NCBI GenBank assembly: GCA_963726615.1
Contig: CAVSCX010000015.1
Location: forward strand, 13,822-77,821
Length of the DNA: 64,000 nucleotides
Reading direction: 5' to 3'
Source: an uncultured Actinomycetota bacterium
Lineage (GTDB): Bacteria > Actinomycetota > Actinomycetes > JACCUZ01
This document shows positions 1 to 64,000 of this stretch, piece by piece. Each line of letters starts with the position of its first letter. The first letter of the stretch is position 1. Under the pieces are notes generated by a model. The model made no database searches and was not told the DNA's origin. It worked only from the letters and a program-made list of their open reading frames with translations. Position numbers and translations under genes: made by a program.

Positions 1-1611
1 GGCCAGCGGGTGCCGGCCGGCCGCCTTGGCCGCGGTGGCCACCGCCGCGACCACTGCGCCGTCCTCCGGGTCGTCGACGCAGCCGGCGACGAAGGTCCGG
101 TCCACCTTCAGCGTGTCCACCGGCAGCCGGCGCAGGCCGGCGAGCGACGTACCACCGGAGCCGAAGTCGTCGATCGCCAGGCCGACGCCGAGCCGGCGCA
201 GCCGGTCCAGCTCGTCCGGCAGGGCGGGGCCGGCGTCGGGCAGGTCCTGCTCGTGCAGCTCGAGGTAGAGCCCGCGCGCCTGCAGCCCGGCCCAGGTCAG
301 CAGCAGCGCCACCGTGTCGGCGAACCCGGGACGGGCCACCTCGCCGGCCCACATGTTCACCGAGACCCGCACCGACGGGTCGTGCCAGGACGCGGCGTCG
401 CGCACCGCCGCCCGCAGCACCCAGTCCGACAGCGACGTCGCCAGCGGGGTGTTGGCGATGCGGGGCAGGAAGTCCTGCGGCATCAGCAGCCCGAGCCGCG
501 GGTGCGGCCAGCGCACCAGCGCCTCCAGCCCCATCAGCCGGCCGTCGACGCTGACCACCGGCTGGTAGTGCAGCTGCAGCAGGTCGGCCTGGATCGCGTG
601 CCGCAGCTCCGCGATCAGCCCGCGCGCCTCCCGCGGGTCGCCGGAGACGTCGTCGCCGATGGTGTCGTCGGCCACCACGAACGGCAGCTCCGGGTGCCGC
701 TTGGCCCGCATCATCGCCAGGTCGGCCCGCCGCATCAGCTCCTCGCCGGTCGTCGCGTCCGGCCCGGCGATCGCGACGCCCACCGATGCGCGCACGCGCA
801 CCTCGCGTCCCCGAGCCTGCACCGGCCGGCCGATGCCTGCGCGCAGCCGGTCGACGAGGGCCACCAGGTCGTCGTCGTCGGTCAGCTCCTCGGCGATCAC
901 GACGAACTCGTCGCCGCCGAGCCGCGCGACGGTGTCGTTGGCGCGCAGCGCGCCGAGGATGCCGGCGGCCACGGACACCAGCACCTCGTCGCCGACGTCG
1001 TGGCCGAAGGTGTCGTTGACCTCCTTGAACTTGTCCAGGTCGACGAACAGCACCGCCACCCGCTCGGCGGTGCGGTGGGCGCGGGTCAGCGCGGTCTCCA
1101 GCCGGTCCCGCAGCAGCCGCCGGTTCGGCAGGTTGGTCAGGCTGTCGTGCAGCGCCGCGTGCAGCAGCATCCGCTCGGTGTTGCGCCGGTTGGTCGCGTC
1201 GTCCAGCGACACCAGCGCGGCGCCGGCGCCGGCCTCCGGCATGGGTACGGCGGACACGACCGCCCACAGGTCGTGCCCCCGCGCGTGCCGGAGCCGACGC
1301 TCGGCGGTGCCCAGCAGCACCCGGCCGACGTCCTCCGGCGCCATGTGCTCGTGCAGTGACGTGCCGGCCAGCGCCTCCGGCGGGTGCCCGAGGTACTGGG
1401 CCAGCGCCGGGTTCACCTCGAGCACCCGGCCGGTGCCGTCGACCACCGCCATCGCCACCGGGCTGCGGGTGAACACCGCCCCGCCGTACATCGACCCGGC
1501 CAGGGCCGAGACCACCAGGTCCGGCTCGGCACCGGGCACCACCTCGAGGGGCACGACGAGGACCGACTCGGCACCTGCCGAGCCGGTCCGGGCGTCGTCG
1601 TCTGCCAGCAC
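1..1611 (-). CDS. PAS-GGDEF-EAL c-di-GMP turnover protein (C-terminus runs off the window edge at position 1)
   Basis: The minus-strand translation reads GTG(1611)...FTRSPVAMAVVDGTGRVLEVNPALAQY (PAS-like), ...LTNLPNRRLL...GGDEFVVI (GGDEF) and ...ELRHAIQADLLQLHYQPVVS...DDFGSGGTSLAGLRRLPVDTLKVDRTFV (EAL). RBS AAGGGGGAG upstream of GTG. Not in ORF track because no stop inside window. Confidence 0.8.
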   Translation of the reverse strand, partial: MLADDDARTGSAGAESVLVVPLEVVPGAEPDLVVSALAGSMYGGAVFTRSPVAMAVVDGTGRVLEVNPALAQYLGHPPEALAGTSLHEHMAPEDVGRVLLGTAERRLRHARGHDLWAVVSAVPMPEAGAGAALVSLDDATNRRNTERMLLHAALHDSLTNLPNRRLLRDRLETALTRAHRTAERVAVLFVDLDKFKEVNDTFGHDVGDEVLVSVAAGILGALRANDTVARLGGDEFVVIAEELTDDDDLVALVDRLRAGIGRPVQARGREVRVRASVGVAIAGPDATTGEELMRRADLAMMRAKRHPELPFVVADDTIGDDVSGDPREARGLIAELRHAIQADLLQLHYQPVVSVDGRLMGLEALVRWPHPRLGLLMPQDFLPRIANTPLATSLSDWVLRAAVRDAASWHDPSVRVSVNMWAGEVARPGFADTVALLLTWAGLQARGLYLELHEQDLPDAGPALPDELDRLRRLGVGLAIDDFGSGGTSLAGLRRLPVDTLKVDRTFVAGCVDDPEDGAVVAAVATAAKAAGRHPLA

Positions 1612-1759
1612 CGCTCCCCCTTGCTGCTGACCATGGTCCCGTCACGCAGCGTCGAACAACCGCCGACCCGCCCGGGTTCACCCCCCCGCTGGCAAGAGTC
1701 ACGAGTTGGTCAAGTCCGGCTACGCAGGGTGAGCACAGATCCGGACGAAGCCGGACGGG

Positions 1760-3445
1760 TCAGGACCGGGGCCGCAGCCAGAGGCTGCCGTAGCGCCCGA
1801 GCGGCACCTGCAGCCGGCCCTCGGCGTCCGCGGTGGCGGCCCGGGTGCCCAGCGGCTCGACCAGCTCGACCGGGCCGCGGCCCGCCGCGAGCCGCACCGA
1901 CGCCCGCACCGGCGCGGCGGCCAGGTTGTGCAGCGCCACCAGGGTCCGGTCCTCCCAGGCGACCTGGTGGGCCAGCACCGACGGGGTGTCGCAGGACAGC
2001 AGGGTGAACTCCCCCCAGCCCAGCTCCGGGCACTCGCGGTAGGCCCGGACCAGCGACCGGACGTACGCGTGCAGCGAGCCCGGGTCCGGGCGCTGCGTCT
2101 CGACGTTGACGTTCCTCGGGCCGAGGTCGCCGCGCACCATCGGCGAGACCAGCGAGCGCGCCGGCGCGGTGGAGAAGCCGCCGTTGCGCGCCGGTGTCCA
2201 CTGCATCGGGGTCCGGACCGCCAGCCGCCCCGACGCGCCGAGGTTCTCGCCCATGCCGATCTCGTCGCCGTAGAACATGACCGGGGTCCCGGGCAGGCTG
2301 AACAGCAGGGAGAGCACCAGCCGGATCCGGTCCTGGTCCCCGTCGAGCATCGCCGCCAGCCGGCGCCGCAGCCCCCGGCCGTAGACCTGCATCTTCTTGC
2401 TCGGGCCGAACGCCGCGAACACCTCGTCCCGCTCGGCGTCGGTGAGCCGGTCCAGGGTCAGCTCGTCGTGGTTGCGCACGAACGTCGCCCACTGCGTCTC
2501 GGGCGGGATCGCCGGCCGGTCCTGCAGCGCGTGCGCCAGCGGGCCGGCCTCGCCGCGCGCCATCGACAGCCACAGGTTCGCCATCGAGATGAAGTCGAAC
2601 GAGCTGGTCAGCTCCTCCGCGCCGTCGACGCCGAAGAACAGCCGCTGCTGGTCGTGCGGCAGGTTCGCCTCGCCGAGCAGGAACGAGTTGCCCCGCCGCC
2701 GGTTGAGGTAGCCGTGCAGGTCGCGCAGGAACTCGTGCGGGTCGGGCAGCCGCGCCCTCTCCGCGTCGTCGTCGCTCTGCAGCAGCGCCGGCACCGCGTC
2801 CATCCGGAACCCGTCGATGCCCAGCTCGCTCCAGAACCCGGCGATCCGCGCCAGCTCGTCGCGCACGTCGCCGTGGCTGATGTCCAGGTCAGGCTGGAAC
2901 CGGTAGAACCGGTGCAGGTAGTGGCTGCCCGCCACCTCGTCCCACTCCCAGATGCTCGTCTCGTCGCCGGGGAACGCGACGTCGGCCGGGGCGGTCGGCG
3001 GCGGGTCGTCGTTCCACACGTACCAGTGGTGGTACGGCGAGTCCGGCCCGGTCCGCGCCGACTGGAACCACGGGTGCGCCACCGAGGTGTGGTTCGGCAC
3101 CAGGTCCGCGATCACGCGCAGCCCCCGGTCGTGCGCGGTGCGCAGGAAGTCGACCAGGTCGCCGAGCGTCCCGAGCCGGGGGTCGACCGTGTAGTAGTCG
3201 CTGATGTCGTAGCCGTCGTCCTGCAGCGGGCTGGGGAAGAACGGCATCAGCCACAGGCAGGTGACCCCGAGGTCGGCCAGGTAGTCGACCTTGCCGGCCA
3301 GCCCGCGGAAGTCGCCCCACCCGTCGCCGTCGGAGTCGGCGTACCGCTTGACGTCCAGGCAGTAGACGACGGCTGTCTTCCACCACAGGTCGCTGGTGTC
3401 GGTGAGGCGCACGGCGACATTCCTACCCGACGCCCGCAGGTCCAC
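1760..3445 (-). CDS. treS: GH13 trehalose synthase / maltose alpha-D-glucosyltransferase (TreS-like)
   Basis: 561 aa. WWKTAVVYCLDVKRYADSDGDGWGDFRGL...LWLMPFFPSP...DLVPNHTS...FVRNHDELTLDRLTDAERDEVF closely matches TreS/GH13 catalytic motifs. Confidence 0.75.
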   Translation of the reverse strand: MDLRASGRNVAVRLTDTSDLWWKTAVVYCLDVKRYADSDGDGWGDFRGLAGKVDYLADLGVTCLWLMPFFPSPLQDDGYDISDYYTVDPRLGTLGDLVDFLRTAHDRGLRVIADLVPNHTSVAHPWFQSARTGPDSPYHHWYVWNDDPPPTAPADVAFPGDETSIWEWDEVAGSHYLHRFYRFQPDLDISHGDVRDELARIAGFWSELGIDGFRMDAVPALLQSDDDAERARLPDPHEFLRDLHGYLNRRRGNSFLLGEANLPHDQQRLFFGVDGAEELTSSFDFISMANLWLSMARGEAGPLAHALQDRPAIPPETQWATFVRNHDELTLDRLTDAERDEVFAAFGPSKKMQVYGRGLRRRLAAMLDGDQDRIRLVLSLLFSLPGTPVMFYGDEIGMGENLGASGRLAVRTPMQWTPARNGGFSTAPARSLVSPMVRGDLGPRNVNVETQRPDPGSLHAYVRSLVRAYRECPELGWGEFTLLSCDTPSVLAHQVAWEDRTLVALHNLAAAPVRASVRLAAGRGPVELVEPLGTRAATADAEGRLQVPLGRYGSLWLRPRS

Positions 3446-3457
3446 GCGACGCGGCCG

Positions 3458-4348
3458 CTAGCTCAGCGACAGGCTGGTCCCGGCCTGGTCCTCGAACCGG
3501 TCCCTGTCCACCCGCTCCAGCGACGCGAGGACGGAGCGTGCCTGCGCGAGGCTCTCGGCCGGGTCGTCGTACGGCCCGGGCTCGACGTCCACCGACACGG
3601 CCGACCCGTCCGGGTAGACCAGCGCCAGGTACCCGTCCGCCTGCGGGTACGTGCCGTACGACGCGGTCCGGACGTAGGAGCGCAGCTCACCGTCCGGAAG
3701 CTCTCCGGCCGTCGAGCAGGTGTAGGCCGGAGCCGTGGCGGCGCAGTCCCCCGCGTCGGTGTGCATCGTGACGAAGGTGACCCCGCTCGGGGTGAAGTAC
3801 TTCAGGTAGCCCTCGTGGCCGCGGTCGGTGAAGCTGTGCGACGGCCGCAGCCTGAGGGTGGCGAACTGGTCCCGGCGCCAGCCCGGGAAGCCGGGGTCGG
3901 CCGTCGTGCCGCCGAACAGGACCAGCGGCGTCTCGGCCGCCGCCAGGCCCAGCACGGCCACCAGGGCGGTCCGGGCCGCGGGGGCCGGCTGGTGCAGGCC
4001 GAGCAGCACGGCGCCGTACGCGGCCGTCGCGGCCGAGCCGGCCAGGGTGAGCAGCACCGGCTGCCCGCGTCGCCCCGGCGGGAACAGGCGGCGGGAGGCG
4101 ACCACGAGCGCCAGCACCCAGGCCACGGCGGCAGCGGCCAGCCCAACCACCGCACCCAGGACGAACGCGCCCAGGGCCGCCCAGCCGTCCCCGCCGCTGG
4201 CGCCGGCCAGCCAGACCGCTCCGACGGCGGTCCCGACCACAGCACCCGCGGCACAGCCGGCGGCCAGCGCCAGCAGCGGTCCCGCGACGAGCCGCCCAGG
4301 GCGGGGCGGGGCGGCCGGCCGCGGCCAGCCGTCCCCGGTCGTCGTCAC
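3458..4348 (-). CDS. hypothetical membrane protein (4 predicted TM helices, C-terminal soluble domain)
   Basis: The ORF-track N-terminus looks like antisense noise. Plausible GTG start at 4348 (VTTTGDGW...) is followed by Ala/Gly/Val-rich helices and a C-terminal domain ending ...FEDQAGTSLSLS. Confidence 0.45.
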   Translation of the reverse strand: MTTTGDGWPRPAAPPRPGRLVAGPLLALAAGCAAGAVVGTAVGAVWLAGASGGDGWAALGAFVLGAVVGLAAAAVAWVLALVVASRRLFPPGRRGQPVLLTLAGSAATAAYGAVLLGLHQPAPAARTALVAVLGLAAAETPLVLFGGTTADPGFPGWRRDQFATLRLRPSHSFTDRGHEGYLKYFTPSGVTFVTMHTDAGDCAATAPAYTCSTAGELPDGELRSYVRTASYGTYPQADGYLALVYPDGSAVSVDVEPGPYDDPAESLAQARSVLASLERVDRDRFEDQAGTSLSLS

Positions 4349-4817
4349 GGACCCACCGTGCCGGAAGGACAGCCCGCCGGCATCGACCCGCCGGTCGCAG
4401 GCCCGGCGTGTCGGCGCCGGTCCCTCGACCGGCCGATCGACTTCGACCTGATCGAGCGCCGGTTCGTGCTGCCGCCGACGATCCGGCTCGACCGCGAGCA
4501 GGACCTCATCTGCGACGACGCCTACTACTCGCACGTCTACGGCGGCGACGCCCAGCGCCGGCTGCGCGAGCAGCACCCGCCGCGCGACGGCTGACCCCGG
4601 CGACGAGCCGGCGGGACGGCGGACTAGTACAGAAGGACTAGGCCGACCTGGTGACAGTGCGCCCCCGGTGAACCCTGTGTTGCCAGTGTGTCACCACACC
4701 CGCCGGTATCCGGCTACTTCCGCCGTTTCCTGATGGTTCGTACCCGGCTCCACCTACCCGGTCGACACCCCCCGCCTTGCCTATAGCCGGGACGAGCGGC
4801 GGCGACCTAGCGTTCCA

Positions 4818-5531
4818 GTGCGTTCCCGATGTACCTGGGGGGGAGCGCTCGGTGCGGGGGGATTCGGGTGCGTGGGGGGTGAACTGGTGGACGTCTTCGA
4901 CGCCCGGGACGAGGTCCTCTCGTCCCCCGGGCAAGCGCTGTGCCATGACCTCAAGCAGCCGGTGGCGGCGATCCTCGTCATCGCCTCGGAGGCGGCGTCG
5001 CTGCCGGCGCACGAGCTCAGCGACGGCGTGCGGTCCCGCCTGCGGCAGATCGAGGAGCAGGCCGAGGCGCTGGCCGAGGTCATCGACTCCACCCTCGGCC
5101 CCGTTCCGGACACGGACGCCGACGCACCGGCGACAACCGACCTGGACGCCACGCTGGCCGCTGTCGTGTCGCTGACCCGGCTGACCTACGGCGGGGAGGT
5201 CGCGCTGGCCGCCGACGCCGCACGGGCGCGGGTCGGGCTGGGGCACGTCCTGGTACGCCGGGTGCTCGGCAACGTCCTGGGCAACGCCACCCGCGCGGCC
5301 GGTGCCGGCGGCAGGATCTGGGTCACGTCGTCCCGCATCCCTGCACGGGTCGTGGTCGACGTCGACGACGACGGTCCCGGCTGGGGGCAGATGGCTCCCG
5401 GTCACGGGCTCGGTCTCTCCATCGTCACCGAGGTGATGGCGGCGACCGGCGGGTCGGTCACGGCGCTCGTGCTGCCGACCGGAGGCACCCGGGTGCACCT
5501 CGAGTTCCCGATCGCGACGCATGCGGGCTGA
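4818..5531 (+). CDS. sensor histidine kinase, short and apparently cytoplasmic (HisKA_3-type H-box plus HATPase_c)
   Basis: H-box LCHDLKQPVAAI, N-box LGNVLGNATRAAG, DDDGPGWG and GHGLGLSIV motifs. No TM or sensor domain. Stops upstream contain the N-terminus, so the exact start is uncertain (a GTG near 4870 is an alternative). Ends 7 nt before the response regulator. Confidence 0.75.
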   Translation: MRSRCTWGGALGAGGFGCVGGELVDVFDARDEVLSSPGQALCHDLKQPVAAILVIASEAASLPAHELSDGVRSRLRQIEEQAEALAEVIDSTLGPVPDTDADAPATTDLDATLAAVVSLTRLTYGGEVALAADAARARVGLGHVLVRRVLGNVLGNATRAAGAGGRIWVTSSRIPARVVVDVDDDGPGWGQMAPGHGLGLSIVTEVMAATGGSVTALVLPTGGTRVHLEFPIATHAG

Positions 5532-5537
5532 GGGCTG

Positions 5538-6188
5538 ATGCGGTTGGTCATCTGCGACGACCATCGGCTGCTGCTGGACACCCTCGGCGCGGCTCTGGCC
5601 GGTCGCGGGTACACCGTCGCGGCCCTGGTGACCACGGCCGCGGACGCCGTTGCGGCGGTGCGCGACAACGACCCGGACATCGCGATCGTCGACGTGCACC
5701 TGGCCGCGGGCAGCGGCCTGGCCGCCGCGGCGGAGATCGTGCGCGCGCACCCGCGGACCAAGGTGCTCATGCTCTCGGCCTCACCCGACGCGGAGTTGGT
5801 CCGCGCCGCCCTCGAGATCGGCGCGGCCGGCTTCGTCCGCAAGGACCAGAGCGTCGACGGCATCGTGCGTCGCCTCGAGCAGGTCGCGGACGGCGAGGCG
5901 GCCTTCGACCTCGTGGTGCTCCGGCGGGCGGTCTCGGCGCCGACGGCCAGCGGTGCTGCTCAGCAGCTGGCCCGGCAGCTCAGCAAACGCGAGCGTGAGG
6001 TGCTCGCGCTGCTCGTCGAGGGACGCGCCACCTCCGAGATGGCCAGCGAGCTGCACATCGCGGACAGCACCGCACGCACCCACGTCCAGAACGTGCTCGT
6101 CAAGCTCGGTGCGCACTCGCGGCTGCAGGCCGCGGCGATCGCGGCGCAGACGGGCCTGCTGGACCTCCTCGTCCAGCGCGGGCCCTAG
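5538..6188 (+). CDS. NarL/LuxR-family response regulator
   Basis: Begins MRLVICDDHRLLLDTL with DIAIVDVHL receiver motifs. C-terminal LuxR HTH region: KREREVLALLVEGRATSEMASELHIADSTARTHVQNVLVKLG. Confidence 0.9.
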   Translation: MRLVICDDHRLLLDTLGAALAGRGYTVAALVTTAADAVAAVRDNDPDIAIVDVHLAAGSGLAAAAEIVRAHPRTKVLMLSASPDAELVRAALEIGAAGFVRKDQSVDGIVRRLEQVADGEAAFDLVVLRRAVSAPTASGAAQQLARQLSKREREVLALLVEGRATSEMASELHIADSTARTHVQNVLVKLGAHSRLQAAAIAAQTGLLDLLVQRGP

Positions 6189-6265
6189 GGCGAGTCGGGA
6201 GACGCGCTAGACGCGACGACCTCGGTCTGGACGGCCGCCTACTGCATCGGGCGTAGGCCCGGTTC

Positions 6266-7009
6266 ATGTCAACAGCGGTTCCGGCGAACTGGCGGTGCCG
6301 TGATGGTGAACGGGTGCCAGACATCTCCGTCCTGCTCGTCGGCAGGCAGCGCACCCTGACGCAGAGCCTGGCCGAGCGGCTGGAGGTCGAGGCCGACCTG
6401 CTCGTCGTCGGCGTAGCGGAGACCCTGACGCAGGCGCGCACCTCGGTCGTCTGGCTCTGCGCCGACGTCGTGCTGCTGGACTGCGACCTGGAGACCCCGA
6501 CCAGCGAGCTGGCGGCGACACTGGGTGCCGCCGGCCAGGCCCCGCGCATCGTGCTGCTCGCCGACGCCGCCCGGGAGGCCGATGTCGCGGTGCTCGTCCG
6601 GGCCGGGGTGTCCGGCTGGGTGGACAAGGCCGACGACCTGGCCCAGCTGTTCTCGACGGTCCGGGGCGTCGCCGCCGGCGAGGTGTGGATCCCGCCGCGG
6701 CTGCTCGGAAGCGTCGTGCAGAGCTACCGCGACGGGGAGGCGGCGCGACGTCCCTGGGACGGGCTGCACACGCTGTCCGAACGCGAGCGGGAGGTCCTGT
6801 CCCGGATGGTGGCCGGACGCAACCGGGCCCAGATCGCGTCCGAGATGGTGCTGTCCGAGAGCACCGTCCGCACCCACGCGCAGAACGTCCTGCGCAAGCT
6901 GGGTGTGCACTCCTCGCTGGCCGCGGTCGCGCTGGCCCGGCGGGCCGGGCTGACCGCGCCGGGCGCCGGACCGGTGCCGGCCGGGTCAGGGGCGGGGGAG
7001 CCCGCGTGA
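6266..7009 (+). CDS. LuxR-family response regulator, atypical receiver, first gene of the downstream glycosylation operon
   Basis: VLLVGRQ...VVLLDCDLE receiver-like region. C-terminal SEREREVLSRMVAGRNRAQIASEMVLSESTVRTHAQNVLRKLG. Its stop overlaps the GTG of the next gene (GTGA). Start uncertain (ATG 6266 or GTG 6314). Confidence 0.75.
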   Translation: MSTAVPANWRCRDGERVPDISVLLVGRQRTLTQSLAERLEVEADLLVVGVAETLTQARTSVVWLCADVVLLDCDLETPTSELAATLGAAGQAPRIVLLADAAREADVAVLVRAGVSGWVDKADDLAQLFSTVRGVAAGEVWIPPRLLGSVVQSYRDGEAARRPWDGLHTLSEREREVLSRMVAGRNRAQIASEMVLSESTVRTHAQNVLRKLGVHSSLAAVALARRAGLTAPGAGPVPAGSGAGEPA

Positions 7010-9489
7010 GCACCCGGACCTTCGACTCCCCGCCCACCGAGCGGGCTGCCGGCACTCCCGCGGTGACGGTCATCGTGCCGACCCGCAACGAGGCCGGCAA
7101 CGTGGCAGTCCTGGTGGAGCGGCTGGACGCCGTGCTCCGCGGTGTTCGCGCCGAGATCCTGTTCGTCGACGACAGCACAGACGACACACCGGACCGCATC
7201 CGGTCGGTCGCGGAGCGCCCCGGACCGGAGGTCCGGCTCCTGCACCGCAGCGGCTCCGAGCGGGTCGGCGGGCTGGGCGGGGCGGTGCTGGCCGGCCTCC
7301 GGTCGGCCCGCGGCAGCTGGGCCGTCGTGATGGACGGGGACCTCCAGCACCCGCCGGAGTCGGTCCCCGAGCTGGTGCGGGCCGGTGACGACAGCGGTGC
7401 CGACCTCGTCGTCGCGAGCCGCTACCGCGGGGCCGGCAGCGCCGCCGGCCTGGCGGGCTCGACCCGTCGCCGGGTGTCCGGCGCCGGTACGCGCCTCGCC
7501 CGCGGCGCCTTCCCCCGGCGGCTGGCGGGCTGCACCGACCCGATGAGCGGGTTCTTCGCCGTGCGCCGGGGCGCGATCGACCTCGACCGGCTGCGTCCCC
7601 GCGGCTTCAAGATCCTGCTCGAGATCGTGGCCCGGTCGCCCCGGCTGCGGCTGGCCGAGGTGCCCTTCGCCTTCCAGCAGCGCCACAGCGGCGAGAGCAA
7701 GGCCTCGCTGCGCGAAGGTCTGCTGCTGGCCCGCAAGCTCGTCGGGCTGCGCGCGGCCTCGCTGCTCGGTGGCCGGGACGCGATGCCGGCCAGGGTCCTC
7801 GGCTTCGGTGCGGTCGGTGCGACCGGCATCGTGGTCAACAGCCTGGCCCTCTGGCTGCTCGTCGACGGCGCGGGTGCCGGCGTGCTCGTCGGGGCGAGTC
7901 TCGCGACCCAGGCGTCGACCCTCTGGAACTACCTGCTCACCGAGTCCCTGTTGTTCCGGGGGCCGAAGGCCCGGTCCCGCTCGACCCGGTTCGTCGGGTT
8001 CGTCGCGGTGAACAACGTCGTCCTCCTCCTCCGGCTGCCGTTGCTCGCCTGGCTGGTCCGCGGTGCGGGCGTCGACTACCTCGTCGCGAGCGTCCTCACC
8101 CTCCTGGCCGCGTTCGCCGCGCGGTTCCTGGTCTCCGACCGCTACCTCTTCCGCTCAGGAGCATCCATGTCCTCTACCCACGACCGGGTCGTCACGGCGA
8201 GCCCCGCTGGCGAGTCGGCGCGCGTTCCCGCGCCGGACTGCGCCACACCCGCGACCCCTGCACGCCGTGGCAACCCGGTGGACCTCGTCGTCGACCTTCG
8301 GGAACGGTCCGTCGTCCCCCGGCAGCGCACGCGCACCGAGGCCCTGCCGTTCCGGTACGACGTGCACGGTCTGCTCACGCTCGGGTCCGAGGTGCCGCTC
8401 GCCGAGCTGGCCGGCTTCGCCACCGAGCCTTCTGCGGAGCGCGTGGACATCGAGATCAGGCGTGGCGTGGTGGGTGGCGGCGGCTTGCGACGTCGTACCC
8501 GCGTGACGCAGTTCGCGACCCCGGCGGCTGTCACCTACCAGGAGCACCTCGGCCGCTTCGGCTCGGACTTCGCGGTCGAGATGGGCACGACGATCCACGT
8601 CGTCGTCGGGCCGTTGCTGGTCCGGTCGCCGCACGTCCTCTACACGAACGTCGTCGAGGCTCTCCTGCGGTTCGTCCTCGTCTCGCGCGGTCACGTCCTC
8701 CTGCACTCAGCGTGCCTCGAGCTCGGTGGTCGCGGCGTCCTGCTCTCGGCCCTGACCGACACCGGCAAGACCGGGACCATCCTGCGGCTGGTCCGGGAGA
8801 ACGACAGCAGGTTCCTCTCCGACGACATGACGGTGCTGCGCCCGGACGGCACGGCGCTGTCGTTCCCCAAGCCGCTCACGATCAGCCAGCACACCCTGCG
8901 AGCGGTCGAGGCGGGCGACCTGACCCCGCGTGAGTGGCGCAGGCTGCGCATCCAGAGCCGGCTGCACTCCAAGGAGGGTCGCGGCATCGGGGTACGTCTC
9001 GGCGAGATGAACATCCCGATCATGAGTCTCAACGCCGTGACCCAGGTGGTCGTCCCGCCGCCCAAGTACGACATCGAGCGTCTGGTCCCGTGCGAGCGCG
9101 CCAGCAGCGTCCAGGTCCAGGACCTGTTCGTCATCGAGCGCCGCCCCTACGAGCTCCGTGACATCGACCCGGACCTCCTGCTGGACGAGCTCATCGCGAA
9201 CACCGACGACGCCTACGGCTTCCCGCCCTTCCGCTACTTCGCGCCGGCGCTGGTGGTCGAGGGTCTGGGCTACGAGGAGCTGCGGGCGGCCGAGCGGGCG
9301 ATCCTGGCCGAGGCGCTGGTCGGCATCCGGGCCCGCCGGCTGGCGACGCCGGACTTCACCTGGGCGGACCTGATCCCCGTCCTGGCCACCGACGGAGGCA
9401 CGACGCAGACGACCACGGGGGTCATCAGGGAGCCGGAGCCGCCGCTCGGGCTGCCGCCGCTGTCAGCAGCCGCCGGGCACGGCGAGTAG
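7006..9489 (+). CDS. tri-domain fusion: GT2 polyprenyl-phosphate sugar synthase (DPM1/GtrB/ArnC-like) + GtrA-like membrane domain + HPr-kinase-C-like P-loop domain
   Basis: VTVIVPTRNEAGNV...ILFVDDSTDDTPD...VVMDGDLQHPPE...DPMSGFFAVRR (GT2). 4-TM GtrA-like segment (FGAVGATGIVVNSLALWLLV...). C-terminal LLHSACLELGGRGVLLSALTDTGKTGT resembles the HprK C-terminal P-loop. One continuous frame (no stop). An internal AGGAG-N5-ATG at 8167 lies at the GtrA/kinase boundary. Confidence 0.75.
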   Translation: MSTRTFDSPPTERAAGTPAVTVIVPTRNEAGNVAVLVERLDAVLRGVRAEILFVDDSTDDTPDRIRSVAERPGPEVRLLHRSGSERVGGLGGAVLAGLRSARGSWAVVMDGDLQHPPESVPELVRAGDDSGADLVVASRYRGAGSAAGLAGSTRRRVSGAGTRLARGAFPRRLAGCTDPMSGFFAVRRGAIDLDRLRPRGFKILLEIVARSPRLRLAEVPFAFQQRHSGESKASLREGLLLARKLVGLRAASLLGGRDAMPARVLGFGAVGATGIVVNSLALWLLVDGAGAGVLVGASLATQASTLWNYLLTESLLFRGPKARSRSTRFVGFVAVNNVVLLLRLPLLAWLVRGAGVDYLVASVLTLLAAFAARFLVSDRYLFRSGASMSSTHDRVVTASPAGESARVPAPDCATPATPARRGNPVDLVVDLRERSVVPRQRTRTEALPFRYDVHGLLTLGSEVPLAELAGFATEPSAERVDIEIRRGVVGGGGLRRRTRVTQFATPAAVTYQEHLGRFGSDFAVEMGTTIHVVVGPLLVRSPHVLYTNVVEALLRFVLVSRGHVLLHSACLELGGRGVLLSALTDTGKTGTILRLVRENDSRFLSDDMTVLRPDGTALSFPKPLTISQHTLRAVEAGDLTPREWRRLRIQSRLHSKEGRGIGVRLGEMNIPIMSLNAVTQVVVPPPKYDIERLVPCERASSVQVQDLFVIERRPYELRDIDPDLLLDELIANTDDAYGFPPFRYFAPALVVEGLGYEELRAAERAILAEALVGIRARRLATPDFTWADLIPVLATDGGTTQTTTGVIREPEPPLGLPPLSAAAGHGE

Positions 9490-9506
9490 CAGAAGAGGAC
9501 CGAGAC

Positions 9507-12500
9507 ATGAGTGCTCACCGGGCACGTCGCACCACCCCCCGTCAGCTCGGCACCGTCGTCGTCGCCGTCGCGCTGCTGTCGGCGGTCGGAGGCACCGCCC
9601 ACGCAGCGAAGGCACCGGACACGCTGATCGACTCCGGCCCGGCCGCTGCGAGCAACAGCACCAGTGCCACCGTCACCTTCCACAGCAAGCCGAAGAAGGC
9701 CACGTTCTCGTGCCAGCTCGACGCCGGGGCGGCCGTCGCCTGCGACGCGGGTGCGATCACCTACTCGGCGCTGACCGCCGGCACGCACCTCGTCACCGTG
9801 ACGGCCTCCGCCAGCGGTCTGGACGACCCGTCGCCGGCGACGTGGTCCTGGACGGTCGACCTCTCGGCGCCGACCGCGCCCACGAACCTGGCGGCGACGA
9901 CGCCGAAGCCGAAGTCCGTGGCGCTGACCTGGACCGAAGGAAGCGACGACCGGGCCGTCACCGGCAACGACGTCTACCGGGACGGTGCGAAGGTGGCGAG
10001 CGTCGGGGCGGTGACCAGCTTCACCGACGCGTCACCAGCGGCGCGTCGCACACCTATGCGGTGGTGGCGAAGGACGCCGCCGGCAACTCCTCGCCGATGA
10101 GCGCGGCGGTCGCCACCGGCGCGGCAGGCACGACCTACGACCCGCACCTGACGCGGTCGCCCTACCTGACCGACCTGGTGGGCACCGGGGTCACTGTCAA
10201 CTTCGGCACCGACCGGTCGCAGTCCGTCGCCAGCGTGAGGTACGGCGCGGTCGGCGCCGGCGGCGCATGCACGCCGACGACCACGGTCGCGGCGACCAGC
10301 ATCGTCGTAGCAGTCGGCAGCGTGAACGAGTTCCAGTGGAAGGCCCGCCTCGACCTCCCCGGCCCCGGCAGCTACTGCTACCGGCCGTTCCTGGGCGGCA
10401 CGGACCTGCTGGCCGGGAACACCTCACCGGTCGCCACGACCCAGGTCCCGCCCGGGTCGACGCAGCCGTACTCCTTCGCGGTGTTCGGCGACTGGGGCCA
10501 GGCCTACGCCGCACCGGGCAACGTCAACCAGACCAAGGTGATGTCGCAGCTCGCGGCCAGCGGGGTCCGGTTCGCGCTGACGACCGGGGACAACGGATAC
10601 CCGTCCGGGTCGCAGCTCAACTACGGCGACCTGCAGCAGAGCGGCGCCGACATCAGCGGCATCTTCGGCCCCGGCCAGTGGGGCGTGCCGGGGGCCTCGA
10701 TCCCGTTGTTCCCGGCGATCGGCAACCACGGCCTGGCCCGCAACGACGGGATCCACCCGCACTTCGGCATCTGGCCGCAGGACAACGCCGTGTCCACGTC
10801 GGGCGGCAGCTACGCGCGGACGAGCTACCCGAGCATCAACGGCAGCACGGCAGCCAGCTATCCCAGCCCGTGGTACGCCTTCGACGCCGGCAACGCGCGG
10901 TTCTACGTCCTGGACGCGGCGTGGCCGGACCTCAACGGCGGCAGCGCCGGGGTCTACGCCACCGAGGCCGCCGCGCACTGGACGCCCGGCGCGGCCCAGT
11001 ACGAGTGGCTCAAGCGCGACCTCCAGACCCACCCCTCCGGCCTGAAGTTCGCGTTCTTCCACTACCCGCTCTACTCCGACCAGCCCTCGGAGGCGTCGGA
11101 CACCAGCCTGCGCGGCGCGTCCTCGCTCGAGGGGTTGCTGGTGGCCAACGGGGTGAACATGGCGTTCCAGGGGCACGCGCACATCTACCAGCGCAGCAGC
11201 GGCCTCGGCGGCCTGGTCAGCTACCTCACCGGCGGCGGTGGCGCCAAGGCCCAGTCCACCGGCGCGTGCAGCCCCGAGGACAGGTACGCGGTCGGCTGGT
11301 CGTACACGAAGTCGCGCGGGACCAGCTGCGGCGCCGCGAAGGCGCCGAAGTCGGACGCCGAGGTCTACCACTTCCTCAAGGTGACGGTGAACGGTCGCCA
11401 GGTCACCGTCGCGCCGACCGACTCGACCGGCAAGACGTTCGACGTGCAGACCTACACCTTCGACCCGGCCCCGGAGACGTTCATCGACAGCGGCCCTCCG
11501 GACGCGGCCGCCAGCACCACCGCGACCTTCGGGTTCCGCGCGAGCAGTGGCGCGGCGACGTTCAGCTGCCGGCTCGACTCCGGCCCGGCGACGGCATGCA
11601 CCAGCCCGACGACATACACCGGGCTCGCGCAGGGACCGCACTCCTTCGCCGTCACCGCAACGGCCGGCGGCGTCAGCGACCCGGCGCCGGCGACGTGGTC
11701 CTGGACGGTCGACACCGTCGCGCCGTCGGCGCCGAGCAGCATCACCGTGACGGCCCCGTCGCCGTTCCGGGTCGACGTGAGCTGGCCGACGGCGTCGGAC
11801 AACATCGGCGTCACCGGCTATGACGTCTACCGCGACGGCGCGCTCCTCAGTGCGCTCGGTGTCGCCACGTCGTACAGCGACGGCTCGGTCCTGCCCGCGT
11901 CGACGCACGAGTACGCCGTTCGGGCCCGGGACGGCGCGGGAAACGTGTCGGCGTTCGTGTCCGCCAGCGTGACCACGCCGGCGATCGCCCCACCTGTCTT
12001 CGCGGACGGCTTCGAGTCCGGCAACCTGACCGCCTGGACCACGACGTCCGGCCTGACAGTGCAGAGCGGCACAGTGCACAGCGGGGCGTGGGCTGCCGTG
12101 GGCGCCAGCCCGACCGGAGTCACCTGGGCGAAGAAGACGCTGCCCGGCGGCCCGTACCCCGACGCCTACGCCTCCCTGGCGTTCCGGGTCAACAGCCAGG
12201 GCTCGCAGACCACGTTGCTTCGGCTGCGCAGCACGCCCACGGGCACCGCGGCCGGCTACCTCTACCTGACGCCCGCCGGCAAGCTCTCCTTCCGCAGCGA
12301 TGCGCTCGCGGCCGGGACCGTCAGCGCGGTCGTTCCCAGCACCGGGGCCTGGCACACGGTCGAGCTGCACCTCACGGTGGGCACGTCCGCGGGCGCCCTC
12401 GGATCCGTCGAGGTGTGGCTGGACGGCGCTCCCGTCGCGGCGCTGAGCAGCTCGTCGGTCGACGTCGGCTCGACCCCGGTCGGCGTGGTCCAGATCGGTG

Positions 12501-12583
12501 ACACGGCCGGCAACGGCACCGGCACCGGCTGGGACATCGGGTACGACGACGTGGCGTTCTCCACCAGCCGCCTGGGGACCTGA
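9507..12583 (+). pseudogene. secreted calcineurin-like metallophosphoesterase with fibronectin-III domains, split by a 1-nt frameshift near 10031-10034 (possible sequencing indel)
   Basis: Signal peptide MSAHRARRTTPRQLGTVVVAVALLSAVGGTAHA. The N-terminal module ...VYRDGAKVASVGAVTSFTDAS stops matching its internal duplicate ...VYRDGALLSALGVATSYSDGSVLPASTHEYAV exactly where the frame changes to ...VTSGASHTYAVVAKDAAGN. Metallophosphoesterase motifs GDWGQ, GDNGY, GNHG and GHAHIYQR follow. Confidence 0.7.
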
Positions 12584-12584
12584 G

Positions 12585-14210
12585 GTGGTCGACGAGCACC
12601 GTGCCGAGCTGGGCCGGTCGCTCGCGCTCACCGGCTCGTGGGCGCGGCTCACGGCCCTGCGGGTCCGCGCCGGCGGCGTCACCCCGGCCGCGGTGCGGGC
12701 CCGGTTGGGCCGGGTCGCTGCGCCGGTCCTGGCGGCGGGCGCCCGGCCGCTCGACGTCGGCCTGCTCGGCCTCGCGGTGCTCGTCGCCGCCGCGCTCCGC
12801 CTGGTGGACCTCGGACGGATCGGGCTCAACAGCGACGAGGCGGTCTATGCCGGGCAGGCCGCCTCGCTCGCCGGCAACCCGAGCTTCACCGACAACTTCC
12901 CGGTGATCCGTGCGCACCCGCTGCTGTTCCAGCTGGTCACGTCTCCGTTCTACCGCCACGGCATCCCGGACGTCCCCGGGCGGTACGTGGGCGCCGTGTT
13001 CGGCATCGCGACAGTCGCCCTCGTCTTCGTCGTGGGTCAGCAGCTGTACGGCCCCCGGGTGGGGTCGCTCGCCGCGCTGCTGCTCGCGGTGTCGCCGTAC
13101 CACGTGGTCATCACCCGGCAGCAGCTGCTGGACGGCCCGATGACCCTGTTTGCCACCGGAGCGCTGGCCTGCCTCGCGGCCATGGGTCGCAGCGGGCGCG
13201 GCCGTTGGCTGGTTGCGGCGGGTGGCTGCCTCGGGGCGGCGGCGCTGACCAAGGAGACGGCGGTGATCCTGGTCGCCGCGGTGTTCGCGTTCCTGTCCCT
13301 CGCCCCGCAGTTCTGGCGGCCGATGCGGCACGTGATCGGCGGGGCCGCGCTGGCGCTGGTGCTCGTCGTGGCCTACCCGGTCCTCACGAGCCTGTCCGGT
13401 GGGGCGCGCGGCGGGCAGTCCTACCTCCTCTGGCAGCTGACCCGCGGCCCCAACCACAGCTTCGGCTTCTACTTCACCGCGGTGGGCGTCTCGATGGGCC
13501 TGCTGCTCGTCGCGGCGGCCGTGGCCGGGCTGCTCGTGCTGCACCGGTCGTCGTCCTGGCGCGAGACCCTGCTCGTCTCGTGGGTCGTCGTCCCGCTGCT
13601 GTTCTTCGAGATCTGGCCGGTCAAGGGCTTCTCCTACCTGCTCCTGCTGCTCCCGGCGATCGCCGTCCTGGCGGCCAGACTGCTGGCCTGGCTCTTGGAC
13701 CGGCCCACCGGCTCGGCGACGTCCCGGACGGCCGGAGCACTCGTGACCCTGGTCGTGGTGGCCTCGCTCGCTGTCCCCGCAGCCGGCTCGGTGCTCGCGC
13801 CGAGGTCGTCCAGCCTGGCCGGAGCCGGCGGGACACCGGGCGGTCGCGAGGCCGGGCGGTGGGTCGCCGCGCACGTGCCTGACGGCGCCAGGCTGATGAC
13901 CATCGGTCCGTCGATGGCCAACATCATCCAGTACTACAGCGGGCGGGCCGCGGACGGCCTGTCGGTCAGTCCCAGCCCGGCGCACCGCAACCCGAGCTAC
14001 CTGCCGGTGCCCAACCCGGACGCCGCGGTGCGCTACGGCGACTACCAGTACCTCGTCTGGGACGCCTACTCGGCGCAACGGTCGTCGCACTTCGCCGCCA
14101 AGCAGCAGGAGCTGATCGGCAGGTACCACGGCATCGCCGTGCACACCGAGACGGCGCGGATGGACGGCCGGACGCAGCCGGTCATCGTGGTCTACGAGAT
14201 GCACCCATGA
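12585..14210 (+). CDS. GT39/PMT_2 (ArnT-like) polyprenyl-phosphate-sugar-dependent membrane glycosyltransferase
   Basis: GTG start 2 nt after the upstream stop, with GGGGA RBS. Multi-TM protein with NSDEAVYAGQAASLA loop motif and about 12 predicted helices, typical of PMT_2/ArnT GT-C enzymes. Confidence 0.75.
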   Translation: MVDEHRAELGRSLALTGSWARLTALRVRAGGVTPAAVRARLGRVAAPVLAAGARPLDVGLLGLAVLVAAALRLVDLGRIGLNSDEAVYAGQAASLAGNPSFTDNFPVIRAHPLLFQLVTSPFYRHGIPDVPGRYVGAVFGIATVALVFVVGQQLYGPRVGSLAALLLAVSPYHVVITRQQLLDGPMTLFATGALACLAAMGRSGRGRWLVAAGGCLGAAALTKETAVILVAAVFAFLSLAPQFWRPMRHVIGGAALALVLVVAYPVLTSLSGGARGGQSYLLWQLTRGPNHSFGFYFTAVGVSMGLLLVAAAVAGLLVLHRSSSWRETLLVSWVVVPLLFFEIWPVKGFSYLLLLLPAIAVLAARLLAWLLDRPTGSATSRTAGALVTLVVVASLAVPAAGSVLAPRSSSLAGAGGTPGGREAGRWVAAHVPDGARLMTIGPSMANIIQYYSGRAADGLSVSPSPAHRNPSYLPVPNPDAAVRYGDYQYLVWDAYSAQRSSHFAAKQQELIGRYHGIAVHTETARMDGRTQPVIVVYEMHP

Positions 14211-15583
14211 CCGGCCGGGTGCGGAGCGGCGGGGTCGCCGTCGGTGTCCTTGCCGTGCTCGCCGGCGTCGTGCTTGGCGGCGTCGTGGTGTCCGGCCCGG
14301 GCGCCGCGGCAGCGACCGGGCCGACAGCGTCGACCCCGATCGGCCACGTGGTGGTGATGACGCAGGAGGGCCACAGCTTCGACAGCTACCTCGGTCGTCG
14401 GCACGGTGTCGACGGCCTGCCGTCGGGCGTCTGCCTGCGGGTCGAGCAGGCGGCGGCGCCCCCGTGCCAGCGGCCGTTCGCGCTCGCCCGGACGGCCGCG
14501 CGCCCGCGGCTCGACAGCTCCGCCGCGGCCCAGGCCACCGCCGTCGCGGACGGGCGGATGGACGGGTTCGTGCTCGCCCAGGCGTCGTCGCGGAGAACGG
14601 GACGCGACGCCATGGGCTACTACCGGCCCGCCGACCTCCCGGTCCTCAACCAGCTGGCGGACCACGGCGTGGTCTTCGACCGGTGGTTCAGCGCGGTGCC
14701 CGGCGGCGGGATCGTCAACCAGCTCTTCGCCGTCTCGGGCGCCGCCGCGGCGGACGTGGCGGCGGTGCCGGAAGCAGGGTGGGCCGACCTGCCCCTGGTC
14801 TTCGACCGGCTCGAGGCGGCCGGAGTGAGCTGGAAGGTGTACGTCGAGAACTACGAGCCGGCGCTGACCGGCGCGACAGCCGGCGTCGCGGCGCGGCGCG
14901 GCGGCCAGGTGGCCCGGGTCCCGCTGCTCGCCCTGCCCAGGTACGAGCGCGACCCGGCACTCACCTCCCATGTCGCGGACCTCGGCGACTACTACCGCGA
15001 CCTGCGGTCCGACTCGCTGCCCGCCGTGTCCTGGGTGGTCACCACGTCGTCGACGGAGAAGTCACCGTCGCGCCCGGTCGTGGGGCAGGGCGCCGTGCGG
15101 GACGTCGTCAACGCCCTGGGAGAGAGCTCCGCCTGGCCGGACTCGATGTTCGTGCTCAGCTACGACTCGCCCGGCGGCTGGTACGACCACGTGGTCCCGC
15201 CCAGGACCGTCGACGGGCGCCTGGGGCTGCGCGTCCCCGCGGTCCTGGTGAGCCCGTACGCCAGGGCGGGCTCCGTCGACCACACCACGCTGGACAGCGC
15301 CGCCGTCCTGCGCTTCCTGCAGGACAACTGGAGCCTGGCCCCGCTCAGCACGCGGGTCAGCGCGTCCCCGGGCCTCGGGTCGGCCCTGCGCTTCGACCGG
15401 CCGGCCCAGGCGCCGGTGCTTGTCAGCGCCGCCCAGCCGAGACCGCCGATCGACCAGCCGAACGGCCGGGTGATCGTGGTCGGCTACCTCACCGCGATCC
15501 TGGTCGCGGCGGGGTCAGTGCTCTGGGCCGCGCGCGACCGCGCCGCGATCGTGCCCGCCGACGTCCGGCTGGACACGCCGTGA
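14207..15583 (+). CDS. phosphoesterase-family protein (phospholipase C / acid phosphatase AcpA-like, PF04185), secreted
   Basis: Overlaps the upstream gene as ATGA. Signal peptide present. HVVVMTQEGHSFDSYLG phosphoesterase signature. Confidence 0.75.
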   Translation: MTGRVRSGGVAVGVLAVLAGVVLGGVVVSGPGAAAATGPTASTPIGHVVVMTQEGHSFDSYLGRRHGVDGLPSGVCLRVEQAAAPPCQRPFALARTAARPRLDSSAAAQATAVADGRMDGFVLAQASSRRTGRDAMGYYRPADLPVLNQLADHGVVFDRWFSAVPGGGIVNQLFAVSGAAAADVAAVPEAGWADLPLVFDRLEAAGVSWKVYVENYEPALTGATAGVAARRGGQVARVPLLALPRYERDPALTSHVADLGDYYRDLRSDSLPAVSWVVTTSSTEKSPSRPVVGQGAVRDVVNALGESSAWPDSMFVLSYDSPGGWYDHVVPPRTVDGRLGLRVPAVLVSPYARAGSVDHTTLDSAAVLRFLQDNWSLAPLSTRVSASPGLGSALRFDRPAQAPVLVSAAQPRPPIDQPNGRVIVVGYLTAILVAAGSVLWAARDRAAIVPADVRLDTP

Positions 15584-17112
15584 GCCGCCGCGGGCTGCTC
15601 CGCGCCGCCGTCCTCGCCGTCCTGCTCCCGGGGCTGGCCGCAGCGGCGGTGCCGGCCACTGGCGCGGGGGCGACACCGGGACGGGTGGTCGTCACCACGA
15701 CGCCATCGCTGGCGGGGGTGCGGCTGCTGGTGGGCTCCTCCGTCGTGACGACGGGGTCCGACGGGCGGGTCGCCGCCCGCGTCTCCGACATCAACGGCAT
15801 CGCCTCCAGGGTGTCGCTGGCCGGCCGCGCCTTCGGCGCCCGCCACCGCCTGTCGCTCGCGTTCGTGGCGCCGGCGCCGCACACCGTGCGGTACGAGAGC
15901 CACCTCACCGTCGGCCTCGACGTCCGGTCGCGGGTCCGGCTGCGGGTGGACCCCGGCACCACCGGCGCGGCCCGCAAGGAGGTGCGCGCCGTCCGGCTGC
16001 ACGCGGTCACCGGCGAGACCCGGCTGGTGGACCCGCGCCGGACCACGACGCTGTGGTTGCCGTCGCGGAAAGCCCGCCGCAGCGGGTCGAGCGCACCCGG
16101 GGCGGTCACCTGGACGGTGGACAGCCTGCGCGCAGGTGCGGGCTCGACGTTCGCCACGTCGCGAGCGCCGTTCGACCCGTTCCGGTCCCGCACCTGGCGG
16201 CTCGAGCTCCGGCCGGTGAAGGGGACCGTCGTCGTCGACACGGTCCCCGCGACTCCGGGGGTCACCTTCGCGCTCGACGGCGCGACGTTCACCACCGACG
16301 GAGCCGGGCACGCGACCTCGATCGTCGCCGACCTCAACGGCGTCGACAAGCGGCTGCGGACCACCCGGGCCGAGGCCGGCGAGGTGACGGTCTCGGTCTC
16401 CCGGGTCGGCCGGCTTGCTCCGCAGGCAGCGTTCCAGCGGCACCTGGTGGTCGCCCTCGCCGTCAGCCGGCCGGTCGACCTTCGCTTCACGGACCCTGCG
16501 GGACGCAGGGTGCCGGCGAGCCGGGTCAGCGAGGTCCGCCTGGACAGCGGGGCGCACACCGTGCTGCTCGGCCCGGACCAGCTCCGCGAGGCGGTGCCGC
16601 TGCTGTCCAGCATCGGCAAGCTTGTCGACGGCGTCTGGGCGCCGCAGCCCGTCACCTACGCGGTCACCCGGGTCGGCGTCGAGGGCTCCAACGCCGTCTT
16701 CTCGGGCCGTCAGCGGATCGACCCGGCCGTGGGCCGCGACTGGGACATCTCGGTGTCGGTGTTCGACGTGCACGTGACGGTGCGCGACGCGCTGTTCGGC
16801 CACCGGCTGTCGTCCGCCGCGCAGGTGCTGCGGCCCGACGGCGTCCGCTCGGCGGTGGCGCTCGACTCCGGCCGGCCGACCGTGATCCGGTCCCTGGTCC
16901 GCGGTGAGTACACGCTGAGCACAGACTCTGCGGTGGTCGGGACGGACACCCGGATCCTGGTGAGCAAGACCTCCGACGTCGAACTGCGGGTGGTCACCCT
17001 GTTGGACGCCGCGGTGGTGACAGTGCTGCTGCTCATGGTCGCCGGCGGCCTGGTCGGCCTCGGGCTCACGCTGCGACGGCGGGCCCGCCGCGCCCGCCCT
17101 GCAGCGGCATGA
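15580..17112 (+). CDS. secreted hypothetical protein with C-terminal TM anchor
   Basis: GTG start overlaps the upstream stop (GTGA). Begins VSRRGLLRAAVLAVLLPGLAAAAVPA (signal peptide) and ends with a hydrophobic helix plus RRRARRARPAAA. Confidence 0.6.
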   Translation: MSRRGLLRAAVLAVLLPGLAAAAVPATGAGATPGRVVVTTTPSLAGVRLLVGSSVVTTGSDGRVAARVSDINGIASRVSLAGRAFGARHRLSLAFVAPAPHTVRYESHLTVGLDVRSRVRLRVDPGTTGAARKEVRAVRLHAVTGETRLVDPRRTTTLWLPSRKARRSGSSAPGAVTWTVDSLRAGAGSTFATSRAPFDPFRSRTWRLELRPVKGTVVVDTVPATPGVTFALDGATFTTDGAGHATSIVADLNGVDKRLRTTRAEAGEVTVSVSRVGRLAPQAAFQRHLVVALAVSRPVDLRFTDPAGRRVPASRVSEVRLDSGAHTVLLGPDQLREAVPLLSSIGKLVDGVWAPQPVTYAVTRVGVEGSNAVFSGRQRIDPAVGRDWDISVSVFDVHVTVRDALFGHRLSSAAQVLRPDGVRSAVALDSGRPTVIRSLVRGEYTLSTDSAVVGTDTRILVSKTSDVELRVVTLLDAAVVTVLLLMVAGGLVGLGLTLRRRARRARPAAA

Positions 17113-18347
17113 CGACACCCCGGCCGGGTCGCACCGGCACCGCCCGCCGTACTGCCCGCGCCCACCGGGTCCGCCGGCTGGTCTGCGCGCTGGCCGTCGT
17201 CCTGGCGGTCGTCGGGCTGCCGGCGGCCCAGGCAGCCGCGGCCACCGCCGCCCCGCGCGACCCGGGGGTGCCGGTGTTCGCGTACTTCTACCAGTGGTTC
17301 ACGCCGTCCTCCTGGGACCGCGCCAAGTCGGACTACCCGCTCGCGGGTCGCTACGGCAGCGACGACGCGCCCGTCCTGCGCGACCAGGTGCTGCTCGCTC
17401 GCAGCGCCGGCATCGACGGCTTCCTCACGTCGTGGAAGGACACCCCCACGCTGGACCGACGGCTGGACCTGCTGATCCGCGTCGCCAGGTCGGAGGACTT
17501 CGACCTCGGCGTGGTCTACCAGTCGCTCGACTTCGCGCGGGTGCCGCTGCCCGTCGAGACCGTGCGGCGCGACCTGCGCCGCCTCGTCGACCACTGGGGC
17601 CGCGACCTGACCTCGACGTACTACGGCAAGCCGGTGATCGTCTGGACAGGGACCGACCAGTACACGACGGCCGACGTGCACGCGGTACGTGCGGCGGTGG
17701 GCGACCGCGCGCTCCTGCTGGCGAGCTCGCACTCCGTCGAGGGGTACGAGCGGGTGGCCCGGCTCGTCGACGGCCTTGCGTACTACTGGTCCTCGGCCGA
17801 CCCGTCCTCGGCCATGACCCAGGCGAAGCTCGCGGCGATGGCGGCGGCCGTGCACCGTCACCACGGGCTGTGGCTCGCCCCCGCGGCTGCCGGCTACGAC
17901 GGCCGCACGCTCGGCGGCACCCGGGTGGTCGGACGTGCGGACGGCCAGACGCTGGTGCGCAGCCTGACCAACGCCTACGAGAGCTCGCCGGACGGCGTGG
18001 CACTGATCAGCTGGAACGAGTGGTCCGAGAACACCTACGTCGAGCCCGGGACGAAGTACGGCCAGCGCGAGCTGGTGGGGCTCAAGCGCTTCCTGCTCGC
18101 CCGCGGCGAGGAGGTGCCACCGGGGCTCACCGAGGCCGATGCCGACCGGACGGACCCGGGCGCGGCACCGTCGCCGGTGCGGGTCGGGCTGACCTCGGTC
18201 GGCGCCCGGTCGAGCTCGGGATGGACCGGGGCGCGCGCCGCCCTCACCCTGGTCCTGCTGTCGCTCGCCGCCCTGCCGGCGCTGTCGGTCCTCGGCCGCC
18301 GGCGGCACCGCCCCGGCGTGTCGGGGCGGCACCGAGCAGCGAGGTGA
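17109..18347 (+). CDS. secreted glycoside-hydrolase-like protein (GH99-like, possible endo-alpha-mannosidase fold), C-terminal anchor
   Basis: ATGA overlap with the upstream gene. Signal peptide present. FAYFYQWF...ISWNEWSENTYVEP resembles GH99/DUF4015-type hydrolases. C-terminal hydrophobic stretch. Confidence 0.55.
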   Translation: MTTPRPGRTGTARRTARAHRVRRLVCALAVVLAVVGLPAAQAAAATAAPRDPGVPVFAYFYQWFTPSSWDRAKSDYPLAGRYGSDDAPVLRDQVLLARSAGIDGFLTSWKDTPTLDRRLDLLIRVARSEDFDLGVVYQSLDFARVPLPVETVRRDLRRLVDHWGRDLTSTYYGKPVIVWTGTDQYTTADVHAVRAAVGDRALLLASSHSVEGYERVARLVDGLAYYWSSADPSSAMTQAKLAAMAAAVHRHHGLWLAPAAAGYDGRTLGGTRVVGRADGQTLVRSLTNAYESSPDGVALISWNEWSENTYVEPGTKYGQRELVGLKRFLLARGEEVPPGLTEADADRTDPGAAPSPVRVGLTSVGARSSSGWTGARAALTLVLLSLAALPALSVLGRRRHRPGVSGRHRAAR

Positions 18348-18432
18348 GCCGCCAGGGGACCCGGAAGCCGGATCCTCGCGAGGCGCATCCCGACACCGGC
18401 CGCGACGGGCCGATCGGTGCTTCAATGCTCGG

Positions 18433-18714
18433 GTGGCCGACCGTGTGGACGCCCGGGTGCGGGTGTCGTGCGCCCACTGCGGCACGATCGAGGTGCCGGC
18501 GGCCGAGGTGCGCCTGGTGATGGGCCGACCGGAGACTGCCGGCGACCCACCGCGCGACGAGGTCGAGTTCCGCTGCGGCACCTGCGGGCTCGGCGGTTCG
18601 ACCCGCGTGGACGAGCGGGCCGCCCGGCTCGTGGCCCGGGCGGGTGCCCCGGTAGCGGGGCCACCGGCGCCCCGGGCGGCGCCGCCCGCGCGCGGCCGAC
18701 GCCGGCCTCGCTGA
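18433..18714 (+). CDS. small Cys4 zinc-ribbon protein
   Basis: VRVSCAHCGTIEVPAAEVRLVMGRPE...EVEFRCGTCGLGGSTRVDE. Same CxxC-(27-30)-CxxC architecture and flanking pattern as the 25153-25509 product. Confidence 0.4.
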   Translation: MADRVDARVRVSCAHCGTIEVPAAEVRLVMGRPETAGDPPRDEVEFRCGTCGLGGSTRVDERAARLVARAGAPVAGPPAPRAAPPARGRRRPR

Positions 18715-18871
18715 CTGCGCGCGCGTGCCGGGTCGCCGCTGCCGGGCGACCGACGACGGGTGGAGGTCGACCGCGGGCCGGAGGTCCGGTGACCGCGGGC
18801 CGTAGGGCCCTGGGGTCCGGCGCCCTGGCGCGGACACGCTGAGCGCACCGGTCGTCCCTGGGAGGAACGTC

Positions 18872-19885
18872 ATGGCATCGACACGACCCCGCGCCGGGGT
18901 GACCGCGCTGCCGGCTGCGCGCACGACAGCCGCGCCGGCCGAGCCGACGCCGCCGTCACCCGTCGGGGTCGGCGGCGACCGGCCGGACCGGCCCGACAGG
19001 TTGGTGGTCGGGAAGGAGGAGCTGACGGCCCCGGAGCTGGTGCAGCGCTACCTCGACACCCAGGAGGAGCTGCGGTCGCTGCGCAAGCGAGCACGTGACG
19101 CGCTGCGCACCCAGCGCGCAGAGCTGCAGCTGCGACCGTGGCAGGTCGAGCTGCTGAAGATGCAGCGCCACCTCGAGGCGACCAGGCAGCGCATGATCGT
19201 GGTCTTCGAGGGCCGTGACGCCGCCGGCAAGGGCGGCACGATCCGGCGGGTCACCCGGTACATGAACGAGAAGCACTACCGGGTCGTCGCCCTGGCCAAG
19301 CCGACCGACGAGCAGCGCTCTCAGTGGTACTTCCAGCGCTACGTGGCGCAGTTCCCGACCGGCGGGGAGGTCGTGCTCTTCGACCGATCCTGGTACAACC
19401 GCGCCATGGTCGAGCCGGTGTTCGGCTTCTGCACCGACGAGGAGTACGACAACTTCGTCCACGGCGTGACCGGCTTCGAGAAGGACCTGGTGCGCCAGGG
19501 GACGATCCTGGTGAAGCTCTACTTCAGCGTCACCAAGGCCGAGCAGGCCCGGCGGTTCGCCCGCCGCCGCGACGACCCCTTGCGGGAGTGGAAGCTCAGC
19601 GAGGTCGACATGCAGGCACAGGACCGGTGGGACGACTTCACCGACCGGAAGTACCAGATGCTGCGCCGCACCAGCACGGTCGCCGCGCCCTGGACGATCG
19701 TCCGGTCCGGCGACAAGCAGCGCGCGCGGCTCAACGCGATGAAGTCCATCCTCAACGCCGTCGACTACGACGACCGCGACACGTCGCTCGACTGGGTGCC
19801 GGACCCCAAGGTCGTGGTGTCCGGCCCGGAGGAGATCAGCCTGATGGAGGCCGAGCGGATCCGGAAGGGACGGTTCACCGGATGA
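18872..19885 (+). CDS. ppk2: polyphosphate kinase 2 (PPK2) family protein
   Basis: GGGAGGA RBS. MIVVFEGRDAAGKGGTIRRV Walker A, YFQRYVAQFPTGGEVVLFDRSWYNRA and lid motifs. Confidence 0.9.
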   Translation: MASTRPRAGVTALPAARTTAAPAEPTPPSPVGVGGDRPDRPDRLVVGKEELTAPELVQRYLDTQEELRSLRKRARDALRTQRAELQLRPWQVELLKMQRHLEATRQRMIVVFEGRDAAGKGGTIRRVTRYMNEKHYRVVALAKPTDEQRSQWYFQRYVAQFPTGGEVVLFDRSWYNRAMVEPVFGFCTDEEYDNFVHGVTGFEKDLVRQGTILVKLYFSVTKAEQARRFARRRDDPLREWKLSEVDMQAQDRWDDFTDRKYQMLRRTSTVAAPWTIVRSGDKQRARLNAMKSILNAVDYDDRDTSLDWVPDPKVVVSGPEEISLMEAERIRKGRFTG

Positions 19886-20694
19886 CGGCGCGTGCGGCCG
19901 AGCCGACCGTGCCAGGGACGGAGCCGATGAGCGCGGCGGCGTACGAGCGGCACCTCGCGAAGCTGCAGCGGGAGCTGGTGAAGCTGCAGGAGTGGGTCGT
20001 GCACGAGGGCCTGCGGGTCTGCGTGCTCTTCGAGGGCCGTGACGCTGCCGGCAAGGGCGGCACGATCAAGCGCATCGTCGACCGGACCAATCCGCGTGTC
20101 GTCCGGGTGGTGGCCCTCGCCAAGCCGGACGAGCGCGAGCGCACGCAGTGGTACTTCCAGCGCTACGTCGCCCAGCTGCCCGCGGCCGGTGAGGTCGTGC
20201 TGTTCGACCGCAGCTGGTACAACCGGGCCGGCGTCGAGCACGTGATGGGCTTCTGCTCCGATGCGGAGTACGAGGAGTTCCTGCGGTCGGCACCCGGTCT
20301 GGAGGCCATGCTCATCCGGTCCGGCATCATCCTCGTCAAGTACTGGTTCTCCGTGAGCGACGAGGAGCAGGAACGCCGATTCCAGGAGCGGATCCGGAAC
20401 CCGCGCAAGCGGTGGAAGCTCAGTGAGATGGACCTGCAGTCCCGGGCCCGCTGGGTCGACTACTCCCGGGCCAAGGACCGCATGTTCGAGCTCACCGACA
20501 CCAAGCTGTCGCCGTGGTGGGTGGTGGACGCCGACGACAAGCGCAGAGCCCGGCTCAACTGCATCCACCACCTGCTCTCGCAGGTGCCCTACCAGGACTG
20601 CACGTCGACGCCGCTCGTCCTCCCTCCCCGGCAGGCCGACGACTACGTCCGGCCGCCGCAGACCGAGCTGACGGCTGTGCCCGAGCGCTACTAG
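19882..20694 (+). CDS. ppk2: polyphosphate kinase 2 (PPK2) family protein, tandem paralogue
   Basis: ATGA overlap with the first PPK2. VCVLFEGRDAAGKGGTIKRI and YFQRYVAQLPAAGEVVLFDRSWYNRA. Confidence 0.9.
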   Translation: MTARAAEPTVPGTEPMSAAAYERHLAKLQRELVKLQEWVVHEGLRVCVLFEGRDAAGKGGTIKRIVDRTNPRVVRVVALAKPDERERTQWYFQRYVAQLPAAGEVVLFDRSWYNRAGVEHVMGFCSDAEYEEFLRSAPGLEAMLIRSGIILVKYWFSVSDEEQERRFQERIRNPRKRWKLSEMDLQSRARWVDYSRAKDRMFELTDTKLSPWWVVDADDKRRARLNCIHHLLSQVPYQDCTSTPLVLPPRQADDYVRPPQTELTAVPERY

Positions 20695-20805
20695 GGCCGG
20701 GTCGGGTCCCCGCTCGGAGTGGCGGCGCGTCACCAGTCCGCTCGCCCGCCGGGCCCGCTGGTCCGATCATGCTCGAGGGGCTCGCACCCGGCGACTCGGG
20801 GGGCG

Positions 20806-21455
20806 AGATGGCCGGCGCCCGACCTTCCGTAACGGTCACGGCGCTCGCGATACTCCGTGTCATGGTCGTGTCACGCGGGTTCGGCGGCCTTCGGCGCGGT
20901 TCGGCGGACCTGCCGCCCGGGCAGTACCTCACCGAGGACTTCCCGGTGCTCACCGCCGGGCCGACACCGCGGGTGCCGACAGACACCTGGGAGCTCGCCG
21001 TCTCCACCGAGACCGGTGCGGTGCACCGGTGGGACTGGGCGACCTTCCGCGGGCTGCCGCAGGAGACACCCACCGTCGACCTGCACTGCGTCACCAGCTG
21101 GTCCAAGCTCGGCACCGACTGGCAGGGCGTCTCGCTGGACGTGCTGCTCGAGGACGTCGAGACCACGGCCGATTACGCGGTCATCACGTCGTACGGCGGG
21201 TACACGACCAACCTTCCCCTCGCCGACCTGCTCGACGGCCAGGCCTGGGTCGCGCACAGCTACGACGGTGCGGATCTGGAGCCCGCCCACGGAGGCCCGG
21301 CCCGGCTGCTGGTGCCGCACCTCTACCTGTGGAAGAGCGCCAAGTGGGTGCGCCACATCCGGCTCTCCCACGACGACGAGCCCGGGTTCTGGGAGACGGC
21401 CGGCTACCACGCGTACGGCGACCCGTGGCGCGAGCAGCGCTACTGGGACTCGTGA
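20806..21455 (+). CDS. sulfite-oxidase-family molybdopterin-binding oxidoreductase (YedY/MsrP-like catalytic domain)
   Basis: LPPGQYLTEDFPVLTAGPTPRV...LHCVTSWSKLGTDWQGVSLDVLL...LLVPHLYLWKSAKWVRHIRL. Start uncertain (ATG 20769, ATG 20806 or GTG about 20851). Confidence 0.7.
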
Positions 21456-21470
21456 CCGGGTGAGCCGCTC

Positions 21471-22208
21471 GTGAGGGGCTGGCGGCCCGCGGCGGTCGCG
21501 TCGGTCCGGTCCGAGTCGGCCTCGGCGCGCACCGTGGCGCTCGAGGTCGCCGACTGGTCCGGGCACCTGGCCGGTCAGCACGTCGACGTCCGGCTCACCG
21601 CCGAGGACGGCTACTCGGCGACCCGGTCCTACTCGATCGCGTCGGCCGCGGACGGCGCCGGAACGCCGGTCGAGATCACCGTCGAGCGGCTGCCCGACGG
21701 CGAGGTCTCGCCCTACCTCGTCGACGAGGTACGCCCCGGCGACCAGGTCGAGGTCCGCGGCCCGGTCGGCGGCTGGTTCGTCTGGCGGCCCGAGCAGCCC
21801 GAGCCGGTGCTGCTCGTCGGCGGCGGCTCCGGCCTGGTGCCGCTGATGGCGATCGTCCGCACGCACGCCGCGACCGGCTCGGGGGCACCGCTGCGCTTGG
21901 TGCACTCGGTGCGGACCCCCGCTGCGCTGCTGTATGCCGACGAGCTCGCCTCGCTGTCCGCGTCGACCGGCCTCGGCGTCACCCACGTCTTCAGCCGCGA
22001 GGCGCCGACCGCCTGGGACGGGACCGTCGGCCGGCTGGACGCCGACCGGCTCGCGCGGGTCGCCTTCGCGTCGGGCGACCGGCCGACGACCTACGTCTGC
22101 GGCCCGACCGGTTTCGTCGAGACCGTCGCCGACCTGCTCGTGACCGCCGGCCACGATCCGGCGCGGGTGCGCACCGAACGCTTCGGACCCTCAGGAGGTG
22201 GCCGATGA
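21471..22208 (+). CDS. ferredoxin-NADP reductase-like FAD/NAD-binding oxidoreductase
   Basis: RSYSIAS (FAD RxYS motif), LLVGGGSGLVPLMAI (NAD-binding GGxGxxP), FVCGPTGF C-terminal motif. Confidence 0.8.
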   Translation: MRGWRPAAVASVRSESASARTVALEVADWSGHLAGQHVDVRLTAEDGYSATRSYSIASAADGAGTPVEITVERLPDGEVSPYLVDEVRPGDQVEVRGPVGGWFVWRPEQPEPVLLVGGGSGLVPLMAIVRTHAATGSGAPLRLVHSVRTPAALLYADELASLSASTGLGVTHVFSREAPTAWDGTVGRLDADRLARVAFASGDRPTTYVCGPTGFVETVADLLVTAGHDPARVRTERFGPSGGGR

Positions 22209-22489
22209 GCAGTGACCCGGACGGGCCCAGGTTCCTCGACGGCAACGCGATCGGCGGGGTGCTCGCCGGCGTGTTCGCTGTCGACGTCACCGCTGCAGTC
22301 GGTCGGTGCGCCGGCTGCGGTCGGGAGGCCGTGCTCGCCGAGACGCACGTCTACGTCGACGCGCCCGGCACCGTGGTCCGGTGCGCGGGCTGCGAGGCGG
22401 TGCTGCTCCGGGTGGTGCAGGCGCCGGACCGCACCTGGCTGGACCTGCGCGGCCTCGCCGTGCTTCAGCTCGCGACGGGCGGCGGCTGA
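22205..22489 (+). CDS. small Cys4 protein (zinc-ribbon/rubredoxin-like), translationally coupled to the reductase
   Basis: ATGA overlap. ...GRCAGCGREAVLAETHVY...VVRCAGCEAVLLRVV. Confidence 0.5.
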   Translation: MSSDPDGPRFLDGNAIGGVLAGVFAVDVTAAVGRCAGCGREAVLAETHVYVDAPGTVVRCAGCEAVLLRVVQAPDRTWLDLRGLAVLQLATGGG

Positions 22490-22628
22490 TCCTGCGCTGA
22501 CTCCGGCACTGGTCGGGCGGGCCCCTCGGCTGCCCCGGGCAGCAGGCAGGTGTCGTCGTCGCACGTCGGTGCCGAGGTGTCGCCGACCATCACGAACGGC
22601 ACCGGTGCGCCGGTCCGGTCGCCTGTGC

Positions 22629-23288
22629 TCACGCCGCCCGCTCGGCCGCGACCTGGCTGAGGACCTGCGCGAAGGCCGCCGCCTCCTGGGCACCGGAGAC
22701 GCCGTAGCGGCCGTCGACGACGTAGAACGGCACGCCGTTGATGCCGTAGGTCACGGCCTGCGCCATGTCGGCCTTCACGTCGGGCAGGTAGCGGTGGTCG
22801 GCGAGCGCCGCGGCGGCCTCGTCGGGGTCCAGCCCGGCGTCGGCGGCCAGGCCGGCGAGCTCGTCGGCCCTCCCGACGTGGCGGCCCTCGACGAAGTACG
22901 CCCTGAGCAGTCGTTCCTTGAGCTCGGCCTGCCTGCCATGTGCCTTCGCGAAGTGCAGCAGCTCGTGCGCCAGCACGGTGTTGGTCTGGTGGATGTGGTC
23001 GTAGTCGTAGTCGAGCCCGACCTGCGCGGCGAGGCCCACGACACGGTCGACCATCGCGTGGGCCTGCTCACGCGAGGTGCCGTACTTGGCGGCCAGGTAG
23101 TCCACCGGCGTGCCGTCGAACTCGACCGGGGTGTCCGGCGCCAGCTCGAAGGAGTGGTACTCGACCTCGACGTCGACGCCGGACAGGGCCACCCCCTGCT
23201 CGAACCTGCGCTTGCCGATGTAGCACCACGGGCACTGCACGTCGGACCAGATGTCGACCTTGACCGGAGATGTCGTCACACCGATCAC
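22629..23288 (-). CDS. DsbA-family (FrnE-like) thiol-disulfide oxidoreductase
   Basis: VKVDIWSDVQCPWCYIGKRRFE CxxC active site. Full DSBA-like fold length. Confidence 0.85.
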   Translation of the reverse strand: MIGVTTSPVKVDIWSDVQCPWCYIGKRRFEQGVALSGVDVEVEYHSFELAPDTPVEFDGTPVDYLAAKYGTSREQAHAMVDRVVGLAAQVGLDYDYDHIHQTNTVLAHELLHFAKAHGRQAELKERLLRAYFVEGRHVGRADELAGLAADAGLDPDEAAAALADHRYLPDVKADMAQAVTYGINGVPFYVVDGRYGVSGAQEAAAFAQVLSQVAAERAA

Positions 23289-23357
23289 AAGCCGCCTAGA
23301 GGGGAAAGGTATTCCGCAGCGCGCACTGCGGCAGCCTCACGACGGAGCTGCACACTC

Positions 23358-23441
23358 GTGCCCCCGGTGGGATTCGAACCCACGATGGCGTTTCCGCGCC
23401 GGATTAAAAGTCCGGAGTCATCGGCCGCTAGACGACAGGGG
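23358..23441 (-). tRNA. tRNA-like gene, anticodon UUU (Lys) by manual folding, atypical 84 nt with a 15-nt variable arm
   Basis: Minus-strand sequence GCCCCTG-TC-GTCTAGCGGCCGATGAC-T-CCGGA-CTTTTAA-TCCGG-CGCGGAAACGCCATC-GTGGG-TTCGAAT-CCCAC-CGGGGGC-A. 7-bp acceptor, canonical T-arm, anticodon loop C-U-UUU-A-A. Confidence 0.6.
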
Positions 23442-23517
23442 CGGGCGCGGGTCGAGCCTCCGTCGAGGCACCCTGGAGAGACCTTCCGGATGAACCCGCC
23501 GCGAACACGCGGACAGG

Positions 23518-24189
23518 CTAGCGTCCGGCGCGCGGCATCTCGTCGAGGTCGGCAGTCTTCGTCGGGTCGGGCGCCGACCGCAGCGGGTCCCGGCGCATCG
23601 CCATGGCGACCAGGGCGAGAAACCCGGCTGCACCCACGAGCAGGCTCCCGACCCACAGCCAGGGCACGGGCGCCGGGCTCCACGTCAGCGCGCCGTGGAC
23701 CGTGACGTCCTCGGTCCCGGCGCGCAGCGGCACCGTCCACCGGGAGATGACACGTTGTCCGTTCGCGCCTGCCGGCGCGGCCAGTCCTGCGGGTGGCCGG
23801 GGCACCCGGATGTCCCGGAACCGCACGGTCGAGCCGGTCGAGACCGGTAGCCAGTGCGGCGGCGCCACGTCCGCCGCCGCAGGTCGCCGCTCGTCGACGA
23901 TGTCCACGGCCGGAGCCCGGTCGCTGCGCCACACGCCGTCGCGCGTGACCCGCAGGACCGGCTCGCCGTCAAGGCCGAGCACGACGACGGGCTCCGCACC
24001 CGTGTTGGTGACCCGGATCCAGGCGCCGTCCTCGGCCACCGTCACCGCGAGGCCGGCCACGGCCGGTCGTACGGACTCGGCAGTGGTCCGGTAGACCCCG
24101 TTGCCGTGCGCGGATGCCGGCCACGCCAGCATCAGCAGGGCCGATGTCGCCGTTGCCAGCAGGACGGTGGTGCGGCCGACGACCGTCAT
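23518..24189 (-). CDS. secreted hypothetical protein with C-terminal TM anchor
   Basis: Signal peptide MTVVGRTTVLLATATSALLMLAWPASAHG. C-terminal helix WLWVGSLLVGAAGFLALVAMAM. Confidence 0.5.
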   Translation of the reverse strand: MTVVGRTTVLLATATSALLMLAWPASAHGNGVYRTTAESVRPAVAGLAVTVAEDGAWIRVTNTGAEPVVVLGLDGEPVLRVTRDGVWRSDRAPAVDIVDERRPAAADVAPPHWLPVSTGSTVRFRDIRVPRPPAGLAAPAGANGQRVISRWTVPLRAGTEDVTVHGALTWSPAPVPWLWVGSLLVGAAGFLALVAMAMRRDPLRSAPDPTKTADLDEMPRAGR

Positions 24190-24297
24190 GGCCCCACGCC
24201 TCGGCGCGGGAGCGCCCCGCCGTTCGGGTCCGGGGCGCCGGGTCGTGGGATCCCCTCGCCGTTCGTCGGCTGGCTGGGAATCGCTGCCGGCTTCGGC

Positions 24298-24927
24298 TCA
24301 GGCGCCTCCTTGCCGGGACCTGCGCAGACGCGCCGCCACGAACAGCATCAGCGCCAGCACGAGCGCGAGCGCGCAGGCCAGGGCCGGCCCGGCGAGAGAG
24401 GCGGCCCGTGACGGGGTGGTCGCCCGTGGAGGCAGCGAGGCCGGGTCGAAGCCCGCGCTGAAGGACATGCCGCGCAGCTGCCCGTCGCCGGCGGTCGTGA
24501 AGACGCCGGTGGCCGAGCCGACCGTGGCTGCCTTCGCATCGACGCGCAGCGTCCAGTTCCCCGGCGGGAGGCGGAGCCGGGCCGCGAAGTGGCCCGCCGT
24601 GGACCGGTCCGGCTCCAGCTGCACGGTCCTCCGTCCCCAGGGCCCGGAGATGTCCGCCAGGACGAACTCGTCGGTAATCGGCTCGCGGTCGTCGGCGTAG
24701 ACGAGGAACGCGTGCACGACGGTCACGTCGGTCTGCGACGTGACGGCCAGCCGCACGATCGAGCGGTTCGTGTGCGCGACCGCCGAGACGCTGTGCCAGG
24801 GGGTGGCGGACACCAGCACGACGAGGAGCAGGAGCAGCCCGGTGCGCACGAGGTTCCGTGGCAGGCCCAGCGCGGGCGCCGACGTGGTGGCGGCACGTCG
24901 GCGCCGCCCGGCCCGCGGACATGCCAC
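24298..24927 (-). CDS. secreted hypothetical protein (CopC/YcnI-like beta-sandwich possible) with C-terminal TM anchor
   Basis: Signal peptide then mature N-terminus HTNRS. C-terminal LAGPALACALALVLALMLFVAARLRR. Confidence 0.45.
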   Translation of the reverse strand: MACPRAGRRRRAATTSAPALGLPRNLVRTGLLLLLVVLVSATPWHSVSAVAHTNRSIVRLAVTSQTDVTVVHAFLVYADDREPITDEFVLADISGPWGRRTVQLEPDRSTAGHFAARLRLPPGNWTLRVDAKAATVGSATGVFTTAGDGQLRGMSFSAGFDPASLPPRATTPSRAASLAGPALACALALVLALMLFVAARLRRSRQGGA

Positions 24928-25152
24928 GACGGTAGTCGCAGGCGGGCGCGGGATGCCTCGGTTCTTGGGGGACCACTGTGGGGGCCGATCCGGGGCAGAA
25001 CATGACGATCTGACGACTTCGGGCGCTGAGTGTGGCGAAGCGCTGGCGCCGGCCCGCGATCGCGAGCATCCTCCTCAAGCATCGCCGCAAGTGCGCCGCA
25101 AGTCCGCCGCCAGTAGCGGGGCGCACGGTGGGTCCAACAGGAGGAGGACCCG

Positions 25153-25509
25153 ATGTCCAGCCAGAACCGCAGGGCCCGCTACACGCTGACCTGCCCGGAG
25201 TGCCAGGCCGAGGTCTCGCTGTCAGCGCGCCGGCTGCTGGTCCGGCTGGACGAGGGGATGGCGACGCACGGCGAGGTGCTGTTCACCTGCCTGTCCTGCG
25301 ACTCGACGGTCTCGGTCGCCCTGGACGCCAGCGGCCTGGCGGCCCTGGTCACCGGCGGCGTGACCCATCTGAGCCTGTCCACACCGGTCGTGGAGCCGCT
25401 CGAGCGGGTGCCGGACGGGCCGCCGCTGACCATCGACGACCTGCTCGACCTGCACGGCGAGCTGGCGCGCGACACCTGGTTCCAGCAGCTGGTGGCCGAC
25501 GACTGCTGA
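25153..25509 (+). CDS. small Cys4 zinc-ribbon protein (paralogue of the 18433-18714 product)
   Basis: Strong RBS GGAGGAGG-N5-ATG. YTLTCPECQAEVSLSARRLLVRLDE...VLFTCLSCDSTVSVALD. Confidence 0.55.
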   Translation: MSSQNRRARYTLTCPECQAEVSLSARRLLVRLDEGMATHGEVLFTCLSCDSTVSVALDASGLAALVTGGVTHLSLSTPVVEPLERVPDGPPLTIDDLLDLHGELARDTWFQQLVADDC

Positions 25510-25532
25510 CCGACGGCCGCTGAGCGGCCGGG

Positions 25533-26672
25533 CTAGGCGACCGGCGGCTGGGCCGCGGACCGGGCCCGGGACACCTGCGCCAGCAGCTCGCGCTCGCGGG
25601 CGGGGAAGTCCGGCACGTCCAGACCGCGCTCCAGCCGGTCCCGCAGGAAGGCCAGCTCGGTCGCGGCGTGCTGGAACTCCCGCAGCGCCTGCGCCGGGCC
25701 CCCGCCGTACCGGCCGTGCACCCACTCCTGGGCCTGCCGCCGTCGCTGCAGCGAGGCGATCATCGGCACGTCTCCCGGGTCGAGCCAGCCGGCCTCGACG
25801 TACGCCGGCAGCCGGGCCGCGACCGTGCGTCCCTCCCGGCGCCGGGACCAGACTGCGATGCCTACCGCCAGCACCAGCACCGGCAGCATCACCAGCACGT
25901 AGCCGGTGAAGAACCCGGTCAGGCCGGACAGCGACGACAGGTTCCACGCGGCGTGCAGCAGCACCGCGAGCAGGTAGCCGACCAGCGGTGCACCGATCCG
26001 CAGACCCCGCCGGGTGGTCTGCGCCGCGATGCCGAGCCCGATGCCGATCATCGTGGTGAACAGCGGGTGCGCGAACGGGGACAGGATCCCGCGCAGCAGG
26101 AACGTGAACCCGGCCGCGAACAGCCCGGTCGCGAGGCCCTGCTGCTGGCCGGCCAGGAACGCGCGCCCGAAGTACAGGATGTTCTCGGTGAACGCGAAGC
26201 CAACGCCGGACAGCCCGGCGAGCACGATCCCGTCGACGACACCGTCGAACTCGTGTCGCCGGAACAGCAGGACCAGCAGGACGGCGGTGCCCTTGGCCGC
26301 CTCCTCGACCCACGGCGCCACCAGCACTGCGGTGGCGTCCATGCCCTCGGCGCCCGCTCCCGTGCGGGCGACGGCGATCAGGCTTGCGGTGTTGAGCACC
26401 GCGGCCGCCAGCGCGGCGACCGTCGCCCCCCAGGCGAACGCGAACACCAGCACCGACCTCGGCTCCGGCTCGAACCGGTCCAGCCAGCGGTACGCCGCCA
26501 GCACCACCGGCAGCGGCAGCAACGCCAGGGAGACGCCGATGAGGAAGCCGAGCACGCCGGTGTCGTGGGTGACGGCTCCGAGCAGCACCAGCGCGGACGC
26601 GCCCATGACCAGGACGAGGAAGCCCATCAGCAGCCACCGGCGCAGCCGCCACCACCCGTCCGTCGTGCCCAT
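25533..26672 (-). CDS. prsW: PrsW-family intramembrane metalloprotease
   Basis: Multi-TM protein with EEAAKG, FAFTENILYF and HAAWN motifs characteristic of PrsW/CPBP-like proteases. Confidence 0.75.
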   Translation of the reverse strand: MGTTDGWWRLRRWLLMGFLVLVMGASALVLLGAVTHDTGVLGFLIGVSLALLPLPVVLAAYRWLDRFEPEPRSVLVFAFAWGATVAALAAAVLNTASLIAVARTGAGAEGMDATAVLVAPWVEEAAKGTAVLLVLLFRRHEFDGVVDGIVLAGLSGVGFAFTENILYFGRAFLAGQQQGLATGLFAAGFTFLLRGILSPFAHPLFTTMIGIGLGIAAQTTRRGLRIGAPLVGYLLAVLLHAAWNLSSLSGLTGFFTGYVLVMLPVLVLAVGIAVWSRRREGRTVAARLPAYVEAGWLDPGDVPMIASLQRRRQAQEWVHGRYGGGPAQALREFQHAATELAFLRDRLERGLDVPDFPARERELLAQVSRARSAAQPPVA

Positions 26673-26844
26673 CGGGGGAGCCTAGCCAGCGGCCGCGCAC
26701 GTTCCCTCTGTCGGGATTGGCACCTCGTCGACGGGGAACTGGCGATCGAGGACGGGGGCCGGCATACGGCAGGGGACGCCGGTCCCCGTCCCTCGTGCGC
26801 AGAGCCTGTGGCCGTCGCTCTCGCCCGCCGACTAGCGTGCCGCC

Positions 26845-28212
26845 ATGCCCCTCGCCTCCCCGGTCGACCCTGCGCGGGTCGACGAGCTGCTCGCCGCCGA
26901 GAACCAGCGGTTCGCCGCCTCCAACCCCCGCAGCCGCGAGGTCTTCGAGCGGGCCCGCGCGGTGATGCCGGGCGGGGTGCCGATGAGCTGGATGGTCAAG
27001 TGGCCGGGGGACTTCCCGGTCTTCGTGGCGGAGGCCTCCGGCGCCCACTTCCGCGACCTCGACGGCCACGACTACGTCGACCTCTGCCTCGGTGACACCG
27101 GCGCGATGACCGGGCACTCGCCGGCGCCGACGGTCGCGACGGTCCGCGAGCAGGTGGGCCGCGGCATCACCGCGATGCTCCCGACCGAGGACTCGGTGGT
27201 GGTCGCCGAGGAGCTGCGCCGGCGGTTCGGCCTGCCGCTGTGGCAGTTCACCCTGTCGGCCACCGACGCCAACCGGCACGTCATCCGCTACGCCCGGCAC
27301 GTCACCGGCCGCCGGAAGGTCGTCGTGCACGACCACTGCTACCACGGAAGTGTCGACGAGACGTTCGCGACGTTGGACGGGGACGGCCGCACGGTGTCCC
27401 GGCGCGGGAACATCGGTGCGCCGGTCGACCCGGCGGAGACCACCTGGGTGGTGGAGTTCAACGACGTCGACGGCCTCGAGCGGGCGCTGTCGAGCGGCGA
27501 GATCGCCTGCGTTCTGGCCGAGCCCGCCCTGACCAACGTCGGCATCGTGCTGCCGGACGACGGCTACCACGAGGCGCTGCGCGAGCTGACCCGGCTCCAC
27601 GACGTCCTGCTGGTCATCGACGAGACGCACACGCTGTCAGCCGGGCCCGGAGGCTACACCGGCGCACACGGCCTGCAGCCCGACCTCATGACGATGGGCA
27701 AGGCGATCGCCGGCGGCATCGCGGCCGGCGCGTTCGGCATGACCGAGGAGGTCGCCGCCCGGGTCGCCGCCTCTATCGAGCTGGAGGACATCGACGTCGG
27801 CGGCATCGGCGGCACCCTCGCCGGGAACGCGCTCTCGCTGGCGGCCATGCGCACCACCCTCACCGAGGTGCTGACCGAGGAGGCGTACGGCCGGATGCTG
27901 CCGCTCGGCGACCGCTGGGCCGACGGCGTTGACGCCGGCATCGCGGCGTACGGCCTGCCGTGGCAGTGCACCCGGCTCGGTGCTCGCGGCGAGTACACCT
28001 TCACCGCGACGGCGCCGCGCACCGGTGCCGAGGCCTTCGCAGCCGGCGACTTCGCGCTGGAGCAGCTGCTGCACCTCTACGCGCTCAACCGCGGCGTCCT
28101 GCTCACGCCGTTCCACAACATGGCGCTGATGTCACCGGCAACGACCGAGGCCGACGTGGACCGGCACACCGACGTCTTCCACGACCTGCTCGCGGCGCTC
28201 CGTGCGGGCTGA
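26845..28212 (+). CDS. class III (PLP-dependent) aminotransferase, glutamate-1-semialdehyde aminomutase-like
   Basis: 455 aa. ...DLCLGDTGAMTGHSP...VLLVIDETHTLSAGPGGYT...MTMGKAIAGG (PLP-lysine region). Confidence 0.85.
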   Translation: MPLASPVDPARVDELLAAENQRFAASNPRSREVFERARAVMPGGVPMSWMVKWPGDFPVFVAEASGAHFRDLDGHDYVDLCLGDTGAMTGHSPAPTVATVREQVGRGITAMLPTEDSVVVAEELRRRFGLPLWQFTLSATDANRHVIRYARHVTGRRKVVVHDHCYHGSVDETFATLDGDGRTVSRRGNIGAPVDPAETTWVVEFNDVDGLERALSSGEIACVLAEPALTNVGIVLPDDGYHEALRELTRLHDVLLVIDETHTLSAGPGGYTGAHGLQPDLMTMGKAIAGGIAAGAFGMTEEVAARVAASIELEDIDVGGIGGTLAGNALSLAAMRTTLTEVLTEEAYGRMLPLGDRWADGVDAGIAAYGLPWQCTRLGARGEYTFTATAPRTGAEAFAAGDFALEQLLHLYALNRGVLLTPFHNMALMSPATTEADVDRHTDVFHDLLAALRAG

Positions 28213-28364
28213 CCCGTCTGGACACCGCAGCCGGGCAGCGTCACCCGGCTGGGCCACTCCTGGAATGACCCGGGTGGGTCATGGTGGGGCGAACCGGGCA
28301 TACCTAGGCTGGCCGCGGACCGGTCCGACGTCGACCGGTCCGACGACGAAGGAGGCGCGCAGCG

Positions 28365-28537
28365 TGGTGCCCAGTGGTGACGGCCGGCTGCAGGACCCGC
28401 AGGCCCTGGACGAGATCGAGCTGTACGCCGAGCTCGTCATCGCCGCCTCGTCCTCGGAGCGCCCCCTGAGCCCGGCCGAGATCGACCGCGTCCTCGGTCT
28501 GCGGCGCGGCGCCGAGTCCGAGTCCCAGCCCGCCTGA
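28365..28537 (+). CDS. small hypothetical protein (57 aa)
   Basis: Strong RBS GAAGGAGG 8 nt before GTG. Product VVPSGDGRLQDPQALDEIELYAELVIAASSSERPLSPAEIDRVLGLRRGAESESQPA. Confidence 0.35.
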
Positions 28538-28678
28538 CGCCCCGGCGAGGGTCCGCCCGCGCGGGCCCGGGACGCCCCGGATTGCGGTGTCCCGGCCCGG
28601 TGGCTCTAGCATCCTCCCGGACCGTGCCTCACCGACCGCCGTACGTGCCTGCCCTCATGTCGCAAGCCGGGAGACTCC

Positions 28679-29293
28679 GTGCGTTTCAGCCCACGCAACA
28701 ACGCCTTCTACGCGATGTTCGCCACGTCTGGGCAGAACCTGGTCGTCGGCGCCGGGCTGCTCAAGGAGCTGCTCGGCGCCGACCCGGCCGACCGCAAGGC
28801 GATCGCCGAGAAGATGCGGGCCGCCGAGCACGCCGGTGACGAGGCCACCCACGCCATCATGCGCGAGCTGAACGAGACGTTCATCACGCCGTTCGACCGG
28901 GAGGACATCTACCGTCTGGCCTCCAGCCTCGACGACGTCATGGACGCCATGGAGGCTGCTGTCGACCTGGTCGTCCTCTACCAGATCGGCGAGCTGCCGA
29001 TGGAGATCGCCGACCAGGTCGAGGTGCTGGAGCGGGCTGCGGAGCTGACCGCCGAGGCGATGCCGCGGCTGCGGTCGATGAAGGACCTCACCGAGTTCTG
29101 GATCGAGCTCAACCGGCTCGAGAACCAGGCCGACCAGGTCTACCGGCGGCTGCTGGCCCGGCTGTTCAACGGCGACTACGACGCGCTGACCGTGCTCAAG
29201 CTCAAGGAGGTCGTCGACCAGCTCGAGGCTGCCGCCGACGCGTTCGAGCACGTCGCGAACACCGTCGAGACGATCGCGGTCAAGGAGTCCTGA
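28679..29293 (+). CDS. DUF47 (PhoU-like) protein, companion of PiT transporter
   Basis: GTG start. MRFSPRNNAFYAMF...HAIMRELNETFITPFDREDIYRLASSLDDVMD typical DUF47/YkaA. Confidence 0.85.
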   Translation: MRFSPRNNAFYAMFATSGQNLVVGAGLLKELLGADPADRKAIAEKMRAAEHAGDEATHAIMRELNETFITPFDREDIYRLASSLDDVMDAMEAAVDLVVLYQIGELPMEIADQVEVLERAAELTAEAMPRLRSMKDLTEFWIELNRLENQADQVYRRLLARLFNGDYDALTVLKLKEVVDQLEAAADAFEHVANTVETIAVKES

Positions 29294-29296
29294 GCC

Positions 29297-30289
29297 TTGG
29301 AGCTCGCCACGATCATCGCGGTCATCGTGATCGCCCTGGTCTTCGACTACACCAACGGCTTCCACGACGCCGCGAACGCGATCGCGACGTCCATCTCGAC
29401 CAGGGCGCTGACCCCGCGGGTCGCCCTCCTGCTGGCCGCGGTGATGAACTTCGTCGGCGCCTTCCTCGGCACCAAGGTGGCCAAGACCGTCTTCTCGGTG
29501 ATCGAGCCACCCACCGGTGAGCACGCGCTGGTGGTGGTGCTCGCTGCGCTGGGTGGCGCGATCACCTGGAACCTGGTCACGTGGTACCTCGGCCTGCCGT
29601 CCTCGTCCTCGCACGCCCTGATCGGGGGGCTTGTCGGCGCCGGCCTGGCAGGGTCGGTGACGGTGCAGTGGAGCGCCGTCGTCGACAAGGTCGTCATCCC
29701 GATGCTGGTCTCACCGGTCGTGGGCGGCCTGCTCGCCTTCGCGCTCACGATCGCGATGCTGTGGATCTTCCGCAACGGCAGCCCCGGGCCGACCAACCGC
29801 GGTTTCCGGATCGCCCAGACGGTCTCGGCGTCGGCGATGGCCCTCGGCCACGGCCTGCAGGACGCGCAGAAGACGATGGGCGTCATCGTCCTGGCCCTGG
29901 TCACCGGCGGCTACCAGGACAGCTTCTACATCCCGTGGTGGGTGATCGTCATCTCGGCCGGCGCCATCTCCCTGGGCACCTACTCCGGCGGGTGGCGGAT
30001 CATGCGGACCCTCGGTCGGCGGATCATCCACATCGACCCGCCGCGTGGCTTCGCGGCCGAGACCGTCGCCTCCTCGGTGCTCTACACCACGGCGTACGTC
30101 TTCGAGGCGCCGATCTCGACCACCCAGACCATCACCGGCTCGATCATGGGTGCCGGGGCCACCCGCGGACGCAAGGCGGTCCGCTGGACCGTAGCCGGCA
30201 ACATCCTCTGGGCCTGGGTGCTCACGATCCCGATGGCCGGCCTGGTGGCCGCCGCCCTCTACTACGCCGTCCACCTGGTGCTGGAGTAA
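29297..30289 (+). CDS. pitA: inorganic phosphate transporter, PiT family
   Basis: MELATIIAVIVIALVFDYTNGFHDAANAIATSISTRAL...GHGLQDAQKTMGVI PiT signature repeats. Confidence 0.9.
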   Translation: MELATIIAVIVIALVFDYTNGFHDAANAIATSISTRALTPRVALLLAAVMNFVGAFLGTKVAKTVFSVIEPPTGEHALVVVLAALGGAITWNLVTWYLGLPSSSSHALIGGLVGAGLAGSVTVQWSAVVDKVVIPMLVSPVVGGLLAFALTIAMLWIFRNGSPGPTNRGFRIAQTVSASAMALGHGLQDAQKTMGVIVLALVTGGYQDSFYIPWWVIVISAGAISLGTYSGGWRIMRTLGRRIIHIDPPRGFAAETVASSVLYTTAYVFEAPISTTQTITGSIMGAGATRGRKAVRWTVAGNILWAWVLTIPMAGLVAAALYYAVHLVLE

Positions 30290-30333
30290 GCCCCGCTCCG
30301 CCTCCGGTCATGCGGGAACGGCAACGAGCCGGC

Positions 30334-31110
30334 TCAGCCGAAGCGGCCGGTGATGTAGTCCTCCGTCGCCTTCTCGGCCGGCCGGCTGAACATCTCCGCG
30401 GTGTCGCCGACCTCGATCAGGCGGCCGGGCCTGCCGGCGCCCGCGATCGTGAAGAAGGCGGTCCGGTCGCTGACCCGGGCGGCCTGCTGCATGTTGTGGG
30501 TGACGATGATGATCGTGTACTCGTCCTTGAGCTGGTGGATCAGGTCCTCGATCGCCAGCGTCGAGATCGGGTCCAGCGCCGAGCACGGCTCGTCCATCAG
30601 CAGCACCTGCGGCTCGACGGCGATCGCGCGGGCGATGCACAGCCGCTGCTGCTGACCGCCGGACAGCCCCGAACCGGGCTTGCCGAGCCGGTCCTTGACC
30701 TCGGACCAGAGGTTGGCGTGGTGCAGGGAGCGCTCCACCACCTCGTCGAGGGTGACCTTCTTCTTCACCCCGTTCAGGCGCAGCCCGGCGGCGACGTTGT
30801 CGTAGATCGACATCGTCGGGAACGGGTTCGGCCGCTGGAAGACCATGCCCACCGTGCGCCGGACGGCGACCGGGTCGACGTCGTCGGCGTAGAGGTCCTG
30901 GTCGTCGAGGAGGACCTTGCCGCTGACCCGGGCGCCGGGGATGACCTCGTGCATCCGGTTCAGGGTCCGCAGCAGTGTCGACTTCCCGCAGCCCGAGGGG
31001 CCGATGAACGCCGTCACCGACCTCGGCTGGACGGTCAACGACACGTCCTCCACAGCCTTGAAGTCGCCGTAGAAGACGTCGAGCCCCGAGACATCGATGC
31101 GCTTTGCCAT
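30334..31110 (-). CDS. pstB: phosphate ABC transporter ATP-binding protein PstB
   Basis: [12 protein letters not shown] Walker [26 protein letters not shown]. Confidence 0.95.
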
Positions 31111-31117
31111 CTGTTCC

Positions 31118-32029
31118 CTACTTCTTCACGGAGCCGAACCGGGCGACGAACCGCCCGAGCAGGCTGAGGAGCATCACGAGGACGATGAGTGTCAGCGCTG
31201 CCGACCAGACCCGGTCCAGGGCCGGGTCCAGCGCCTGGTTCCGATCCTGGTTGATCATCGTCGGCAGCGCTGCCATGTTGCCGCTGAACGGGTTGGTGTT
31301 GATCGAGCTGGTGTACGGGCCGAGGATCAGCAGCGGGGCCGTCTCGCCCATCACCCGGGCCAGGCCCAGGAACACGCCTGTCATGATGCCGCTGAACGCG
31401 GTGGGCACCACCACCCGCATGACGGTCTTCCAGCGCGGCACGCCCAGGGCGTACGACGCCTCGCGGATGTCGCGGGGTACCAGCCGGAGCATCTCCTCGG
31501 TGGACCGGACCACCACCGGGATCATCAGCAGCACCAGGGCCAGCGAGACGGCGAAGGCGACCCTGGTGAAACCGAACGTGGTGACCCAGAGCGCGTAGAT
31601 GAACAACGCCGCCACGATCGAGGGCACCCCGGTGAGCACGTCGACCATGAAGCTCACCGCTCGGGCGAACCGCCCCCGTCCGTACTCCACCAGGTAGATG
31701 GCCGTCCCGATCGCGATCGGCACGCTGATCGCGGCCGTCACGAACGCCATCAGCAGCGTCCCGAGGATCGCGTGGTACGCGCCGCCGCCGACCCGCCGGG
31801 CGGTGATGCCGCGCTGGGAGTTGGTCCACCAGGTGGGGTCGGTGATCAGCCCGGCGCCCTTGCTGAGGACGATCCAGAGGATCCACAGCAGGGGGACCAG
31901 TGCGATCAGGAAGCAGCCGTAGACCAGCACGGTGGCCAGGTTGTTGCGGAACCGCCGTCCGGCGGACTCGGGCACCAGCAACGGGTTACGCCCGTCACGG
32001 GCGGGTGCGGTCGCGGCGGTGGCGCTCAT
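31118..32029 (-). CDS. pstA: phosphate ABC transporter permease PstA
   Basis: ATG at 32029 lies 1 nt after the pstC stop. Permease with EAAxALG-like motif [14 protein letters not shown]. Confidence 0.9.
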
Positions 32030-32030
32030 G

Positions 32031-33041
32031 TCAGTCCTCCCTCGCGCTGCGGGCGATGACGACCCGGGCCACGGCATTGACAGCGAAGGTCAGCACGAAC
32101 AGCACCAGGCCGGCGGCGATGTAGGCGCCGGTCTTCTGCGGCGTGGAGAACTCGCTCGCGTTGTTGGCGATCTTGGAGGCGAAGGTCTCGCCGCCGTAGA
32201 ACACCGACAGGTCGAACGTGTCCAGGCTGCTGGGCTGGCTGAGGATGATCGTCACCGCGATCGTCTCGCCGAGCGCCCGCCCCAGGCCCAGCATCGACGC
32301 GCTGATGACACCTGGCTTGCCGAACGGCAGCACCGCGGTGCGGATCATCTCCCAGCGGGTCGCGCCTAGTGCGAGCGCCGCCTCCTTGTTCGGCAGCGGG
32401 GTCTGGTCGAACACCTCGCGGCTGATGGCCGTGACGATCGGCAGGATCATGATGGCCAGGACGACGGCGGCGAGGAACACGGTGCCCTGCGAGACGCCGG
32501 TCCGGGCGAACAGCGGGATCCAGCCGAGGCCCTTCTCGAGGCCGACCCGGACCGCGGAGTCCTGGCCGGCCAGCACCGGGCCCAGCACCCGGATGCCCCA
32601 CAGGCCGTAGATGATCGAGGGGATTGCCGCCAGCAGGTCGATGAGGTAGGCCACCGGCCGGGCGGCGCGCCGCGGTGCGTACTGCGTGATGAACAGCGCC
32701 AGCCCGACCGCGACCGGGACCGCGAGCACCATGGCCACGGCGGAGGCGAGCACGGTGGTCCAGAGCAGTGCGGCGATGCCGAACGCCGGCGGCGTGGTCG
32801 CCGGCTGCCACACCCTGTCGGTGAAGAAGTTGGCGGAGTTCGCCGCCAGGGACGGCGCGGCCTTCCAGACCAGGAACGCTCCGGTCAGCGTGACCAGGGC
32901 GACAACGAGCAGCCCGGCCCCGCGGACTGCGGCACCGAAGACGGCGTCGCCACCGCTGCTCGTGCCGCGTCCCGCCAGTGCCGAGGTGCGCTCCGGGCCG
33001 GCGGCGGGGCCGCTCGTCGGCGGCGGAGCCGTTGTCGTCAT
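32031..33041 (-). CDS. pstC: phosphate ABC transporter permease PstC
   Basis: KEAALALGATRWEMIRTAVLP permease signature. 6 TM helices. Confidence 0.9.
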   Translation of the reverse strand: MTTTAPPPTSGPAAGPERTSALAGRGTSSGGDAVFGAAVRGAGLLVVALVTLTGAFLVWKAAPSLAANSANFFTDRVWQPATTPPAFGIAALLWTTVLASAVAMVLAVPVAVGLALFITQYAPRRAARPVAYLIDLLAAIPSIIYGLWGIRVLGPVLAGQDSAVRVGLEKGLGWIPLFARTGVSQGTVFLAAVVLAIMILPIVTAISREVFDQTPLPNKEAALALGATRWEMIRTAVLPFGKPGVISASMLGLGRALGETIAVTIILSQPSSLDTFDLSVFYGGETFASKIANNASEFSTPQKTGAYIAAGLVLFVLTFAVNAVARVVIARSARED

Positions 33042-33195
33042 GGTCTCTCCTCCGGTCGGGGGTGGCGGGCGGCTCGTGGGCGCACCGGGTCAGCCTGGCG
33101 TCATGGGCGGGCGGTACGACGCCCGCAGCCCTGCCCGGACGGTGCCGGCCCGGGCAGGGCGTCGAGCCGCGGCGTCGGCCGCGGTGGGCAGTAGG

Positions 33196-34308
33196 TCAGC
33201 CGAGTGCCCCGACGGCGGTCTCGACCTTGCTGCGGACCTCCTCGGGGAGCGGCGCGTAGCCGAGCTCCTCGAGCGAGGACTGGGTGTCGGCGGAGGAGAA
33301 GTAGGTGAGGAACTTCTGCACCGCGTCGGCCTTGTCGGCGGCCAGGCCCTTGGAGCAGACGACCTCGTAGGTGACGAGGTCGATCGGGTAGGCACCGGCG
33401 GTCTTGGTGGCGTAGTCGAGCTCCAGGCGCAGGTCGTTCCCGGTGCCGACCTGCTTGGCCGAGGCGATCGCGGTGCCGACGGCCTCACCGGTCAGCTCGA
33501 CCGGGCCGGAGCCGTTGTCGACCTGGGCGATGCCGAGGCCGTTGTCCTTGGCGTAGGACCACTCGACGTAGGTGATGGAGCCCTCGGTGGTCTTCACGCC
33601 GTCGGCGACGCCCGAGGACTTCTCGCGGCCCTCGCCGGTCCCCGGCCAGACCTTGGAGGGCTCGTCGGTCCAGGCGCCGCCGCCGGCACCGGCCAGGTAC
33701 TTCTGGAAGTTCTCGGTGGTGCCGGACTCGTCGCTACGGAAGAAGACCTTGATGTCCGCGCTCGGCAGCGTGGCGTCCTTGTTGAGGGCCTTGATGGCCG
33801 GGTCGTCCCAGGTCTTGATCTTGCCGGCGAACAGGTTCGACGCGACCTCGGGGGTGAGCACCAGCGAGTCCACTCCGGGCAGGTTGTAGGCCATCGCGAT
33901 CGGGCCCACGACCATCGGCAGGTTCCAGGCGTCGTTGCCACCGCAGCGCTTGTTGGCGGCCGCGACCTCGCCCTCGTCCTCCTTCAGCGCCGAGTCCGAG
34001 CCGGCGAAGTCGACCTGGCCGTTGGTGAACTGCTCGATGCCCGCACCGGAGCCGGTCGGGTTGTAGTTGATGGTGGCGTCGCCACACGTCGCCGTGTAGT
34101 TGGCGATGACCTCGTCGATCGCGTTCTGCTGGGCAGACGAGCCCTCGGCGTTCAGCGTGCCGCTGAAGCAGGAGCTGTCGGCCGGCTTGGCGGCCGCCGC
34201 GTTCCCGGCGTCACCCGTGCCCGCGTTGTTGTCGCTGCCGCAGGCGGTCAGCAGGAGCGCGCCGGCGGCGAGGGCCGCGGCGGTGCCGGAGAAGCGGTTG
34301 AGCTTCAC
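33196..34308 (-). CDS. pstS: phosphate-binding lipoprotein PstS
   Basis: Lipobox LLLTAC. ...AEGSSAQQNAIDEV...TGSGAGIEQF...SDESGTTENF PBP motifs. Confidence 0.9.
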   Translation of the reverse strand: MKLNRFSGTAAALAAGALLLTACGSDNNAGTGDAGNAAAAKPADSSCFSGTLNAEGSSAQQNAIDEVIANYTATCGDATINYNPTGSGAGIEQFTNGQVDFAGSDSALKEDEGEVAAANKRCGGNDAWNLPMVVGPIAMAYNLPGVDSLVLTPEVASNLFAGKIKTWDDPAIKALNKDATLPSADIKVFFRSDESGTTENFQKYLAGAGGGAWTDEPSKVWPGTGEGREKSSGVADGVKTTEGSITYVEWSYAKDNGLGIAQVDNGSGPVELTGEAVGTAIASAKQVGTGNDLRLELDYATKTAGAYPIDLVTYEVVCSKGLAADKADAVQKFLTYFSSADTQSSLEELGYAPLPEEVRSKVETAVGALG

Positions 34309-34399
34309 GTTCGAGTCCTCCCAGGACGTCTGCTGTGGGTCGGCCGCGTCGGTGCGACCGGTCGTGATCTCGTGACGTTGCGGACGCTAGGCACGGGAG

Positions 34400-34440
34400 G
34401 TGACGTGACAACCCGGTCACGGTGAACGACAGGTGAACAG
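34400..34440 (-). promoter_or_regulatory. candidate PHO box (PhoP-type direct repeats) upstream of pstS
   Basis: In pstS orientation reads GTTCACCtgtcGTTCACCgtga plus a degenerate third unit cGTCACC, with 11-nt periodicity. Lies 95-130 nt upstream of the pstS start. Confidence 0.45.
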
Positions 34441-34477
34441 CGGCACAGCCTTGGCGTCGAACCGGGCGCCAGCGGGC

Positions 34478-35482
34478 TCAGGCGTGACTGCCGTCACGCC
34501 GGAACATGACGTCGGTCTCCCACCGGGTGAAGCCCAGGGCCGTGTAGACGGCGATCGCCGCGGCGTTGTCGGCGTCCACGTACAGCATCGCGTCGGGCAG
34601 GCCGAGGTGGCGCAGGTGACGGAGCCCCACCAGGGTCAGCGCCCGGCCGAGCCCGTTGCCGCGCTCGGTCGGGTCGACACCGACGACGTAGACCTCCCCG
34701 ATCGGCTCGTGGCCGTGACTCCCGGTCTGGCCCTCGTGGGCGTGCGGCTGGTCGAGCAAGGCGTGCGCCGGCCCCGCGCCACCGTGGACCTTCGTCCAGT
34801 GGAACCCGACCAGCCGCGTGCCGCGGTCGTCCGTGCGCTCGGCCAGGAAGAAGCCGGCCGGGTCGAACCAGGGCTCGCCGACCCGTCGGTGCAGGTCGTC
34901 GACGGTCCATGAGGCCTGCTCCGGGTGGCCGCGGAACGCCGCGGAGTTGAGGGCCACCCACGCGTCGTCGTCCGCCCCGGGGACGAACTCCCGCACGCTG
35001 ACCCCGGCGGGCAGGTCCGCGACCGGCAGGGCTGCGTACAGCGAGCGGCGCATCTGCCACAGCGCCCGGGACTGGACGAACCCGAGCGTTGCCGCGAGGG
35101 CGGCGGCGCCGGGGTGCCCGCCATGCGACCAGAGCCGCAGCCGCCCGTCCGGCGTCTCGTCCAGGGTGGCCCGGACGAGGGCCCGGCCGACGCCCCGGCC
35201 CCGGTGCGCCGGCGCCACGACGAGCTCGGCGCTGGCTCCCTGCACCTCGTCGGTGACGTCCAGGTGCGCGTATCCGGCCAGGTCGCCGGCGGCAACGCCG
35301 TCCTTGACCCAGGCGAGCACGTTCCGGACCGGCTCGTCCCCGCCGTAGCGCAGGTGCAGCATCACGTGCTCCGAGAGCGGCCGGACGCCGTCGGCCTCGG
35401 TGGCGGCCTCGACCAGGCCGCTCACCGCGCGGACCTCGGTCGGGTCCAGCGGGCCCACCACCTCGAGGCTCAGCACCGGCAC
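34478..35482 (-). CDS. mshD: mycothiol synthase MshD (tandem GNAT domains)
   Basis: Two acetyltransferase halves (…LVVAPAHRGRGVGRALV… and …GVDPTERGNGLGRALTLVGLRHL…). Length 334 aa. Gene neighbours match the M. tuberculosis Rv0819 locus (GlnR-like gene and thiX/cysA2/sseC2-like run). Confidence 0.85.
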   Translation of the reverse strand: MPVLSLEVVGPLDPTEVRAVSGLVEAATEADGVRPLSEHVMLHLRYGGDEPVRNVLAWVKDGVAAGDLAGYAHLDVTDEVQGASAELVVAPAHRGRGVGRALVRATLDETPDGRLRLWSHGGHPGAAALAATLGFVQSRALWQMRRSLYAALPVADLPAGVSVREFVPGADDDAWVALNSAAFRGHPEQASWTVDDLHRRVGEPWFDPAGFFLAERTDDRGTRLVGFHWTKVHGGAGPAHALLDQPHAHEGQTGSHGHEPIGEVYVVGVDPTERGNGLGRALTLVGLRHLRHLGLPDAMLYVDADNAAAIAVYTALGFTRWETDVMFRRDGSHA

Positions 35483-35599
35483 AGCCTAGGGAAGGGACGA
35501 ATGCGGCGACTTCGGGACCAGAGATGGCGAAGTTCCCCTGTCCGGGATGGTGCGTCTGGACTAGGTTCCTGTGATCCGATCCCCACCCCGAGGAGCCAC

Positions 35600-37375
35600 A
35601 TGTCTCGCTCTGGACCGCTCACCCGCCGTATCCCGGTGGCGCTGGCGGTGTGTGCGGCTGCCGCACTCGCCCTCGTCCCCGCCACCGCCAACGCCGGGAC
35701 CGTCAAGGCGCTGAAGTACAACAAGCACAAGATCCCGGTCCAGCTCCTGTCGTTCAACGACTTCCACGGCCACATCGAGCAGGATCTCGGGACCAGCTCG
35801 GACGGCTCGGTGACCTTCGAGGGCAACCGGGTCCCGGCCGGTGGAGCGGCCTACCTGGCAACCCACCTGCGCGAGCTGCGCAAGGGCCACCCCACGAGCC
35901 TCACCGTGGCGGCAGGCGACCTGATCGGCGGCTCCACGTTCACCTCCGGCGTCTTCCACGACGAGCCGTCCGTCGAGGTGCTCAACGCGATGGGCCTGGA
36001 CGTGTCCAGCGTCGGCAACCACGAGTTCGACGAGGGGATCACGGAGCTCAAGCGGATGCAGTACGGCGGCTGCCACCCGGTCGACGGCTGCTTCCTGCAG
36101 GACGCGAACGGCAAGGACATCGCCTACCCGGGCGCCAGGTACCAGTACCTCGCCGCGAACGTCGCCAGCGAGAAGACGGGCAAGACCGTCTTCCCGCGCT
36201 GGTGGATCAAGAAGGTGGGCCCGGCCAAGATCGGCTTCATCGGGATGACCCTGGAGGGCACCGACTCGCTCGTGTCGCCGTCCGGCGTCGCCGGGTACGA
36301 CTTCCTCGACGAGGTGAAGGCCGGCAACGCGGCGGCCAAGATCCTGCAGAAGAAGAAGGGCGTGAAGGCGATCGTCGTGCTGATCCACGAGGGCGGCTTC
36401 CAGACCGGCTCCTACAGCGCCTGCGAGGGCATCTCCGGCCCGATCGTCGACATCGCCAAGCGACTCGCACCCAAGATCGACATGGTGGTCACGGGCCACA
36501 CCCACCAGCCCTACGTCTGCAACATCCCGGACCCCAAGGGCCAGCGCCGCCTGGTGACAAGCGCGATGTCGTTCGGCAAGATCATCACCGAGACCAACTT
36601 CAAGATCGACACCAGGACCAAGGACGTCATCCGCAAGTCGGAGAAGGCCGTGAACCACATCGTGACGCGGACCGTCCCGCAGGCGCCCGGGATCCAGGGC
36701 ATCGTCGACCGGTGGGTGGCCAAGGCTGCCGGCCCGGGCAACAGGGTCGTGGGCTCGATCGCCGCGGACATCAAGCGGGCGGTCGGGAGCGACGGCAAGG
36801 AGGACCGTGGTGCAGAGTCGCCGCTGTCCAACCTCATCGCCGACGCCCAGCGCGACTCCACCGGGTCGCAGGTCGCGTTCATGAACCCGGGTGGGGTGAG
36901 GTCCGACCTGCTGGTCAACAACTCACCGGCCGGTGAGGCGCCAGGGCAGATCACCTACCGCGAGCTGTTCAACGTCCAGCCGTTCAGCAACATCCTGCAG
37001 ACCTACGACATGACCGGTGCCCAGATCGAGGCCCTGCTCGAGCAGCAGTGGGTCACGAACCGGCCCGGTGGTGCCGAGATCCTGCGGCTGGGCATCAGCT
37101 CCGGCTTCACCTACACCTGGTCCAAGAGCGCTCCCAACGGCAGCAAGGTCGACCCAGCGTCGATCAAGCTTGACGGAGTGACGCTCGACCCGGCGAAGAC
37201 CTACCGGGTGACGACGAACAACTTCATGGCCGACGGCGGCGACAGCTACACCGCTCTGGTCAACGGTGCCCCGCGCACCGGCGGCAAGGTCGACCTGGAC
37301 GCACTGGTCGACTACTTCGGCGCGCACCCGGGTCTCACCGGGCCGCCGACGCCGCGCAGCACCCAGGCCCCGTAA
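35600..37375 (+). CDS. secreted bifunctional 5'-nucleotidase / UDP-sugar hydrolase-like metallophosphoesterase
   Basis: GAGGAG RBS. Signal peptide present. LSFNDFHGH, GNHEFD and GHTHQ metallophosphoesterase motifs. C-terminal 5'-nucleotidase substrate-binding domain (...NPGGVRSDL...). Confidence 0.85.
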   Translation: MSRSGPLTRRIPVALAVCAAAALALVPATANAGTVKALKYNKHKIPVQLLSFNDFHGHIEQDLGTSSDGSVTFEGNRVPAGGAAYLATHLRELRKGHPTSLTVAAGDLIGGSTFTSGVFHDEPSVEVLNAMGLDVSSVGNHEFDEGITELKRMQYGGCHPVDGCFLQDANGKDIAYPGARYQYLAANVASEKTGKTVFPRWWIKKVGPAKIGFIGMTLEGTDSLVSPSGVAGYDFLDEVKAGNAAAKILQKKKGVKAIVVLIHEGGFQTGSYSACEGISGPIVDIAKRLAPKIDMVVTGHTHQPYVCNIPDPKGQRRLVTSAMSFGKIITETNFKIDTRTKDVIRKSEKAVNHIVTRTVPQAPGIQGIVDRWVAKAAGPGNRVVGSIAADIKRAVGSDGKEDRGAESPLSNLIADAQRDSTGSQVAFMNPGGVRSDLLVNNSPAGEAPGQITYRELFNVQPFSNILQTYDMTGAQIEALLEQQWVTNRPGGAEILRLGISSGFTYTWSKSAPNGSKVDPASIKLDGVTLDPAKTYRVTTNNFMADGGDSYTALVNGAPRTGGKVDLDALVDYFGAHPGLTGPPTPRSTQAP

Positions 37376-37392
37376 GGGACCGCCGCACGGCC

Positions 37393-37428
37393 GGACGCCC
37401 CCGGGAGCAGCTGCTCCCGGGGGCGTCC
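37393..37428. terminator. perfect 17-bp-arm palindrome between convergent genes (bidirectional terminator candidate)
   Basis: GGACGCCCCCGGGAGCAG|CTGCTCCCGGGGGCGTCC lies between the 5'-nucleotidase stop (37375) and the response-regulator stop (37510). No U-tract (common in high-GC actinobacteria). Confidence 0.55.
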
Positions 37429-37509
37429 GTCGTCCCACGCACCGGGGGGTCAGTCGTCCGTGTCGCCCAGGACGTACGCCGTGACCGCGCCGGCCGAAAC
37501 GGCCGGCCG

Positions 37510-38244
37510 TCAGCCGACGGGGACGGGGGACTTGGGGACCGGGATGTCGGCGCCGGCGTCCTGCGGCTCCTTCGGCAGCACGAAGCGGTAACCGACGTTG
37601 CGCACGGTCCCGATCAGCGTCTCGTGGTCGGAGCCGAGCTTCGCCCGGAGCCGGCGTACATGCACGTCCACCGTGCGGGTGCCGCCGTAGTAGTCGTAGC
37701 CCCAGACCTCCTGCAGCAGCTGGGCCCGGCTGAAGACGCGGCCGGGGTGCTGCGCGAGGAACTTGAGCAGCTCGAACTCCTTGTAGGTCAGGTCGAGCAC
37801 CCGGCCCTTGACCCTCGCGGTGTAGGTCGCCTCGTCGATGGTCACGTCGCCGCGCCGGATCTCGGTGAGGTCGTCCTCGCCGCCGTTGCGGCCGGCGAGC
37901 CTGCCGATCGCCAGTCGTAGCCGCGCCTCCACCTCGGCCGGGCCGGCGGTGTCGAGCAGGACGTCGTCGACACCCCAGTCGGCGGTGACGGCGGCGAGGC
38001 CGCCCTCGGTCGCGACGAGCAGGACAGGGCAGTCGACACCCGTGCTGCGCAGGACTCGGCACAGCGACCGGACGTGCGGCAGGTCCCGGCGCCCGTCGAT
38101 GAGCAGCGCGTCCGAGGGCGGCGCCTCCAGCAGCGCTGAGGCCTCGGCGGGGGCCACCCGGAGCGTGTGCGAGAGCAGGCCGAGCGCGGGCAGCACCTCG
38201 GTCGACGGCTGCAGCGTGTTCGTCAGCAGCAACAGCTGGCTCAT
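37510..38244 (-). CDS. glnR: OmpR-family winged-helix response regulator with atypical receiver (GlnR-like)
   Basis: C-terminal ...[53 protein letters not shown]... Receiver lacks a clear phospho-acceptor context. Adjacent to mshD as glnR (Rv0818) is in mycobacteria. Confidence 0.65.
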
Positions 38245-38384
38245 CTGTCCCCAATTCCTCGGGCGGGCGTCCAGTTCACCATGATGGTGTCACCAGGATC
38301 GGGTCCTGTCCGGTCGGCGAGAACGCCTTACGCAGGCGAAACATCACCGTCACACGGCGGCACGCACACGGGAGGGAGGCTCAG

Positions 38385-38633
38385 GTGGCCCAGGGGACGC
38401 TGCGGTACTGGGCCGCGGCCCGGGCGGCTGCGGGCGTCACCGAGGAGCCGTTCGAGGGCGTGACGCTCGGCGAGGTGCTGGACCGGGCGGTGGCCGCTCA
38501 CGGGCCTGAGCTGGCCCGGGTGCTCGGAGTCGCGAGCTTCCTCGTGGACGGCGTGCGCTCGGCCCGCGACAGCGCCCTCGCCGACGGCGTGACCGTCGAG
38601 GTGCTGCCTCCCTTCGCGGGCGGAAGCCGGTGA
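38385..38633 (+). CDS. MoaD/ThiS-family sulfur-carrier-like protein
   Basis: 82 aa ending ...VEVLPPFAGGSR (GG followed by 2 extra residues). Confidence 0.55.
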   Translation: MAQGTLRYWAAARAAAGVTEEPFEGVTLGEVLDRAVAAHGPELARVLGVASFLVDGVRSARDSALADGVTVEVLPPFAGGSR

Positions 38634-39363
38634 GTGCAGGCCTCGCTGCCGGCCTCGCCGTCCTGCTCGTCCTCGGAGCCGCCACCGACCCGGTCGTGCT
38701 CCTGGCCGCCGTGGCGCTGGCCCAGGTGCTCACGGCCGTGCCTGGTTCGCGGCGCTGGGCGTCGCGCGGATGCGCCGAGGGCCAGGTCCTGGTCGCGCGG
38801 CCGCTGTGGCCGCCGACATCACGGTGCTCCGGTCGGACGAGACGCGACCCCTGGCGCACGTCGGTCCGGTGCTCGCCGTGGCGCTGCTCGCGACGCTCGT
38901 GCTGCAGCTGGTCGCGCGCCGGGACGGGCGCGACGGGGCTGACCGGCTCGCTCACGGCCAGCGGGTCCGCCTCGTGCTGGCCGGTCTCGCCGCGGCCTGG
39001 TTGGCCCTGGACGTGCAGAGGACGGGGTCGGCCTGGTCCTCGTCGCGGCCGTGGCGGTAGCGGCGGCCCCCGCTGCGGACTGGGCCGTCGGACCGGGCCG
39101 CGGTCCGGCTGCCGGTCCGGCGGTGGGTCCCGGTGCTGGCCGGAGCCGCCCTCACCGTGGCCGCCGGTGCCGTGGTGGCGTCGCAGTCGGGTCTGGACCT
39201 TCCGGTGGCGCTGGCCGCCGGGGCCGTGGCGGCAGTCGCGGCGCGGGTGGCCGTCGTGCTTGCCCAGCGGGTGCCCACGGCCGACCCGGTGCTGCCGGCG
39301 GTGCTGCCGGCGCTGCTCGTGGCTCCGGCGACGTACGTCCTCGCCCGGGTGCTGCTCGGCTGA
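38630..39363 (+). pseudogene. Rv0817c-like membrane/exported protein with disrupted reading frame (in-frame TAG at 39058 and apparent frame changes)
   Basis: Hydrophobic segments appear in three different frames (38630 frame, 38770 frame, 39133 frame). The frame-1 ORF is broken by a single TAG. Region is strongly low-complexity. Confidence 0.3.
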
Positions 39364-39416
39364 CCGCCGGACCGACGCCGGGGAATCCGAGCGATCAGCC
39401 CGCAGTTGGTCCTGAC

Positions 39417-39842
39417 GTGACCGGACTGCTCGTCGTCGTCGTGACCCTGGCGGTCGCCTCGGCGGCCGGGCTGTGGATCCAGCGGTCGGGCCACCGGCTG
39501 GCCCGTCGCAGCCGCGCAGGCGTCGGCGCCGGTCCGGTGCTGGCCGCGAGCGACCTGGGCGCCGACCTCGGCGAGCGGGCCACCCTGGTGCAGTTCTCCT
39601 CCGCGTTCTGCCAGCCCTGCCGGGCCACCCGGCGGATCCTCGACGAGGTCAGCACCATGGTCGCGGGGGTGACCCACGTGGAGGTCGACGCCGAGAGCAA
39701 CCTGGACCTGGTCCGCCGGCTCGACGTCCGGCGCACGCCTACGGTGCTGGTCCTGGACTCGTCGGGCGCCGTGGTTCGCCGGGCCAGCGGGCAGCCCCGC
39801 AAGGCCGACGTGCTGGCCGCGCTGGGCGAGGCGGTCAGGTGA
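39417..39842 (+). CDS. thioredoxin-like protein with N-terminal TM anchor (ThiX/TlpA-like)
   Basis: VTGLLVVVVTLAVASAAGLW anchor then ...ATLVQFSSAFCQPCRATRRILDEV... (CxxC), ...LDVRRTPTVLVLDSSGAVV. Confidence 0.65.
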   Translation: MTGLLVVVVTLAVASAAGLWIQRSGHRLARRSRAGVGAGPVLAASDLGADLGERATLVQFSSAFCQPCRATRRILDEVSTMVAGVTHVEVDAESNLDLVRRLDVRRTPTVLVLDSSGAVVRRASGQPRKADVLAALGEAVR

Positions 39843-40019
39843 CCTGTCTCAGTGGGTGGAACACCTCGTGCCGAGGCGTGGACGGGGCTAGCATCGACGG
39901 CGTGAGCACGGAGCTGACCCGACGACGCGCAGTCGACCTGCTGCGCGTCGCGACTGCGCTCTGTCCCGCTTCCTGACACCAGACGAGACCCGTCCGTCCG
40001 CTTCCGTCAGGAGCACCCC

Positions 40020-40499
40020 ATGCCGTCCTCGGCAACCCCCGTCCTGGTCGACCCGCGCGGCCCCCGCGCCGGCGCCGCCCTCACCACCGTCGTCCTCGCC
40101 GTCGCGATCGCGACCGGCTGGTCGTGGCTGCTCGTCGGCCAGGCCGTCGTGTTCGCGCTCGGTGCCGCCGGCCGCTCGCCGTACGGCGTCCTGTACGCCC
40201 GGCTGGTCCGCCCGCGTCTGGGGGTGCCGGCCGAGCTCGAGGACAGCCGGCCGCTGCGCTTCGCCCAGGCCGTCGGCCTGGCGTTCAGCCTCGTCGCGCT
40301 GGCCGCCCTGGCGCTGCCCGGCGGGGCGGTGACCCTGGTCGCGACCGCGGCCGCGCTGGCGGCAGCCTTCCTCAACGCCGCGTTCGGCGTCTGCCTCGGG
40401 TGCGAGGCCTACCTGCTGCTCCGACGCAGCACGCCCATCGTGCGCACGGTCCCGAACCCGCGCGCCGCCATCCCCACCCGTTCGGAGGTCCCCGCATGA
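40020..40499 (+). CDS. DUF4395-family membrane protein (precedes rhodanese, as in the mycobacterial cysA2 locus)
   Basis: 4 predicted TM helices. ...AAFGVCLGCEAYLLL C-terminal motif. Stop overlaps next ATG (ATGA). Confidence 0.65.
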   Translation: MPSSATPVLVDPRGPRAGAALTTVVLAVAIATGWSWLLVGQAVVFALGAAGRSPYGVLYARLVRPRLGVPAELEDSRPLRFAQAVGLAFSLVALAALALPGGAVTLVATAAALAAAFLNAAFGVCLGCEAYLLLRRSTPIVRTVPNPRAAIPTRSEVPA

Positions 40500-41335
40500 G
40501 CCGCGACACCGCACTGGTCGACGCCGACTGGGTCGAGTCCAGGATCGACGACCCGAAGGTCGTCCTCGTCGAGGTCGACGAGGACACCGCCGCGTACGAC
40601 AAGAACCACATCCGGGGCGCCGCGCGCCTCGACTGGAAGAAGGACCTGCAGGACCCGGTCCGGCGCGACTTCGTGAGCAAGCAGCAGTTCGAGGCGCTGC
40701 TCTCGGCCAAGGGCATCGCCAACGACGACGTCGTCGTGCTCTACGGCGGCAACAACAACTGGTTCGCCGCCTACGCCTACTGGTACTTCAGGCTGTACGG
40801 CCACGGCGACGTCCGGCTGCTCGACGGCGGCCGCAAGAAGTGGGAGCTGGACTCCCGCGAGCTCGTCGACGAGGTCGTCGAGCGCCCCGCCACCACCTAC
40901 ACCGCGCAGGAGCAGGACCGGTCGATCCGCGCCTTCCGCGACGAGGTCGAGGCGGCCATCGGCCAGAAGAACCTCGTCGACGTCCGCAGCCCCGACGAGT
41001 TCTCCGGCAAGCTGCTCGCTCCGGCACACCTGCCGCAGGAGCAGTCGCAGCGACCCGGCCACATCCCGACGGCGCGCAACATCCCGTGGTCCCAGGCCGC
41101 CAACGACGACGGCACCTTCAAGAGCGACAGCGACCTCGCGACGCTGTACGGCGACAAGGGCGTCGACCTGGCCAAGGACACGATCGCCTACTGCCGCATC
41201 GGCGAGCGCTCCGCGCACACCTGGTTCGTCCTGCACGAGATCCTGGGCCAGCCGAACGTCAAGAACTACGACGGCTCGTGGACCGAGTGGGGCTCGCTCG
41301 TCGGGGTGCCGATCGAGCTCGGGGAGCAGCCCTGA
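40496..41335 (+). CDS. sseA: thiosulfate sulfurtransferase (tandem-rhodanese, SseA/CysA2-like)
   Basis: ...KNHIRGAARLDW... and active-site loop AYCRIGERSAHTWFVL. Two rhodanese domains. Confidence 0.9.
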   Translation: MSRDTALVDADWVESRIDDPKVVLVEVDEDTAAYDKNHIRGAARLDWKKDLQDPVRRDFVSKQQFEALLSAKGIANDDVVVLYGGNNNWFAAYAYWYFRLYGHGDVRLLDGGRKKWELDSRELVDEVVERPATTYTAQEQDRSIRAFRDEVEAAIGQKNLVDVRSPDEFSGKLLAPAHLPQEQSQRPGHIPTARNIPWSQAANDDGTFKSDSDLATLYGDKGVDLAKDTIAYCRIGERSAHTWFVLHEILGQPNVKNYDGSWTEWGSLVGVPIELGEQP

Positions 41336-41634
41336 TGTGCGGCGCGAAGGCCGGCGGCCCCTCCACCGAGGGTGTCGACCTCACCGACGAGTCGGTGGTG
41401 CAGGGCGTCGTCGTCCGTGACGGCTCGCCGGTCTCCGGCGCCTACGTGCGGCTGCTCGACGGCGGCGGCGAGTTCACCGCCGAGGTGCCGACCTCGGCGA
41501 CCGGCCAGTTCCGGTTCTTCGCCGCCCCGGGCACGTGGACGCTGCGGACCCTGGCGCCGAAGGCGGAGCCGGTCGACCGCACCGTGGTCGCCCAGCGCGG
41601 CGAGGTGGCCGAGGTCGAGGTGCTCATCGCCTGA
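41335..41634 (+). CDS. DUF1416 (SseC-like) protein
   Basis: TGATG overlap with rhodanese. MCGAKAGGP...QGVVVRDGSPVSGAYVRLLD...GQFRFFAAPGTWTLR. Confidence 0.75.
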   Translation: MCGAKAGGPSTEGVDLTDESVVQGVVVRDGSPVSGAYVRLLDGGGEFTAEVPTSATGQFRFFAAPGTWTLRTLAPKAEPVDRTVVAQRGEVAEVEVLIA

Positions 41635-41674
41635 CGTACTGAAGAACGTCGCGGTCCCCGCCGATGATGCAGGC

Positions 41675-42205
41675 ATGCGTTGTCGGCGGGGGCTCGTCCG
41701 TCTCGTGGTCTCGCTCGCTCTCGTGAGCTGCGCGGGGTCACCGGCGTCGTACGCCGTCGCGGGTGCGCCCACGCCACCGGGGCGGGCCTTCACCGCCCGG
41801 GTCGACCGCGTCGTCGACGGCGACACGTTCATCGCACTTCGGCGCGGCGAGCGGCTCCGGGTGCGCCTCATCGGCGTCGACTCCCCGGAGTCGGTCCGGC
41901 CCGGATCCCCGGTCGAGTGCTGGGGGCCGGAGTCCTCGGCCCGGTTGACCCGGCTGCTGCCGGTCGGGACCCGGGTGACCGGGGCGTACCAGGGCGGCGG
42001 GCGGCAGGACCAGTACGGACGCGACCTGTGGGACGTGTGGCTGCCCGACGGGCGGTTCCTCCAGGGCGTGCTGGTGCGTCGTGGTGCGGCGCGCGCCTAC
42101 CCCTACCGCCCGCAGGTCGCGCACGCGGCGTACCTCGAGAAGGTCGCGGCCCTGGCCCGTGACCGCGACCGCGGTCTCTGGGGGCATTGCCCCGGCCCTG
42201 CCTGA
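41675..42205 (+). CDS. thermonuclease (SNase/micrococcal-nuclease-like) lipoprotein
   Basis: Lipobox LVSCAG. ...RVVDGDTFIALRRGERLRVRLIGVDSPE...YGRDLWDVWLPDGRFLQGVLVRRGAARAY. Confidence 0.75.
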   Translation: MRCRRGLVRLVVSLALVSCAGSPASYAVAGAPTPPGRAFTARVDRVVDGDTFIALRRGERLRVRLIGVDSPESVRPGSPVECWGPESSARLTRLLPVGTRVTGAYQGGGRQDQYGRDLWDVWLPDGRFLQGVLVRRGAARAYPYRPQVAHAAYLEKVAALARDRDRGLWGHCPGPA

Positions 42206-42222
42206 CCGGCACGCTGGCGGGG

Positions 42223-42824
42223 TGACCGCCGTACCGCCCTGGTCCGGCACGACGGTGCTGACCAGCAGGCGGCTGCTGCTGCGCACCTGGCGGCGCGACG
42301 ACCTGCCGGTGTTCGCCGCGATGAACGCCGACCCGGCCGTGGTCGAGTTCCTCGGCGGGGCACCGCTGCCGCCCGAGGAGTCCGACGCGATCGCGGCGCA
42401 CGCCGACCGGCTCTGGGCGGCCGAGGCTCTTGGCCTGCTCGCCGTGGAACGCACCGACGACGGGACCTTCGTCGGATTCTGCGGGCTGCACCGGCTGCTG
42501 GACTGGTACCCCGACGACATCGAGATCGCCTGGCGGCTCGCCCGGCAGCACTGGGGCCACGGCTACGCCACCGAGGCGGCCGCGGCCTGGCTCGACTACG
42601 GCTTCGGGGTCCTCGGGCTCGACCGGGTCATCTCCACCACCGACCGCGACCCGCCCAACCTGCGCAGCATCGCCGTCATGCGCCGCCTCGGCATGGTCTG
42701 GGACCACGACGCCGAGCTGGTGGAGGACGGCGTGAGCTTCCCCGCCGTGGTCCACAGCATCACCGCCGAGCAGTGGGGGGAGCTGGCCGGATCCGGCCCC
42801 GGCCCCGACCCGGAGCGGGGCTAG
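42223..42824 (+). CDS. GNAT-family N-acetyltransferase (RimJ/RimL-like)
   Basis: GTG start. ...LTSRRLLLRTWRRDDL...IEIAWRLARQHWGHGYATEAAAAWLDYGF... Confidence 0.7.
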
Positions 42825-42865
42825 CGTGGGCGAAGGCGTCGACGTCGACGTCGGAAGGGCGGGCC

Positions 42866-43666
42866 ATGGAGGTGCTGCTGCTCGGGGCCAGCGGGTCGAT
42901 CGGCCGTGGCGCGTCCGCGGAGCTGCTGGCTCGGGGGCACGCCGTGCGGGCCGCCTCCCGGACCCCGCAGGCGTCTGTCGCCGGGAGCGGGCCGCGGTGG
43001 TTCCCGGTCGACCTGACCACCGGTGCGGGACTGCTCGACGCGGTCCGCGGCGTCGACGCCGTCGTCGACCTCGCGAACGTCCGCAGCCCCAGGCCCTCCG
43101 CGCTCGACGCCGTCCTGGTCGACGGGACCCGACGGGTCCTGCGCGCCTGCCAGGAGCTGGGAGGTGTCCGGTACGTGGGCATCTCGATCGTGGGCATCGA
43201 CGAGATCCCCTACGTCTACTACCGGGCGAAGCTGAGGCAGGAGCGGGTGATCGAGAGCGGTGGAGCCCCCTGGTCGTTGCTGCGCTCGACCCAGGTGCAC
43301 GACTTCGTCGACCAGATCCTGTCCCTCTCGGGGCGCGCGCCCGCGCTGGTCCTCCCCACCGACGTGCGGCTGCAGCCGATCGCCGTCGCCGACGTGGCGC
43401 GGTCGCTCGCAGATGCGGCCGAGCAGCCGGCGGCAGGCCGGCTGCCGGAGGTGGGGGGTCCGCGGATCCAGACCCTGGGCGAGCTCGCCCAGGAGTGGCT
43501 ACGCGCTCGCGGGCAGTCCAAGCGGGTCCTTCGCGTGCCGTTGCCCGGCCGAGTGGGAACGGCATTGGCCCGGGGCCGGCTGTGCACGCCCCAGCACGCC
43601 GTCGACGGCGCCGACTTCGCGCAGTGGCTGACGGGCACGAGGGGCGGGCCGGGGACACCGTCGTGA
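42866..43666 (+). CDS. NAD(P)H-binding NmrA/SDR-like oxidoreductase
   Basis: MEVLLLGASGSIGRGASAELLARGHAVRAASR Rossmann GxxGxxG. Confidence 0.75.
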   Translation: MEVLLLGASGSIGRGASAELLARGHAVRAASRTPQASVAGSGPRWFPVDLTTGAGLLDAVRGVDAVVDLANVRSPRPSALDAVLVDGTRRVLRACQELGGVRYVGISIVGIDEIPYVYYRAKLRQERVIESGGAPWSLLRSTQVHDFVDQILSLSGRAPALVLPTDVRLQPIAVADVARSLADAAEQPAAGRLPEVGGPRIQTLGELAQEWLRARGQSKRVLRVPLPGRVGTALARGRLCTPQHAVDGADFAQWLTGTRGGPGTPS

Positions 43667-43900
43667 CGAGGATGCTGCGACGGGACGTCCGTCGACCGGG
43701 CAGCTGACGTCACGGCGCCGCGCTGACGGCAACGAGGCGGGACCGGCCCCGCGTAGACTCGGTGGGTGCTGTCCACCGTGGTCGTCGTCGTGCTCGTGTC
43801 GACGTTCGCGATCGTCGCGGGGGTCGCCGGCTGGGTCGTGCGCCGGCTCTGGACCGCCACCGGCGACGGCCGCCCGACGTCCAGGGAGAGCTGACCGGCG

Positions 43901-44392
43901 GTGGAGATCCGCGCGGACATGCCGCTCCAGCTGGTCCCGGTGTCGTGGCTGCTCGGCACCTGGCGGGGTGTGGGCGTCGGCGGCTACCCGACCGTGCCGG
44001 AGTTCCGGTTCAGCCAGGAGGTCACCTTCACCGAGCTGCCCGGCAAGCCGTTCGTCCACCACCTGAGCCGAAGCTGGCTGCTCGACGACGACGGCACTGA
44101 GGTGCGCCCGCTCGCCCAGGAGACCGGGTACTGGCGCCCCGAGGCCGACGGCAGCCTGGAGGTCCTGCTCGCGCACCCGACCGGGTTCGTCGAGATCTGG
44201 GTGGGCACCGCCGACGGGGCGAAGGTCGAGCTGAGCACCGACGCCGTCGCCCGGACGGCGACCGCCAAGGACTACACGGCCGGCCACCGGTTGTACGGGC
44301 TGGTCAAGGGCGACCTGCTGTGGGCCTATGACATGGCGGCCATGGGCCAGCCGCTGCAGCCGCACCTGTCCGCCACCCTGACGAGGGTCTGA
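43901..44392 (+). CDS. FABP/nitrobindin-like beta-barrel protein (DUF1794, UPF0678)
   Basis: ...LQLVPVSWLLGTWRGVGVGGYPTV...GYWRPEADGSLEVLLAHPTGFVEIWVG... Confidence 0.7.
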   Translation: MEIRADMPLQLVPVSWLLGTWRGVGVGGYPTVPEFRFSQEVTFTELPGKPFVHHLSRSWLLDDDGTEVRPLAQETGYWRPEADGSLEVLLAHPTGFVEIWVGTADGAKVELSTDAVARTATAKDYTAGHRLYGLVKGDLLWAYDMAAMGQPLQPHLSATLTRV

Positions 44393-44393
44393 C

Positions 44394-44810
44394 GTGGCCG
44401 CCCAGGACCTGCCCGCGACCCTGCGCGCCAAGGGGTACCGGATCACGCCGCAGCGTCAGCTCGTGCTCGACGCCGTCACCGCCCTCGAGCACGGCACACC
44501 GGACGAGATCTGCGCGCAGGTGCAGCGCACCGCGACCGGCGTCAACCTCTCGACGGTCTACCGCACCCTCGAGCTGCTCGAGGAGCTCGGCCTGGTCACC
44601 CACACCCATCTCGGCCACGGCGCGCCGACCTACCACGCGGCCGGCGACATCGACCACCTGCACCTGGTCTGCCGCGACTGCGGCGAGATCATCGAGACCG
44701 ACGTCGCCCTCGCGGACTCGCTGGTGGGAATGTTGGCCGACCAGCATGGCTTCCAGACAGACGTGGCTCACTTCGCGATCTACGGCCGCTGTCGGGGGTG
44801 CGCGACATGA
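44394..44810 (+). CDS. Fur-family transcriptional regulator (Zur/FurB-like)
   Basis: GYRITPQRQLVLDAV...HTHLGHGAPTYH...HLHLVCRDCGEIIE...GRCRGC with metal-binding HxH and CxxC motifs. Confidence 0.85.
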   Translation: MAAQDLPATLRAKGYRITPQRQLVLDAVTALEHGTPDEICAQVQRTATGVNLSTVYRTLELLEELGLVTHTHLGHGAPTYHAAGDIDHLHLVCRDCGEIIETDVALADSLVGMLADQHGFQTDVAHFAIYGRCRGCAT

Positions 44811-45736
44811 CGAGCCCGCTTCTCTCCCGGCCCGGTGCCGTCGAGGCCGACCCGCCCGACGCCGGTGTGGCGGCCCACTACGGCGACCCGTTCCGCGAGC
44901 AGCGCGCGCTGGTCGACGGTGAGGCGTCGGTCGACCTCTCGCACCGGCCGGTCGTCCGCGTCGCCGGCCCGGACCGCCTGACGTGGCTGCACTCCCTCAC
45001 CTCCCAGCACCTGGAGGCGCTCACGCCGGGCACGGCGACCGAGGCCCTGCTGCTCTCGCCGCACGGTCACGTCGAGCACGACCTGCACCTCGTCGACGAC
45101 GGGTCGGCGGTCTGGCTGCACGTCGAGCCGGGCACCGCCGAGGCACTGGTGGGCTGGCTGGACTCGATGCGCTTCTGGTCCCAGGTGGAGGTCGAGAACC
45201 TCTGCGCGTCGTACGCCGTCGTACACCGCCCGACCGCGGTCGAGGGCGTCCCGAGCCGGCTCGTCCCGCACGGTGTCGAGTCGTTCGTCGACCGGGCCGA
45301 CCTGGAGGCCGCCCTGGCGGGGCCGGTCGCCGGAGTGTGGGCGCTCGAGGCGCTGCGGGTCGCCGACGGCCGGCCGCGGTTCGGCCTGGAGACCGACCAT
45401 CGCACGATCCCGCACGAGGTCGGCTGGATCGAGACGGCGGTACACCTGGACAAGGGCTGCTACCGGGGCCAGGAGACCGTCGCACGGGTGGCCAACCTCG
45501 GCCGGCCGCCGCGCCGGCTGGTGCTGCTGCACCTGGACGGCAGCGAGTCGGTGCTGCCCGGACACGGTGACCCGGTGCTGCTCGGGGACCGCCAGGTCGG
45601 GACTGTCACCTCCTCGGCCCGCCACTACGAGCTCGGCCCGGTCGCGCTGGCCGTGGTCAAGCGGTCCACGCCGGCCGACGCACCGCTCGTCGCCGGCGGG
45701 GTGGCCGCCGCCCAGGAGGTCCTCGTCCCGGCCTGA
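44807..45736 (+). CDS. ygfZ: YgfZ/CAF17-family folate-binding Fe-S cluster repair protein (GcvT-like fold)
   Basis: ATGA overlap with fur. ...AHYGDPFREQRALVDG...LDKGCYRGQETVARV conserved K-G-C-Y-x-GQE motif. Confidence 0.8.
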   Translation: MTSPLLSRPGAVEADPPDAGVAAHYGDPFREQRALVDGEASVDLSHRPVVRVAGPDRLTWLHSLTSQHLEALTPGTATEALLLSPHGHVEHDLHLVDDGSAVWLHVEPGTAEALVGWLDSMRFWSQVEVENLCASYAVVHRPTAVEGVPSRLVPHGVESFVDRADLEAALAGPVAGVWALEALRVADGRPRFGLETDHRTIPHEVGWIETAVHLDKGCYRGQETVARVANLGRPPRRLVLLHLDGSESVLPGHGDPVLLGDRQVGTVTSSARHYELGPVALAVVKRSTPADAPLVAGGVAAAQEVLVPA

Positions 45737-45758
45737 CGAGCCGGGCCTGGTCGGGGGA

Positions 45759-46193
45759 TCAGACCTCGAGGAGCAGGGTCACCGGGCCGTCGTTGACGAG
45801 GGACAGCTGCATGTCGGCCCCGAAGCGGCCGGTCTCGACCCTCGCTCCGCGCTCGCGCAGCACCGTGACGAGGTGTGCCACCAGCGGTTCGGCGACGGGG
45901 CCGGGGGCCGCGGCGTTCCAGGTCGGGCGCCGGCCCTTGCGGGTGTCGCCGTACAGCGTGAACTGGCTGACCACGAGCAGCGGGGCGCCTACCTCGGCCG
46001 CGGACCGCTCGTCGTCGAGGATGCGCAGCTCGTGCACCTTCACGGCGAGCCGTGCGGCCTTCTCTTCGGTGTCGTCGTGGGTCACGCCGACGAGGACGCA
46101 GAGCCCCTGCCCGGAGCCGTCCCCGATCCGGCTGACGACCTCGCCGCCGACGGTGACGAAGGCCTCGCGGACCCGTTGGACCAGAGCGCGCAT
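45759..46193 (-). CDS. dtd: D-aminoacyl-tRNA deacylase
   Basis: MRALVQRV...[29 protein letters not shown]...[20 protein letters not shown]. 144 aa from ATG at 46193. Confidence 0.85.
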
Positions 46194-46575
46194 CAGGCCA
46201 TGATCGCCGACCGCGCCAGGGAGGTCGTCAGCCGCGCCCGAACAGACCCTTGCGCTTCTTCTTGTCGGCACCGGGGGGTGGCGCCGACCTCGGAGCGGCG
46301 GGGCCGGAGGACTCCTCCGGACCGTCGTCCAGGCCGAAGCCGAGGCTGGAGAGCTCGCGCAGCAGCATCGCGGTGTCCGCCTGGTCGCGGGCAACCATCG
46401 GCTCGGGGCGGTCGTCGACCTCCTTGGCCTCGGGCTCCGGCTTCGCCGTCTCGACGGGCTTCTCCGGCACCACGGCGGGCGTCGGCTCCACCGGTGCGTT
46501 GCGGGTGAGCTCGGTCAGCATGTTCGCCGCCGCCCGCGGGCCGGCGTTGTCCCGGTGGACGGCGGCTGGGGCCCG

Positions 46576-46940
46576 CTCGGCCTCCGCTGCGTCGGCGGCG
46601 GCCTGCTCGGCGGCGACCCGCTCGGCCTCCGCTGCGTCGGCGGCGGCCTGCTCGGCGGCGACCCGCTCGGCCTCCGCTGCGTCGGCGGCGGCCTGCTCGG
46701 CGGCGACCCGCTCGGCCTCCGCTGCGTCGGCGGCGGCCTGCTCGGCGGCGACCCGCTCGGCCTCCGCTGCTCGGCGGCGGCCTGCTCGGCGGCGGCCTGC
46801 TCGGCGGCGGCCTGCTCGGCGGCGGCCTGGTCGGCGGCGACCCGCTCGGCCTCGGCGGCGGCCTGGTCGGCGGCGACCCGCTCGGCTTCGGCGGCGGCCT
46901 GCTCGGCGGCGACCCGCTCGGCCGCGGCGGCCTCCGCCTC
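46576..46940. repeat. 45-bp tandem repeat array (4 perfect copies 46576-46755, then degenerate copies)
   Basis: Unit ctcggcctccgctgcgtcggcggcggcctgctcggcggcgacccg x4. The 5th copy lacks one G. Confidence 0.8.
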
Positions 46941-47199
46941 AGCAGCCTGCTCCGCCGCGATCCGCTCGGCCTCCGCCGCCGCGATCGCCTCGGCCGCCTC
47001 GGCCGCGAGCCGGTCGGCCTCCTCGCGCTCACGTCGTGCGGCCTCGCGCCGGGCGATCCGCTCGGCCTCCTTGCGGGCCGCGGTCTCCTCGGCCTTGCGG
47101 GAACGGCGCGCAGCCTCCTCGGCCAGCTCCCGCTCGGCCTGCTCGCGGGCAGCCCGAAGCTCGGCCTCGCGGGCCGCCTCCTCGGCGGCGCGCTCGGCG

Positions 47200-47772
47200 G
47201 ACCAGGCGGCATGGTCGGCCCAGGCAGCCTCTTCGGCATCGGCCCGCTGGGCCGTCAGCCAGGCCCCGTGCTCGGCCCAGGCGGTCTCCTCGGCGGCGGC
47301 CCGCTGCGCCGCCAGCCAGGCGGTGTGATCGGCCCACGCGGTCTCCTCCGCTGCCGCGCGCTCGGCGGCAAGGGCGGCCCGGGCGTCGAGCCACGCGGTG
47401 TGGTCGGCCCAGGCGGACTCTTCGGCGGCGGCGCGCTCGCCCTCGAGCCAGGCAGCGTGGTCGGCCCAGGCGGTCTCCTCGGCGGCGGCGCGCTCGCCCT
47501 CGAGCCAGGCAGCGTGGTCGGACCAGGCGGTCTCCTCGGCGCCGGCCCGCTGGGCCGCCAGCCAGGTGGCGTGCTCGGCCCAGGCGGTCTCCTCGGCGTC
47601 GGCCCGCTGGGCCGCCAGCCAGGTCGCGTGCTCGGCCCAGGCGGTCTGCTCGGCAGCGGCCCGCTCGCCCTCGAGCCAGGCAGTGTGGTCGGCCCAGGCG
47701 GTCTCCTCGGCGCCGGCCCGCTGGGCCGCCAGCCAGGTGGCGTGGTCGGCCCAGGCGGTCTCCTCGGCCTCG
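47200..47772. repeat. 57-bp tandem repeat array, about 10 copies, two alternating subtypes
   Basis: Unit ggcccaggcggtctcctcggcggcggcgcgctcgccctcgagccaggcagcgtggtc with variants. Encodes the 19-aa W-containing protein repeats. Confidence 0.8.
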
Positions 47773-49348
47773 AGCCGCTCGGCGGCCTCGCGCTCGCGAC
47801 GGTCGCGGTCCTCCGCCTCCCGTGCCTCGGCCGCAGCCGCCTCGGCGGCGGCCTTCTCCTCCTCCTTGGCCAGGCGGCGGGCCTCGGCGCGCTCGGCGCG
47901 CGATGCCGCTTCCTTCTGTGCGAGCGCCTCCAGCTCCCGGTGCAGGATCTCCGCCTCTTCCAGGCGCTTCCTCTCGGAGGAGACCCGGACCCGCTCTGCC
48001 TCCCGGGCGGCGTCCTCCTCGGCCAGCCGGGCTGCCTCACCCGCCGCCACCCGCTCTGCTGCGCGACGACCGGTCTCCTCGGCCGCAGCCTGCTCGACGG
48101 CCAACATCTCGGCGGCCTGACGTCGGGCCTTCTCGGCCTTCTCGGCCTGCTCGGCCGCTGCCTGCTCGGCCGCTGCCTGCTCGGCCGCTGCGGTGTCCTG
48201 CTCCGCGGTGTCCTCGAGGTCGGCCACGGCGACGACCGGCAGCACCAGCTCGGGCCCGGCCGCGTCGACCGGCTCCAGCTCGTCCAGCGTGTCCAGCTCG
48301 AGCACCAGCTCCTCGACCGTCGCCTCGTCCGCCAGGGCGGTGGCAGCGCCGCCGTCCTGTGCGGCCGGGACTGCAGCGTCCCTGTCGTCCTCGCCGTCCT
48401 CGGCGCCGGGGCCGTCGACGCCGACGAGCCCGGCTTCGACAAGCCGCATGACGACCTGGCCGGCCTCGAACAGCGTGAACCCGCACTCGACAGCCAGCTC
48501 GGCGACGTCCCGGGTCCCGTCGACCTTGCACAGGAGGGCCCACTCGTTCGGGCCCAGAGCGACCTCGTCGGAGGGAGACGCGGCGTCCAGCATCGGTACC
48601 GCGGCAGGCCCCCCGGTGGCGGCGACGATGGTCTCCCACGTGGTGGCCCGCTCGCGCAGGTCGTCCAGCAGCACCGCGACGGGCGCGGGCGGGGCGACGT
48701 CCTGGCGGGTCTTCTTGTTCTTGCGGAACTTCCAGGCGGCGACCGGCCAGCCCAGCAGGTCGGTGAGTCCGTCCTTGAGCTGCTCGACGACGAACTCCTC
48801 GACCACGGAGACCTCGACGTAGCCCAGGTGCACGAGCAGCTCGCCCAGCCGCCAGCCCTGCAGCTCGGTGCGCTGGATCTCCAGCGCCTCGGCGAGTGCC
48901 TCAGGGGTCAGGGCGCCGCGGGACATCAGCCGGACACCGAGCAGGACCCGGCGGCCGGGGACGCTGACGGCGTAGACCTGACCGTCGCGCAGGTAGACCT
49001 CGGCCTCGTCGCCCTCCTGGTCGCGGACGAGGAGGCAGCCGGTGGCCCGCGAGTCGGCCAGGTCGCGCAGCACGGACTCGACGGTGTGGGTGAGGAGGGC
49101 ACCCTCAGGCACGAGCTGCCTCCCTTCCCCGAGTTGTGGACGTGCCGGGCCGGACCACGCGTCGCTCCGCTCTCGCGGCGGTCGCCCGGTCCCTGATCGC
49201 ATCGGCAGGACCGGCCGGAGTGTTGAGTGCGGTTCGCGCACCAATGTGCGGTACAACCGGCTCCCGCCGACCCTCTGCGCGCGCGAGGCCCGGCGCGGTT
49301 CGCCTGAGTCCGCTCCGGCGCCGCCTCCGGACGTGACACGATGCTCCG

Positions 49349-50221
49349 GTGGCACCGTCGCCTGCACCTCCCCGCACGCTGATCACGGTCGCGCCCACCG
49401 GGGCCGAGACCGCGAAGTCCGACGCGCCTGCCCTGCCCGTCACCCTCGACGAGCTGGTCTCCGCCGCCAAGGCCTGCGAGGCGGCCGGCGCCGCCATGGT
49501 GCACGTGCACATCCGCGACGACGAGGGCCGCCCGACCCTCGACCTGGGCCGCCTCCGGGCGACCGTCCAGGCCCTGCGCGAGTCCACGTCGCTCGTCGTC
49601 CAGCTCAGCACCGGCGGTGCGGTGACCGACCCGCTGGACGCGCGGCTTCGGGTCCTCGAGGCCGAGCCCGACTCGTGCTCGCTGACCTGCGGCACCACGA
49701 ACTTCGGCGACGACGTCTTCCTCAACCCGTGGCCGTTCATGGCCGACCTCTTCCAGCGCAGCCAGGCGGCCGAGGTGGTCCCCGAGTTCGAGCTGTTCGA
49801 CCTCGGGCACGTCGCCTCGCTGCACCGCCTGCTCGACACCTACGGGGCGCCGTACGGCGGGCAGGTGCACTGCGACCTGGTGATGGGCGTGCCCGGTGGG
49901 ATGCCGGGCACGGCGGCGGCCCTCGTGGCCGCGGTCGCAGCACTGCCGGCCGGGTGCTCGTGGAGCGCCACCGGCATCGGCCGGACCTCGCTGGCCGTGG
50001 CCCTCGCGGCGCTGTCGGCCGGCGGGCACCTGCGGGTCGGCATGGAGGACACCTTGACCTTCGCCCGGGGCCGCCCGGTCACCGGCAACGAGGAGCTCGT
50101 CGCGCGAGCGGCCCAGCTCGCGGAGCTGGCCCAGCGACCGCCCATGAGCACCGACGAGGCGCGCGCCCTGCTGCGCGTCAAGGACCGAACGACACCCGAG
50201 AGCACGGGGGAGCCCCGATGA
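49349..50221 (+). CDS. 3-keto-5-aminohexanoate cleavage enzyme family protein (BKACE/DUF849)
   Basis: ...[14 protein letters not shown]...[16 protein letters not shown]...FELFDLGHV... characteristic of BKACE TIM-barrel enzymes. Confidence 0.8.
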
Positions 50222-50769
50222 CGACCAGCCACGAGCCCTACCCCAACGGTCGGCGCCGGATCGACAAGGTGCTCGCCGAGGACTTCGCCGCAGATGTCGG
50301 CGGTCTCGACCTCGACGAGCTCCGGTCCCGCCGTCGGGAGGCCGAGCAGGAGGAGGCGGACCTCTCCTACGTCCGCAGGATGCTGCAGGGCCGGATGGAC
50401 ATCCTGCGCGCCGAGCTGGCCCGCCGGGCCGGGGGCGGCGACAAGATCGTCGAGCACCTCTCCGCGGTGCTGGCCGACTCCGCCCGCAGCGACCACGGAC
50501 TCGGCAGGTTCCTGCGGGTCGAGCCGTCCCGGGTCGACGAGCACCGCCGGCTGGTGGAACAGGTCATCGCCGACGTCGGCGTCTCCGACGTCGAGGGCCG
50601 CTCCGACGACGACCTGCGCGCGGCCCTCGGGCGCCTCGAGAAGTTCGAGCACGGCGTCTCCGAGGACCGGCGTGCCGTCCAGTCCGTGATGGACGCCCTC
50701 ACGGCCGAGGTCGCGGCGCGCTACAAGAGCGGCAGTGCGACGGTGGACGACCTGCTCGCGGAGCGCTAG
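50218..50769 (+). CDS. RsiG-like c-di-GMP-binding anti-sigma factor homologue
   Basis: ATGA overlap with the BKACE gene. 183 aa. Two exact E(X)3S(X)2R(X)3Q(X)3D motifs: residues 46-61 EADLSYVRRMLQGRMD and 144-159 EHGVSEDRRAVQSVMD, on predicted helices. Confidence 0.7.
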   Translation: MTTSHEPYPNGRRRIDKVLAEDFAADVGGLDLDELRSRRREAEQEEADLSYVRRMLQGRMDILRAELARRAGGGDKIVEHLSAVLADSARSDHGLGRFLRVEPSRVDEHRRLVEQVIADVGVSDVEGRSDDDLRAALGRLEKFEHGVSEDRRAVQSVMDALTAEVAARYKSGSATVDDLLAER

Positions 50770-50851
50770 ACCACCGTTCGCGACCCGCCGGTTGCTCGCC
50801 TTCCAGCGGGGGCCCCGACTGCTGTCGGGAACGCCCTTCTAGGGTCACGGG

Positions 50852-51823
50852 GTGGTCGACACCCCGCACGCTCCTCAGACCGTCGGTCCCGTCGTCGTCG
50901 CCGAGGTCGTGCGCTCGGGCTTCGTCGAGGGCCACCACCACGGCAGCGTCCTGGCGCTGGCCGCCGACGGCAGCCGGGTGCTGGCTCTCGGTGCGACCGA
51001 CGTCCCGGTCTTCCCGCGGTCCTCGAACAAGCCGCTGCAAGCCGTCGGCATGCTCGAAGCCGGGCTCGACCTCGACGGTGAGCTGTTGGCCCTGGCCTGC
51101 GCGAGCCACTCCGGCGAGCCGTTCCACGTCGAGGGTGTACGGCGGGTGCTCAGCGCCGCGGGGCTCGACGAGTCGGCGTTGCAGACACCGGCGGACTGGC
51201 CGGTGGACGACGCCGAGAAGCTCGCCCTGGCCGCCGCCGGAGGGCGGCCCGCCCGCGTCCTGATGAACTGCTCCGGCAAGCACGCCGCGATGCTGGCCAC
51301 CTGCGTCGCGAACGGCTGGCCGACGGACACCTACCTCGACGGCGACCACCCGCTGCAGGCCGGGCTCGCCCGGACCGTCGAGCGGCTGGCCGGCGAGCCG
51401 GTCACCGCGACCGGTGTCGACGGGTGCGGCGCCCCGCTGTTCGCGCTGACTCTCGCCGGGCTGGCTCGGGCGTTCGCCGCCGTCGCGACCGCGGCCCCTG
51501 GCACGCCGGGGAACCGGGTCGCCGCGGCGGTCCGGGGCCATCCGACGTGGCTCGGAGGCACCCGCCGCGACGTCACGGCGCTGGTCGCCGGCGTCCCCGG
51601 GCTTGTCGCCAAGGACGGCGCCGAGGGCGTCTACGCCGCCGCACTCCCCGACGGTCGGGTCGTCGCGCTCAAGGTTGACGACGGCGGCCAGCGTGCGCGA
51701 CCGCCCGTGATGGCGGCGGCGCTGCGCGCGCTCGGTGTGGACGCGACCGTTCTCGCCGAGCAGGCCGAGACCCCGCTGCTCGGCGGTGGCCGAACGGTCG
51801 GGTCGGTCCGGGCGACGTTCTGA
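50852..51823 (+). CDS. asparaginase-family protein (PF06089-type)
   Basis: ...PVFPRSSNKPLQAVGMLEAGL...NCSGKHAAMLATC... conserved motifs. Confidence 0.8.
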   Translation: MVDTPHAPQTVGPVVVAEVVRSGFVEGHHHGSVLALAADGSRVLALGATDVPVFPRSSNKPLQAVGMLEAGLDLDGELLALACASHSGEPFHVEGVRRVLSAAGLDESALQTPADWPVDDAEKLALAAAGGRPARVLMNCSGKHAAMLATCVANGWPTDTYLDGDHPLQAGLARTVERLAGEPVTATGVDGCGAPLFALTLAGLARAFAAVATAAPGTPGNRVAAAVRGHPTWLGGTRRDVTALVAGVPGLVAKDGAEGVYAAALPDGRVVALKVDDGGQRARPPVMAAALRALGVDATVLAEQAETPLLGGGRTVGSVRATF

Positions 51824-51848
51824 CCGGCGTCCGGCGGGGAGCGTCGCG

Positions 51849-53216
51849 GTGAGCGAGCAGCGGCAGAGCGCCGAGGTCGTCGTGGTCGGCGCCGGCTCCG
51901 GCGGCCAGCCGGTGGCCCAGGCCCTGGCGGCCGACGGGGTCGACGTGGTGGCGGTGGAGGCGTTCCGGGTCGGGGGCGAGTGCCCGTACGTCGCCTGCAT
52001 CCCGAGCAAGGCCCTGCTGGTCGCCGCCGCGGCCGGAGTCGACTGGGCCGAGGCCGTGCGCCGCCGCGACGAGGCCGCCGAGCACCGCGACGACACCGGC
52101 ACGGCGAGGTCGATGGTCGATGGCGGTGTCCGGCTGCTCCGCGGCACCGCCACCGTGGCGGCCCCGGGGTCCCTCGCGGTGGTGACGCCCGCCGGCGACA
52201 GGGTCCTGCTGCGATGGACCGGGGCGCTCGTGCTCGGCACCGGCAGCCGGCCTGTGGTCCCGCCGGTCGACGGCATCACCGCCGTCGAGACCTGGGGGAG
52301 CGCGGACGCCTTGTCGACAGGTCAGTGCCCGGACCGCCTGCTGGTCCTCGGCGGTGGCGCCGTCGGCTGCGAGCTGGGCCAGGCCTTCGCCCGGCTCGGC
52401 AGCCGGGTGACCATGGTCGAGGTCGCGCCCCGGCTGCTCGCAGCCGAGCAGCCGTGGGTCGGCCACGCGGTCGCCCGGGCACTGCGGTCCGACGGGGTCG
52501 TGGTGCACCTGGATGCGGAGGCCACCCGGGTGGAGCGCGCGGACGACGGAGCGGTCCGGCTGCATCTGGCCGGCGGCGAGGTGATCGAGGCCGACCGGCT
52601 GCTTGTCGCCGGGGGGCGCCGGCCGAACGGCGACGGCCTCGGTCTCGAGGCGCTCGGGGTTCGACCCGACGGGGGTGCCCTGAGGGTGGACCCGCGCTGC
52701 CGGGTGCTGACGGAGGACGGCCCGCTCGACGACGTGTTCGCCGTCGGCGACGTGACCGACGTCGCGCCGTACACCCACACCGCGAGCTACCAGGCCGAGA
52801 TCGTGGTCGACCAGCTGCTGGGCCGGGGGCGCGACGCCGACTACCGGGCGATCCCGCGGGTCGTCTACACCGACCCGGCGGTCTCGTGCGTCGGCGAGAC
52901 CCAGCAGACCGCCGGTGGCGACCTGGTCACGGCGGCGTTCGACGTCGCGGACACCGCACGCGCGTTCGTCGAGCAGCCGGAGGTGGCCGGCCGGGTGGAG
53001 CTGCTGGCCCGTGCGGACGGCACCCTCGTCGGCGCCGCGGTGGTGGCCCGGGCGGCCGACTCCTGGGCCGGCGAGCTGGCGCTGGCGGTCCGCGCCGGCC
53101 TGCCGGCCGCCCTGCTCGCCGACCACGTGCACCCGCACCCGGCCTGGTCCGAGGCGCTGCATCCCGCGGCCCGCGAGCTGGCGAAGAGGGTCGCTGCCGT
53201 CGGCGGCGCCAACTAG
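51849..53216 (+). CDS. FAD/NAD(P)-binding pyridine-nucleotide-disulfide oxidoreductase (dihydrolipoamide-dehydrogenase/mercuric-reductase-like)
   Basis: GTG start with GGGGA RBS. VVVVGAGSGGQPVAQAL (FAD GxGxxG), GGECPYVACIPSK (redox-active CxxxxC), LLVLGGGAVGCELGQ (NAD), C-terminal dimerisation HPHPAWSE. Confidence 0.8.
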   Translation: MSEQRQSAEVVVVGAGSGGQPVAQALAADGVDVVAVEAFRVGGECPYVACIPSKALLVAAAAGVDWAEAVRRRDEAAEHRDDTGTARSMVDGGVRLLRGTATVAAPGSLAVVTPAGDRVLLRWTGALVLGTGSRPVVPPVDGITAVETWGSADALSTGQCPDRLLVLGGGAVGCELGQAFARLGSRVTMVEVAPRLLAAEQPWVGHAVARALRSDGVVVHLDAEATRVERADDGAVRLHLAGGEVIEADRLLVAGGRRPNGDGLGLEALGVRPDGGALRVDPRCRVLTEDGPLDDVFAVGDVTDVAPYTHTASYQAEIVVDQLLGRGRDADYRAIPRVVYTDPAVSCVGETQQTAGGDLVTAAFDVADTARAFVEQPEVAGRVELLARADGTLVGAAVVARAADSWAGELALAVRAGLPAALLADHVHPHPAWSEALHPAARELAKRVAAVGGAN

Positions 53217-53228
53217 GTTCGGACGGAC

Positions 53229-54089
53229 GTGAGCACCATCGAGCTGTACGACGACGAGGTCCGCCTGCCCGGCGGCCCGCGCCTGGCGCTGCGCCGCGCC
53301 GACGGTGCCGGCCGACCCTTCCTGCTCGTGCACGGCCTGTCGTCCAACGCCAGGCTGTGGGACGGCGCCGCCCGCCGGCTCGCGACGGCGGGCCACCAGG
53401 TCGTCGCCGTCGACCAGCGCGGCCACGGCCGCTCCGAGCAGGTCGACGTCGGCTACACCACGCCGCAGTGCGCAGCCGACCTCGCCGCCCTGTGCGCGGA
53501 GCTGGGGCTCACCGGCGAGCGGGCACCCGTCGTGGCCGGCCAGTCGTGGGGCGGCAACGTCGTCCTCCACCTCGCCGTCGAGCACGGCGGTGTGGCCGCG
53601 GCGGCCTTCGTGGACGGCGGGTTCATCTGGCTCGCCGAGCGGTTCGCGACCTTCGACAAGTGCTGGGCCGAGCTCGCACCGCCGGTCATGGCCGACGTGA
53701 GCATGGCCGAGCTGACGGCGAGGTTCCGCTCCTGGTTCGCCGGCTTCCCGCCGGAGGGCCTCGAAGGACAGCTGGCCAACCTCACGGAGGTCGACGGCGT
53801 CGCCCGGGCCCGGCTGACACGCGAGCACCACCGGGAGATCGTCCGGTCGCTGTGGGAGGTCGACCCACGGCCGCTGTTCGGCAAGGTCGAGGTGCCGTCG
53901 CTGCTCGCCGTCGCCGTGCCAGCCGACGGGGAGGACCCGAGGGAAGGACCGCGGGTCGCCGAGGAGCTGCTGCCCGACGTCGTCGTGTCGCGCTACGTGG
54001 GCGCGCACCACGACCTGCACGCGCAGCATCCGGACCGGATGGCTGCCGACCTGCTCGACCTCGCCACGCGGGCGGAGGCGGCTCGGTGA
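53229..54089 (+). CDS. alpha/beta-hydrolase fold protein
   Basis: ...FLLVHGLSSNARLWD...VAGQSWGGNVV (nucleophile elbow GxSxG)...AHHDLH. Confidence 0.8.
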   Translation: MSTIELYDDEVRLPGGPRLALRRADGAGRPFLLVHGLSSNARLWDGAARRLATAGHQVVAVDQRGHGRSEQVDVGYTTPQCAADLAALCAELGLTGERAPVVAGQSWGGNVVLHLAVEHGGVAAAAFVDGGFIWLAERFATFDKCWAELAPPVMADVSMAELTARFRSWFAGFPPEGLEGQLANLTEVDGVARARLTREHHREIVRSLWEVDPRPLFGKVEVPSLLAVAVPADGEDPREGPRVAEELLPDVVVSRYVGAHHDLHAQHPDRMAADLLDLATRAEAAR

Positions 54090-55345
54090 GCCGGCTCGTG
54101 GTGATGGGATCCGGCGAGACGGCGCCGACCATGGTCAAGGTGCACCGCGAGGTGTTCGAGGACTGCCCGCCCGGCCCGGCCGTCATGCTCGACACGCCCT
54201 TCGCGTTCCAGCGGAACCGGGACGAGCTGGTGGCCCGAACCCAGTCGTACTTCGCGCAGAGCGTCGGTCGCGAGGTGTCGGTCGCGGTGTGGTCAGGAGA
54301 GGAGGACGCCGCCCAGCAGGAGAAGTCTCTCGCCCTGCTCGACCGGGCAGCCTGGGCGTTCGCCGGCCCCGGCAGCCCGACGTACGCCCTGGGCAGGTGG
54401 CGCGGCACGCCGGTGCCCGCGGCGCTGCTCGGCGTCGTACGCCGCGGCGGCACCGTGGTCCTCGGCAGCGCTGCCGCGCTCACGCTGGGCAGCCATGCCG
54501 TGCCGGTCTACGAGATCTACAAGGTCGGCGCCGAACCCGAGTGGGTGCCAGGGCTCGACCTGCTCGGCGAGCTCACCCGGGTCGCTGCCGCCGTCATCCC
54601 GCACTACGACAACAAAGAGGGCGCCACCCACGACACCCGGTTCTGCTACCTCGGCGAGGAGCGCCTCGCCGCGATGGAGGCCCAGCTGCCGGACGAGGTC
54701 GGCGTCCTCGGTGTGGACGAGCACACCGCACTGGTGATCGACGTCGTGGCGCGGACCGCGACGGTCTCGGGCAACGGCCTGCTCAGCGTGCGGCGCCGGG
54801 GTGCCACGACGACCTTCGCGGCCGGTGAGTCGCTCGGTCTCGACGACCTGTCCGCGATGCTGCGAGGCGAGCAGGCGACGCTCGCTGCTGCCGTCGCAGC
54901 CCCGGCGGCGGGCGTCGAGGAGGCCGCCGACGTCGATTCGCCCGCGCTGTCGCTGCGGGCCGAGGCGGACCAGGCTCGCGCGGACTTCGAGGCAGCGCTG
55001 AGCAGCCGCGACGTGGACGGCTGCGTCGCCGCCGTCCTCGGGCTGGAGCAGGCGATCGCCGCGTGGCAGGCCGACACGCTGCAGAGCGACGACGCGGACG
55101 AGGCGCGGCGGGTGCTGCGCGCCCTGGTGGTTCGGCTCGGCGAGCTGGCCGAGCGCGGTGCGGCCGACCCCAGGCAGGCCGTCGGGCCGTTCGTCGACGC
55201 ACTCATCGACGTACGCCGGGCCGCCCGCGACGCGAAGGACTTCGCCACCTCGGACCTGGTGAGAGACCGTCTCGTCGCTGCCGGCGTCGAGGTCCGCGAC
55301 ACCGCCGAGGGCACCGAGTGGACCCTCTCGCCCGACGGCGCCTGA
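54086..55345 (+). CDS. two-domain hypothetical: N-terminal peptidase-S51/cyanophycinase-like (class I glutamine-amidotransferase-like) domain + C-terminal cysteinyl-tRNA-synthetase-type DALR-2-like domain
   Basis: GTGA overlap with the hydrolase. N-terminus VVMGSGETAPTMVKVHREVF...IPHYDNKEG. C-terminus ...DFATSDLVRDRLVAAGVEVRDTAEGTEW resembles the CysRS C-terminal domain. Confidence 0.55.
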   Translation: MSRLVVMGSGETAPTMVKVHREVFEDCPPGPAVMLDTPFAFQRNRDELVARTQSYFAQSVGREVSVAVWSGEEDAAQQEKSLALLDRAAWAFAGPGSPTYALGRWRGTPVPAALLGVVRRGGTVVLGSAAALTLGSHAVPVYEIYKVGAEPEWVPGLDLLGELTRVAAAVIPHYDNKEGATHDTRFCYLGEERLAAMEAQLPDEVGVLGVDEHTALVIDVVARTATVSGNGLLSVRRRGATTTFAAGESLGLDDLSAMLRGEQATLAAAVAAPAAGVEEAADVDSPALSLRAEADQARADFEAALSSRDVDGCVAAVLGLEQAIAAWQADTLQSDDADEARRVLRALVVRLGELAERGAADPRQAVGPFVDALIDVRRAARDAKDFATSDLVRDRLVAAGVEVRDTAEGTEWTLSPDGA

Positions 55346-55410
55346 CCCGCGGCACGCTCAGGGCCTGCCCTTTGTGAGCAGAGTCACCCGAACAGTTGCT
55401 TGCTGAGTGC

Positions 55411-55439
55411 TTGCCACAGTTAGCACCCTGGGTAAGACT
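55411..55439 (+). promoter_or_regulatory. candidate sigma-A-type promoter giving a leaderless transcript
   Basis: TTGCCA(-35)-16/17 nt-TAAGAC(T)(-10) ends about 7 nt before the ATG at 55446. Confidence 0.3.
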
Positions 55440-55445
55440 CGGGAC

Positions 55446-55955
55446 ATGGCAACGCTGAAGGTCGGCTCGTTGGGTGAGTACATCCGCGAGCAACGCGAGT
55501 CGGCACAGGTGTCAATGCGCCAGCTCGCGAAGTCCGCCGGCGTCTCCAACCCGTACCTCAGCCAGATCGAGCGCGGGCTCAAGCGGCCCAGCGCCGAGAT
55601 CCTGGCCCAGATCGCCAAGGGCCTGCGGATCTCGGCCGAGAGCCTCTACGTCCACGCCGGGTTCCTCGACGAGCGCTCCGGCGGCGACGTCGTGGCGGCG
55701 GTGCTCGCGGACACCGCACTGGGGGACCGCCACAAGCGCGTCCTGATCGACGTCTACGAGTCGTTCCGCGCCGAGCACGCGGCGGAGCAGGCGCGGGGCG
55801 CGACCCCGGTGCGCCGGACCGCCACGACGCCACGGTCCACCGCGAGGAAGGCGGCCGCCACCAAGCCGTCCGCCGGGAAGAAGTCGGCGGCCGCGAGCAA
55901 GCGCGCCGCCACCACGACCACCACCAAGTCCACCACCACGAGGAGGAGCTCCTGA
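55446..55955 (+). CDS. XRE-family HTH transcriptional regulator with Lys/Ala/Thr-rich C-terminal tail
   Basis: ...IREQRESAQVSMRQLAKSAGVSNPYLSQIERGLKRPSAEIL (HTH_3) then ...ARKAAATKPSAGKKSAAASKRAATTTTTKSTTTRRSS. Confidence 0.75.
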   Translation: MATLKVGSLGEYIREQRESAQVSMRQLAKSAGVSNPYLSQIERGLKRPSAEILAQIAKGLRISAESLYVHAGFLDERSGGDVVAAVLADTALGDRHKRVLIDVYESFRAEHAAEQARGATPVRRTATTPRSTARKAAATKPSAGKKSAAASKRAATTTTTKSTTTRRSS

Positions 55956-56503
55956 TGAGCCCCATCACCACGATCACTCGCAGCAAGCCGTTCTACGTCG
56001 TCGCGGGTGCGACCGACCTGGCCGTGAAGAACCTGCGTCAGGTGCCCACCAAGCTCTCGACGGTCAAGATCGAGCGCCGCGACCTCGAGAAGGCCGCCGC
56101 GACCCTGCAGGCCGAGGCCGTCGCCCTCCCGAGCAAGGCGCAGGCCAGCGCGCTCGGCCTCACCGGCGAGGTCGTCGGTCGTGCGGACGCCGTGTACGGC
56201 GAGCTGCTCGGCCGCGGTCGCAATGTCGTCGGCCGGATCCGTCGCCAGAAGGCCACCCAGGACCTGAAGAAGGACGCTGCTACCACCGTCCGCCGTACCA
56301 AGGCCACCCGCACCGTCGCCAAGACGTCGGCCGCCGAGACCACCAGCACCGCGAAGAAGGCCGCCAAGCGCACGACCACCGCGGCGAAGAAGCGGGGCAC
56401 CACCACTCGCAGCACGGCCAAGTCGGCAACCACCGCGGCGCGCAAGACCAGCAAGTCGGCCGCCCGTGCCACCCGGGCCGGCGCCGCCAAGCTCGGCAGC
56501 TGA
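55955..56503 (+). CDS. HbhA-like (heparin-binding-haemagglutinin family) protein with Lys/Ala/Thr-rich C-terminal tail
   Basis: TGATG overlap. AGGAGGAG RBS. N-terminus ...PFYVVAGATDLAVKNLRQVPTKL resembles the HbhA N-terminal helix. Tail AKKAAKRTTTAAKKRGTTTRSTAKSATTAARKTSKSAARATRAGAAKLGS. Confidence 0.55.
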   Translation: MSPITTITRSKPFYVVAGATDLAVKNLRQVPTKLSTVKIERRDLEKAAATLQAEAVALPSKAQASALGLTGEVVGRADAVYGELLGRGRNVVGRIRRQKATQDLKKDAATTVRRTKATRTVAKTSAAETTSTAKKAAKRTTTAAKKRGTTTRSTAKSATTAARKTSKSAARATRAGAAKLGS

Positions 56504-56668
56504 CCCACCGGTCGACGGTCAGCCGGGACGCCTGGCGGACCGGTCGGCGCAGAACGCACGACACGGTACGACCGGGCCCCGGTCGCGGATCCACCTCCGC
56601 GGCCGGGGCCTCGTCGTCCGCGTCTCCCTGCCCCCGGCGTGATCCCTAGGCCCTGATGCTGTCGGACA

Positions 56669-57194
56669 TCAGTGGACCGTCGTGTCCTGGTACGCCGGTG
56701 TGAGCTCGGTCCAGCGTTCGTGCCAGGCCGGGGCCGCGGCCTGTGCCGACCAGCCGTCGGCGTGTGCGGAGCCTTCACCGACGAGCGAACGTCCGAGGTC
56801 CTCCAGGTGAACCTGCCAGCCGGCTCCGTAGAAGTGGAGCTGGCCGACAGGCAGGCCGCGCTCCTCGACCACCAGCCTGGTCCGCGATCCCTCCGCGGTG
56901 AGCCACGCCTCGATCTGGGTCTCGTCGTCGCTTCCCGGTTCGGTCGTCATCAACAGATGGTGCGGGGCGTCGCACGCCTCGATCCTCGCCGGACCGGTCC
57001 ACGTGCTCGTGAAGACGGCATGGACCGTCCCACCCACGCGCAGGTCACCCGTGACCTCGGCGATCCAGCGCGCCAGTCGCTCTGGTGTCGTGCAGGCCTT
57101 CCACATGTCGTCGATGTCGGTGTCGTACACGTCCTCCACCCGCACCGCTCCGCGGGTGTCGTCGAGCGCCAGCATCGTGCCGATGATCTTCACT
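56669..57194 (-). CDS. SRPBCC-superfamily protein (Aha1/START-like)
   Basis: GTG start overlapping the arsR stop (GTGA). ...AVRVEDVYDTDIDDMWKACTTPERLARWIAEVTGDLRVGGTV... Confidence 0.7.
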
Positions 57195-57540
57195 TCTGTG
57201 CCTTCTTTCCTCGTGCGATCTCCGTGTGCAGGGCATCGAGCCGGTTCTGCCACAGTGCGCGGTAGTTCCCCAGCCACCCGTCCACCTCGACAAGCGCATC
57301 AGGGCGCAAGCTGTAGATCCTGCGCTGCGCCTCCTGGCGCACGTGGACGAGCCCGGCCTCCCGCAGGACCCGCAAGTGCCGAGACACGCCCGGGCGGGCG
57401 ATCGGCAGTGCGTCGGCCAGCTCGCCGGCGGTCGCGGGATGGTCCCGCAATATCTCCAGCACCGTGCGCCTGCTCTGGTCGGCCAATGCCTGCAACACCG
57501 CGTCCACGAGGTGAATGTACCCGAACGGGTACGTACCCAC
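57190..57540 (-). CDS. ArsR/SmtB-family transcriptional regulator
   Basis: ...LADQSRRTVLEILRDHPATAGELADALPIARPGVSRHLRVLREAGLV... winged HTH. Confidence 0.85.
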   Translation of the reverse strand: MGTYPFGYIHLVDAVLQALADQSRRTVLEILRDHPATAGELADALPIARPGVSRHLRVLREAGLVHVRQEAQRRIYSLRPDALVEVDGWLGNYRALWQNRLDALHTEIARGKKAQK

Positions 57541-57708
57541 AAGGGTACATTAGTACGTCAGTGCCGACGGCAGGAGGTGGGGAGGCGGAGCTCCGGCTCG
57601 CATCACCCCGTCACGGCTCGCCTGACGAGCCCGCTCATGCGGAGGGGGACGCACCTGCGGGGATCGGCACTCCTCGGCGCACGCCGCCCGCACCCTGGAC
57701 AGCCGCGG

Positions 57709-58062
57709 TCAGGCGGGCTGCCACAGCTCGACCCGGTTGCCCTCAGGGTCGGTGACCCAACCGAATCGACCGACACCCTCCATGTCCTGCGTCTCTGCAA
57801 CCACGTCCGATCCCTTGGAGCGCAGCTGGGCGAGCATGGCATCCAGGTCGCGGACCCGGAAGTTGAGCATGGTGGGCTGGGAGCGGGACCCGAAGTAGTC
57901 GGTGTCGGCCTCGAACGCCGCGAACACCGTCAGCCCGGCTCCCTGACGCCACAGGCCGTTCGCATCGGAGTCCAGGCCCAGGCAGTCGCGATACCAGGCG
58001 CTCAGGGCCTCCGGGTCCGCGGCCCGGATGAAGTATCCACCGATCCCCAGCACACGTTCCAT
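57709..58062 (-). CDS. VOC-family (glyoxalase/bleomycin-resistance fold) protein
   Basis: 117 aa. ...FRVRDLDAMLAQLRSKGSDVV...GWVTDPEGNRVELWQP. Confidence 0.8.
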   Translation of the reverse strand: MERVLGIGGYFIRAADPEALSAWYRDCLGLDSDANGLWRQGAGLTVFAAFEADTDYFGSRSQPTMLNFRVRDLDAMLAQLRSKGSDVVAETQDMEGVGRFGWVTDPEGNRVELWQPA

Positions 58063-58130
58063 GCCGCAAGATTGCCAGAACGGCGACCGGGCAGGCCCGG
58101 CACCACGTCGTCGCCCGCTTCGTGCGCCGC

Positions 58131-59363
58131 CTACGCCAGCTGGTCGCGACGGCGTGTCAGGTAAGCGGTTTCCGCGGTGTTGCCGGCCAGCTCGATGGCT
58201 CTGTCGTACGCCGCGCGTGACTCCTGACTGCAGCCGAGCCGGCGCAGCAGGTCGGCGCGGGTCGCATGGTAGGCGTGGTAGCCGGCCAAGGGGTCCTGGA
58301 GACGGTCGACAGCCGCCAGCGCCACCTCCGGGCCGTCGAGCTCGGCGACCGCGACGGCCCGGTTGAGGGCGATGACCGGCGAGGGGTCGAGGCGGACGAG
58401 CCGGTCGTAGAGCGCGACGACCTGCGACCAGTCGGTGTCGCGGACGTCACGGGCGGAGGTGTGCACGGCGTTGATCGCCGCGAGGATCTGGTAGGGCCCC
58501 GGCGCCGCCCCGGCGGCCAGGCGCTCACGCACCAGCCGATGGCCCTCGGCGACCATCGCCTGGTCCCAGGCCCCCCGGTCCTGCTCGTCGAGGGTGACCA
58601 GCTCGCCGGTCGGCGAGACCCGGGCCGTGCGGCGAGCCTCGGTGAGGAGCATCAGCGCCAGCAGCCCGGCCACCTCACCGTCCCGGGGCATGAGGGCGCG
58701 GAGCATGCGAGTGAGCCGGATCGCCTCGGTCGTCAGGTCGTGCCGTACCGGATCGGTGTCGGGGCCGGTCGCCAGGTATCCCTCGTTGAACACGAGGAAC
58801 AGGGCGGCGAGGACGCCGGAGACACGTGCCGGGAGATCCTCCGGGGCCGGCAGCCGCCACGGGATCCGAGCCGTCCTGATCTTGGCCTTCGCGCGGGTGA
58901 TCCGCTGACCGACGGTGGTCTCCTGCACCAGGAATGCGCGGGCGATCTCTGGCAGGGTCAGTCCGCCGACCATGCGTAGCGTGAGCGCCACGCGGGCCTC
59001 CATCGAGAGCGCCGGGTGGCAGCAGGTGAAGACGAGCCGGAGCCGCTCGTCGTCGATGGCGCCGACAGGCTCGGGCAGGTCGTCGTCGTACAACATCCGA
59101 GCCTCCCTCTGCTTGTCGTCGCGCTTGCTCTCGCGCCGGATCCTGTCGATGGCCTTGCGGTTGGCGGTGGTGGTCAGCCAGGCGCCGGGGTTGGGAGGTA
59201 CGCCGTCGGCCGGCCACCGCTCGACCGCGGTGGCGAACGCCTCGGCAGCCGCCTCCTCGGCGATGTCGAGGTCACCGAAACGCCTGGCCAGGGAGGCGAC
59301 CACCCGAGCCCACTCCTCGTGGTGGGCCTGGGTGATCGCCTCCCTGGCGTCGGTCACGCTCAC
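58131..59363 (-). CDS. ECF-type RNA polymerase sigma factor with extended C-terminal domain (YciI-associated ECF group)
   Basis: Sigma-2 region ...EDLVQETTVG... and sigma-4 ...LTLPEIARAFLVQETTVGQRITRAKAKIR... The C-terminal extension of about 200 aa is TPR-like. Start overlaps the yciI stop (ATGA). Confidence 0.8.
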   Translation of the reverse strand: MSVTDAREAITQAHHEEWARVVASLARRFGDLDIAEEAAAEAFATAVERWPADGVPPNPGAWLTTTANRKAIDRIRRESKRDDKQREARMLYDDDLPEPVGAIDDERLRLVFTCCHPALSMEARVALTLRMVGGLTLPEIARAFLVQETTVGQRITRAKAKIRTARIPWRLPAPEDLPARVSGVLAALFLVFNEGYLATGPDTDPVRHDLTTEAIRLTRMLRALMPRDGEVAGLLALMLLTEARRTARVSPTGELVTLDEQDRGAWDQAMVAEGHRLVRERLAAGAAPGPYQILAAINAVHTSARDVRDTDWSQVVALYDRLVRLDPSPVIALNRAVAVAELDGPEVALAAVDRLQDPLAGYHAYHATRADLLRRLGCSQESRAAYDRAIELAGNTAETAYLTRRRDQLA

Positions 59364-59689
59364 TCGCCGAGGAACGGCCGCACCTCGACCTTCCGGTTGC
59401 AGGACTTCGACCCGTCGGCGGCGAGCTCGAGCGCCGCGTCGAGGTCCGGGGCCTCGATGATCCAGAAACCGGCGAGGTACTCCTTCGACTCCAGGAAGGG
59501 GCCGTCGGTGAACACCAGCTCGTCACCACGGTTGTCGATGACGGTGGCCGGGTCGGGCGACCCGAGACCGCCCGCGAAGACCCAGTGACCGTCGGCCCGG
59601 AGCCGGTCGTTGAACGCGTCGACGTCGGCCTCCTCGGTCGGGGTGGCCAAGCCGGTGCCGTCGTCGATCACGGACAACAAGTACTGCAT
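59360..59689 (-). CDS. YciI-like (DGPF) domain protein
   Basis: MQYLLSVIDDG...VFAGGLGSPDPATV...GFWIIEAPDLDAALELA. Confidence 0.8.
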   Translation of the reverse strand: MQYLLSVIDDGTGLATPTEEADVDAFNDRLRADGHWVFAGGLGSPDPATVIDNRGDELVFTDGPFLESKEYLAGFWIIEAPDLDAALELAADGSKSCNRKVEVRPFLGE

Positions 59690-59912
59690 CGCGGATCATC
59701 TCCTGTGATGTGGGGCGCCCCTCGTGGGTGGGGGCTCACCACTGCTACGAAAACCTCCGCCCCGATCCGACAGCGCTCTCCGGCGATCTTGCCAGGACTT
59801 TCCGGTACGCCGGTCGAGCCGGGCCGGGGCCTCCCGAGGCACGCAGGCTCGGGCCGCCGCACGCCGCGTGGGCAGTCACAACGACGGGGGACACCCAGTT
59901 AGGGTTGGAGGG

Positions 59913-60239
59913 GTGAACATCGTCGGCAGCGTCCAGACCTTCGTCCTGCTCGTGCTGGGCGTCGGCTCGCTGCTGCTCACCGGCTTTGCCTTCGTCGACG
60001 TGCTGCGCCGGCCCAGCGGGCTGTTCCCGAATGCCGGCCGGCTGCCCAAGGGGGCCTGGGTGGGCATCCTGCTGGCCGCGTTCCTCATCGCGATCCTCTT
60101 CTTCGGCTCGCCGTCGACGGTCGGCATCCTCAACGTCGCCGGCGTCATCGCCGCCGGCGTCTACCTCGCCGACATGCGACCGAAGCTCAAGCAGCTCGGC
60201 GGCGGGCGCGGCGGGTCGTCCGGCCCGTACGGGTACTGA
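59913..60239 (+). CDS. DUF2516-family small membrane protein
   Basis: GTG start with GGAGG RBS. 2 TM helices. ...FAFVDVLRRPSGLFPNAGRLPKGAWVGILL... Confidence 0.6.
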   Translation: MNIVGSVQTFVLLVLGVGSLLLTGFAFVDVLRRPSGLFPNAGRLPKGAWVGILLAAFLIAILFFGSPSTVGILNVAGVIAAGVYLADMRPKLKQLGGGRGGSSGPYGY

Positions 60240-60272
60240 TGCCGGGCCGTCGCTGATGCCCGGCGGGCACTG

Positions 60273-61013
60273 ATGTCGGGCGACGTCCACGGCCGGACCG
60301 GCAGGCTCGAGCTCGCCGACCAGTCGCTGCGGGAGTGGGACGCCACCGTCCTGGACTCCTCGGCCGAGGGCGTGGTCCTCGACAGGTCCGCGTTCTACCC
60401 GGGTGGCGGCGGGCAGCCACCGGACCACGGCGTCCTGCTCTGGGGCGGCGTGCAGACCAGGATCGTGGGGGTCCGCAAGGGGGACGACCTCGTCCTGGTG
60501 CCGGCCGAGGGCGATCCGGTCCCGCCGGCCGGTACGACCGTGCGCGGCGCCGTCGAGGACTCCCGGCGGACCGCCCTGATGCGTACCCACTCAGGTCTGC
60601 ACCTGCTGTCCGGGGTCGTGCTCCGCGACTTCGGCGCCCTTGTCACCGGCGGCAACATGGAGCCGCTCGAGGCCCGGATGGACTTCAACCTCCCGGAGGT
60701 GCCGGAGGCCTTCAAGGAGCGGGTCGCCGAGGCCTGCGCGGCCGAGGTGGCGGCCGACCGGGCGATCGAGGTGAGCAACCTGCCGAGGGAGGCAGCCTTC
60801 GCCACCCACCCCGACCTGATCCGCACCGCCACCAACCTGCTGCCGCCCGAGCTCGAGGTGGTCCGCATCGTCGACATCGTCGGGCTGGACACCCAGGCAG
60901 ACGGCGGCACCCACGTGACCTCGACCGCGCAGATCGGCCGGATCGAGGTCGTCAAGGTCGAGAGCAAGGGCAAGGGCTTCCGGAGGCTACGCGTCCGCCT
61001 GGTCGACGCCTGA
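60273..61013 (+). CDS. AlaX-M-like alanyl-tRNA editing (Ser-tRNA(Ala) deacylase) domain protein
   Basis: ...MRTHSGLHLLSG (HxxxH)...ADGGTHVTSTAQIG (zinc-site region), N-terminal beta-barrel. Confidence 0.7.
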   Translation: MSGDVHGRTGRLELADQSLREWDATVLDSSAEGVVLDRSAFYPGGGGQPPDHGVLLWGGVQTRIVGVRKGDDLVLVPAEGDPVPPAGTTVRGAVEDSRRTALMRTHSGLHLLSGVVLRDFGALVTGGNMEPLEARMDFNLPEVPEAFKERVAEACAAEVAADRAIEVSNLPREAAFATHPDLIRTATNLLPPELEVVRIVDIVGLDTQADGGTHVTSTAQIGRIEVVKVESKGKGFRRLRVRLVDA

Positions 61014-61580
61014 GCCGGTCAGGTCGCTGCGGTGACTCAGCCACACCAGCAGCGGCTTGCCGTAGAACTCCGTGGAGAGTCCGCGCAGCTCGAGGTCGAG
61101 CCGTCGGCACACGGCCTGTGAGGCGACGTTGGCGCCGTCGGTGAGGGCGAGCACCACCGCGATGCCGGCACCGTGGGCGCGGCCGAGCGCGCCGCGGGCC
61201 GCCTCGGTCGCGTAACCGTGGCCCTGAGCGTCCGGGTGCAGGTGCCAGGCCACCTCGACCGGCGCGTCCGGCGCGGTCGAGCCGTCGACAGTCACCAGGG
61301 CGACGGTCCCGGCGACCAGCCCGCTCTCGCGCACCTCGACCGCCCACCACCCGGTGGGCCGCCCGCCCGCCCGCTCCTCGTCGTTGCGCAGCCGACCGCG
61401 GTCGATCCGCGCCTCGGCCGCCGAGACGGATGCCATCGGGGACGGCGCCGGCCCGAGGAACCGGACCACGTCGGGACGGGAGTACATGTCGTACATCCGT
61501 GCGGCGTCCGCCCGCGCCCAGTCCCGCACCACGAGTCGTTCCGTCTCGAACGCGACACGGGGCTGCGGCTGGCTGGTCAC
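60987..61580 (-). CDS. GNAT-family N-acetyltransferase
   Basis: GTG at 61580. ...FETERLVVRDWARADAARMYDMYSRPDVVRFLG...WHLHPDAQGHGYATEAARGAL. Confidence 0.65.
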   Translation of the reverse strand: MTSQPQPRVAFETERLVVRDWARADAARMYDMYSRPDVVRFLGPAPSPMASVSAAEARIDRGRLRNDEERAGGRPTGWWAVEVRESGLVAGTVALVTVDGSTAPDAPVEVAWHLHPDAQGHGYATEAARGALGRAHGAGIAVVLALTDGANVASQAVCRRLDLELRGLSTEFYGKPLLVWLSHRSDLTGSGVDQADA

Positions 61581-61636
61581 CTGGACATCGTGGCAGTGCA
61601 GGGCGACCGCACCGACCGCGTCGAGGTCGACGAGGT

Positions 61637-62425
61637 CTACGTGATCGCCGGGGGGTGCCGGTCGACCCGGTGGACCTTGTGCTGGGCCGCCTGCGCCAGG
61701 GGCTTGACCACGAGCAGGTCGATGTCGACGTGCGGCGGCCTGGTCACGCACCAGGCGACGCAGTCGGCCACGTCCTCGGCGGTGAGCGGCTCGGCGACGC
61801 CGGCGTACACCTTCGCCGCGCGCCCCTCGTCGCCGCGGAAACGCTTCACCGCGAACTCGTCGGTGCGGACCATGCCGGGCGCGATCTCGGTGACCCGGAC
61901 CGGCTGCCCGTTGAGCTCCAGCCGGAGGGTCTCGGCCAGCGCCGCCGCCCCGTGCTTGGCCGCCGTGTAGCCGCCGCCGCCCTCGTAGACGATCCGTCCG
62001 GCGGTGGAGCCCATGACCACGACGTGCCCCCGACCGCTGGCCACCAGCGCCGGCAGCAGCGCCTGGGTCACCCGCAGCGCGCCGATGACGTTGACCTCGT
62101 ACATCGCCCGCCAGTCCTCCGGGTCCGCGTCGGCGATCGGGTCCATCCCGACAGCGCCACCGGCGTTGTTCACCAGCACCGTCGCTGCCGGGACGGCGGC
62201 GGCCAGGGCGGCGACCGACCCGGCCGAGGTGACGTCGAGCGGGTGCGGGCGCAGCGCGTCGCCCAGCTCGGCGTGCAGCTCCGCGAGCCGGTCCTCACGC
62301 CTGGCGGCGGCGACCACCTGGTACCCCTCCTGGACCAGGCGTCGGGCGGTGGCCGCCCCGATCCCGCTGCTCGCCCCGGTGACGACCGCCGTGCCCCTGC
62401 TCGCGCCGCTGACCATGGGCGACAT
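61637..62425 (-). CDS. short-chain dehydrogenase/reductase (SDR)
   Basis: [19 protein letters not shown] (TGxxxGxG)...NNAG...YTAAKHG (YxxxK). Confidence 0.8.
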
Positions 62426-62564
62426 CCTCACCCCATCCGCCGCGGCGGCGACGCCCGGGGCCACGGGTTGGGCGGACGGGGAATCGGGCAGGATGCGCCG
62501 GGGTTGTCCCTTGGTTGGAAGCGGGTGTGTGCCCGACGGCGAGCGCGGAGGTCATGGCGTGGGC

Positions 62565-63860
62565 ATGGCGAGGATGCCGGTCCGGGGACGACTGCCCCGG
62601 CGGGTGGCCATGGTGTCGGTGCACACGTCGCCGCTGGACCAGCCCGGCACCGGCGACGCCGGCGGCATGAACGTCTACGTGGTGGAGCTGTCCCGGCGGC
62701 TGGCTGCCCTCGGCGTCGAGGTGGACGTCATCACCCGCGCCACCAGCTCCGACCTGCCCCCGGTCGTCGAGCTCCAGCCCGGTGTCGAGGTGCGGCACGT
62801 CACGGCCGGCCCGTTCGAGGGGCTGGCCAAGGAGGACCTGCCGGCGCAGCTGTGCGCCTTCACCTCCGGGCTGATGCGCATCGAGGCGTCCCGGCCGCCG
62901 GGGTGGTACGACCTGGTGCACTCCCACTACTGGCTGTCCGGGCAGGTTGCGTGGCTGGCCGCCGAGCGTTGGGACGTGCCGCTGGTCCACACGATGCACA
63001 CCATGGCCAAGGTGAAGAACCTGACGTTGGCCGACGACGACGCGCCGGAGCCGGTGGCGCGCGCCATCGGGGAGGCGCAGGTGGTCGCGGCCGCCGACCG
63101 GCTGGTCGCCAACACCGACGACGAGGGCCACCAGCTCGTCGACCTCTACGACGCCGACCCCGACCAGGTGGCCGTGGTGCCTCCCGGCGTCGACCTCGAC
63201 CTGTTCTCCCCCGGGTCCCGGCTCGGGGCGCGCCGCGCCCTCGGGCTGCCCGGCGACGCCTTCGTCCTGCTGTTCGTCGGCCGGATCCAGCCCCTCAAGG
63301 CCCCCGACGTGCTGCTCCGGGCCGCTGCCGAGCTCGTGCAGCGCGACCCGTCGCTGCGGGACCGGCTCGTCGTGGCCGTCGTCGGCGGCCCCTCGGGCAG
63401 CGGGCTGGCCAGGCCTGAGTCGCTGCAGCGGCTGGCGTCCGACCTCGGCCTGCTCGACTGCGTGCGCATCGTCCCGCCGGTGCCGCAGGTCGGCCTGCCG
63501 GACTGGTACCGCGCCGCCGATCTCACCGTCGTGCCGTCCTACAGCGAGTCGTTCGGCCTGGTGGCGGTCGAGTCCCAGGCCTGTGGCACCCCGGTCGTGG
63601 CCGCCGCCGTCGGCGGGCTGCGCACCGCGGTCGCCGACGGCGTCTCGGGCGTCCTCGTCGACGGGCACGACCCACGGGCCTACGCCGACGTGCTCGGCGA
63701 CCTGGCGGACGATCCGGAGCGGCGCGCCGCCCTCGCCCGCGGCGCCCTGCTGCACGCGGGCCGGTTCGGCTGGCCGGCCACCGCCGCCGGGATGATCGAG
63801 GTCTACTCCGAGTCGCTGCTCGAGCACGAGAGCCGGACCGCGCTCGCCGTCGGCCGGTGA
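62565..63860 (+). CDS. mshA: D-inositol-3-phosphate glycosyltransferase MshA (GT4, mycothiol biosynthesis)
   Basis: ...[30 protein letters not shown]...SHYWLSG...[31 protein letters not shown]4 motifs. Divergent SDR upstream as in the Rv0484c-Rv0486 arrangement. Start alternatives ATG 62565 or GTG 62602. Confidence 0.85.
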
Positions 63861-64000
63861 CGCCGGAGCAGGAGTCAGCGGCAGCCGTGCTGCGCGAGGC
63901 GGTCGGCGACCTCGAGCACGAGGTGCCGGCACCGGACACCTTCGTCGTGCAGCTGCCCGGTGAGAAGAAGCTCAAGACCACCGTGAGCCTTGTCGTCGGC
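63857..64000 (+). CDS. YbjN-domain (Rv0487-like) protein, N-terminal fragment (runs off window)
   Basis: GTGA overlap with the mshA stop. [48 protein letters not shown]. No stop within window. Confidence 0.5.

What the first reader, a model, noticed from the sequence alone, without database searches (positions are those of the whole stretch)
6266..18347. Seven-gene operon encoding a complete lipid-linked periplasmic glycosylation module plus secreted phosphoesterases, headed by a response regulator
The genes at 6266, 7006, 9507, 12585, 14207, 15580 and 17109 are all on the plus strand with 4-nt overlaps or gaps of 18 nt or less. Together they encode a GtrB/ArnC-like GT2 (makes polyprenyl-P-sugar) and a GtrA-like flippase domain. 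They also encode a GT-C GT39/PMT_2 transferase that uses such donors on the outer face of the membrane. Alongside these are a secreted FN3 metallophosphoesterase, a phospholipase-C-type phosphoesterase, an unknown secreted protein and a GH99-like (endo-mannosidase-fold) hydrolase. The first gene is a LuxR-type regulator and an HK/RR pair sits immediately upstream (4818-6188). This looks like a regulated locus that glycosylates a surface protein or polymer and also trims or dephosphorylates it. I cannot match it to a described pathway from sequence alone.
Basis: partly seen in the sequence, partly recalled or inferred. Interest (0 to 1): 0.7.

Follow-up and report, generated by a model that had tools for sequence, protein, structure and literature searches.

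The report
Conserved mannose-lipid envelope glycosylation cassette with kinase

Summary
Three corrections apply:
- The FN3/metallophosphoesterase gene is frameshifted in this window (one base missing at 10031). It is intact in a 99.86 % identical contig.
- The PLC-like protein here has lost its Ser/Thr nucleophile.

The conserved unit is six genes: fusion, metallophosphoesterase, GT-C, PLC-like, beta-sandwich stalk and GH99/71-like. It does not include the regulator.
- GT-C lies next to the three-domain fusion in 22 of 23 informative genomes.
- None of the cassette genes lies next to about 55 two-domain GT2-GtrA paralogues.
- Natural fusions (GT2-GtrA-Kin-PMT_2, PMT_2-PLC) tie the parts together.

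Several results point to mannose:
- P. furiosus DPMS matches at E 3e-46.
- Pmt1 is the best solved GT-C match.
- The GH99 Glu pair is kept.
- Some orthologues carry a mannose-6-P-isomerase-type domain.

I read it as an uncharacterised variant of the three-component lipid-linked glycosylation systems. It probably builds and trims a phosphate-bearing alpha-mannose envelope glycoconjugate. No paper describing it was found.

The parts
4818..5531 (+). Small soluble histidine kinase (HisKA weak, HATPase_c). Context gene, kept only in close relatives.
   Evidence: Pfam HATPase_c 1.9e-13. The same HK-RR-GerE triad precedes the cassette in L083 and on the P0003 contig, but not in distant loci.
5538..6188 (+). 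Canonical NarL/LuxR-type response regulator.
   Evidence: Response_reg 1.1e-19 and GerE 3e-16. The DD, D, S and K receiver residues are visible in the translation.
6266..7009 (+). Atypical receiver plus GerE HTH regulator, translationally coupled to the next gene (GTGA overlap).
   Evidence: GerE 3.3e-17. Response_reg scores only 24.7 bits against a cut-off of 30.2. The acidic pair is replaced by 'GR' in VLLVGRQ (read). The gene is conserved in L001, L083 and the P0003 contig only.
7006..8229 (+). DPMS-type polyprenyl-phosphate-hexose (probably mannose) synthase: GT2 catalytic domain (res 21-240) plus 4-TM GtrA/DPMS domain (res 267-382). This is the N-terminal part of the 827-aa fusion protein 7006-9489.
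   Evidence: Pfam GT2 3.8e-21 and GtrA_DPMS_TM 1.4e-15. P. furiosus Dol-P-Man synthase 5mlz matches at E 3e-46 over res 19-377, against ArnC 6e-11 and GtrB 3.6e-6. VDDS and MDGDLQHP motifs are invariant.
8230..9489 (+). Cytoplasmic PEPCK/HprK-fold P-loop phosphotransferase-like domain. This is the C-terminal part of the same protein.
9507..12583 (+). Secreted purple-acid-phosphatase-like metallophosphoesterase with two Ig/FN3 modules and a C-terminal lectin-like domain. It is FRAMESHIFTED in this window: one base is missing at 10031/10032.
   Evidence: Frame change. The gene is an intact 1025 aa in L001. PAP hits 4dhl and 1kbp at about 7e-5 and FN3 1k85 at 8.6e-12. The GDWG, GDxxY, GNHG, HxP and GHAH motifs are conserved in 12-13 orthologues. 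Pfam Metallophos scores just below its cut-off.
12585..14210 (+). GT-C glycosyltransferase of the PMT_2 (PMT/ArnT-like) type, about 11 TM helices, with an extracytoplasmic C-terminal domain.
   Evidence: PMT_2 1.4e-17 and PMT 9.6e-10. An orthologue profile finds yeast Pmt1 6p25 at 9e-8. NSDE after TM1 is invariant. TM scan. The gene is fused to the PLC-like gene in L003 and L013.
14207..15583 (+). Membrane-tethered extracytoplasmic PLC/AcpA-family (alkaline-phosphatase superfamily) protein with a degenerate active site in this lineage.
   Evidence: PF04185 4.6e-59. PDB relatives are 8k3g, 2d1g and 8hav. The nucleophile position reads GGG-IVNQ where relatives have GPT-NPNR, and ENR is EGH. Ser/Thr is kept in 14 of 18 orthologues from other loci. 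N- and C-terminal hydrophobic anchors.
15580..17112 (+). Family without annotation: signal/anchor, tandem transthyretin/CnaB-like beta-sandwich domains, and a C-terminal TM anchor. Probably a stalk or scaffold.
17109..18347 (+). Membrane-tethered extracytoplasmic GH99/GH71-clan (beta/alpha)8 endo-alpha-glycanase-like enzyme.
   Evidence: GH71 41.1 bits and GH99 37.0 bits both exceed their cut-offs. BtGH99 4acz 1.4e-6. SWNEWSENTYVEP aligns to the catalytic SFNEWHEGTQIEP. WNExxE is invariant in all 17 sequences aligned.
18433..18714 (+). Unannotated small (93 aa) CxxC...CxxC zinc-ribbon-like protein, a candidate accessory or regulatory gene.
   Evidence: 73 % identical to the ORF in the same position in L083. 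Homologues lie beside the cassette in L003, L004, L005 and L006, in varying position and orientation.

Best explanation
The locus is a member of a conserved, uncharacterised six-gene envelope cassette that elaborates the 'three-component' lipid-linked glycosylation scheme.

Shown (by sequence or predicted structure):
- Gene 2 encodes a complete archaeal-DPMS-type polyprenyl-phosphate-hexose synthase, comprising a GT2 domain and a 4-TM GtrA/DPMS domain.
- This synthase is fused to a cytoplasmic P-loop domain of the PEPCK/HprK fold with intact Walker-A Lys, His and Asp-Asp motifs.
- A PMT/ArnT-like GT-C with the DE motif follows.
- Four proteins are predicted to be secreted or tethered on the outer face of the membrane. 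These are a purple-acid-phosphatase-like metallophosphoesterase with FN3 and lectin-like modules, a PLC/AcpA-family protein, a tandem beta-sandwich stalk, and a GH99/71-clan glycanase that keeps both catalytic Glu.

Inferred:
- GDP-mannose is used to make polyprenyl-P-mannose in the cytoplasm.
- The donor reaches the outer leaflet.
- The GT-C transfers mannose to an envelope acceptor, which may be a glycopolymer, a lipoglycan or a protein.
- The GH99-like enzyme cuts or trims the alpha-linked product.
- The phosphoesterases act on phosphate groups carried by the product or its lipid anchor.
- The kinase-like domain phosphorylates a component of the lipid-sugar cycle, either the polyprenol carrier or the sugar head-group.

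In this lineage only, the cassette is placed behind an HK-RR pair and an atypical GerE regulator. In this particular sequence the metallophosphoesterase is interrupted and the PLC-like protein is probably non-catalytic.
For: - Gene packing and strand.
- Family assignments.
- P. furiosus DPMS 5mlz matches at 3e-46 over the GT2 and TM domains.
- The best solved GT-C relative is Pmt1, and the NSDE motif is invariant.
- GH99 catalytic Glu pair aligned; kept in all 17 sequences aligned, window included.
- The PAP motifs are conserved.
- Synteny: of 25 loci with the three-domain fusion, 23 have enough downstream DNA. 21 of these carry PMT_2 by tblastn, L018 carries a divergent PMT_2, and only L015 lacks it.
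- None of about 55 loci with a two-domain GT2-GtrA paralogue has any cassette gene.
- The taxa span Actinomycetota, Chloroflexota and Dormibacterota.
- Rosetta-stone fusions: PMT_2 plus PLC-like in L003 and L013; GT2-GtrA-Kin-PMT_2, GtrA-Kin-PMT_2 and Kin-PMT_2, plus permuted orders.
- N-terminal cupin/MannoseP_isomer domains occur in some orthologues.
- Predicted topology puts all accessory proteins outside the membrane.
Against: - No biochemical or genetic data exist for any member, and no paper was found.
- Sugar identity rests on homology. GH71 (alpha-1,3-glucanase) scores slightly above GH99, so an alpha-glucan is not excluded.
- The acceptor is unknown.
- The substrate of the kinase-like domain is unknown. 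Its Pfam Hpr_kinase_C score is far below the cut-off.
- The PLC-like protein has lost its nucleophile in this lineage and in L009 and L012, so phosphoester chemistry by that component is not universal.
- Co-transcription is inferred from overlaps only. The promoter and terminator scans were uninformative.
Confidence: 0.6

Rival explanations
1. A dedicated protein O-mannosylation system. The PMT-like GT-C O-mannosylates Ser/Thr of secreted proteins, possibly the co-encoded FN3 phosphoesterase and stalk proteins. The GH99-like enzyme would edit the glycans.
For: - The best solved relative of the GT-C is yeast Pmt1, and the DE motif is invariant.
- The synthase is DPMS-like.
- Actinobacterial Ppm1/Pmt protein mannosylation is a known precedent (PMC12757957, PMC5882110).
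Against: - No PMT_4TMC domain was detected.
- Similarity to Pmt1 covers only about 105 residues.
- NCBI names orthologues as both ArnT family and GT39.
- Known bacterial Pmt systems need no kinase domain, PLC-like protein, phosphatase or endo-glycanase. An endo-acting GH suggests a polymer rather than short O-mannosyl chains.
Confidence: 0.18
2. A phosphate-economy module. Under phosphate stress the outer-face PLC-like and PAP-like enzymes strip phosphate from phospholipids or teichoic-acid-type polymers. The GT-C then glycosylates the resulting lipid or polymer with mannose to make phosphorus-free surrogates. This would be an extracytoplasmic analogue of PlcP-Agt lipid remodelling.
For: - The cassette contains two phosphoesterase families.
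- The PMT_2-PLC fusion suggests consecutive steps on one substrate.
- A PPK2 pair lies next to the cassette in this window and, on the other side of it, in L083.
- The locus sits behind a two-component system.
Against: - The PPK2 association is limited to close relatives.
- The regulators are NarL/LuxR type, not PhoPR type.
- The PLC-like nucleophile is lost here, and the metallophosphoesterase is missing from a third of the loci.
- This reading gives no role to the kinase-like domain or the GH99-like enzyme.
Confidence: 0.1
3. The genes are neighbours by chance or by shared regulation only, with unrelated functions. Examples would be a general Ppm1-like synthase, scavenging phosphatases and a polysaccharide-degrading hydrolase.
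For: - Each family on its own is common in soil Actinomycetota.
- The regulator genes are not conserved with the cassette.
Against: - Gene order is conserved across three phyla.
- Cassette genes are absent next to two-domain paralogues.
- Multiple independent domain fusions link GT2, GtrA, Kin, PMT_2 and PLC-like.
Confidence: 0.02

Closest known systems
Three-component (GtrA/GtrB/GT-C) extracytoplasmic glycosylation systems. Examples are phage-encoded O-antigen glucosylation in Shigella and Salmonella, CsbB/GtcA/YfhO in Firmicutes, mycobacterial PpgS-Rv3632-Rv3779, and the pentofuranose systems of PMC11127046.
   Same: All have a GT2 that loads a sugar on polyprenyl phosphate, a GtrA-family 4-TM element, and a GT-C that uses the lipid-linked donor outside the membrane, encoded together.
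   Different: Here the GT2 and GtrA parts are one DPMS-like polypeptide carrying an extra PEPCK/HprK-fold P-loop domain. The cassette also always brings a PLC/AcpA-like protein, a beta-sandwich stalk and a GH99/71-like hydrolase, and usually a PAP-like phosphoesterase. No target glycan locus is adjacent.
Pyrococcus furiosus dolichol-phosphate mannose synthase (PDB 5mlz; type III DPMS).
   Same: The GT2 catalytic domain is followed by a 4-TM GtrA/DPMS domain in one chain. It aligns over res 19-377 at E 3e-46.
   Different: PfDPMS ends after the TM domain and has no kinase-like C-terminal domain. It is archaeal and feeds N- and O-glycosylation.
Actinobacterial Ppm1/Pmt protein O-mannosylation (GT2 plus GT39).
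   Same: Both use polyprenyl-P-mannose as donor for a PMT-like GT-C, and both have the DE motif in the first outer loop.
   Different: Ppm1 has no GtrA or kinase domains. Pmt carries PMT_4TMC, which was not detected here. The Ppm1 and Pmt genes are not clustered with phosphoesterases or a GH.
HPr kinase/phosphorylase and PEP carboxykinase (PEP-carboxykinase-like P-loop superfamily); HprK-related kinases A/B and ScmC of peptide-maturation cassettes.
   Different: The Pfam Hpr_kinase_C score is far below its cut-off. The domain has a PEPCK-like N-terminal beta subdomain. It is tethered to a membrane glycosyltransferase, and no HPr-like or peptide substrate gene is nearby.
LtaS/DgkB logic in lipoteichoic acid synthesis, and ArnT/EptA-type lipid head-group transfer.
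   Same: An outer-face alkaline-phosphatase-superfamily enzyme works beside a cytoplasmic kinase that could recycle the lipid by-product.
   Different: This is an analogy only. PF04185 is not the sulfatase/LtaS family, and no transferase activity is known for it. The nucleophile is missing in this organism.
GH99 endo-alpha-1,2-mannosidases and mannanases (Bacteroides BtGH99, BxGH99) and GH71 alpha-1,3-glucanases.
   Same: They share the (beta/alpha)8 clan. The YP..G.Y.S.D and NEWxE motifs align, and both catalytic Glu are kept.
   Different: Identity is low (E 1e-6). The protein is membrane-anchored at both ends. Its specificity is unknown, and it is a biosynthetic-cluster partner rather than a nutrient-acquisition enzyme.

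Membership tests
Three-component Gtr-type lipid-linked glycosylation system | GT2 polyprenyl-phosphate glycosyltransferase (GtrB/ArnC/DPMS type) | tested here: met
   PF00535 3.8e-21. 5mlz 3e-46, ArnC 6e-11 and GtrB 3.6e-6. DGDLQHP motif invariant.
Three-component Gtr-type lipid-linked glycosylation system | GtrA-family 4-TM component | tested here: met
   PF04138 1.4e-15, res 267-382. It is fused to the GT2, not a separate small protein.
Three-component Gtr-type lipid-linked glycosylation system | GT-C transferase encoded with the other two | tested here: met
   PMT_2 1.4e-17. It co-occurs in 22 of 23 informative loci, and fused forms exist.
Three-component Gtr-type lipid-linked glycosylation system | Modifies a pre-formed glycan on the outer face of the membrane | not testable with these tools
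   The acceptor is unknown.
Type III DPMS (P. furiosus-like Dol-P-Man synthase) | GT2 plus 4-TM domain in one chain, aligned end to end with 5mlz | tested here: met
   Res 19-377 align to chain residues 24-367, E 3e-46.
Type III DPMS (P. furiosus-like Dol-P-Man synthase) | Uses GDP-mannose | not testable with these tools
   Support is indirect only: cupin/MannoseP_isomer fusions in orthologues, and GH99-like and PMT-like partners.
GT39 protein O-mannosyltransferase | PMT N-terminal domain with the DE motif | tested here: met
   PF02366 38.9 bits against a cut-off of 22.7. D84 and E85 invariant. Pmt1 6p25 9e-8.
GT39 protein O-mannosyltransferase | C-terminal PMT_4TMC domain (and MIR domains in eukaryotes) | tested here: not met
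   No such Pfam hit at E up to 0.01.
GT39 protein O-mannosyltransferase | Ser/Thr of proteins as acceptor | not testable with these tools
   No test was possible.
GH99 | Family HMM above the gathering score | tested here: inconclusive
   GH99 scores 37.0 bits against a cut-off of 33, but GH71 scores higher at 41.1 against 34. Assignment is possible at clan level only.
GH99 | Catalytic Glu pair in NEWxE | tested here: met
   It aligns to BtGH99 and BxGH99 and is invariant in all 17 sequences aligned.
PF04185 phospholipase C / acid phosphatase AcpA family | Family HMM | tested here: met
   200.8 bits, 4.6e-59.
PF04185 phospholipase C / acid phosphatase AcpA family | Ser/Thr nucleophile in G-x-(T/S)-x-P-N-R, and Asn of E-N-R-S-F-D | tested here: not met
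   The window has GGG-IVNQ and EGHSFD. Ser/Thr is present in 14 of 18 orthologues from other loci.
HPr kinase/phosphorylase | C-terminal P-loop domain fold and core motif (His, GxGK[ST], DD) | tested here: met
HPr kinase/phosphorylase | Family HMM above cut-off | tested here: not met
   Hpr_kinase_C scores 15.3 bits against 33.3. TIGR00679 scores 15.7 against 240.
HPr kinase/phosphorylase | HPr substrate | not tested
   The cassette loci were not searched for HPr or ptsH.
PEP carboxykinase | Two-subdomain fold | tested here: met
PEP carboxykinase | Oxaloacetate/PEP-binding residues | not tested
   No residue-level superposition was available. Identity is 8-10 %.
Purple-acid-phosphatase-like metallophosphoesterase | Five metal-ligand motifs (GDxG, GDxxY, GNH, H, GHxH) | tested here: met
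   All are present and conserved in orthologues. PAP structures match at about 7e-5.
Purple-acid-phosphatase-like metallophosphoesterase | Intact reading frame in this window | tested here: not met
   There is a one-base deletion at 10031 relative to L001.
Response regulator (gene 6266-7009) | Receiver domain with acidic pair, phospho-acceptor Asp and conserved Lys | tested here: inconclusive
   Response_reg scores 24.7 bits against a cut-off of 30.2. Asp (LLDCD) and Lys (VDKAD) are present, but the acidic pair is replaced by Gly-Arg (read).

The most novel reading that the evidence does not exclude
The PEPCK/HprK-fold domain is the missing soluble-type polyprenol (or lipid-linked-sugar) kinase of a self-contained carrier-lipid cycle.

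On the outer face, the alkaline-phosphatase-superfamily PLC-like enzyme (ancestrally active and sometimes fused to the GT-C) would cleave or transfer the sugar-1-phosphate head-group of polyprenyl-P-mannose. This would be LtaS-like chemistry. It would build a mannose-phosphate (phosphomannan or teichoic-like) polymer and release free polyprenol.

The kinase domain welded to the synthase would re-phosphorylate that polyprenol before the GT2 reloads it.

This would define a new route to phosphodiester-linked envelope glycopolymers in LtaS-less Actinomycetota and Chloroflexota, and a new kinase family acting on polyprenyl lipids.
Probability: 0.1. Interest if true: 0.85.

Novelty: new variant of a known kind. 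Interest (0 to 1): 0.62.

Why it matters
Lipid-linked sugar donors feed cell-envelope assembly in all domains of life. How the carrier lipid is primed, flipped and recycled remains poorly resolved in bacteria. A recent review still describes the polyprenol kinase step generically and calls the flippase hypothetical (PMC12757957).

A P-loop phosphotransferase domain occurs in about a thousand sequence clusters. It is fused in every possible order to the synthase, the GtrA membrane domain and the GT-C. This makes it a concrete, testable candidate for a missing step in that cycle.

The cassette also marks an unknown envelope glycoconjugate, probably containing alpha-mannose and phosphate. It is present in abundant soil lineages, including Jatrophihabitans, Nocardioidaceae, Acidimicrobiia, Chloroflexia and Dormibacterota. 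It also occurs in a few cultured strains where it can be knocked out.

Tried and rejected
- Literature searches found nothing that describes this cassette. Terms tried were GtrA + HPr kinase, ScmC, HprK + PqqD, GH99 + polyprenyl + phosphoesterase, GT39 + phosphoesterase + GtrA, polyprenol kinase, and GT-C + domain fusion.
- The promoter and terminator scan and the Rfam scan of the region gave nothing useful.
- The look-up of encoding contigs failed for the Leekyejoonella and Flexivirga proteins.
- Clustering of all ORFs in 21 syntenic loci found no further conserved partner. There were no GDP-mannose genes, no polyprenyl synthase and no transporter.
- I considered a strict 'HPr kinase' label and rejected it, because HMM scores are far below cut-off and PEPCK is the better structural match.
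- I considered a strict 'GT39' label and rejected it, because no PMT_4TMC domain is present.
- I considered treating the response regulator as head of the conserved operon and rejected it, because it is absent from distant loci.
- My first comparison of the small downstream ORF used the wrong frame. It was repeated correctly.
Full report
**Observation**

The window is about 73 % G+C. A third-codon-position GC plot and the ORF list support + strand genes at these coordinates:
- 4818-5531: histidine kinase.
- 5538-6188: response regulator.
- 6266-7009, 7006-9489, 9507-12583, 12585-14210, 14207-15583, 15580-17112 and 17109-18347.

Four are 4-nt overlaps (GTGA or ATGA), one is a 17-nt gap and one is a 1-nt gap. 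A 524-nt gap then precedes two PPK2 genes.

There is one exception. The gene starting at 9507 changes frame near 10031. Frame 0 stops at 10100, and the rest of the protein is read in another frame. A metagenome contig that is 99.86 % identical over 21.4 kb (L001, ENA ERZ25039476 contig_5952) has one more base there (ACGCTGTCACC against ACGCGTCACC). In that contig the ORF is an intact 1025 aa. The two sequences differ by 27 substitutions and 3 single-base indels. The frameshift is therefore either a strain-level mutation or an assembly error, and I cannot tell which.

**What each product is**

Gene 1 (6266-7009) has a clear GerE HTH (3.3e-17). Its receiver domain scores below Pfam's cut-off, and the acidic Asp pair is replaced by Gly-Arg. 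It is an atypical response regulator.

Gene 2 (7006-9489, 827 aa) has three parts, not two.
- Residues 19-377 align end to end with the Pyrococcus furiosus dolichol-phosphate mannose synthase structure 5mlz at E 3e-46. ArnC matches at 6e-11 and GtrB at 3.6e-6.
- So the GT2 domain and the 'GtrA' domain together form a complete DPMS-type polyprenyl-phosphate-hexose synthase.
- Residues from about 425 to 800 have no Pfam match above cut-off. They are nevertheless the most conserved part of the protein.
- The invariant motifs are SPHVLYTN, LLHSACL, TDTGKTGT, FLSDDMT, PKPxTISxHTL and NTDDAYxFPPFR.
- An AlphaFold2 model from a 71-sequence alignment has mean pLDDT 87.
- Weak HMM hits agree: HprK-related kinase A 5.3e-5, Hpr_kinase_C 0.015, and weak precomputed Pfam 'ScmC' hits on orthologues.
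- The stretch H-x-A-C...G-x-G...T-D-T-G-K-T-G-T...F-L-S-D-D reproduces the His / Walker-A / Asp-Asp core that I recall from both HprK/P and PEPCK (own knowledge, not tested residue by residue).
- With four TM helices before it, the domain should be cytoplasmic.

Gene 3 (9507-12583; intact copy L001:5300-8377) is a secreted protein.
- It has a signal peptide and two Ig/FN3 modules (1k85 8.6e-12).
- Its core is purple-acid-phosphatase-like (4dhl and 1kbp at about 7e-5). All five metal-ligand motifs are present and conserved in 12-13 orthologues.
- It has a lectin-like C-terminal domain.

Gene 4 (12585-14210) is a GT-C of the PMT_2 type.
- Pfam gives PMT_2 1.4e-17 and PMT 9.6e-10.
- The NSDE motif after TM1 is invariant.
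- A profile of 32 orthologues finds yeast Pmt1 (9e-8) and Pmt4, but not ArnT.
- No PMT_4TMC domain is present.

Gene 5 (14207-15583) is firmly in the PLC/AcpA phosphoesterase family (4.6e-59).
- Alignment to solved PLCs shows Gly at the nucleophile position (GGG-IVNQ against GPT-NPNR). The Asn of ENRSFD is also Gly.
- Among 18 cassette orthologues from other loci, 14 keep Ser or Thr. The close relative L083, L009 and L012 do not.
- The protein of this organism is therefore probably not a conventional hydrolase.

Gene 6 (15580-17112) has no family.
- It has 59 homologues, all unnamed.
- Its model (pLDDT 88) is a duplicated set of transthyretin/CnaB-like beta-sandwiches ending in a TM helix.

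Gene 7 (17109-18347) passes the gathering scores of both GH71 and GH99.
- It aligns to Bacteroides GH99 enzymes (1.4e-6).
- SWNEWSENTYVEP matches the catalytic SFNEWHEGTQIEP.
- WNExxE is invariant in all 17 sequences aligned, window included.

Genes 5, 6 and 7 each have an N-terminal and a C-terminal hydrophobic segment. They are therefore predicted to be tethered on the outer face of the membrane.

**Is it a unit?**

The fusion protein has more than 1400 homologues. Nearly all cover the full length and come from soil Actinomycetota.

A scan of one genome per GTDB species returned 80 loci, which I annotated by tblastn with the window's proteins.
- 25 loci carry the three-domain fusion, and 23 of them have enough downstream DNA to judge.
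- 21 of those have the PMT_2 gene. Most also have the PLC-like, stalk and GH99-like genes in the same order.
- The metallophosphoesterase lies either after the fusion or after the GH99-like gene.
- L018 has a divergent PMT_2, and L037 has a variant cassette. L015 is the only exception.
- The roughly 55 loci that carry only a two-domain GT2-GtrA paralogue (Streptomyces, Microbacterium) have none of these genes.
- The carriers include Actinomycetota, Chloroflexota and Dormibacterota.
- ORF clustering found no further conserved partner.

Domain fusions tie the parts together.
- PMT_2 and the PLC-like protein are one ORF in L003 and L013.
- An exhaustive search with the kinase-like domain found 1117 clusters at E up to 1e-3.
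- Their architectures include GT2-GtrA-Kin-PMT_2, GtrA-Kin-PMT_2, Kin-PMT_2, GtrA-Kin, Kin-GtrA and GT2-Kin-GtrA.
- In some genomes the kinase-like part is a separate ORF.

The regulators behave differently. The HK-RR-GerE triad precedes the cassette only in close relatives (L001, L083 and the P0003 contig). A PPK2 pair is also nearby in those relatives, but on different sides of the cassette.

**How it most likely works**

These points are shown by sequence or predicted structure:
- a DPMS-like synthase;
- a PMT-like GT-C;
- outer-face accessory proteins;
- an intact catalytic signature in the GH99-like and PAP-like enzymes;
- an intact P-loop signature in the cytoplasmic domain.

The rest is inferred. 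Polyprenyl-P-mannose is made inside and used outside by the GT-C on an envelope acceptor. The endo-glycanase-like enzyme cuts or sizes an alpha-linked product. The phosphoesterases handle phosphate on the product or its anchor.

Four independent hints favour mannose:
- DPMS is by far the best GT2 relative.
- Pmt1 is the best GT-C relative.
- The GH99 signature is kept.
- Some orthologues carry N-terminal cupin/MannoseP_isomer domains.

GH71-type alpha-glucan chemistry is not excluded.

The kinase-like domain is obligatorily coupled to the synthase, the GtrA domain and the GT-C. I take that to mean that it phosphorylates something in the lipid-sugar cycle. A review of actinobacterial mannosylation places a polyprenol kinase step directly before the GT2 step and calls the flippase hypothetical (PMC12757957). 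That makes the carrier lipid a natural candidate, and the sugar head-group is the alternative.

The most novel reading is an LtaS-like cycle. The outer PLC-like enzyme would release free polyprenol and the fused kinase would recycle it. It fits the exclusive co-occurrence of the kinase domain and the PLC-like gene. It is speculative, and it is weakened by the loss of the nucleophile in this lineage.

**Comparison with what is known**

The cassette works like the three-component Gtr-type systems and their recent variants (PMC11127046). It meets their three defining sequence features. It differs by the fused kinase-like domain and by four constant extracytoplasmic partners.

I do not file the parts as follows:
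- The GT-C is not filed as GT39, because PMT_4TMC is absent.
- The C-terminal domain is not filed as an HPr kinase, because the HMM scores are below cut-off and PEPCK is the better structural match.
- Gene 7 is not filed strictly as GH99, because GH71 scores higher.

No paper describing the cassette was found in seven searches.

**Verdict**

The finding is real and conserved. I class it as a new variant of a known kind, with moderately high interest. The interest comes mainly from the kinase-like domain and the chain of fusions that make its role directly testable.

Noticed in passing
window 10031-10032 (gene 9507-12583): A single-base deletion relative to the 99.86 % identical contig L001 splits the FN3/metallophosphoesterase gene into two frames. 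Two more single-base indels separate the two sequences at 24254 and 24900.
   Followed up: yes
window 18433-18714: An unannotated 93-aa ORF has two CxxC pairs (zinc-ribbon-like). It is 73 % identical to an ORF in the same position in L083. Homologues lie beside the cassette in L003, L004, L005 and L006, in different positions and orientations. It may be an accessory or regulatory partner.
   Followed up: partly
window 18872-19885 and 19882-20694: Two adjacent PPK2 polyphosphate kinase genes (2.1e-87 and 1.6e-105) lie downstream of the cassette. In the related contig L083 the same pair lies upstream of the HK-RR genes. This suggests a lineage-specific link to phosphate or polyphosphate metabolism.
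   Followed up: partly
window 14207-15583; loci L083, L009, L012: The PLC/AcpA-family protein has lost its Ser/Thr nucleophile in some lineages, including the window, while 14 of 18 cassette orthologues from other loci keep it. The 'EN' metal-ligand pair is also highly variable. This looks like relaxed or changed catalytic constraint within one orthologous group.
   Followed up: yes
P0070, P0073, P0075, P0077, P0079, P0087, P0101 (homologues of gene 7006-9489): Some orthologues of the fusion protein carry an extra N-terminal cupin/mannose-6-phosphate-isomerase-type domain (PF07883, PF01050), giving four-domain proteins of about 920 aa.
   Followed up: no
L021 9995-12429 (Oryzobacter telluris), L008, L025, L026: In these genomes the kinase-like domain appears as a separate ORF after GT2-GtrA. 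In the Chloroflexota and Dormibacterota loci the GT2-GtrA part contains an insertion of about 300 aa. I did not check whether the splits are real or sequencing frameshifts.
   Followed up: no
window 1760-3445 (- strand) and 3458-4576 (- strand): Upstream on the opposite strand lie a GH13 alpha-amylase-family gene (5.2e-77) and a 372-aa ORF with no Pfam match. The long + strand ORF 1928-4594 in the mechanical ORF list is an antisense artefact, judged by codon-position GC.
   Followed up: partly
window 20700-22208: After the PPK2 pair come an Oxidored_molyb gene, an FAD/NAD-binding reductase gene and a DUF6510 gene (annotation of L001). They appear unrelated to the cassette.
   Followed up: no

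What the first reader, a model, noticed from the sequence alone, without database searches (positions are those of the whole stretch)
7006..9489. Unusual single-ORF fusion of GT2 sugar-phosphate-lipid synthase, GtrA-like domain and an HPr-kinase-like P-loop domain
One uninterrupted 828-codon frame joins three parts. The first is a DPM1/GtrB-type GT2 catalytic domain. The second is a 4-TM GtrA-like segment. The third is a C-terminal domain of about 440 aa whose core (LLHSACLELGGRGVLLSALTDTGKTGT) resembles the HprK/P C-terminal kinase P-loop. HprK-like kinases outside carbon-catabolite control are rare and here one would be tethered to a glycolipid synthase. An AGGAG-N5-ATG at 8167, exactly at the GtrA/kinase junction, suggests the kinase part might also be made separately.
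Basis: partly seen in the sequence, partly recalled or inferred. Interest (0 to 1): 0.65.

Follow-up and report, generated by a model that had tools for sequence, protein, structure and literature searches.

The report
Mannolipid synthase carrying kinase-like domain
This is a real single gene, common in Actinobacteria, that joins a lipid-linked-mannose synthase to an uncharacterised ATP-binding, kinase-like domain which can probably also be made on its own from an internal start site; what that extra domain does is still unknown.

Summary
Bases 7006-9489 are one uninterrupted 827-codon gene, the coding frame is continuous across the junction, and a 98%-identical relative has the same boundaries.

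- "GT2 + GtrA" is not a fusion. Residues 19-377 align end-to-end with Pyrococcus dolichyl-phosphate-mannose synthase (5MLZ, E = 3e-46). They keep every published type-III DPMS motif except DAD->DGD.
- The C-terminal ~400 aa form a confident two-lobed fold of the PEP-carboxykinase/HPr-kinase P-loop superfamily. Walker A, the DD motif and about 60 other residues are invariant. It fails all HprK, HprK-related, ScmC and PEPCK cut-offs, so it is a separate, uncharacterised family.
- The fusion is not rare. There are 496 loci in reference genomes and at least 1,324 full-length protein clusters, and it is the dominant architecture in Actinomycetota. It is usually clustered with a PMT-type GT-C, a glycoside hydrolase and secreted phosphoesterases.
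- The internal AGGAG-N5-ATG has comparative support. SD plus ATG are kept in the window's clade despite variable codons (P ~ 1e-20), and the same signal starts a separate gene in split relatives.

The likely role is an ATP-dependent phosphotransferase acting at the cytoplasmic membrane face on the lipid-linked intermediate. This is inferred, not shown.

The parts
7006..9489 (+). Whole gene: 827 codons plus stop. It encodes a DPMS-like synthase, a linker and a PEPCK/HprK-superfamily domain ('X').
   Evidence: ORF and GC3 frame plot. The 98%-identical P0268 has identical boundaries.
6997..7009 (+). Main start region: GGAG (6997-7000), a 5-nt spacer, then GTG 7006 overlapping the TGA (7007-7009) of the upstream LuxR-type regulator gene. 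This arrangement suggests translational coupling.
   Evidence: Sequence read directly. The same 4-nt overlap occurs in L083.
7060..7764 (+). GT-A (GT2) catalytic domain with interface helices, residues 19-253.
   Evidence: Pfam PF00535 E = 4e-21. Alignment to 5MLZ. AF2 model and Foldseek give 5MLZ/9EP0/5MM1 at E ~ 1e-25.
7333..7356 (+). Metal and donor-diphosphate motif DGDLQHPP (residues 110-117), equivalent to PfDPMS 89-DADxQHPP-96.
   Evidence: Residue mapping. The motif is invariant in 88 homologs, with G111 in 86/88. The motif definition comes from PMC12992685.
7780..8151 (+). Four-helix GtrA-like/DPMS transmembrane domain (residues 259-382). It carries N278, N308, F370 and R373, the equivalents of the PfDPMS polar pocket N248/N277, gate F338 and R341.
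   Evidence: Pfam PF04138 at 58 bits against a cut-off of 26.1. Helices 259-288, 293-316, 325-353 and 358-382 in the AF2 model. Motif mapping.
8157..8169 (+). Internal ribosome-binding site AGGAG (8157-8161), a 5-nt spacer, then in-frame ATG 8167 (Met388). It would yield a free 440-aa protein of linker plus X.
   Evidence: Sequence. The ATG sits at the same aligned position in 30 fused loci of the clade, and 25/30 have an SD core against 9.7% background. AGR Arg codons are 51% against 5%, and GGR Gly codons 96% against 32%. The same signal is the true start in split relatives.
8161..8268 (+). Disordered, sequence-variable linker (residues 386-421).
   Evidence: pLDDT < 50 in both models. Linker peptides are unrelated among homologs.
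8275..9396 (+). Domain X (residues 424-797): an N-terminal beta-rich lobe, a P-loop lobe and a helical insertion. The fold belongs to the PEP-carboxykinase/HprK superfamily.
   Evidence: AF2 pLDDT 85, pTM 0.83. Foldseek gives ATP-PEPCK at E ~ 1e-6 (prob 1.0, ~400-480 columns, TM ~0.4) and HprK/P 1kkl at E = 3e-4 (TMt 0.59). NCBIfam family-wide hits.
8698..8772 (+). LLHSAC (His567) through the Walker A loop S-A-L-T-D-T-G-K-T (residues 581-589; [A]x4GKT).
   Evidence: H567, A582, T586, G587, K588 and T589 are invariant in 88 sequences. Aligned to the HprK/P and PckA P-loops by hhalign.
8812..8832 (+). FLSDDMT (residues 603-609): the paired-Asp motif equivalent to HprK 'LVADD' and PEPCK 'IGDDEH'.
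   Evidence: Invariant in 88 sequences. hhalign alignments.
4734..7009 (+). Upstream histidine kinase (4734-5531), LuxR-type response regulator (5538-6188) and a second LuxR-type regulator with a degenerate receiver domain (6266-7009). These are probably local regulators and are conserved only in close relatives.
   Evidence: Pfam. Present in 7-8 of 54 loci.
9507..12583 (+). Secreted FN3/Ig plus calcineurin-like metallophosphoesterase gene, broken in the window by a 1-nt deletion near 10029.
   Evidence: ORFs and Pfam. Intact at 1,025 aa in L083. Present in 37/54 loci.
12600..14210 (+). PMT_2-type GT-C glycosyltransferase, the likely user of the lipid-linked sugar outside the membrane. The start coordinate is approximate.
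   Evidence: Pfam PF13231/PF02366. Present in 47/54 loci. Fused to X in P0122, P0138, P0150, P0160 and P0219.
14207..18347 (+). Three membrane-anchored extracytoplasmic proteins: a PF04185 phospholipase-C/acid-phosphatase-like phosphoesterase (14207-15583), an unknown 510-aa protein (15580-17112) and a GH71/GH99/WbsX-like protein (17109-18347).
   Evidence: Pfam and NCBIfam. N-terminal signal/anchor plus C-terminal TM helix. Present in 45 and 46 of 54 loci.

Best explanation
The gene encodes a bifunctional inner-membrane protein that belongs to a conserved actinobacterial cell-surface mannosylation cluster.

Shown:
- Residues 19-382 are a type-III-DPMS-like polyprenyl-phosphate mannose (hexose) synthase. 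This comprises a GT2 catalytic domain plus its own four-helix GtrA-like membrane domain, including the pocket proposed to flip the mannolipid.
- A disordered linker of about 36 aa follows. Because the preceding membrane domain has an even number of helices, it leads back to the cytoplasm.
- The linker ends in a ~375-aa two-lobed P-loop domain (X) of the PEP-carboxykinase/HPr-kinase superfamily. Its Walker A Lys/Thr, paired Asp, His and many other polar residues are invariant.
- X always travels with the polyprenyl-phosphate-sugar machinery. It is fused or adjacent to the GtrA-like domain, the GT2 domain and/or the PMT-type GT-C.
- In the window's clade a conserved internal SD+ATG at the junction is under nucleotide-level selection.

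Inferred:
- X is an active ATP-dependent (possibly pyrophosphate-dependent) phosphotransferase working at the cytoplasmic face of the membrane.
- It acts on the lipid-linked intermediate held by the GtrA-like domain. That means either phosphorylating the mannose of polyprenyl-P-mannose or re-phosphorylating the polyprenol carrier.
- The phosphate is later handled outside by the secreted phosphoesterases that recur in these clusters.
- Cells make both the tethered form and a free 47-kDa X.
For: The gene and its frame:
- The ORF, GC3 frame continuity and the 98%-identical relative agree.

The synthase module:
- 5MLZ matches at E = 2.8e-46 over residues 19-377.
- Foldseek ranks 5MLZ/9EP0/5MM1 first, at E ~ 1e-25.
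- 17 of 18 type-III DPMS motif positions are met and invariant in 88 homologs, including the mannose-contacting N248/N277 equivalents.
- Fusions to an N-terminal mannose-6-phosphate-isomerase-type cupin exist in relatives.

Domain X:
- The AF2 model has pLDDT 85 and pTM 0.83.
- Foldseek probability is 1.0 to ATP-PEPCK and HprK/P.
- 63/64 family members hit HprK_rel_A, 60/64 hit HprK_rel_B and 55/64 hit HprK.
- hhalign aligns the P-loop and DD motif to HprK/P (E = 6.5e-5) and PckA (E = 3.7e-3).
- About 60 positions in X are invariant.

Association with the glycosylation machinery:
- 71 of 82 loci have GtrA-X in one ORF, most of them also with GT2.
- Architectures found are GT2-GtrA-X-PMT_2, GtrA-X-PMT_2, X-PMT_2, X-GtrA and GT2-X-GtrA.
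- PMT_2, phosphoesterase and GH are all present in 44 of 54 loci.
- A different set of phosphoesterases (Metallophos-CBM96, His_Phos_2) sits next to the gene in Dactylosporangium.

The linker:
- It is disordered, and full-length pTM is 0.64.

The internal start:
- In split relatives the same signal starts a separate gene.
Against: - No substrate of X has been identified, and nothing here measures activity.
- No known PEPCK/HprK-fold enzyme acts on a lipid or lipid-linked sugar. The characterised close relatives phosphorylate protein or peptide serines.
- GT-C enzymes normally release polyprenyl phosphate, which needs no kinase for recycling.
- The link to phosphoesterases is guilt by association only.
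- AF2 gives no confident contact between X and the synthase (pTM 0.64).
- The sugar identity (mannose) is inferred from motif conservation, not shown.
- The P-values for the internal start treat related loci as independent.
- The SD-ATG could be a relic of an ancestral split gene, although its shifting codon phase argues for continued selection.
Confidence: 0.5

Rival explanations
1. X is a regulatory protein Ser/Thr kinase-phosphorylase in the manner of HprK/P or the lasso-peptide kinases. It would phosphorylate the synthase, the GT-C, a partner or a glycosylation substrate protein, and so tune mannolipid output to the cell's energy state.
For: The nearest sequence families are all protein or peptide kinases: HprK_rel_A/B, HprK and ScmC. 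The core motifs H...GxGVLL...GK[ST]...DD match HprK/P. X is tethered by a flexible linker and may also be made free, which suits a regulator.
Against: The HprK signature loop and the rest of the catalytic domain are not matched, and scores lie far below the cut-offs. The full-length fold resembles the small-molecule enzyme PEPCK, with a two-lobed cleft. X persists where the GT2 domain has decayed to a remnant (L002, L016, L018), so the catalytic domain in cis is not its obligatory target. No conserved candidate substrate protein was seen.
Confidence: 0.17
2. X is a nucleotide-driven or nucleotide-gated partner of the GtrA-like membrane domain. It would power or license translocation of the mannolipid across the membrane, making an ATP-coupled lipid-linked-sugar flippase.
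For: The GtrA-like domain is X's most constant partner: GtrA-X, X-GtrA and GtrA-X-PMT_2 occur, and GtrA is retained when GT2 is lost. The flipping pocket residues are invariant. PfDPMS has been proposed to flip its own product (PMC12992685).
Against: PEPCK/HprK-fold proteins are phosphotransferases, not motor ATPases. Dol-P-Man flipping is reported as energy-independent (PMC12992685). The many invariant polar residues outside the P-loop suggest a specific second substrate.
Confidence: 0.12
3. X acts on a soluble metabolite that feeds the synthase, for example a mannose phosphate or nucleotide intermediate, and the fusion serves substrate channelling.
For: Relatives with a mannose-6-phosphate-isomerase-type cupin fused in front of GT2-GtrA-X point to a link with donor-sugar supply. 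PEPCK-like folds bind small phosphorylated acids. There are weak hits to the FomB small-molecule kinase in 3/64 members.
Against: The known GDP-mannose pathway needs no P-loop kinase. X is also fused to the GT-C and to GtrA alone, neither of which uses soluble donors. In the distant clade X follows the last membrane helix within 3-5 residues, which places it at the membrane surface.
Confidence: 0.1
4. The fusion is an artefact: two ordinary adjacent genes merged by a missed stop or indel at about 8100-8200.
For: The window does carry at least one 1-nt indel relative to a close relative, at about 10029 in the next gene. Split versions exist in some genomes.
Against: GC3 phase is continuous across the junction. 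The 98%-identical L083 and the Illumina MAG L003 are both fused, with no indel in 2,484 nt. 71 loci and at least 1,324 protein clusters show the fusion.
Confidence: 0.02

Closest known systems
Type-III dolichyl-phosphate mannose synthase (Pyrococcus furiosus PfDPMS; PDB 5MLZ, 5MM0, 5MM1, 9EP0)
   Same: It has the same GT2 catalytic domain plus interface helices plus four-helix GtrA-like membrane domain in one chain. The match is E = 2.8e-46 at 30% identity. The metal/diphosphate motif, the Dol-P phosphate ligands (SRY, R131, S135, K178), the polar pocket N248/N277, gate F338 and R341 are all conserved.
   Different: The organism is bacterial (Actinomycetota, ~74% GC) rather than a hyperthermophilic archaeon. 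The motif reads DGD instead of DAD. The carrier must be a polyprenyl rather than a dolichyl phosphate. It carries an extra ~440-aa C-terminal linker plus P-loop domain that is absent from PfDPMS.
Three-component periplasmic glycosylation systems (GtrB/GtrA/GtrC; CsbB/GtcA/YfhO; ArnC/ArnEF/ArnT)
   Same: The logic is the same: a GT2 polyprenyl-phosphate glycosyltransferase, a GtrA-family membrane module and a GT-C transferase encoded together. This comparison rests partly on my own knowledge of these systems.
   Different: Here the GT2 and GtrA-like parts are one protein. A fourth, cytoplasmic P-loop component (X) is fused or adjacent, sometimes fused to the GT-C itself. Membrane-anchored phosphoesterases and a GH71/99-like protein are conserved in the cluster.
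HPr kinase/phosphorylase (HprK/P; PF07475, TIGR00679; PDB 1KKL, 1KO7) and HprK-related RiPP kinases (TIGR04352, TIGR04355, ScmC TIGR04249/PF27840; lasso-peptide kinases)
   Same: The P-loop core is shared: His, then G-x-G-V-L-L, then x4-G-K-[ST], about 15 residues, then h-h-x-D-D. hhalign gives E = 6.5e-5, and 63/64 family members hit HprK_rel_A. Foldseek gives 1kkl at TMt 0.59.
   Different: Only about 44 columns align and the HprK signature loop (EIRGLGII) is absent. Scores of 14-24 bits fall far short of cut-offs of 33-240. The flanking lobes differ. The context is membrane glycosylation, not carbon-catabolite control or peptide maturation.
ATP-dependent PEP carboxykinase (E. coli PckA, PDB 1AQ2; A. 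succiniciproducens 1YVY)
   Same: These are the best full-length structural matches (E ~ 1e-6, probability 1.0, 400-480 aligned columns), with a two-lobed arrangement. The P-loop, the DD motif and a downstream Lys (K622 aligned to PckA K288) line up.
   Different: TM-score is only about 0.4 and identity 10-12%. There is no Pfam PEPCK hit. The oxaloacetate/PEP-binding residues were not shown to be conserved.
LpxK (lipid A 4'-kinase), as a functional analogy only
   Same: It is a P-loop kinase that phosphorylates a lipid-linked sugar at the cytoplasmic face of the membrane. This is from my own knowledge and is the kind of reaction proposed for X.
   Different: There is no detected sequence or fold relationship. 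LpxK belongs to a different P-loop kinase class.
Mycobacterium tuberculosis Ppm1 (Rv2051c), a two-domain polyprenyl-phosphate mannose synthase
   Same: It is an actinobacterial precedent for a mannolipid synthase fused to a second functional domain that is a separate gene in other species (from my own knowledge).
   Different: The Ppm1 partner is a membrane Lnt-like acyltransferase domain, not a P-loop domain. The Ppm1 catalytic domain lacks the GtrA-like membrane domain.

Membership tests
HPr kinase/phosphorylase (PF07475 / TIGR00679) | Score above the curated family cut-off | tested here: not met
   PF07475 scores 13.8 bits against a cut-off of 33.3 (E = 0.041). TIGR00679 scores 15.7-17 bits against 240.
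HPr kinase/phosphorylase (PF07475 / TIGR00679) | Walker A P-loop followed by the paired-Asp 'LVADD' motif, preceded by a conserved His | tested here: met
   H567, A582-x4-G587-K588-T589 and D606-D607 are invariant in 88 sequences and are aligned to HprK/P by hhalign and the HMMs.
HPr kinase/phosphorylase (PF07475 / TIGR00679) | HprK signature loop (EIRGLGII, invariant in the three PDB HprK/P sequences) and the remaining C-terminal catalytic domain | tested here: not met
   The hhalign alignment stops at template column 46, before this loop. The query has PKPLTISQHTL at the corresponding place.
HPr kinase/phosphorylase (PF07475 / TIGR00679) | HPr (ptsH) substrate and a role in carbon-catabolite control | not testable with these tools
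   Only a 64-kb window is available. The gene context is cell-surface glycosylation.
HprK-related kinases A/B and ScmC (TIGR04352, TIGR04355, TIGR04249; Pfam PF27840) | Score above the curated cut-off; context of a PqqD/radical-SAM peptide-maturation cassette | tested here: not met
   The best scores are about 23 bits against a cut-off of 200. Still, 54-63 of 64 members give sub-threshold hits. PF27840 appears only as a 'weak' precomputed hit. No peptide-maturation genes lie nearby.
PEP carboxykinase-like fold superfamily (PEPCK + HprK/P) | P-loop-containing nucleotide-binding lobe of PEPCK/HprK topology, with an N-terminal lobe | tested here: met
   Foldseek probability is 1.00 to more than 30 ATP-PEPCK chains (E = 1e-6 to 1e-4, 400-480 columns) and to HprK/P chains. 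TM-scores are modest: 0.4 when normalised by the query and 0.5-0.6 when normalised by HprK/P.
PEP carboxykinase (enzyme family, PF01293 / PRK09344) | Family-level sequence match and the oxaloacetate/PEP-binding residues | tested here: not met
   There is no Pfam hit. NCBIfam PRK09344 gives E = 0.16. hhalign to PckA residues 231-313 gives E = 3.7e-3 at only 9% probability.
Type-III DPMS (definition in PMC12992685) | 89-DADxQHPP-96 (x = L/F/Y) | tested here: inconclusive
   The query has D110-G-D-L-Q-H-P-P117. Seven of eight positions are identical, and A90 is Gly in 86/88 homologs.
Type-III DPMS (definition in PMC12992685) | Dol-P phosphate ligands R117 (SRY), R131, S135, K178 (KIL) | tested here: met
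   S138-R139-Y140, R154, S158 and K202-I-L are present. R, R, S and K are invariant in 88 sequences.
Type-III DPMS (definition in PMC12992685) | Polar-pocket N248 and N277 and gate F338 (plus R341 in Thermococcales) | tested here: met
   N278, N308, F370 and R373 are invariant or nearly so in 88 sequences.
Type-III DPMS (definition in PMC12992685) | GDP-mannose:dolichyl-phosphate mannosyltransferase activity; archaeal distribution | not testable with these tools
   Activity was not measured. The organism is an actinobacterium, outside the distribution reported in the paper.
GtrA family (PF04138) | Score above the gathering threshold; four-helix membrane module | tested here: met
   The score is 58 bits against a cut-off of 26.1, over residues 267-382. 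The AF2 model has four long helices.
Three-component (GT2 / GtrA / GT-C) glycosylation system | All three components encoded together | tested here: met
   GT2 and the GtrA-like domain are in the target gene. A PMT_2 GT-C lies at about 12600-14210 and is present in 47/54 related loci. The function of the system was not tested.

The most novel reading that the evidence does not exclude
X is the first PEPCK/HprK-fold enzyme that works on a lipid-linked substrate. One possibility is a cytoplasmic-face kinase that phosphorylates polyprenyl-phosphate-mannose or recycles polyprenol. The other is that it couples ATP to mannolipid flipping by the GtrA-like domain. Either would define a fourth, energy-consuming component of three-component glycosylation systems and an unrecognised phosphomannosylation pathway of the actinobacterial cell surface. 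The window's clade would set the stoichiometry of X by internal translation initiation.
Probability: 0.3. Interest if true: 0.8.

Novelty: new variant of a known kind. Interest (0 to 1): 0.55.

Why it matters
Polyprenyl-phosphate-mannose is the donor for protein O-mannosylation and for cell-envelope mannans and lipoglycans in Actinobacteria. This group includes antibiotic producers and relatives of pathogens.

A conserved ATP-binding, kinase-like domain sits on the synthase, the flippase-like module or the GT-C transferase. That implies a step in lipid-linked sugar metabolism (phosphorylation, carrier recycling, gating or regulation) that current models of these systems do not include.

The family is large and is annotated only as "glycosyltransferase" or "GtrA family protein". 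It occurs in culturable genera such as Streptomyces, Micromonospora, Actinoplanes and Flexivirga, so the question can be tested directly.

Two further points stand on their own:
- A bacterial family meets nearly the whole motif definition of a DPMS type recently described as archaea-only, including its proposed self-flipping pocket.
- The internal ribosome-binding site is a clean comparative example of one held under selection inside a fused gene.

Tried and rejected
Searches and look-ups that gave nothing:
- An exact-sequence look-up of the window protein found no record.
- Sequence searches of X against the PDB, with both the single sequence and the profile, gave nothing real.
- Literature searches for HprK + GtrA + glycosyltransferase, for polyprenol-phosphate-mannose synthase + HPr kinase, and for GtrA/GT-C fusions in Actinobacteria returned nothing relevant.
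- A search that included 'ScmC' was swamped by unrelated acronyms.

Interpretations rejected:
- A missed stop or assembly indel at the junction. The frame plot and independent fused relatives exclude it.
- Start at GTG 6685. That stretch shows no coding signal in this frame.
- X as a bona fide HprK/P or PEPCK.
- GT2 + GtrA as an unusual fusion. It is the PfDPMS architecture.
- A fixed docking of X on the synthase. Full-length pTM is 0.64 and the linker is disordered.
- The two-component regulators as part of the conserved system. They occur in only 7-8 of 54 loci.

Not resolved:
- Model coordinates could not be inspected, so active-site geometry and membrane-facing surfaces of X were not analysed.

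Full report

A single open frame runs from 6685 to 9489. Codon-position GC content shows the coding signal (GC3 >= 0.8) switching on at about 7006. It stays in one frame across the proposed GtrA/kinase junction to the stop. The stretch 6685-7005 is not coding in this frame because it belongs to the upstream regulator gene.

GTG 7006 overlaps that gene's TGA (GTGA) and has GGAG five bases upstream. An independent metagenome assembly carries a 98%-identical protein called with exactly the same 827 residues (P0268, locus L083). The two genes differ by substitutions only, with no indel in 2,484 nt.

The window does contain at least one single-base indel elsewhere, near 10029 in the next gene. The check therefore mattered, but the junction is clean. 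The best-matching reference-genome locus (Illumina MAG L003) is also fused.

**2. The N-terminal 385 residues are one known enzyme type, not a fusion of two parts.**

Pfam finds GT2 and GtrA_DPMS_TM. Residues 19-377 align end-to-end (E = 2.8e-46) with the crystallised Pyrococcus furiosus dolichyl-phosphate mannose synthase, including its four-helix membrane domain. The full-length AlphaFold model finds the same structures first (5MLZ, 9EP0, 5MM1; E ~ 1e-25), ahead of ArnC and GtrB.

A 2026 paper defines 'type-III DPMS' by explicit motifs and proposes that its GtrA-like domain flips the product (PMC12992685). I mapped those motifs through the HMMER alignment:
- DADxQHPP becomes DGDLQHPP.
- SRY/R117, R131, S135 and K178 are present.
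- The mannose-contacting N248 and N277, the gate F338 and R341 are present.

All of these are invariant or nearly so in 88 homologs. The only departure is Ala->Gly in the first motif. The most economical reading is a polyprenyl-phosphate mannose synthase of the PfDPMS type. The sugar is inferred, not shown. Relatives with a mannose-6-phosphate-isomerase-type cupin fused in front fit this reading.

**3. The C-terminal domain (X).**

With an alignment of 64 homologs, AlphaFold gives a confident model (pLDDT 85, pTM 0.83). The first ~36 residues are disordered. They are followed by a beta-rich lobe, a P-loop lobe and a helical insertion.

Foldseek against the PDB returns ATP-dependent PEP carboxykinases over 400-480 columns (E ~ 1e-6, probability 1.0, TM ~0.4). 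HprK/P catalytic domains match the P-loop lobe (E ~ 3e-4; TM 0.5-0.6 normalised to HprK/P).

At sequence level the window protein gives only sub-threshold hits (Hpr_kinase_C E = 0.04; HprK_rel_A E = 5e-5). Across the family the signal is consistent: 63/64 members hit HprK_rel_A, 60/64 HprK_rel_B, 55/64 HprK and 54/64 ScmC. All fall far below the curated cut-offs.

I retrieved true PDB sequences of HprK/P and E. coli PckA, using fragments recalled from memory only as bait. Profile comparison gives E = 6.5e-5 to HprK/P over 44 columns and E = 3.7e-3 to PckA over 52 columns. In both cases the alignment covers the Walker A loop through the paired-Asp motif. The HprK signature loop EIRGLGII is not matched.

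His567, A582-x4-G-K588-T589, D606-D607 and about 60 other positions in X are invariant, which points to an active enzyme with a specific second substrate. X is therefore a distinct, uncharacterised family inside the PEPCK/HprK superfamily.

**4. How common is it, and what does it travel with?**

- X has more than 2,100 homologous clusters in the 90% database and 238 clusters at 50% identity with E <= 1e-30.
- The full-length fusion has at least 1,324 clusters at E <= 1e-50.
- A scan of one genome per species found 496 loci. The best 80 are essentially all Actinomycetota. They include Jatrophihabitans and Frankiales-like MAGs, Flexivirga, Leekyejoonella, Blastococcus, Streptomyces, Micromonospora, Dactylosporangium and Actinoplanes.
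- In 71 of 82 loci GtrA and X are in one ORF, usually with GT2 as well.
- Other arrangements exist: GT2-GtrA-X-PMT_2 (1,310 aa), GtrA-X-PMT_2, X-PMT_2, X-GtrA, GT2-X-GtrA and cupin-GT2-GtrA-X.

Of 54 loci with enough flanking sequence:
- 47 have the PMT_2-type GT-C.
- 45 have a PF04185 (phospholipase-C/acid-phosphatase-like) phosphoesterase.
- 46 have a GH71/GH99-like protein.
- 44 have all three of the above.
- 37 have the secreted metallophosphoesterase.

The window has exactly this order. The phosphoesterase, an unknown 510-aa protein and the GH-like protein all have an N-terminal signal or anchor plus a C-terminal membrane helix, so they work outside the membrane.

In Dactylosporangium the gene keeps a GT-C next to it, but the hydrolase is a GH5. 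The phosphoesterases there are a CBM96-metallophosphoesterase and a histidine-phosphatase-family protein. Phosphoesterases thus recur even when the families differ. Sources name these proteins only 'glycosyltransferase', 'GtrA family protein' or 'dolichol-phosphate mannosyltransferase'. I found no paper describing the domain.

**5. The internal start.**

In the window's clade (30 fused loci) the linker is 11-41 residues long and unrelated in sequence between loci. Even so, an in-frame ATG sits at the same aligned position in every case. It is followed by Thr or Ser in 29 of 30.

A GGAG/GAGG/AGGA core lies 4-17 nt upstream in 25 of 30 loci. The rate at other in-frame positions of the same genes is 9.7% (binomial P ~ 4e-21). 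A core of five bases or more occurs in 17 of 30 loci against 2.6%.

The five residues before the Met differ in nearly every locus (27 different peptides), and the purine motif occupies different codon phases. It is built from codons that are otherwise rare in these genes:
- AGA/AGG make up 18 of 35 Arg codons there, against 5.2% gene-wide (P = 5e-14).
- GGA/GGG make up 24 of 25 Gly codons there, against 32% gene-wide (P = 4e-11).

These tests treat related loci as independent, so the exact P-values are optimistic. The pattern is nevertheless one of selection on the RNA rather than on the protein.

In split relatives (L002/L009, L005, L016, L018) the same AGGAG-N5-ATG is the true start of a separate X gene. 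It lies one base out of frame with the GtrA ORF. In L002, L016 and L018 no GT2 match remains, and in L002 the ORF retains only a short N-terminal GT2-like remnant.

The more distant clade (Streptomyces, Micromonospora and others) joins X to the last membrane helix through only 3-5 residues and has no ATG or SD. The full-length model agrees with a tethered but independent module. The linker (residues 386-421) is disordered, and pTM drops to 0.64 although both halves are confident.

**6. Mechanism.**

What is shown:
- A PfDPMS-like mannolipid synthase.
- A cytoplasmic location for X. This follows from topology, because X comes after an even number of helices and lies on the same side as the GT2 domain.
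- Intact phosphotransfer motifs in X.
- Obligate association of X with proteins that bind polyprenyl-phosphate(-sugar).
- A cluster whose other products are extracytoplasmic: a GT-C, a glycoside hydrolase and phosphoesterases.

What is inferred: X transfers phosphate from ATP (or pyrophosphate, as HprK/P can) to the lipid-linked intermediate presented by the GtrA-like domain. The target would be either the mannose of polyprenyl-P-mannose or free polyprenol produced outside. The secreted phosphoesterases would act on that phosphate later. LpxK is a functional analogy for a P-loop kinase acting on a lipid-linked sugar at the membrane face (my own knowledge).

I give this about 0.5, including the shown parts. 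The rivals are:
- An HprK-like regulatory protein kinase (0.17).
- An ATP-coupled or ATP-gated flippase partner (0.12).
- A soluble-metabolite kinase for donor supply (0.10).
- An assembly artefact (0.02).

The persistence of X with the GtrA-like domain where GT2 has decayed argues against X existing merely to regulate the catalytic domain in cis.

**7. Verdict.**

It is not a rarity of this genome. It is the standard form of a large, unstudied actinobacterial protein family. The novelty lies in what has not been described:
- A conserved PEPCK/HprK-superfamily domain as a fourth component of GT2/GtrA/GT-C glycosylation systems.
- Its apparent dual expression from an internal start.
- A bacterial near-match to the 'archaea-only' type-III DPMS.

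I rate it a new variant of a known kind, with interest 0.55.

Noticed in passing
window 9507-12583 (indel near 10029): The secreted FN3/metallophosphoesterase gene is split into two frames (ORFs 9507..10100 and 9710..12583) by a 1-nt deletion relative to the 98%-identical locus L083, where it is an intact 1,025-aa gene. L083 in turn has its PMT_2 gene split. This probably reflects sporadic assembly indels rather than pseudogenes.
   Followed up: partly
window 7060-8151 (residues 19-382): The synthase module fulfils the published motif definition of type-III DPMS, including the proposed self-flipping pocket, except for DAD->DGD. The defining paper (PMC12992685) reports this type only in hyperthermophilic archaea. 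An actinobacterial family of more than 1,300 clusters is a near-match.
   Followed up: yes
window 6266-7009 and 7006-7009: The second LuxR-type regulator has only a sub-threshold receiver domain (E = 2.8e-5, below the Pfam cut-off). Its stop codon overlaps the synthase start (GTGA), suggesting translational coupling. The kinase/regulator trio is conserved only in close relatives (7-8 of 54 loci).
   Followed up: partly
window 14207-18347: The PF04185 phosphoesterase, an unknown 510-aa protein with no family hit, and the GH71/GH99/WbsX-like protein each have an N-terminal signal/anchor and a C-terminal membrane helix. Their genes overlap by 4 nt, which looks like a co-translated set of membrane-anchored extracytoplasmic enzymes.
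   Followed up: partly
L002/L009 (9319-11317), L016, L018: In Nanopelagicales-like MAGs X is a separate gene that overlaps the end of a GtrA-like ORF, and no GT2 match remains. In L002 that ORF keeps only a short N-terminal GT2-like remnant. X and the membrane module therefore persist without the catalytic GT2 domain in cis.
   Followed up: partly
L039 (Dactylosporangium sp. McL0621), 4695-18918: Here the DPMS-X gene sits in a different context: PMT_2 GT-C, GH5, a CBM96-metallophosphoesterase, and upstream a histidine-phosphatase-family protein and an ECF-type sigma factor. Non-homologous phosphoesterases recur next to the gene.
   Followed up: partly
proteins P0122, P0138, P0150, P0160, P0190, P0203, P0219; P0337-P0354: Rosetta-stone architectures were found: GT2-GtrA-X-PMT_2 in a single 1,310-aa chain, GtrA-X-PMT_2, X-PMT_2, the permuted forms X-GtrA and GT2-X-GtrA, and mannose-6-phosphate-isomerase-type cupin-GT2-GtrA-X (~920 aa, for example in Marmoricola).
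   Followed up: partly
window 18806-19885: A polyphosphate kinase 2 gene lies just downstream of the cluster. It is also next to the cluster in L083, and PPK2 homologues lie upstream in L007 and L077. This may be a coincidence or another link to phosphate metabolism.
   Followed up: no
alignment A1 against NCBIfam: Three of 64 X-domain sequences give weak hits (best E = 0.004) to the FomB phosphonate-monophosphate kinase family. This is a lead that small-molecule kinases exist near this part of the superfamily.
   Followed up: no

Follow-up and report, generated by a model that had tools for sequence, protein, structure and literature searches.

Introduction

RsiG sequesters the sigma factor WhiG at high c-di-GMP, and Actinobacteria have many c-di-GMP-making enzymes. 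To our knowledge, their lineage-specific c-di-GMP effectors are few (BldD, RsiG and GlgX), and the outputs of the WhiG/RsiG switch outside Streptomyces are mostly predicted. In Streptomyces venezuelae the known targets of WhiG are only whiH, whiI and vnz_15005 (Gallagher 2020; Schumacher 2021; bioRxiv 2026.01.14.699351). The WhiG consensus is T(A/C)AA-N16-GCCGA, also found as CTCA-N16-17-GCCGA, and the regulon has been predicted from consensus sites located no more than 200 bp upstream of a start codon (PMC12871210).

PATAN domains with a two-hairpin insertion, the alpha-clip, are found in the PatA-type regulators of cyanobacteria (PatA, PixE, PixG and LsiR), where the module has a length of about 235-260 aa; for PixE, the construct of this domain spans residues 1-258. 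The alpha-clip is similar to the N-terminal part of GspE/PilB ATPases, the PATAN domain of PixE binds PilB1 and PilC and localizes to the membrane, and the PATAN protein SgnC has been linked to type IV pilus motility (bioRxiv 10.1101/2021.06.11.447907). In the MshEN consensus a 24-residue motif, RLGxx(L/V/I)(L/V/I)xxG(L/V/I)(L/V/I)xxxxLxxxLxxQ, occurs twice in tandem with a spacer of five residues between the copies, and the ligand is contacted by the L, G and LxxxLxxQ residues, both Gln residues and the Arg of motif II (PMC5013675). In PilF, GSPII-C, one of whose motifs has no Arg, binds c-di-GMP, and GSPII-A is a close MshEN look-alike, yet it does not bind, so that similarity of sequence alone is insufficient for binding (PMC12002112).

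The window, the whole stretch of 64,000 nt that was analyzed, contains a gene that we believe, with a probability of about 0.55, to be intact in nature and to encode a rod or scaffold protein of the WhiG regulon that is tethered to the membrane and possibly responds to c-di-GMP. The product has the alpha-clip insertion in common with PatA-type regulators, but its head is followed by an acidic linker, a helical rod of at least 470 residues and a conserved basic C-terminus, its host is an actinomycete, and its promoter is of the sigma-28/WhiG type; a Pfam search of the whole protein at E<=0.01 found no receiver (REC) domain, which sets it apart from the PatA type. With the MshEN/GSPII domains (Vibrio cholerae MshE, 5HTL; Thermus thermophilus PilF GSPII-B and GSPII-C) it shares the four-helix bundle, the motif-final Gln residues and the Gly turns; of the two 24-residue motifs, motif II is a full match and motif I has no Arg, and the spacer has seven residues (R81-W87) rather than five. 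The bundle sits inside the PATAN beta-core, whereas in MshE and PilF it precedes the MshEN C-subdomain and the ATPase. The promoter consensus and the adjacency of rsiG are held in common with the RsiG-WhiG-(c-di-GMP) regulon.

In logic alone, as a small signalling head on a long helical rod, the protein is also like FrzS and AglZ, and SgnC. FrzS and AglZ of Myxococcus xanthus are polar motility regulators with a receiver-like head and a long coiled coil; here, in contrast, the head is PATAN and not REC, the rod is not heptad-based, and a C-terminal peptide and a basic tail are present.

The features of the locus are as follows.

46228..49112, minus strand: whole PATAN gene (ORF list and translation with one base restored)
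48408..49112, minus strand: folded N-module, aa 1-235 (Pfam PF14332, AlphaFold2 model)
48780..48950, minus strand: alpha-clip / MshEN-like four-helix insertion, aa 55-111 (NF053729, phmmer, Foldseek)
48192..48398, minus strand: acidic disordered linker, aa 239-307, net charge -21 (AlphaFold2 pLDDT, composition)
46570..48191, minus strand: Ala/Glu/Arg-rich helical rod, aa 308 to about 860 (AlphaFold2, composition)
47178..47768, minus strand: ten 19-aa (57-bp) repeats, E-x-x-A-W-x-[DE]-H-x-x-W-L-x3-R (TRF, W spacing)
46572..46976, minus strand: 45-bp / 15-bp Ala-Glu array, AAEAERVAA[ED]QAAA[ED] (TRF)
46766..46771, minus strand: 1-nt gap that breaks the frame (unit comparison, sibling alignment)
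46336..46407, minus strand: conserved C-terminal peptide, 24 aa (orthologue alignment)
46231..46263, minus strand: polybasic-hydrophobic tail, 11 aa, at the extreme C-terminus (orthologue comparison, charge)
49119..49124, minus strand: Shine-Dalgarno sequence GGGAGG, 6 nt 5' of the GTG (read off the sequence)
49199..49227, minus strand: putative sigma-28/WhiG-type promoter, CTCAACA-N14-TGCCGATGC (pattern search, footprint)
49349..50221, plus strand: BKACE-family gene between the PATAN gene and rsiG (PF05853, 302 bits)
50218..50769, plus strand: rsiG, 183 aa, c-di-GMP-dependent anti-sigma factor of WhiG (PF22802)
45759..46193, minus strand: dtd, D-aminoacyl-tRNA deacylase, 34 nt downstream of the PATAN gene (PF02580, 162 bits)

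A probable WhiG-type promoter and the rsiG neighborhood

The -35 element CTCAACA (49227-49221) and the -10 element TGCCGATGC (49207-49199) lie about 90-115 nt 5' of the start codon, and the sequence TCAA-N16-GCCGA is found at 49226-49202 of the minus strand. The site agrees with both published forms of the consensus and falls within the 200 bp used for regulon prediction. A pattern search yielded four matches in the 64,000-nt window (0.2 expected), of which this is the sole intergenic one. CTCAACA and TGCCGA are invariant in 40 of 40 orthologous loci, while the spacer between them varies freely; the only other invariant position upstream is a single G within the conserved Shine-Dalgarno region. 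The more distant loci L044-L050 have variants of the promoter. A match to this pattern within the BKACE coding sequence served as negative control and is kept in only two of 37 loci. The promoter is probably WhiG-dependent. The preliminary description of the locus did not mention a promoter of this type.

The neighbors named there, dtd and a divergent RsiG homolog, were both recovered, with the BKACE gene in between; the latter overlaps the start of rsiG by 4 nt. RsiG is matched by PF22802 with 124 bits in two stretches, and both E(X)3S(X)2R(X)3Q(X)3D motifs can be read by eye. Synteny of rsiG extends over L001-L040 and L044-L046 and persists to about 40% identity; in L036 and L045 rsiG is directly divergent from the PATAN gene. 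Four loci, L047-L050, keep the PATAN gene and a sigma-28-like motif with rsiG not adjacent, and the adjacency may therefore be inherited synteny and not a functional link. The dtd call matches the gene calls on a closely related (sibling) contig, and dtd is possibly co-transcribed with the PATAN gene.

Gene, product and the break of the reading frame

As assembled, the reading frame is an ORF at 46515..49367 of the minus strand with a plausible GTG start at 49112; the GGAGG block of the Shine-Dalgarno sequence is kept in the alignment of upstream regions. The product as assembled has 865 aa, including an out-of-frame tail of 85 aa, and ends at a stop at 46515. With one base restored, the product has 961 aa, ends at 46228 and has no internal stop, in line with the protein of about 960 aa earlier placed at 46228-49112; its net charge is about -108.

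On the minus strand the gap site reads GCCGCCGA^GCAGCGG, and the other repeat units read GCCGCCGACGCAGCGG. The frame 5' of about 46770 has the translation ...AAEQAAAEQ, followed by the 45-bp unit four times out of frame and the stop at 46515; insertion of one base before 46770 gives the four units in frame and an open frame up to the conserved C-terminus. The sibling contig (ENA ERZ25039476 contig_5952), 99.6% identical over 10.4 kb, carries an intact ORF of 968 aa (L043:2060-4966). Its alignment contains exactly one extra base at the break site, as expected from the proposal that loss of a single base in a 45-bp repeat explains the break, and a 21-nt in-frame indel at about 46814. These are the only two indels over 10.4 kb, which indicates that this assembly is locally clean; of the other differences, the flanking genes have one SNP and the upstream spacer five, and all the rest lie in repeats.

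In 18 loci a single ORF contains both the N-domain and the C-terminal motif; with L037, likewise intact, 12 of 12 complete short-read loci are intact. Broken copies occur exclusively in long-read (MFD) MAGs, where about 11 of 18 loci are broken. In the same way, neighboring housekeeping genes are frameshifted in 18 of 121 cases in long-read MAGs and in none of 99 in short-read MAGs; we estimate the long-read rate in neighboring genes at about 0.3 frameshifts per kb, which predicts that roughly half of 2.9-kb genes would be broken.

Most likely, if not with certainty, the break is thus an artefact, a long-read metagenome consensus error inside a perfect 45-bp repeat, and the natural product of the PATAN gene is most likely an intact protein of about 960-970 aa. 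We consider it unlikely that the frameshift is real and the gene a pseudogene, or that it yields an 865-aa product with a Pro/Ser/Arg-rich nonsense end instead of the C-terminal peptide and the basic tail. The deletion does lie outside any homopolymer, the window is otherwise clean relative to the sibling, and perfect 45-bp repeats are prone to recombination, the 21-nt indel adjoining the 1-nt one; but the nearly identical sibling and all complete short-read orthologs are intact, the long-read background rate alone predicts roughly the observed share of broken copies, and the downstream frame is fully open and conserved, with no other decay. For the same reasons the disruption described earlier is probably no feature of the living strain. 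The position of the break inside a tandem repeat could also point to programmed ribosomal frameshifting or to repeat-mediated phase variation. Such a functional break has next to no probability and is effectively refuted: the repeat units of 15, 45 and 57 bp are all multiples of three, so that slippage by whole units leaves the frame unchanged, the sibling and the orthologs are in frame here, and the window sequence shows no evident slippery sequence at the break site. Since single-base breaks are common in ordinary genes of long-read MAGs, pseudogenization should not be called in them without the reads.

The N-module and its alpha-clip

The proposed DUF4388 N-domain was borne out by the profile search: PF14332 (DUF4388) matches aa 4-159 with 44.1 bits (gathering score 25) over profile positions 2-121 of 122. 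In the AlphaFold2 model (pLDDT 90.9, pTM 0.85) the PATAN beta-core of the N-module, which has a helical insertion, leads into a long helix and then into a small subdomain of three helices that resembles a winged helix. The insertion, with helices 58-64, 70-82, 89-95 and 101-120, lies between strands 45-50 and 124-130, so that the model contains the two helical hairpins given for PATAN by Makarova 2006, as cited in bioRxiv 10.1101/2021.06.11.447907. The preliminary description did not mention an MshEN-like alpha-clip in the PATAN domain.

Several searches relate this insertion to MshEN. The NCBIfam model NF053729 (c-di-GMP_motif; cutoff 38) scores 38.9 bits on the isolated N-module and 37.5 bits on the 961-aa protein, and it matches all 50 of 50 homologs tested at E<=1e-3. 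By phmmer, residues 303-362 of T. thermophilus PilF, the start of GSPII-C, align to aa 56-115 gap-free (E=2e-6), which implies a spacer of equal length in GSPII-C; MshE 5HTL is matched at E=0.1. Foldseek superimposed 5htl_A on the N-module model over 60 columns (rmsd 1.6 A, 32% identity, probability 1.0), the four-helix-bundle fold of the MshEN N-subdomain being present in the model.

The two segments of the alpha-clip extend from R55 to residue 80 and, after the spacer, from R88 to residue 111. Motif II (aa 88-111), with V for L at positions 17 and 21, fits the MshEN consensus throughout. In motif I (aa 57-80) the one deviation is at position 1, where L stands in place of the expected Arg (family members have Q, L, M or A there); R55-P56, two residues upstream, is conserved. 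Among 223 homologs the motif positions are 80-98% conserved, with 81-98% for both motif-final Gln residues, the Gly residues and the Arg of motif II; motif II is degenerate in the more distant members L045 and L046. Judged by its sequence, the insertion retains most of the MshEN/GSPII consensus for c-di-GMP binding.

Linker, rod and repeats

The acidic linker that had been noted at the end of the N-domain has a pLDDT below 50 at residues 243-307. The rod contains 40% Ala, 20% Glu and 11% Arg, with 36% charged residues and a net charge of -67, and AlphaFold2 predicts a single helix of about 470 residues (308-779, 779 being the end of the construct; pLDDT 60-85). Bulky hydrophobic residues make up only 10% of the rod and show no 3.5-residue periodicity; in the W-repeat region the Fourier power is about zero at 3.5-3.6 residues, and the strongest period is 6.3, i.e. 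19/3.

The W-x5-W unit occurs ten times, as had been counted before, at a strictly kept period of 19 aa, with W positions from 454/460 to 631/637 and a spacing of 6/13 (TRF: period 57, 88% matches, score 528). The motif is kept at the protein level in diverged orthologs, e.g. EELAWHDHGVWL and EAWVSHALWL, where, in the comparison of repeat number suggested earlier, zero to nine copies of W-x5-W were found. The AE-rich repeats of the preliminary description correspond to the 45-bp Ala-Glu array (TRF: period 45, 9.4 copies, score 505), which includes four exactly identical units at 46770-46591. Both the sibling contig and the orthologs have the repeats, which speaks for their being genuine. The length of the rod is highly variable: orthologs have 357 to 1114 aa in total, and rod length and repeat content vary among them from about zero to more than 500 residues.

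C-terminus

The C-terminus had been described as conserved-looking and located in another frame; it is in frame in the restored protein and conserved in orthologs. The C-terminal peptide is near-invariant in 18 intact orthologs and is found family-wide as [LF][LM]RELSSLG, down to about 40% identity of the N-module. The last 21 aa have a net charge of +6, and the basic tail is kept across the family. MinD is tethered to membranes by a basic-amphipathic C-terminal end. By analogy alone with the targeting sequences of the MinD/FtsA type, the tail here likewise ends in a basic cluster, followed by G-L-F-G, but it has only 11 residues with two hydrophobic side chains. On this analogy the tail may bind the membrane, for which we see even odds.

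Proposed function and alternative explanations

In the mechanism that we propose, the PATAN rod protein would be made once WhiG is released, and its basic tail would hold it at the anionic membrane. The rod may serve as a long acidic spacer or scaffold, and the PATAN head may read c-di-GMP and/or bind a partner, comparable to cyanobacterial PATAN proteins and the PilB/PilC pilus motor. In this way the WhiG/RsiG/c-di-GMP switch could be coupled to motility, pili, polarity or a similar process associated with the membrane.

Whether the head binds c-di-GMP is evenly balanced in our estimate. Almost as plausible, though somewhat less so, is an N-module that is purely a protein-protein interaction head (its partner could be, e.g., a PilB/GspE-type ATPase or some other membrane complex), with its likeness to MshEN reflecting common fold ancestry. 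Alpha-clips are general in PATAN domains and were described before c-di-GMP binding by MshEN was known (bioRxiv 10.1101/2021.06.11.447907), the Arg of motif I is absent and the spacer has seven residues, GSPII-A of PilF fails to bind despite its high similarity, the NF053729 score is just at the cutoff both for the full protein and for the N-module, and the motifs are degenerate in distant members. A pure interaction head, however, does not readily account for the 81-98% conservation of the ligand-contacting positions (PMC5013675) in 223 homologs, nor for the fact that the closest solved relative by sequence, PilF GSPII-C, with one motif lacking Arg, binds c-di-GMP and aligns gap-free. As to the rod, the preliminary description assumed a coiled-coil, cytoskeleton-like protein. 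The very long unbroken predicted helix and the repetitive architecture would suit a filament-forming coiled coil of the Scy/FilP/DivIVA kind, and Actinobacteria have several long coiled-coil polarity proteins. We nevertheless regard this as improbable: the low content of bulky hydrophobics, the near-zero power at 3.5-3.6 residues and the net charge leave no canonical heptad or 51-mer core, the model shows one continuous helix, the variation of rod length and repeat number among orthologs suits a spacer better than a lattice, and the Pfam search gave no DivIVA or intermediate-filament-like match.

Within the preferred reading of a membrane-tethered rod or scaffold protein under WhiG control, a bolder and rather doubtful version is that the family represents an unrecognized actinobacterial class of c-di-GMP effectors, in which the alpha-clip would be a working MshEN-type pocket, synthesis would start only once WhiG is freed, in a feed-forward loop, and the W units would be a binding repeat. 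If so, c-di-GMP would first gate synthesis through RsiG-WhiG and later control activity at the membrane; the loop would, in actinomycetes other than streptomycetes, lead from the WhiG switch to an output in motility, pili or polarity; and the 19-aa W-x2-H-x2-W-L units would form a new helical binding repeat on a spacer of up to about 70 nm. The family is a concrete candidate for such an output, given a head at the NF053729 threshold, promoter cores invariant in 40 loci and adjacency to rsiG in many lineages. More generally, alpha-clip insertions of PATAN domains may be ligand pockets.

Extent of the family

In a representative library, 179 clusters (50% identity) match the N-module at E<=1e-30, and most of the best matches listed cover aa ~4-235. 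The gene thus belongs to a large, uncharacterized actinomycete family, the fixed parts of which are the N-module, the linker and rod, and the C-terminal peptide and tail. The earlier suggestion of an undescribed family holds in that we found no paper on this architecture, and does not hold in that a large family is already labelled DUF4388/PatA_N. The PATAN rod family is not named in the main text of Gallagher 2020, Schumacher 2021 and bioRxiv 2026.01.14.699351. All family members found are labelled as MAGs or metagenomes, and most database copies are "partial", which breakage of short-read contigs in the repeats would plausibly explain.

Gene layout and origin of the frame break

The longest open reading frame of the gene, henceforth the PATAN gene, spans 46515..49367 on the minus strand. 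Its likely start, read from the sequence, is the GTG at 49112, located 6 bases after GGGAGG, and the identical GTG was picked by the gene caller on a sibling contig (ENA ERZ25039476 contig_5952, 1.07 Mb). From 49112 on, a globular N-terminus of 235 aa is followed by an acidic stretch, a charged Ala/Glu/Arg region, W-repeats (19-aa units with W-x5-W) and Ala/Glu repeats. The acidic linker, charged stretch, ten W-repeats and Ala/Glu repeats listed in the preliminary description are thus all present in 49112-46228. The ten EETAWADHA(A/T)WL..RA.A units have Trp pairs with strict 6/13 spacing, that is, a 19-aa period, from positions 454/460 to 631/637. At the DNA level, Tandem Repeats Finder gave a 57-bp array a score of 528, with 88% matches, and found 9.4 copies of a 45-bp unit at 46572-46976, scoring 505; the four 45-bp units at 46770-46591 have the same sequence.

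The reading frame leaves ...AAEQAAAEQ at ~46770, continues through four copies of the 45-bp unit out of frame and terminates at 46515. At one unit boundary the sequence is GCCGCCGA-GCAGCGG, against GCCGCCGACGCAGCGG at the others. Restoring one base brings the four units into frame, removes the stop and joins the gene to a 97-aa ORF ending at 46228, yielding 961 aa in total, in agreement with the earlier proposal of a single base lost near 46770 and a C-terminus lying in another frame. The sibling contig matches the window at 99.6% identity across 10.4 kb and encodes identical RsiG and Dtd sequences; its copy of the gene is a single intact ORF of 968 aa. The two differ by the single base at ~46766, by a 21-nt in-frame indel at ~46814 and by substitutions, about a dozen of which lie inside the repeats, five in the upstream spacer and only one elsewhere in the 10.4 kb.

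The comparison covered 41 related loci, all taken from species-representative genomes. In 18 of them a single ORF holds both the N-domain and the C-terminal motif, so that the C-terminal frame is indeed kept in orthologues. All complete short-read loci are intact (12/12). Broken copies are confined to long-read "MFD" MAGs, whose contigs bear Flye-style names and belong to the ERZ accession series of the sibling. Genes neighboring the PATAN gene in 40 loci (L001-L040), namely asparaginase II, BKACE, Fur, dtd, nitrobindin and ygfZ, served as controls for the frameshift rate: 18/121 were frameshift-split in long-read loci versus 0/99 in short-read loci, indicating that single-base frame breaks in long-read MFD MAG assemblies are mostly consensus errors. 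By our own count the long-read rate is ~0.3 frameshifts per kb, which predicts that about half of 2.9-kb genes would be broken; the PATAN gene is broken in about 11/18 MFD loci.

Given the intact sibling, the intact short-read orthologues and the split control genes, the frame break in the window is quite probably a consensus artefact of long-read assembly. The gene had been called disrupted: the break is there in the sequence, but a biological disruption is improbable, and the feature that drew attention to the gene is most likely ordinary assembly noise. A real strain-level deletion at ~46766 is the less likely alternative: the window is otherwise clean against the sibling contig, but the closeness of that intact sibling and the unbroken short-read loci argue against it. 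Repeat-mediated phase variation was rejected, as every repeat unit is a multiple of three and slippage cannot shift the frame, and programmed frameshifting finds no support because the orthologues are in frame. A GC3 frame plot, drawn to look for further frameshifts in the window, gave no usable signal in a sequence so rich in repeats and with 73-85% GC.

The N-terminal module

The DUF4388 domain assigned to the N-terminus by eye was recovered by profile search: PF14332 (DUF4388, now PatA_N, the PATAN domain) scores 44.1 bits over aa 4-159 (cutoff 25). Using 49 homologues, AlphaFold2 modelled aa 1-243 with confidence (pLDDT 90.9, pTM 0.85). A small beta-core with strands at 25-31, 36-42, 45-50 and 124-130 is broken by four helices (58-64, 70-82, 89-95 and 101-120); a long helix follows at 145-166, and three further helices form a winged-helix-like unit at 188-226. 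The insertion of four helices corresponds to the "alpha-clip" known from PATAN domains, whose resemblance to the N-termini of GspE/PilB ATPases was noted by Makarova 2006 (cited after bioRxiv 10.1101/2021.06.11.447907).

Several comparisons place the N-module (aa 1-235) near the c-di-GMP-binding MshEN domains. The NCBIfam model NF053729 ("cyclic di-GMP-binding domain, MshE-related"; cutoff 38) scored 37.5 bits with the full protein and 38.9 bits with the isolated N-module, and matched 50/50 homologues tested. A phmmer search against PDB sequences found Thermus PilF residues 303-362 (E=2e-6, gap-free) and V. cholerae MshE 5HTL (E=0.1), and the Foldseek alignment between the N-module model and 5HTL, a structure of MshE with c-di-GMP, covers 60 columns (1.6 A, 32% identity). 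Compared with the MshEN definition (two tandem 24-residue motifs starting with RLG, with a 5-residue spacer), motif II (R88 to 111) agrees throughout and motif I (L57 to 80) agrees save the first Arg, while the spacer has seven residues. In 223 homologues, the positions that contact the ligand are conserved at 80-98% (L58 95%, G59 98%, Q80 97%, R88 87%, G90 94%, Q111 81-94%); residue 57 varies among Q, L, M and A and comes shortly after a conserved R55-P56. The segment that aligns best with the N-module, with equal motif spacing, is PilF GSPII-C.

The literature cuts both ways here, since GSPII-C binds c-di-GMP with high affinity and its close look-alike GSPII-A does not (PMC12002112). We therefore regard binding of c-di-GMP by the N-module as an even bet, a lead and not a finding. 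A 1492-aa protein of the representative library (P0238) resembles the N-module in five distinct segments, indicating a multi-PATAN architecture.

The rod, the W-repeats and the C-terminus

In the AlphaFold2 model of aa 1-780 an acidic linker at 243-307, predicted as disordered (pLDDT <50), connects the folded head to one unbroken helix that begins at 308 and reaches the last residue modelled (pLDDT 60-85). The rod (aa 308-860) consists of 40% Ala, 20% Glu and 11% Arg and has a net charge of -67. Bulky hydrophobics make up only 10% of it, and a check for 3.5-residue hydrophobic periodicity over aa 308-860 found none; these two features rule out a canonical heptad coiled coil, and the earlier characterization of the charged stretch as coiled-coil-like finds no support. 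Model and composition are more in keeping with a long single helix of acidic character or with an Ala-rich rod.

The pattern [ED]-x-x-A-W-x-x-H-x-x-W-L-x3-R recurs with its 19-aa period in orthologues with diverged repeats (for example, EELAWHDHGVWL, EAWVSHALWL and DAWEEHAAWL). The repeat region is therefore not absent from relatives, and the W-repeat is more than a recent DNA duplication. The number of W-x5-W copies, which we compared among orthologues as had been proposed, varies from 0 to 9, and some orthologues (550-586 aa forms and one 357-aa form) have no W-repeat. The rod is thus a variable module, with the W/H motif under selection in those orthologues that have it. A homology search with the W-repeat region returned two fragments only, Ala/Glu words swamping the candidate list.

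By alignment, the C-terminus emerges as the second fixed point of the family. Close orthologues have a near-invariant P-x-P-[ML]-V-x-R-D-[QH] peptide, a Pro-rich spacer and a basic end, and the [LF][LM]RELSSLG ... polybasic-G[LIF]F pattern is recognisable down to ~40% N-module identity. The last 21 residues carry a net charge of +6 and the whole protein about -108; by analogy with MinD-type ends, the basic tail may tether the protein to the membrane. Searching with the C-terminal 90 aa retrieved only short fragments of the same family and the 97-aa ORF of the window itself (P0277).

Family distribution and gene neighborhood

An exhaustive HMMER scan of 50%-identity clusters yielded 179 clusters at E<=1e-30 and 817 at E<=1e-10. 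The best matches listed mostly span aa ~4-235; protein lengths are mostly 400-1100 aa. Labelled members are MAGs only (Sporichthyaceae, Frankiaceae, Acidothermaceae, "Mycobacteriales", Nanopelagicales, Motilibacteraceae), with no isolate names among the cluster member labels. Most NCBI entries of the family are marked "partial", plausibly because short-read contigs end in repeats.

The following features flank the gene and the BKACE gene divergent from it:

43901-46193, block of nitrobindin (THAP4 haem-binding), Fur-family regulator, ygfZ-like folate protein and dtd genes, conserved beside the PATAN gene
50218-50769, plus strand, rsiG homologue (183 aa), 4-nt overlap with the BKACE stop

The 4-nt overlap suggests that BKACE and rsiG form an operon. 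RsiG is the c-di-GMP-dependent anti-sigma factor of WhiG, and both E(X)3S(X)2R(X)3Q(X)3D c-di-GMP motifs were found by eye in the protein from the window. Loci L001-L040 have the conserved order asparaginase II - rsiG - BKACE <> gene > dtd < ygfZ < fur < nitrobindin. The neighborhood is kept without dtd in L044; in L036 and L045 the PATAN gene and rsiG are immediate divergent neighbors; and rsiG and BKACE are still present in the distant L046 (~40% identity). A subfamily with the C-terminus FMRELSSLS...RRKRRFW (L047-L050) occupies the same genomic position with no rsiG between asparaginase II and BKACE. This short form (357-640 aa, without W repeats, on 86 blocks of the collection) keeps a sigma-28-like upstream motif and has dtd on the opposite strand.

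The nitrobindin-Fur-ygfZ-dtd block presumably has its counterpart in Streptomyces coelicolor near nur (SCO4180) and nitrobindin (SCO4179). The assignment of SCO4179 as nitrobindin agrees with a published paper.

A conserved putative WhiG-type promoter

Four matches to the WhiG pattern occur in the window versus 0.2 expected, three of them in coding sequence:

49227-49199, minus strand, putative promoter CTCAACACTCCGGCCGGTCCTGCCGATGC, ~90-115 nt upstream of the PATAN start codon
49722-49746, plus strand, exact TCAA-N16-GCCGA in the BKACE gene, ~470 nt upstream of rsiG
29109 (plus strand) and 58342 (minus strand), further matches in coding runs

The published consensus sequences are T(A/C)AA-N16-GCCGATAA for WhiG2 and CTCA-N16-17-GCCGAACT for WhiG1, and the authors searched for sites of the form T(A/C)AA-N16-GCCGA at <=200 bp from a start codon (PMC12871210). 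The site at 49227-49199 agrees with both consensus sequences. Its TCAAC and GCCGA blocks are found with equal spacing in 40/40 orthologous loci, while the 14 bases between them vary freely, and in an upstream alignment of 14 sequences CTCAACA and TGCCGA are the sole invariant blocks, bar one G in the conserved Shine-Dalgarno region. Distant versions read TCAATG..GCCGAG in L045 and GTCGATGC with N17 spacing in L046; the rsiG-less L047 has TCAAGA..GCCGATCA. The match inside BKACE, considered as an rsiG promoter, is kept in only 2/37 orthologous loci; it is probably a chance occurrence in coding sequence and serves as a negative control. We consider it probable, at roughly 0.75, that transcription of the PATAN gene depends on a WhiG-type (sigma-28) factor.

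The five window/sibling substitutions of the upstream spacer crowd into ~90 nt (49272-49363), comprising the divergent intergenic region and the first BKACE bases, upstream of the promoter; the flanking genes of the 10.4 kb have only one.

Possible function

From the observed architecture, conservation, promoter footprint and synteny we infer the following scheme. At low c-di-GMP, WhiG freed from RsiG would transcribe the PATAN gene, and the basic tail would bring the product to the membrane. The acidic rod, up to ~70 nm long as one helix, could act as a spacer or scaffold, the LLRELSSLG peptide and the W/H repeats might recruit partners or drive self-association, and the PATAN head would bind a partner and perhaps also c-di-GMP. 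In cyanobacteria, the PATAN head is sufficient for switching motility and has the PilB/PilC pilus motor as its binding partner (bioRxiv 10.1101/2021.06.11.447907). FrzS and AglZ offer a functional analogy as head-plus-rod regulators of polarity and motility, with no membership claimed.

The PATAN gene is a good testable candidate for a missing WhiG/RsiG output outside Streptomyces, and its product is possibly a missing c-di-GMP effector of this switch. Literature searches on DUF4388 and on PATAN with MshEN yielded nothing on actinobacterial members or the rod architecture. The suggestion that the family is undescribed thus holds for the architecture, for which we found no publication, but not for the domains, which are known, nor for the family, which is already labelled DUF4388; it could also be among the 131 unnamed clusters mentioned in a 2026 preprint on the WhiG regulon.

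An unusual tRNA

One further feature of the window was recorded:

23358-23442, minus strand, tRNA with anticodon UUU (Lys), 85 nt (Rfam 55.6 bits; ARAGORN)

Its variable arm forms a stem-loop (CGCGGAAACGCC...) as in class II tRNAs (Leu/Ser/Tyr), which is unusual for tRNA-Lys, and from its sequence it could be a non-canonical or recoding tRNA.
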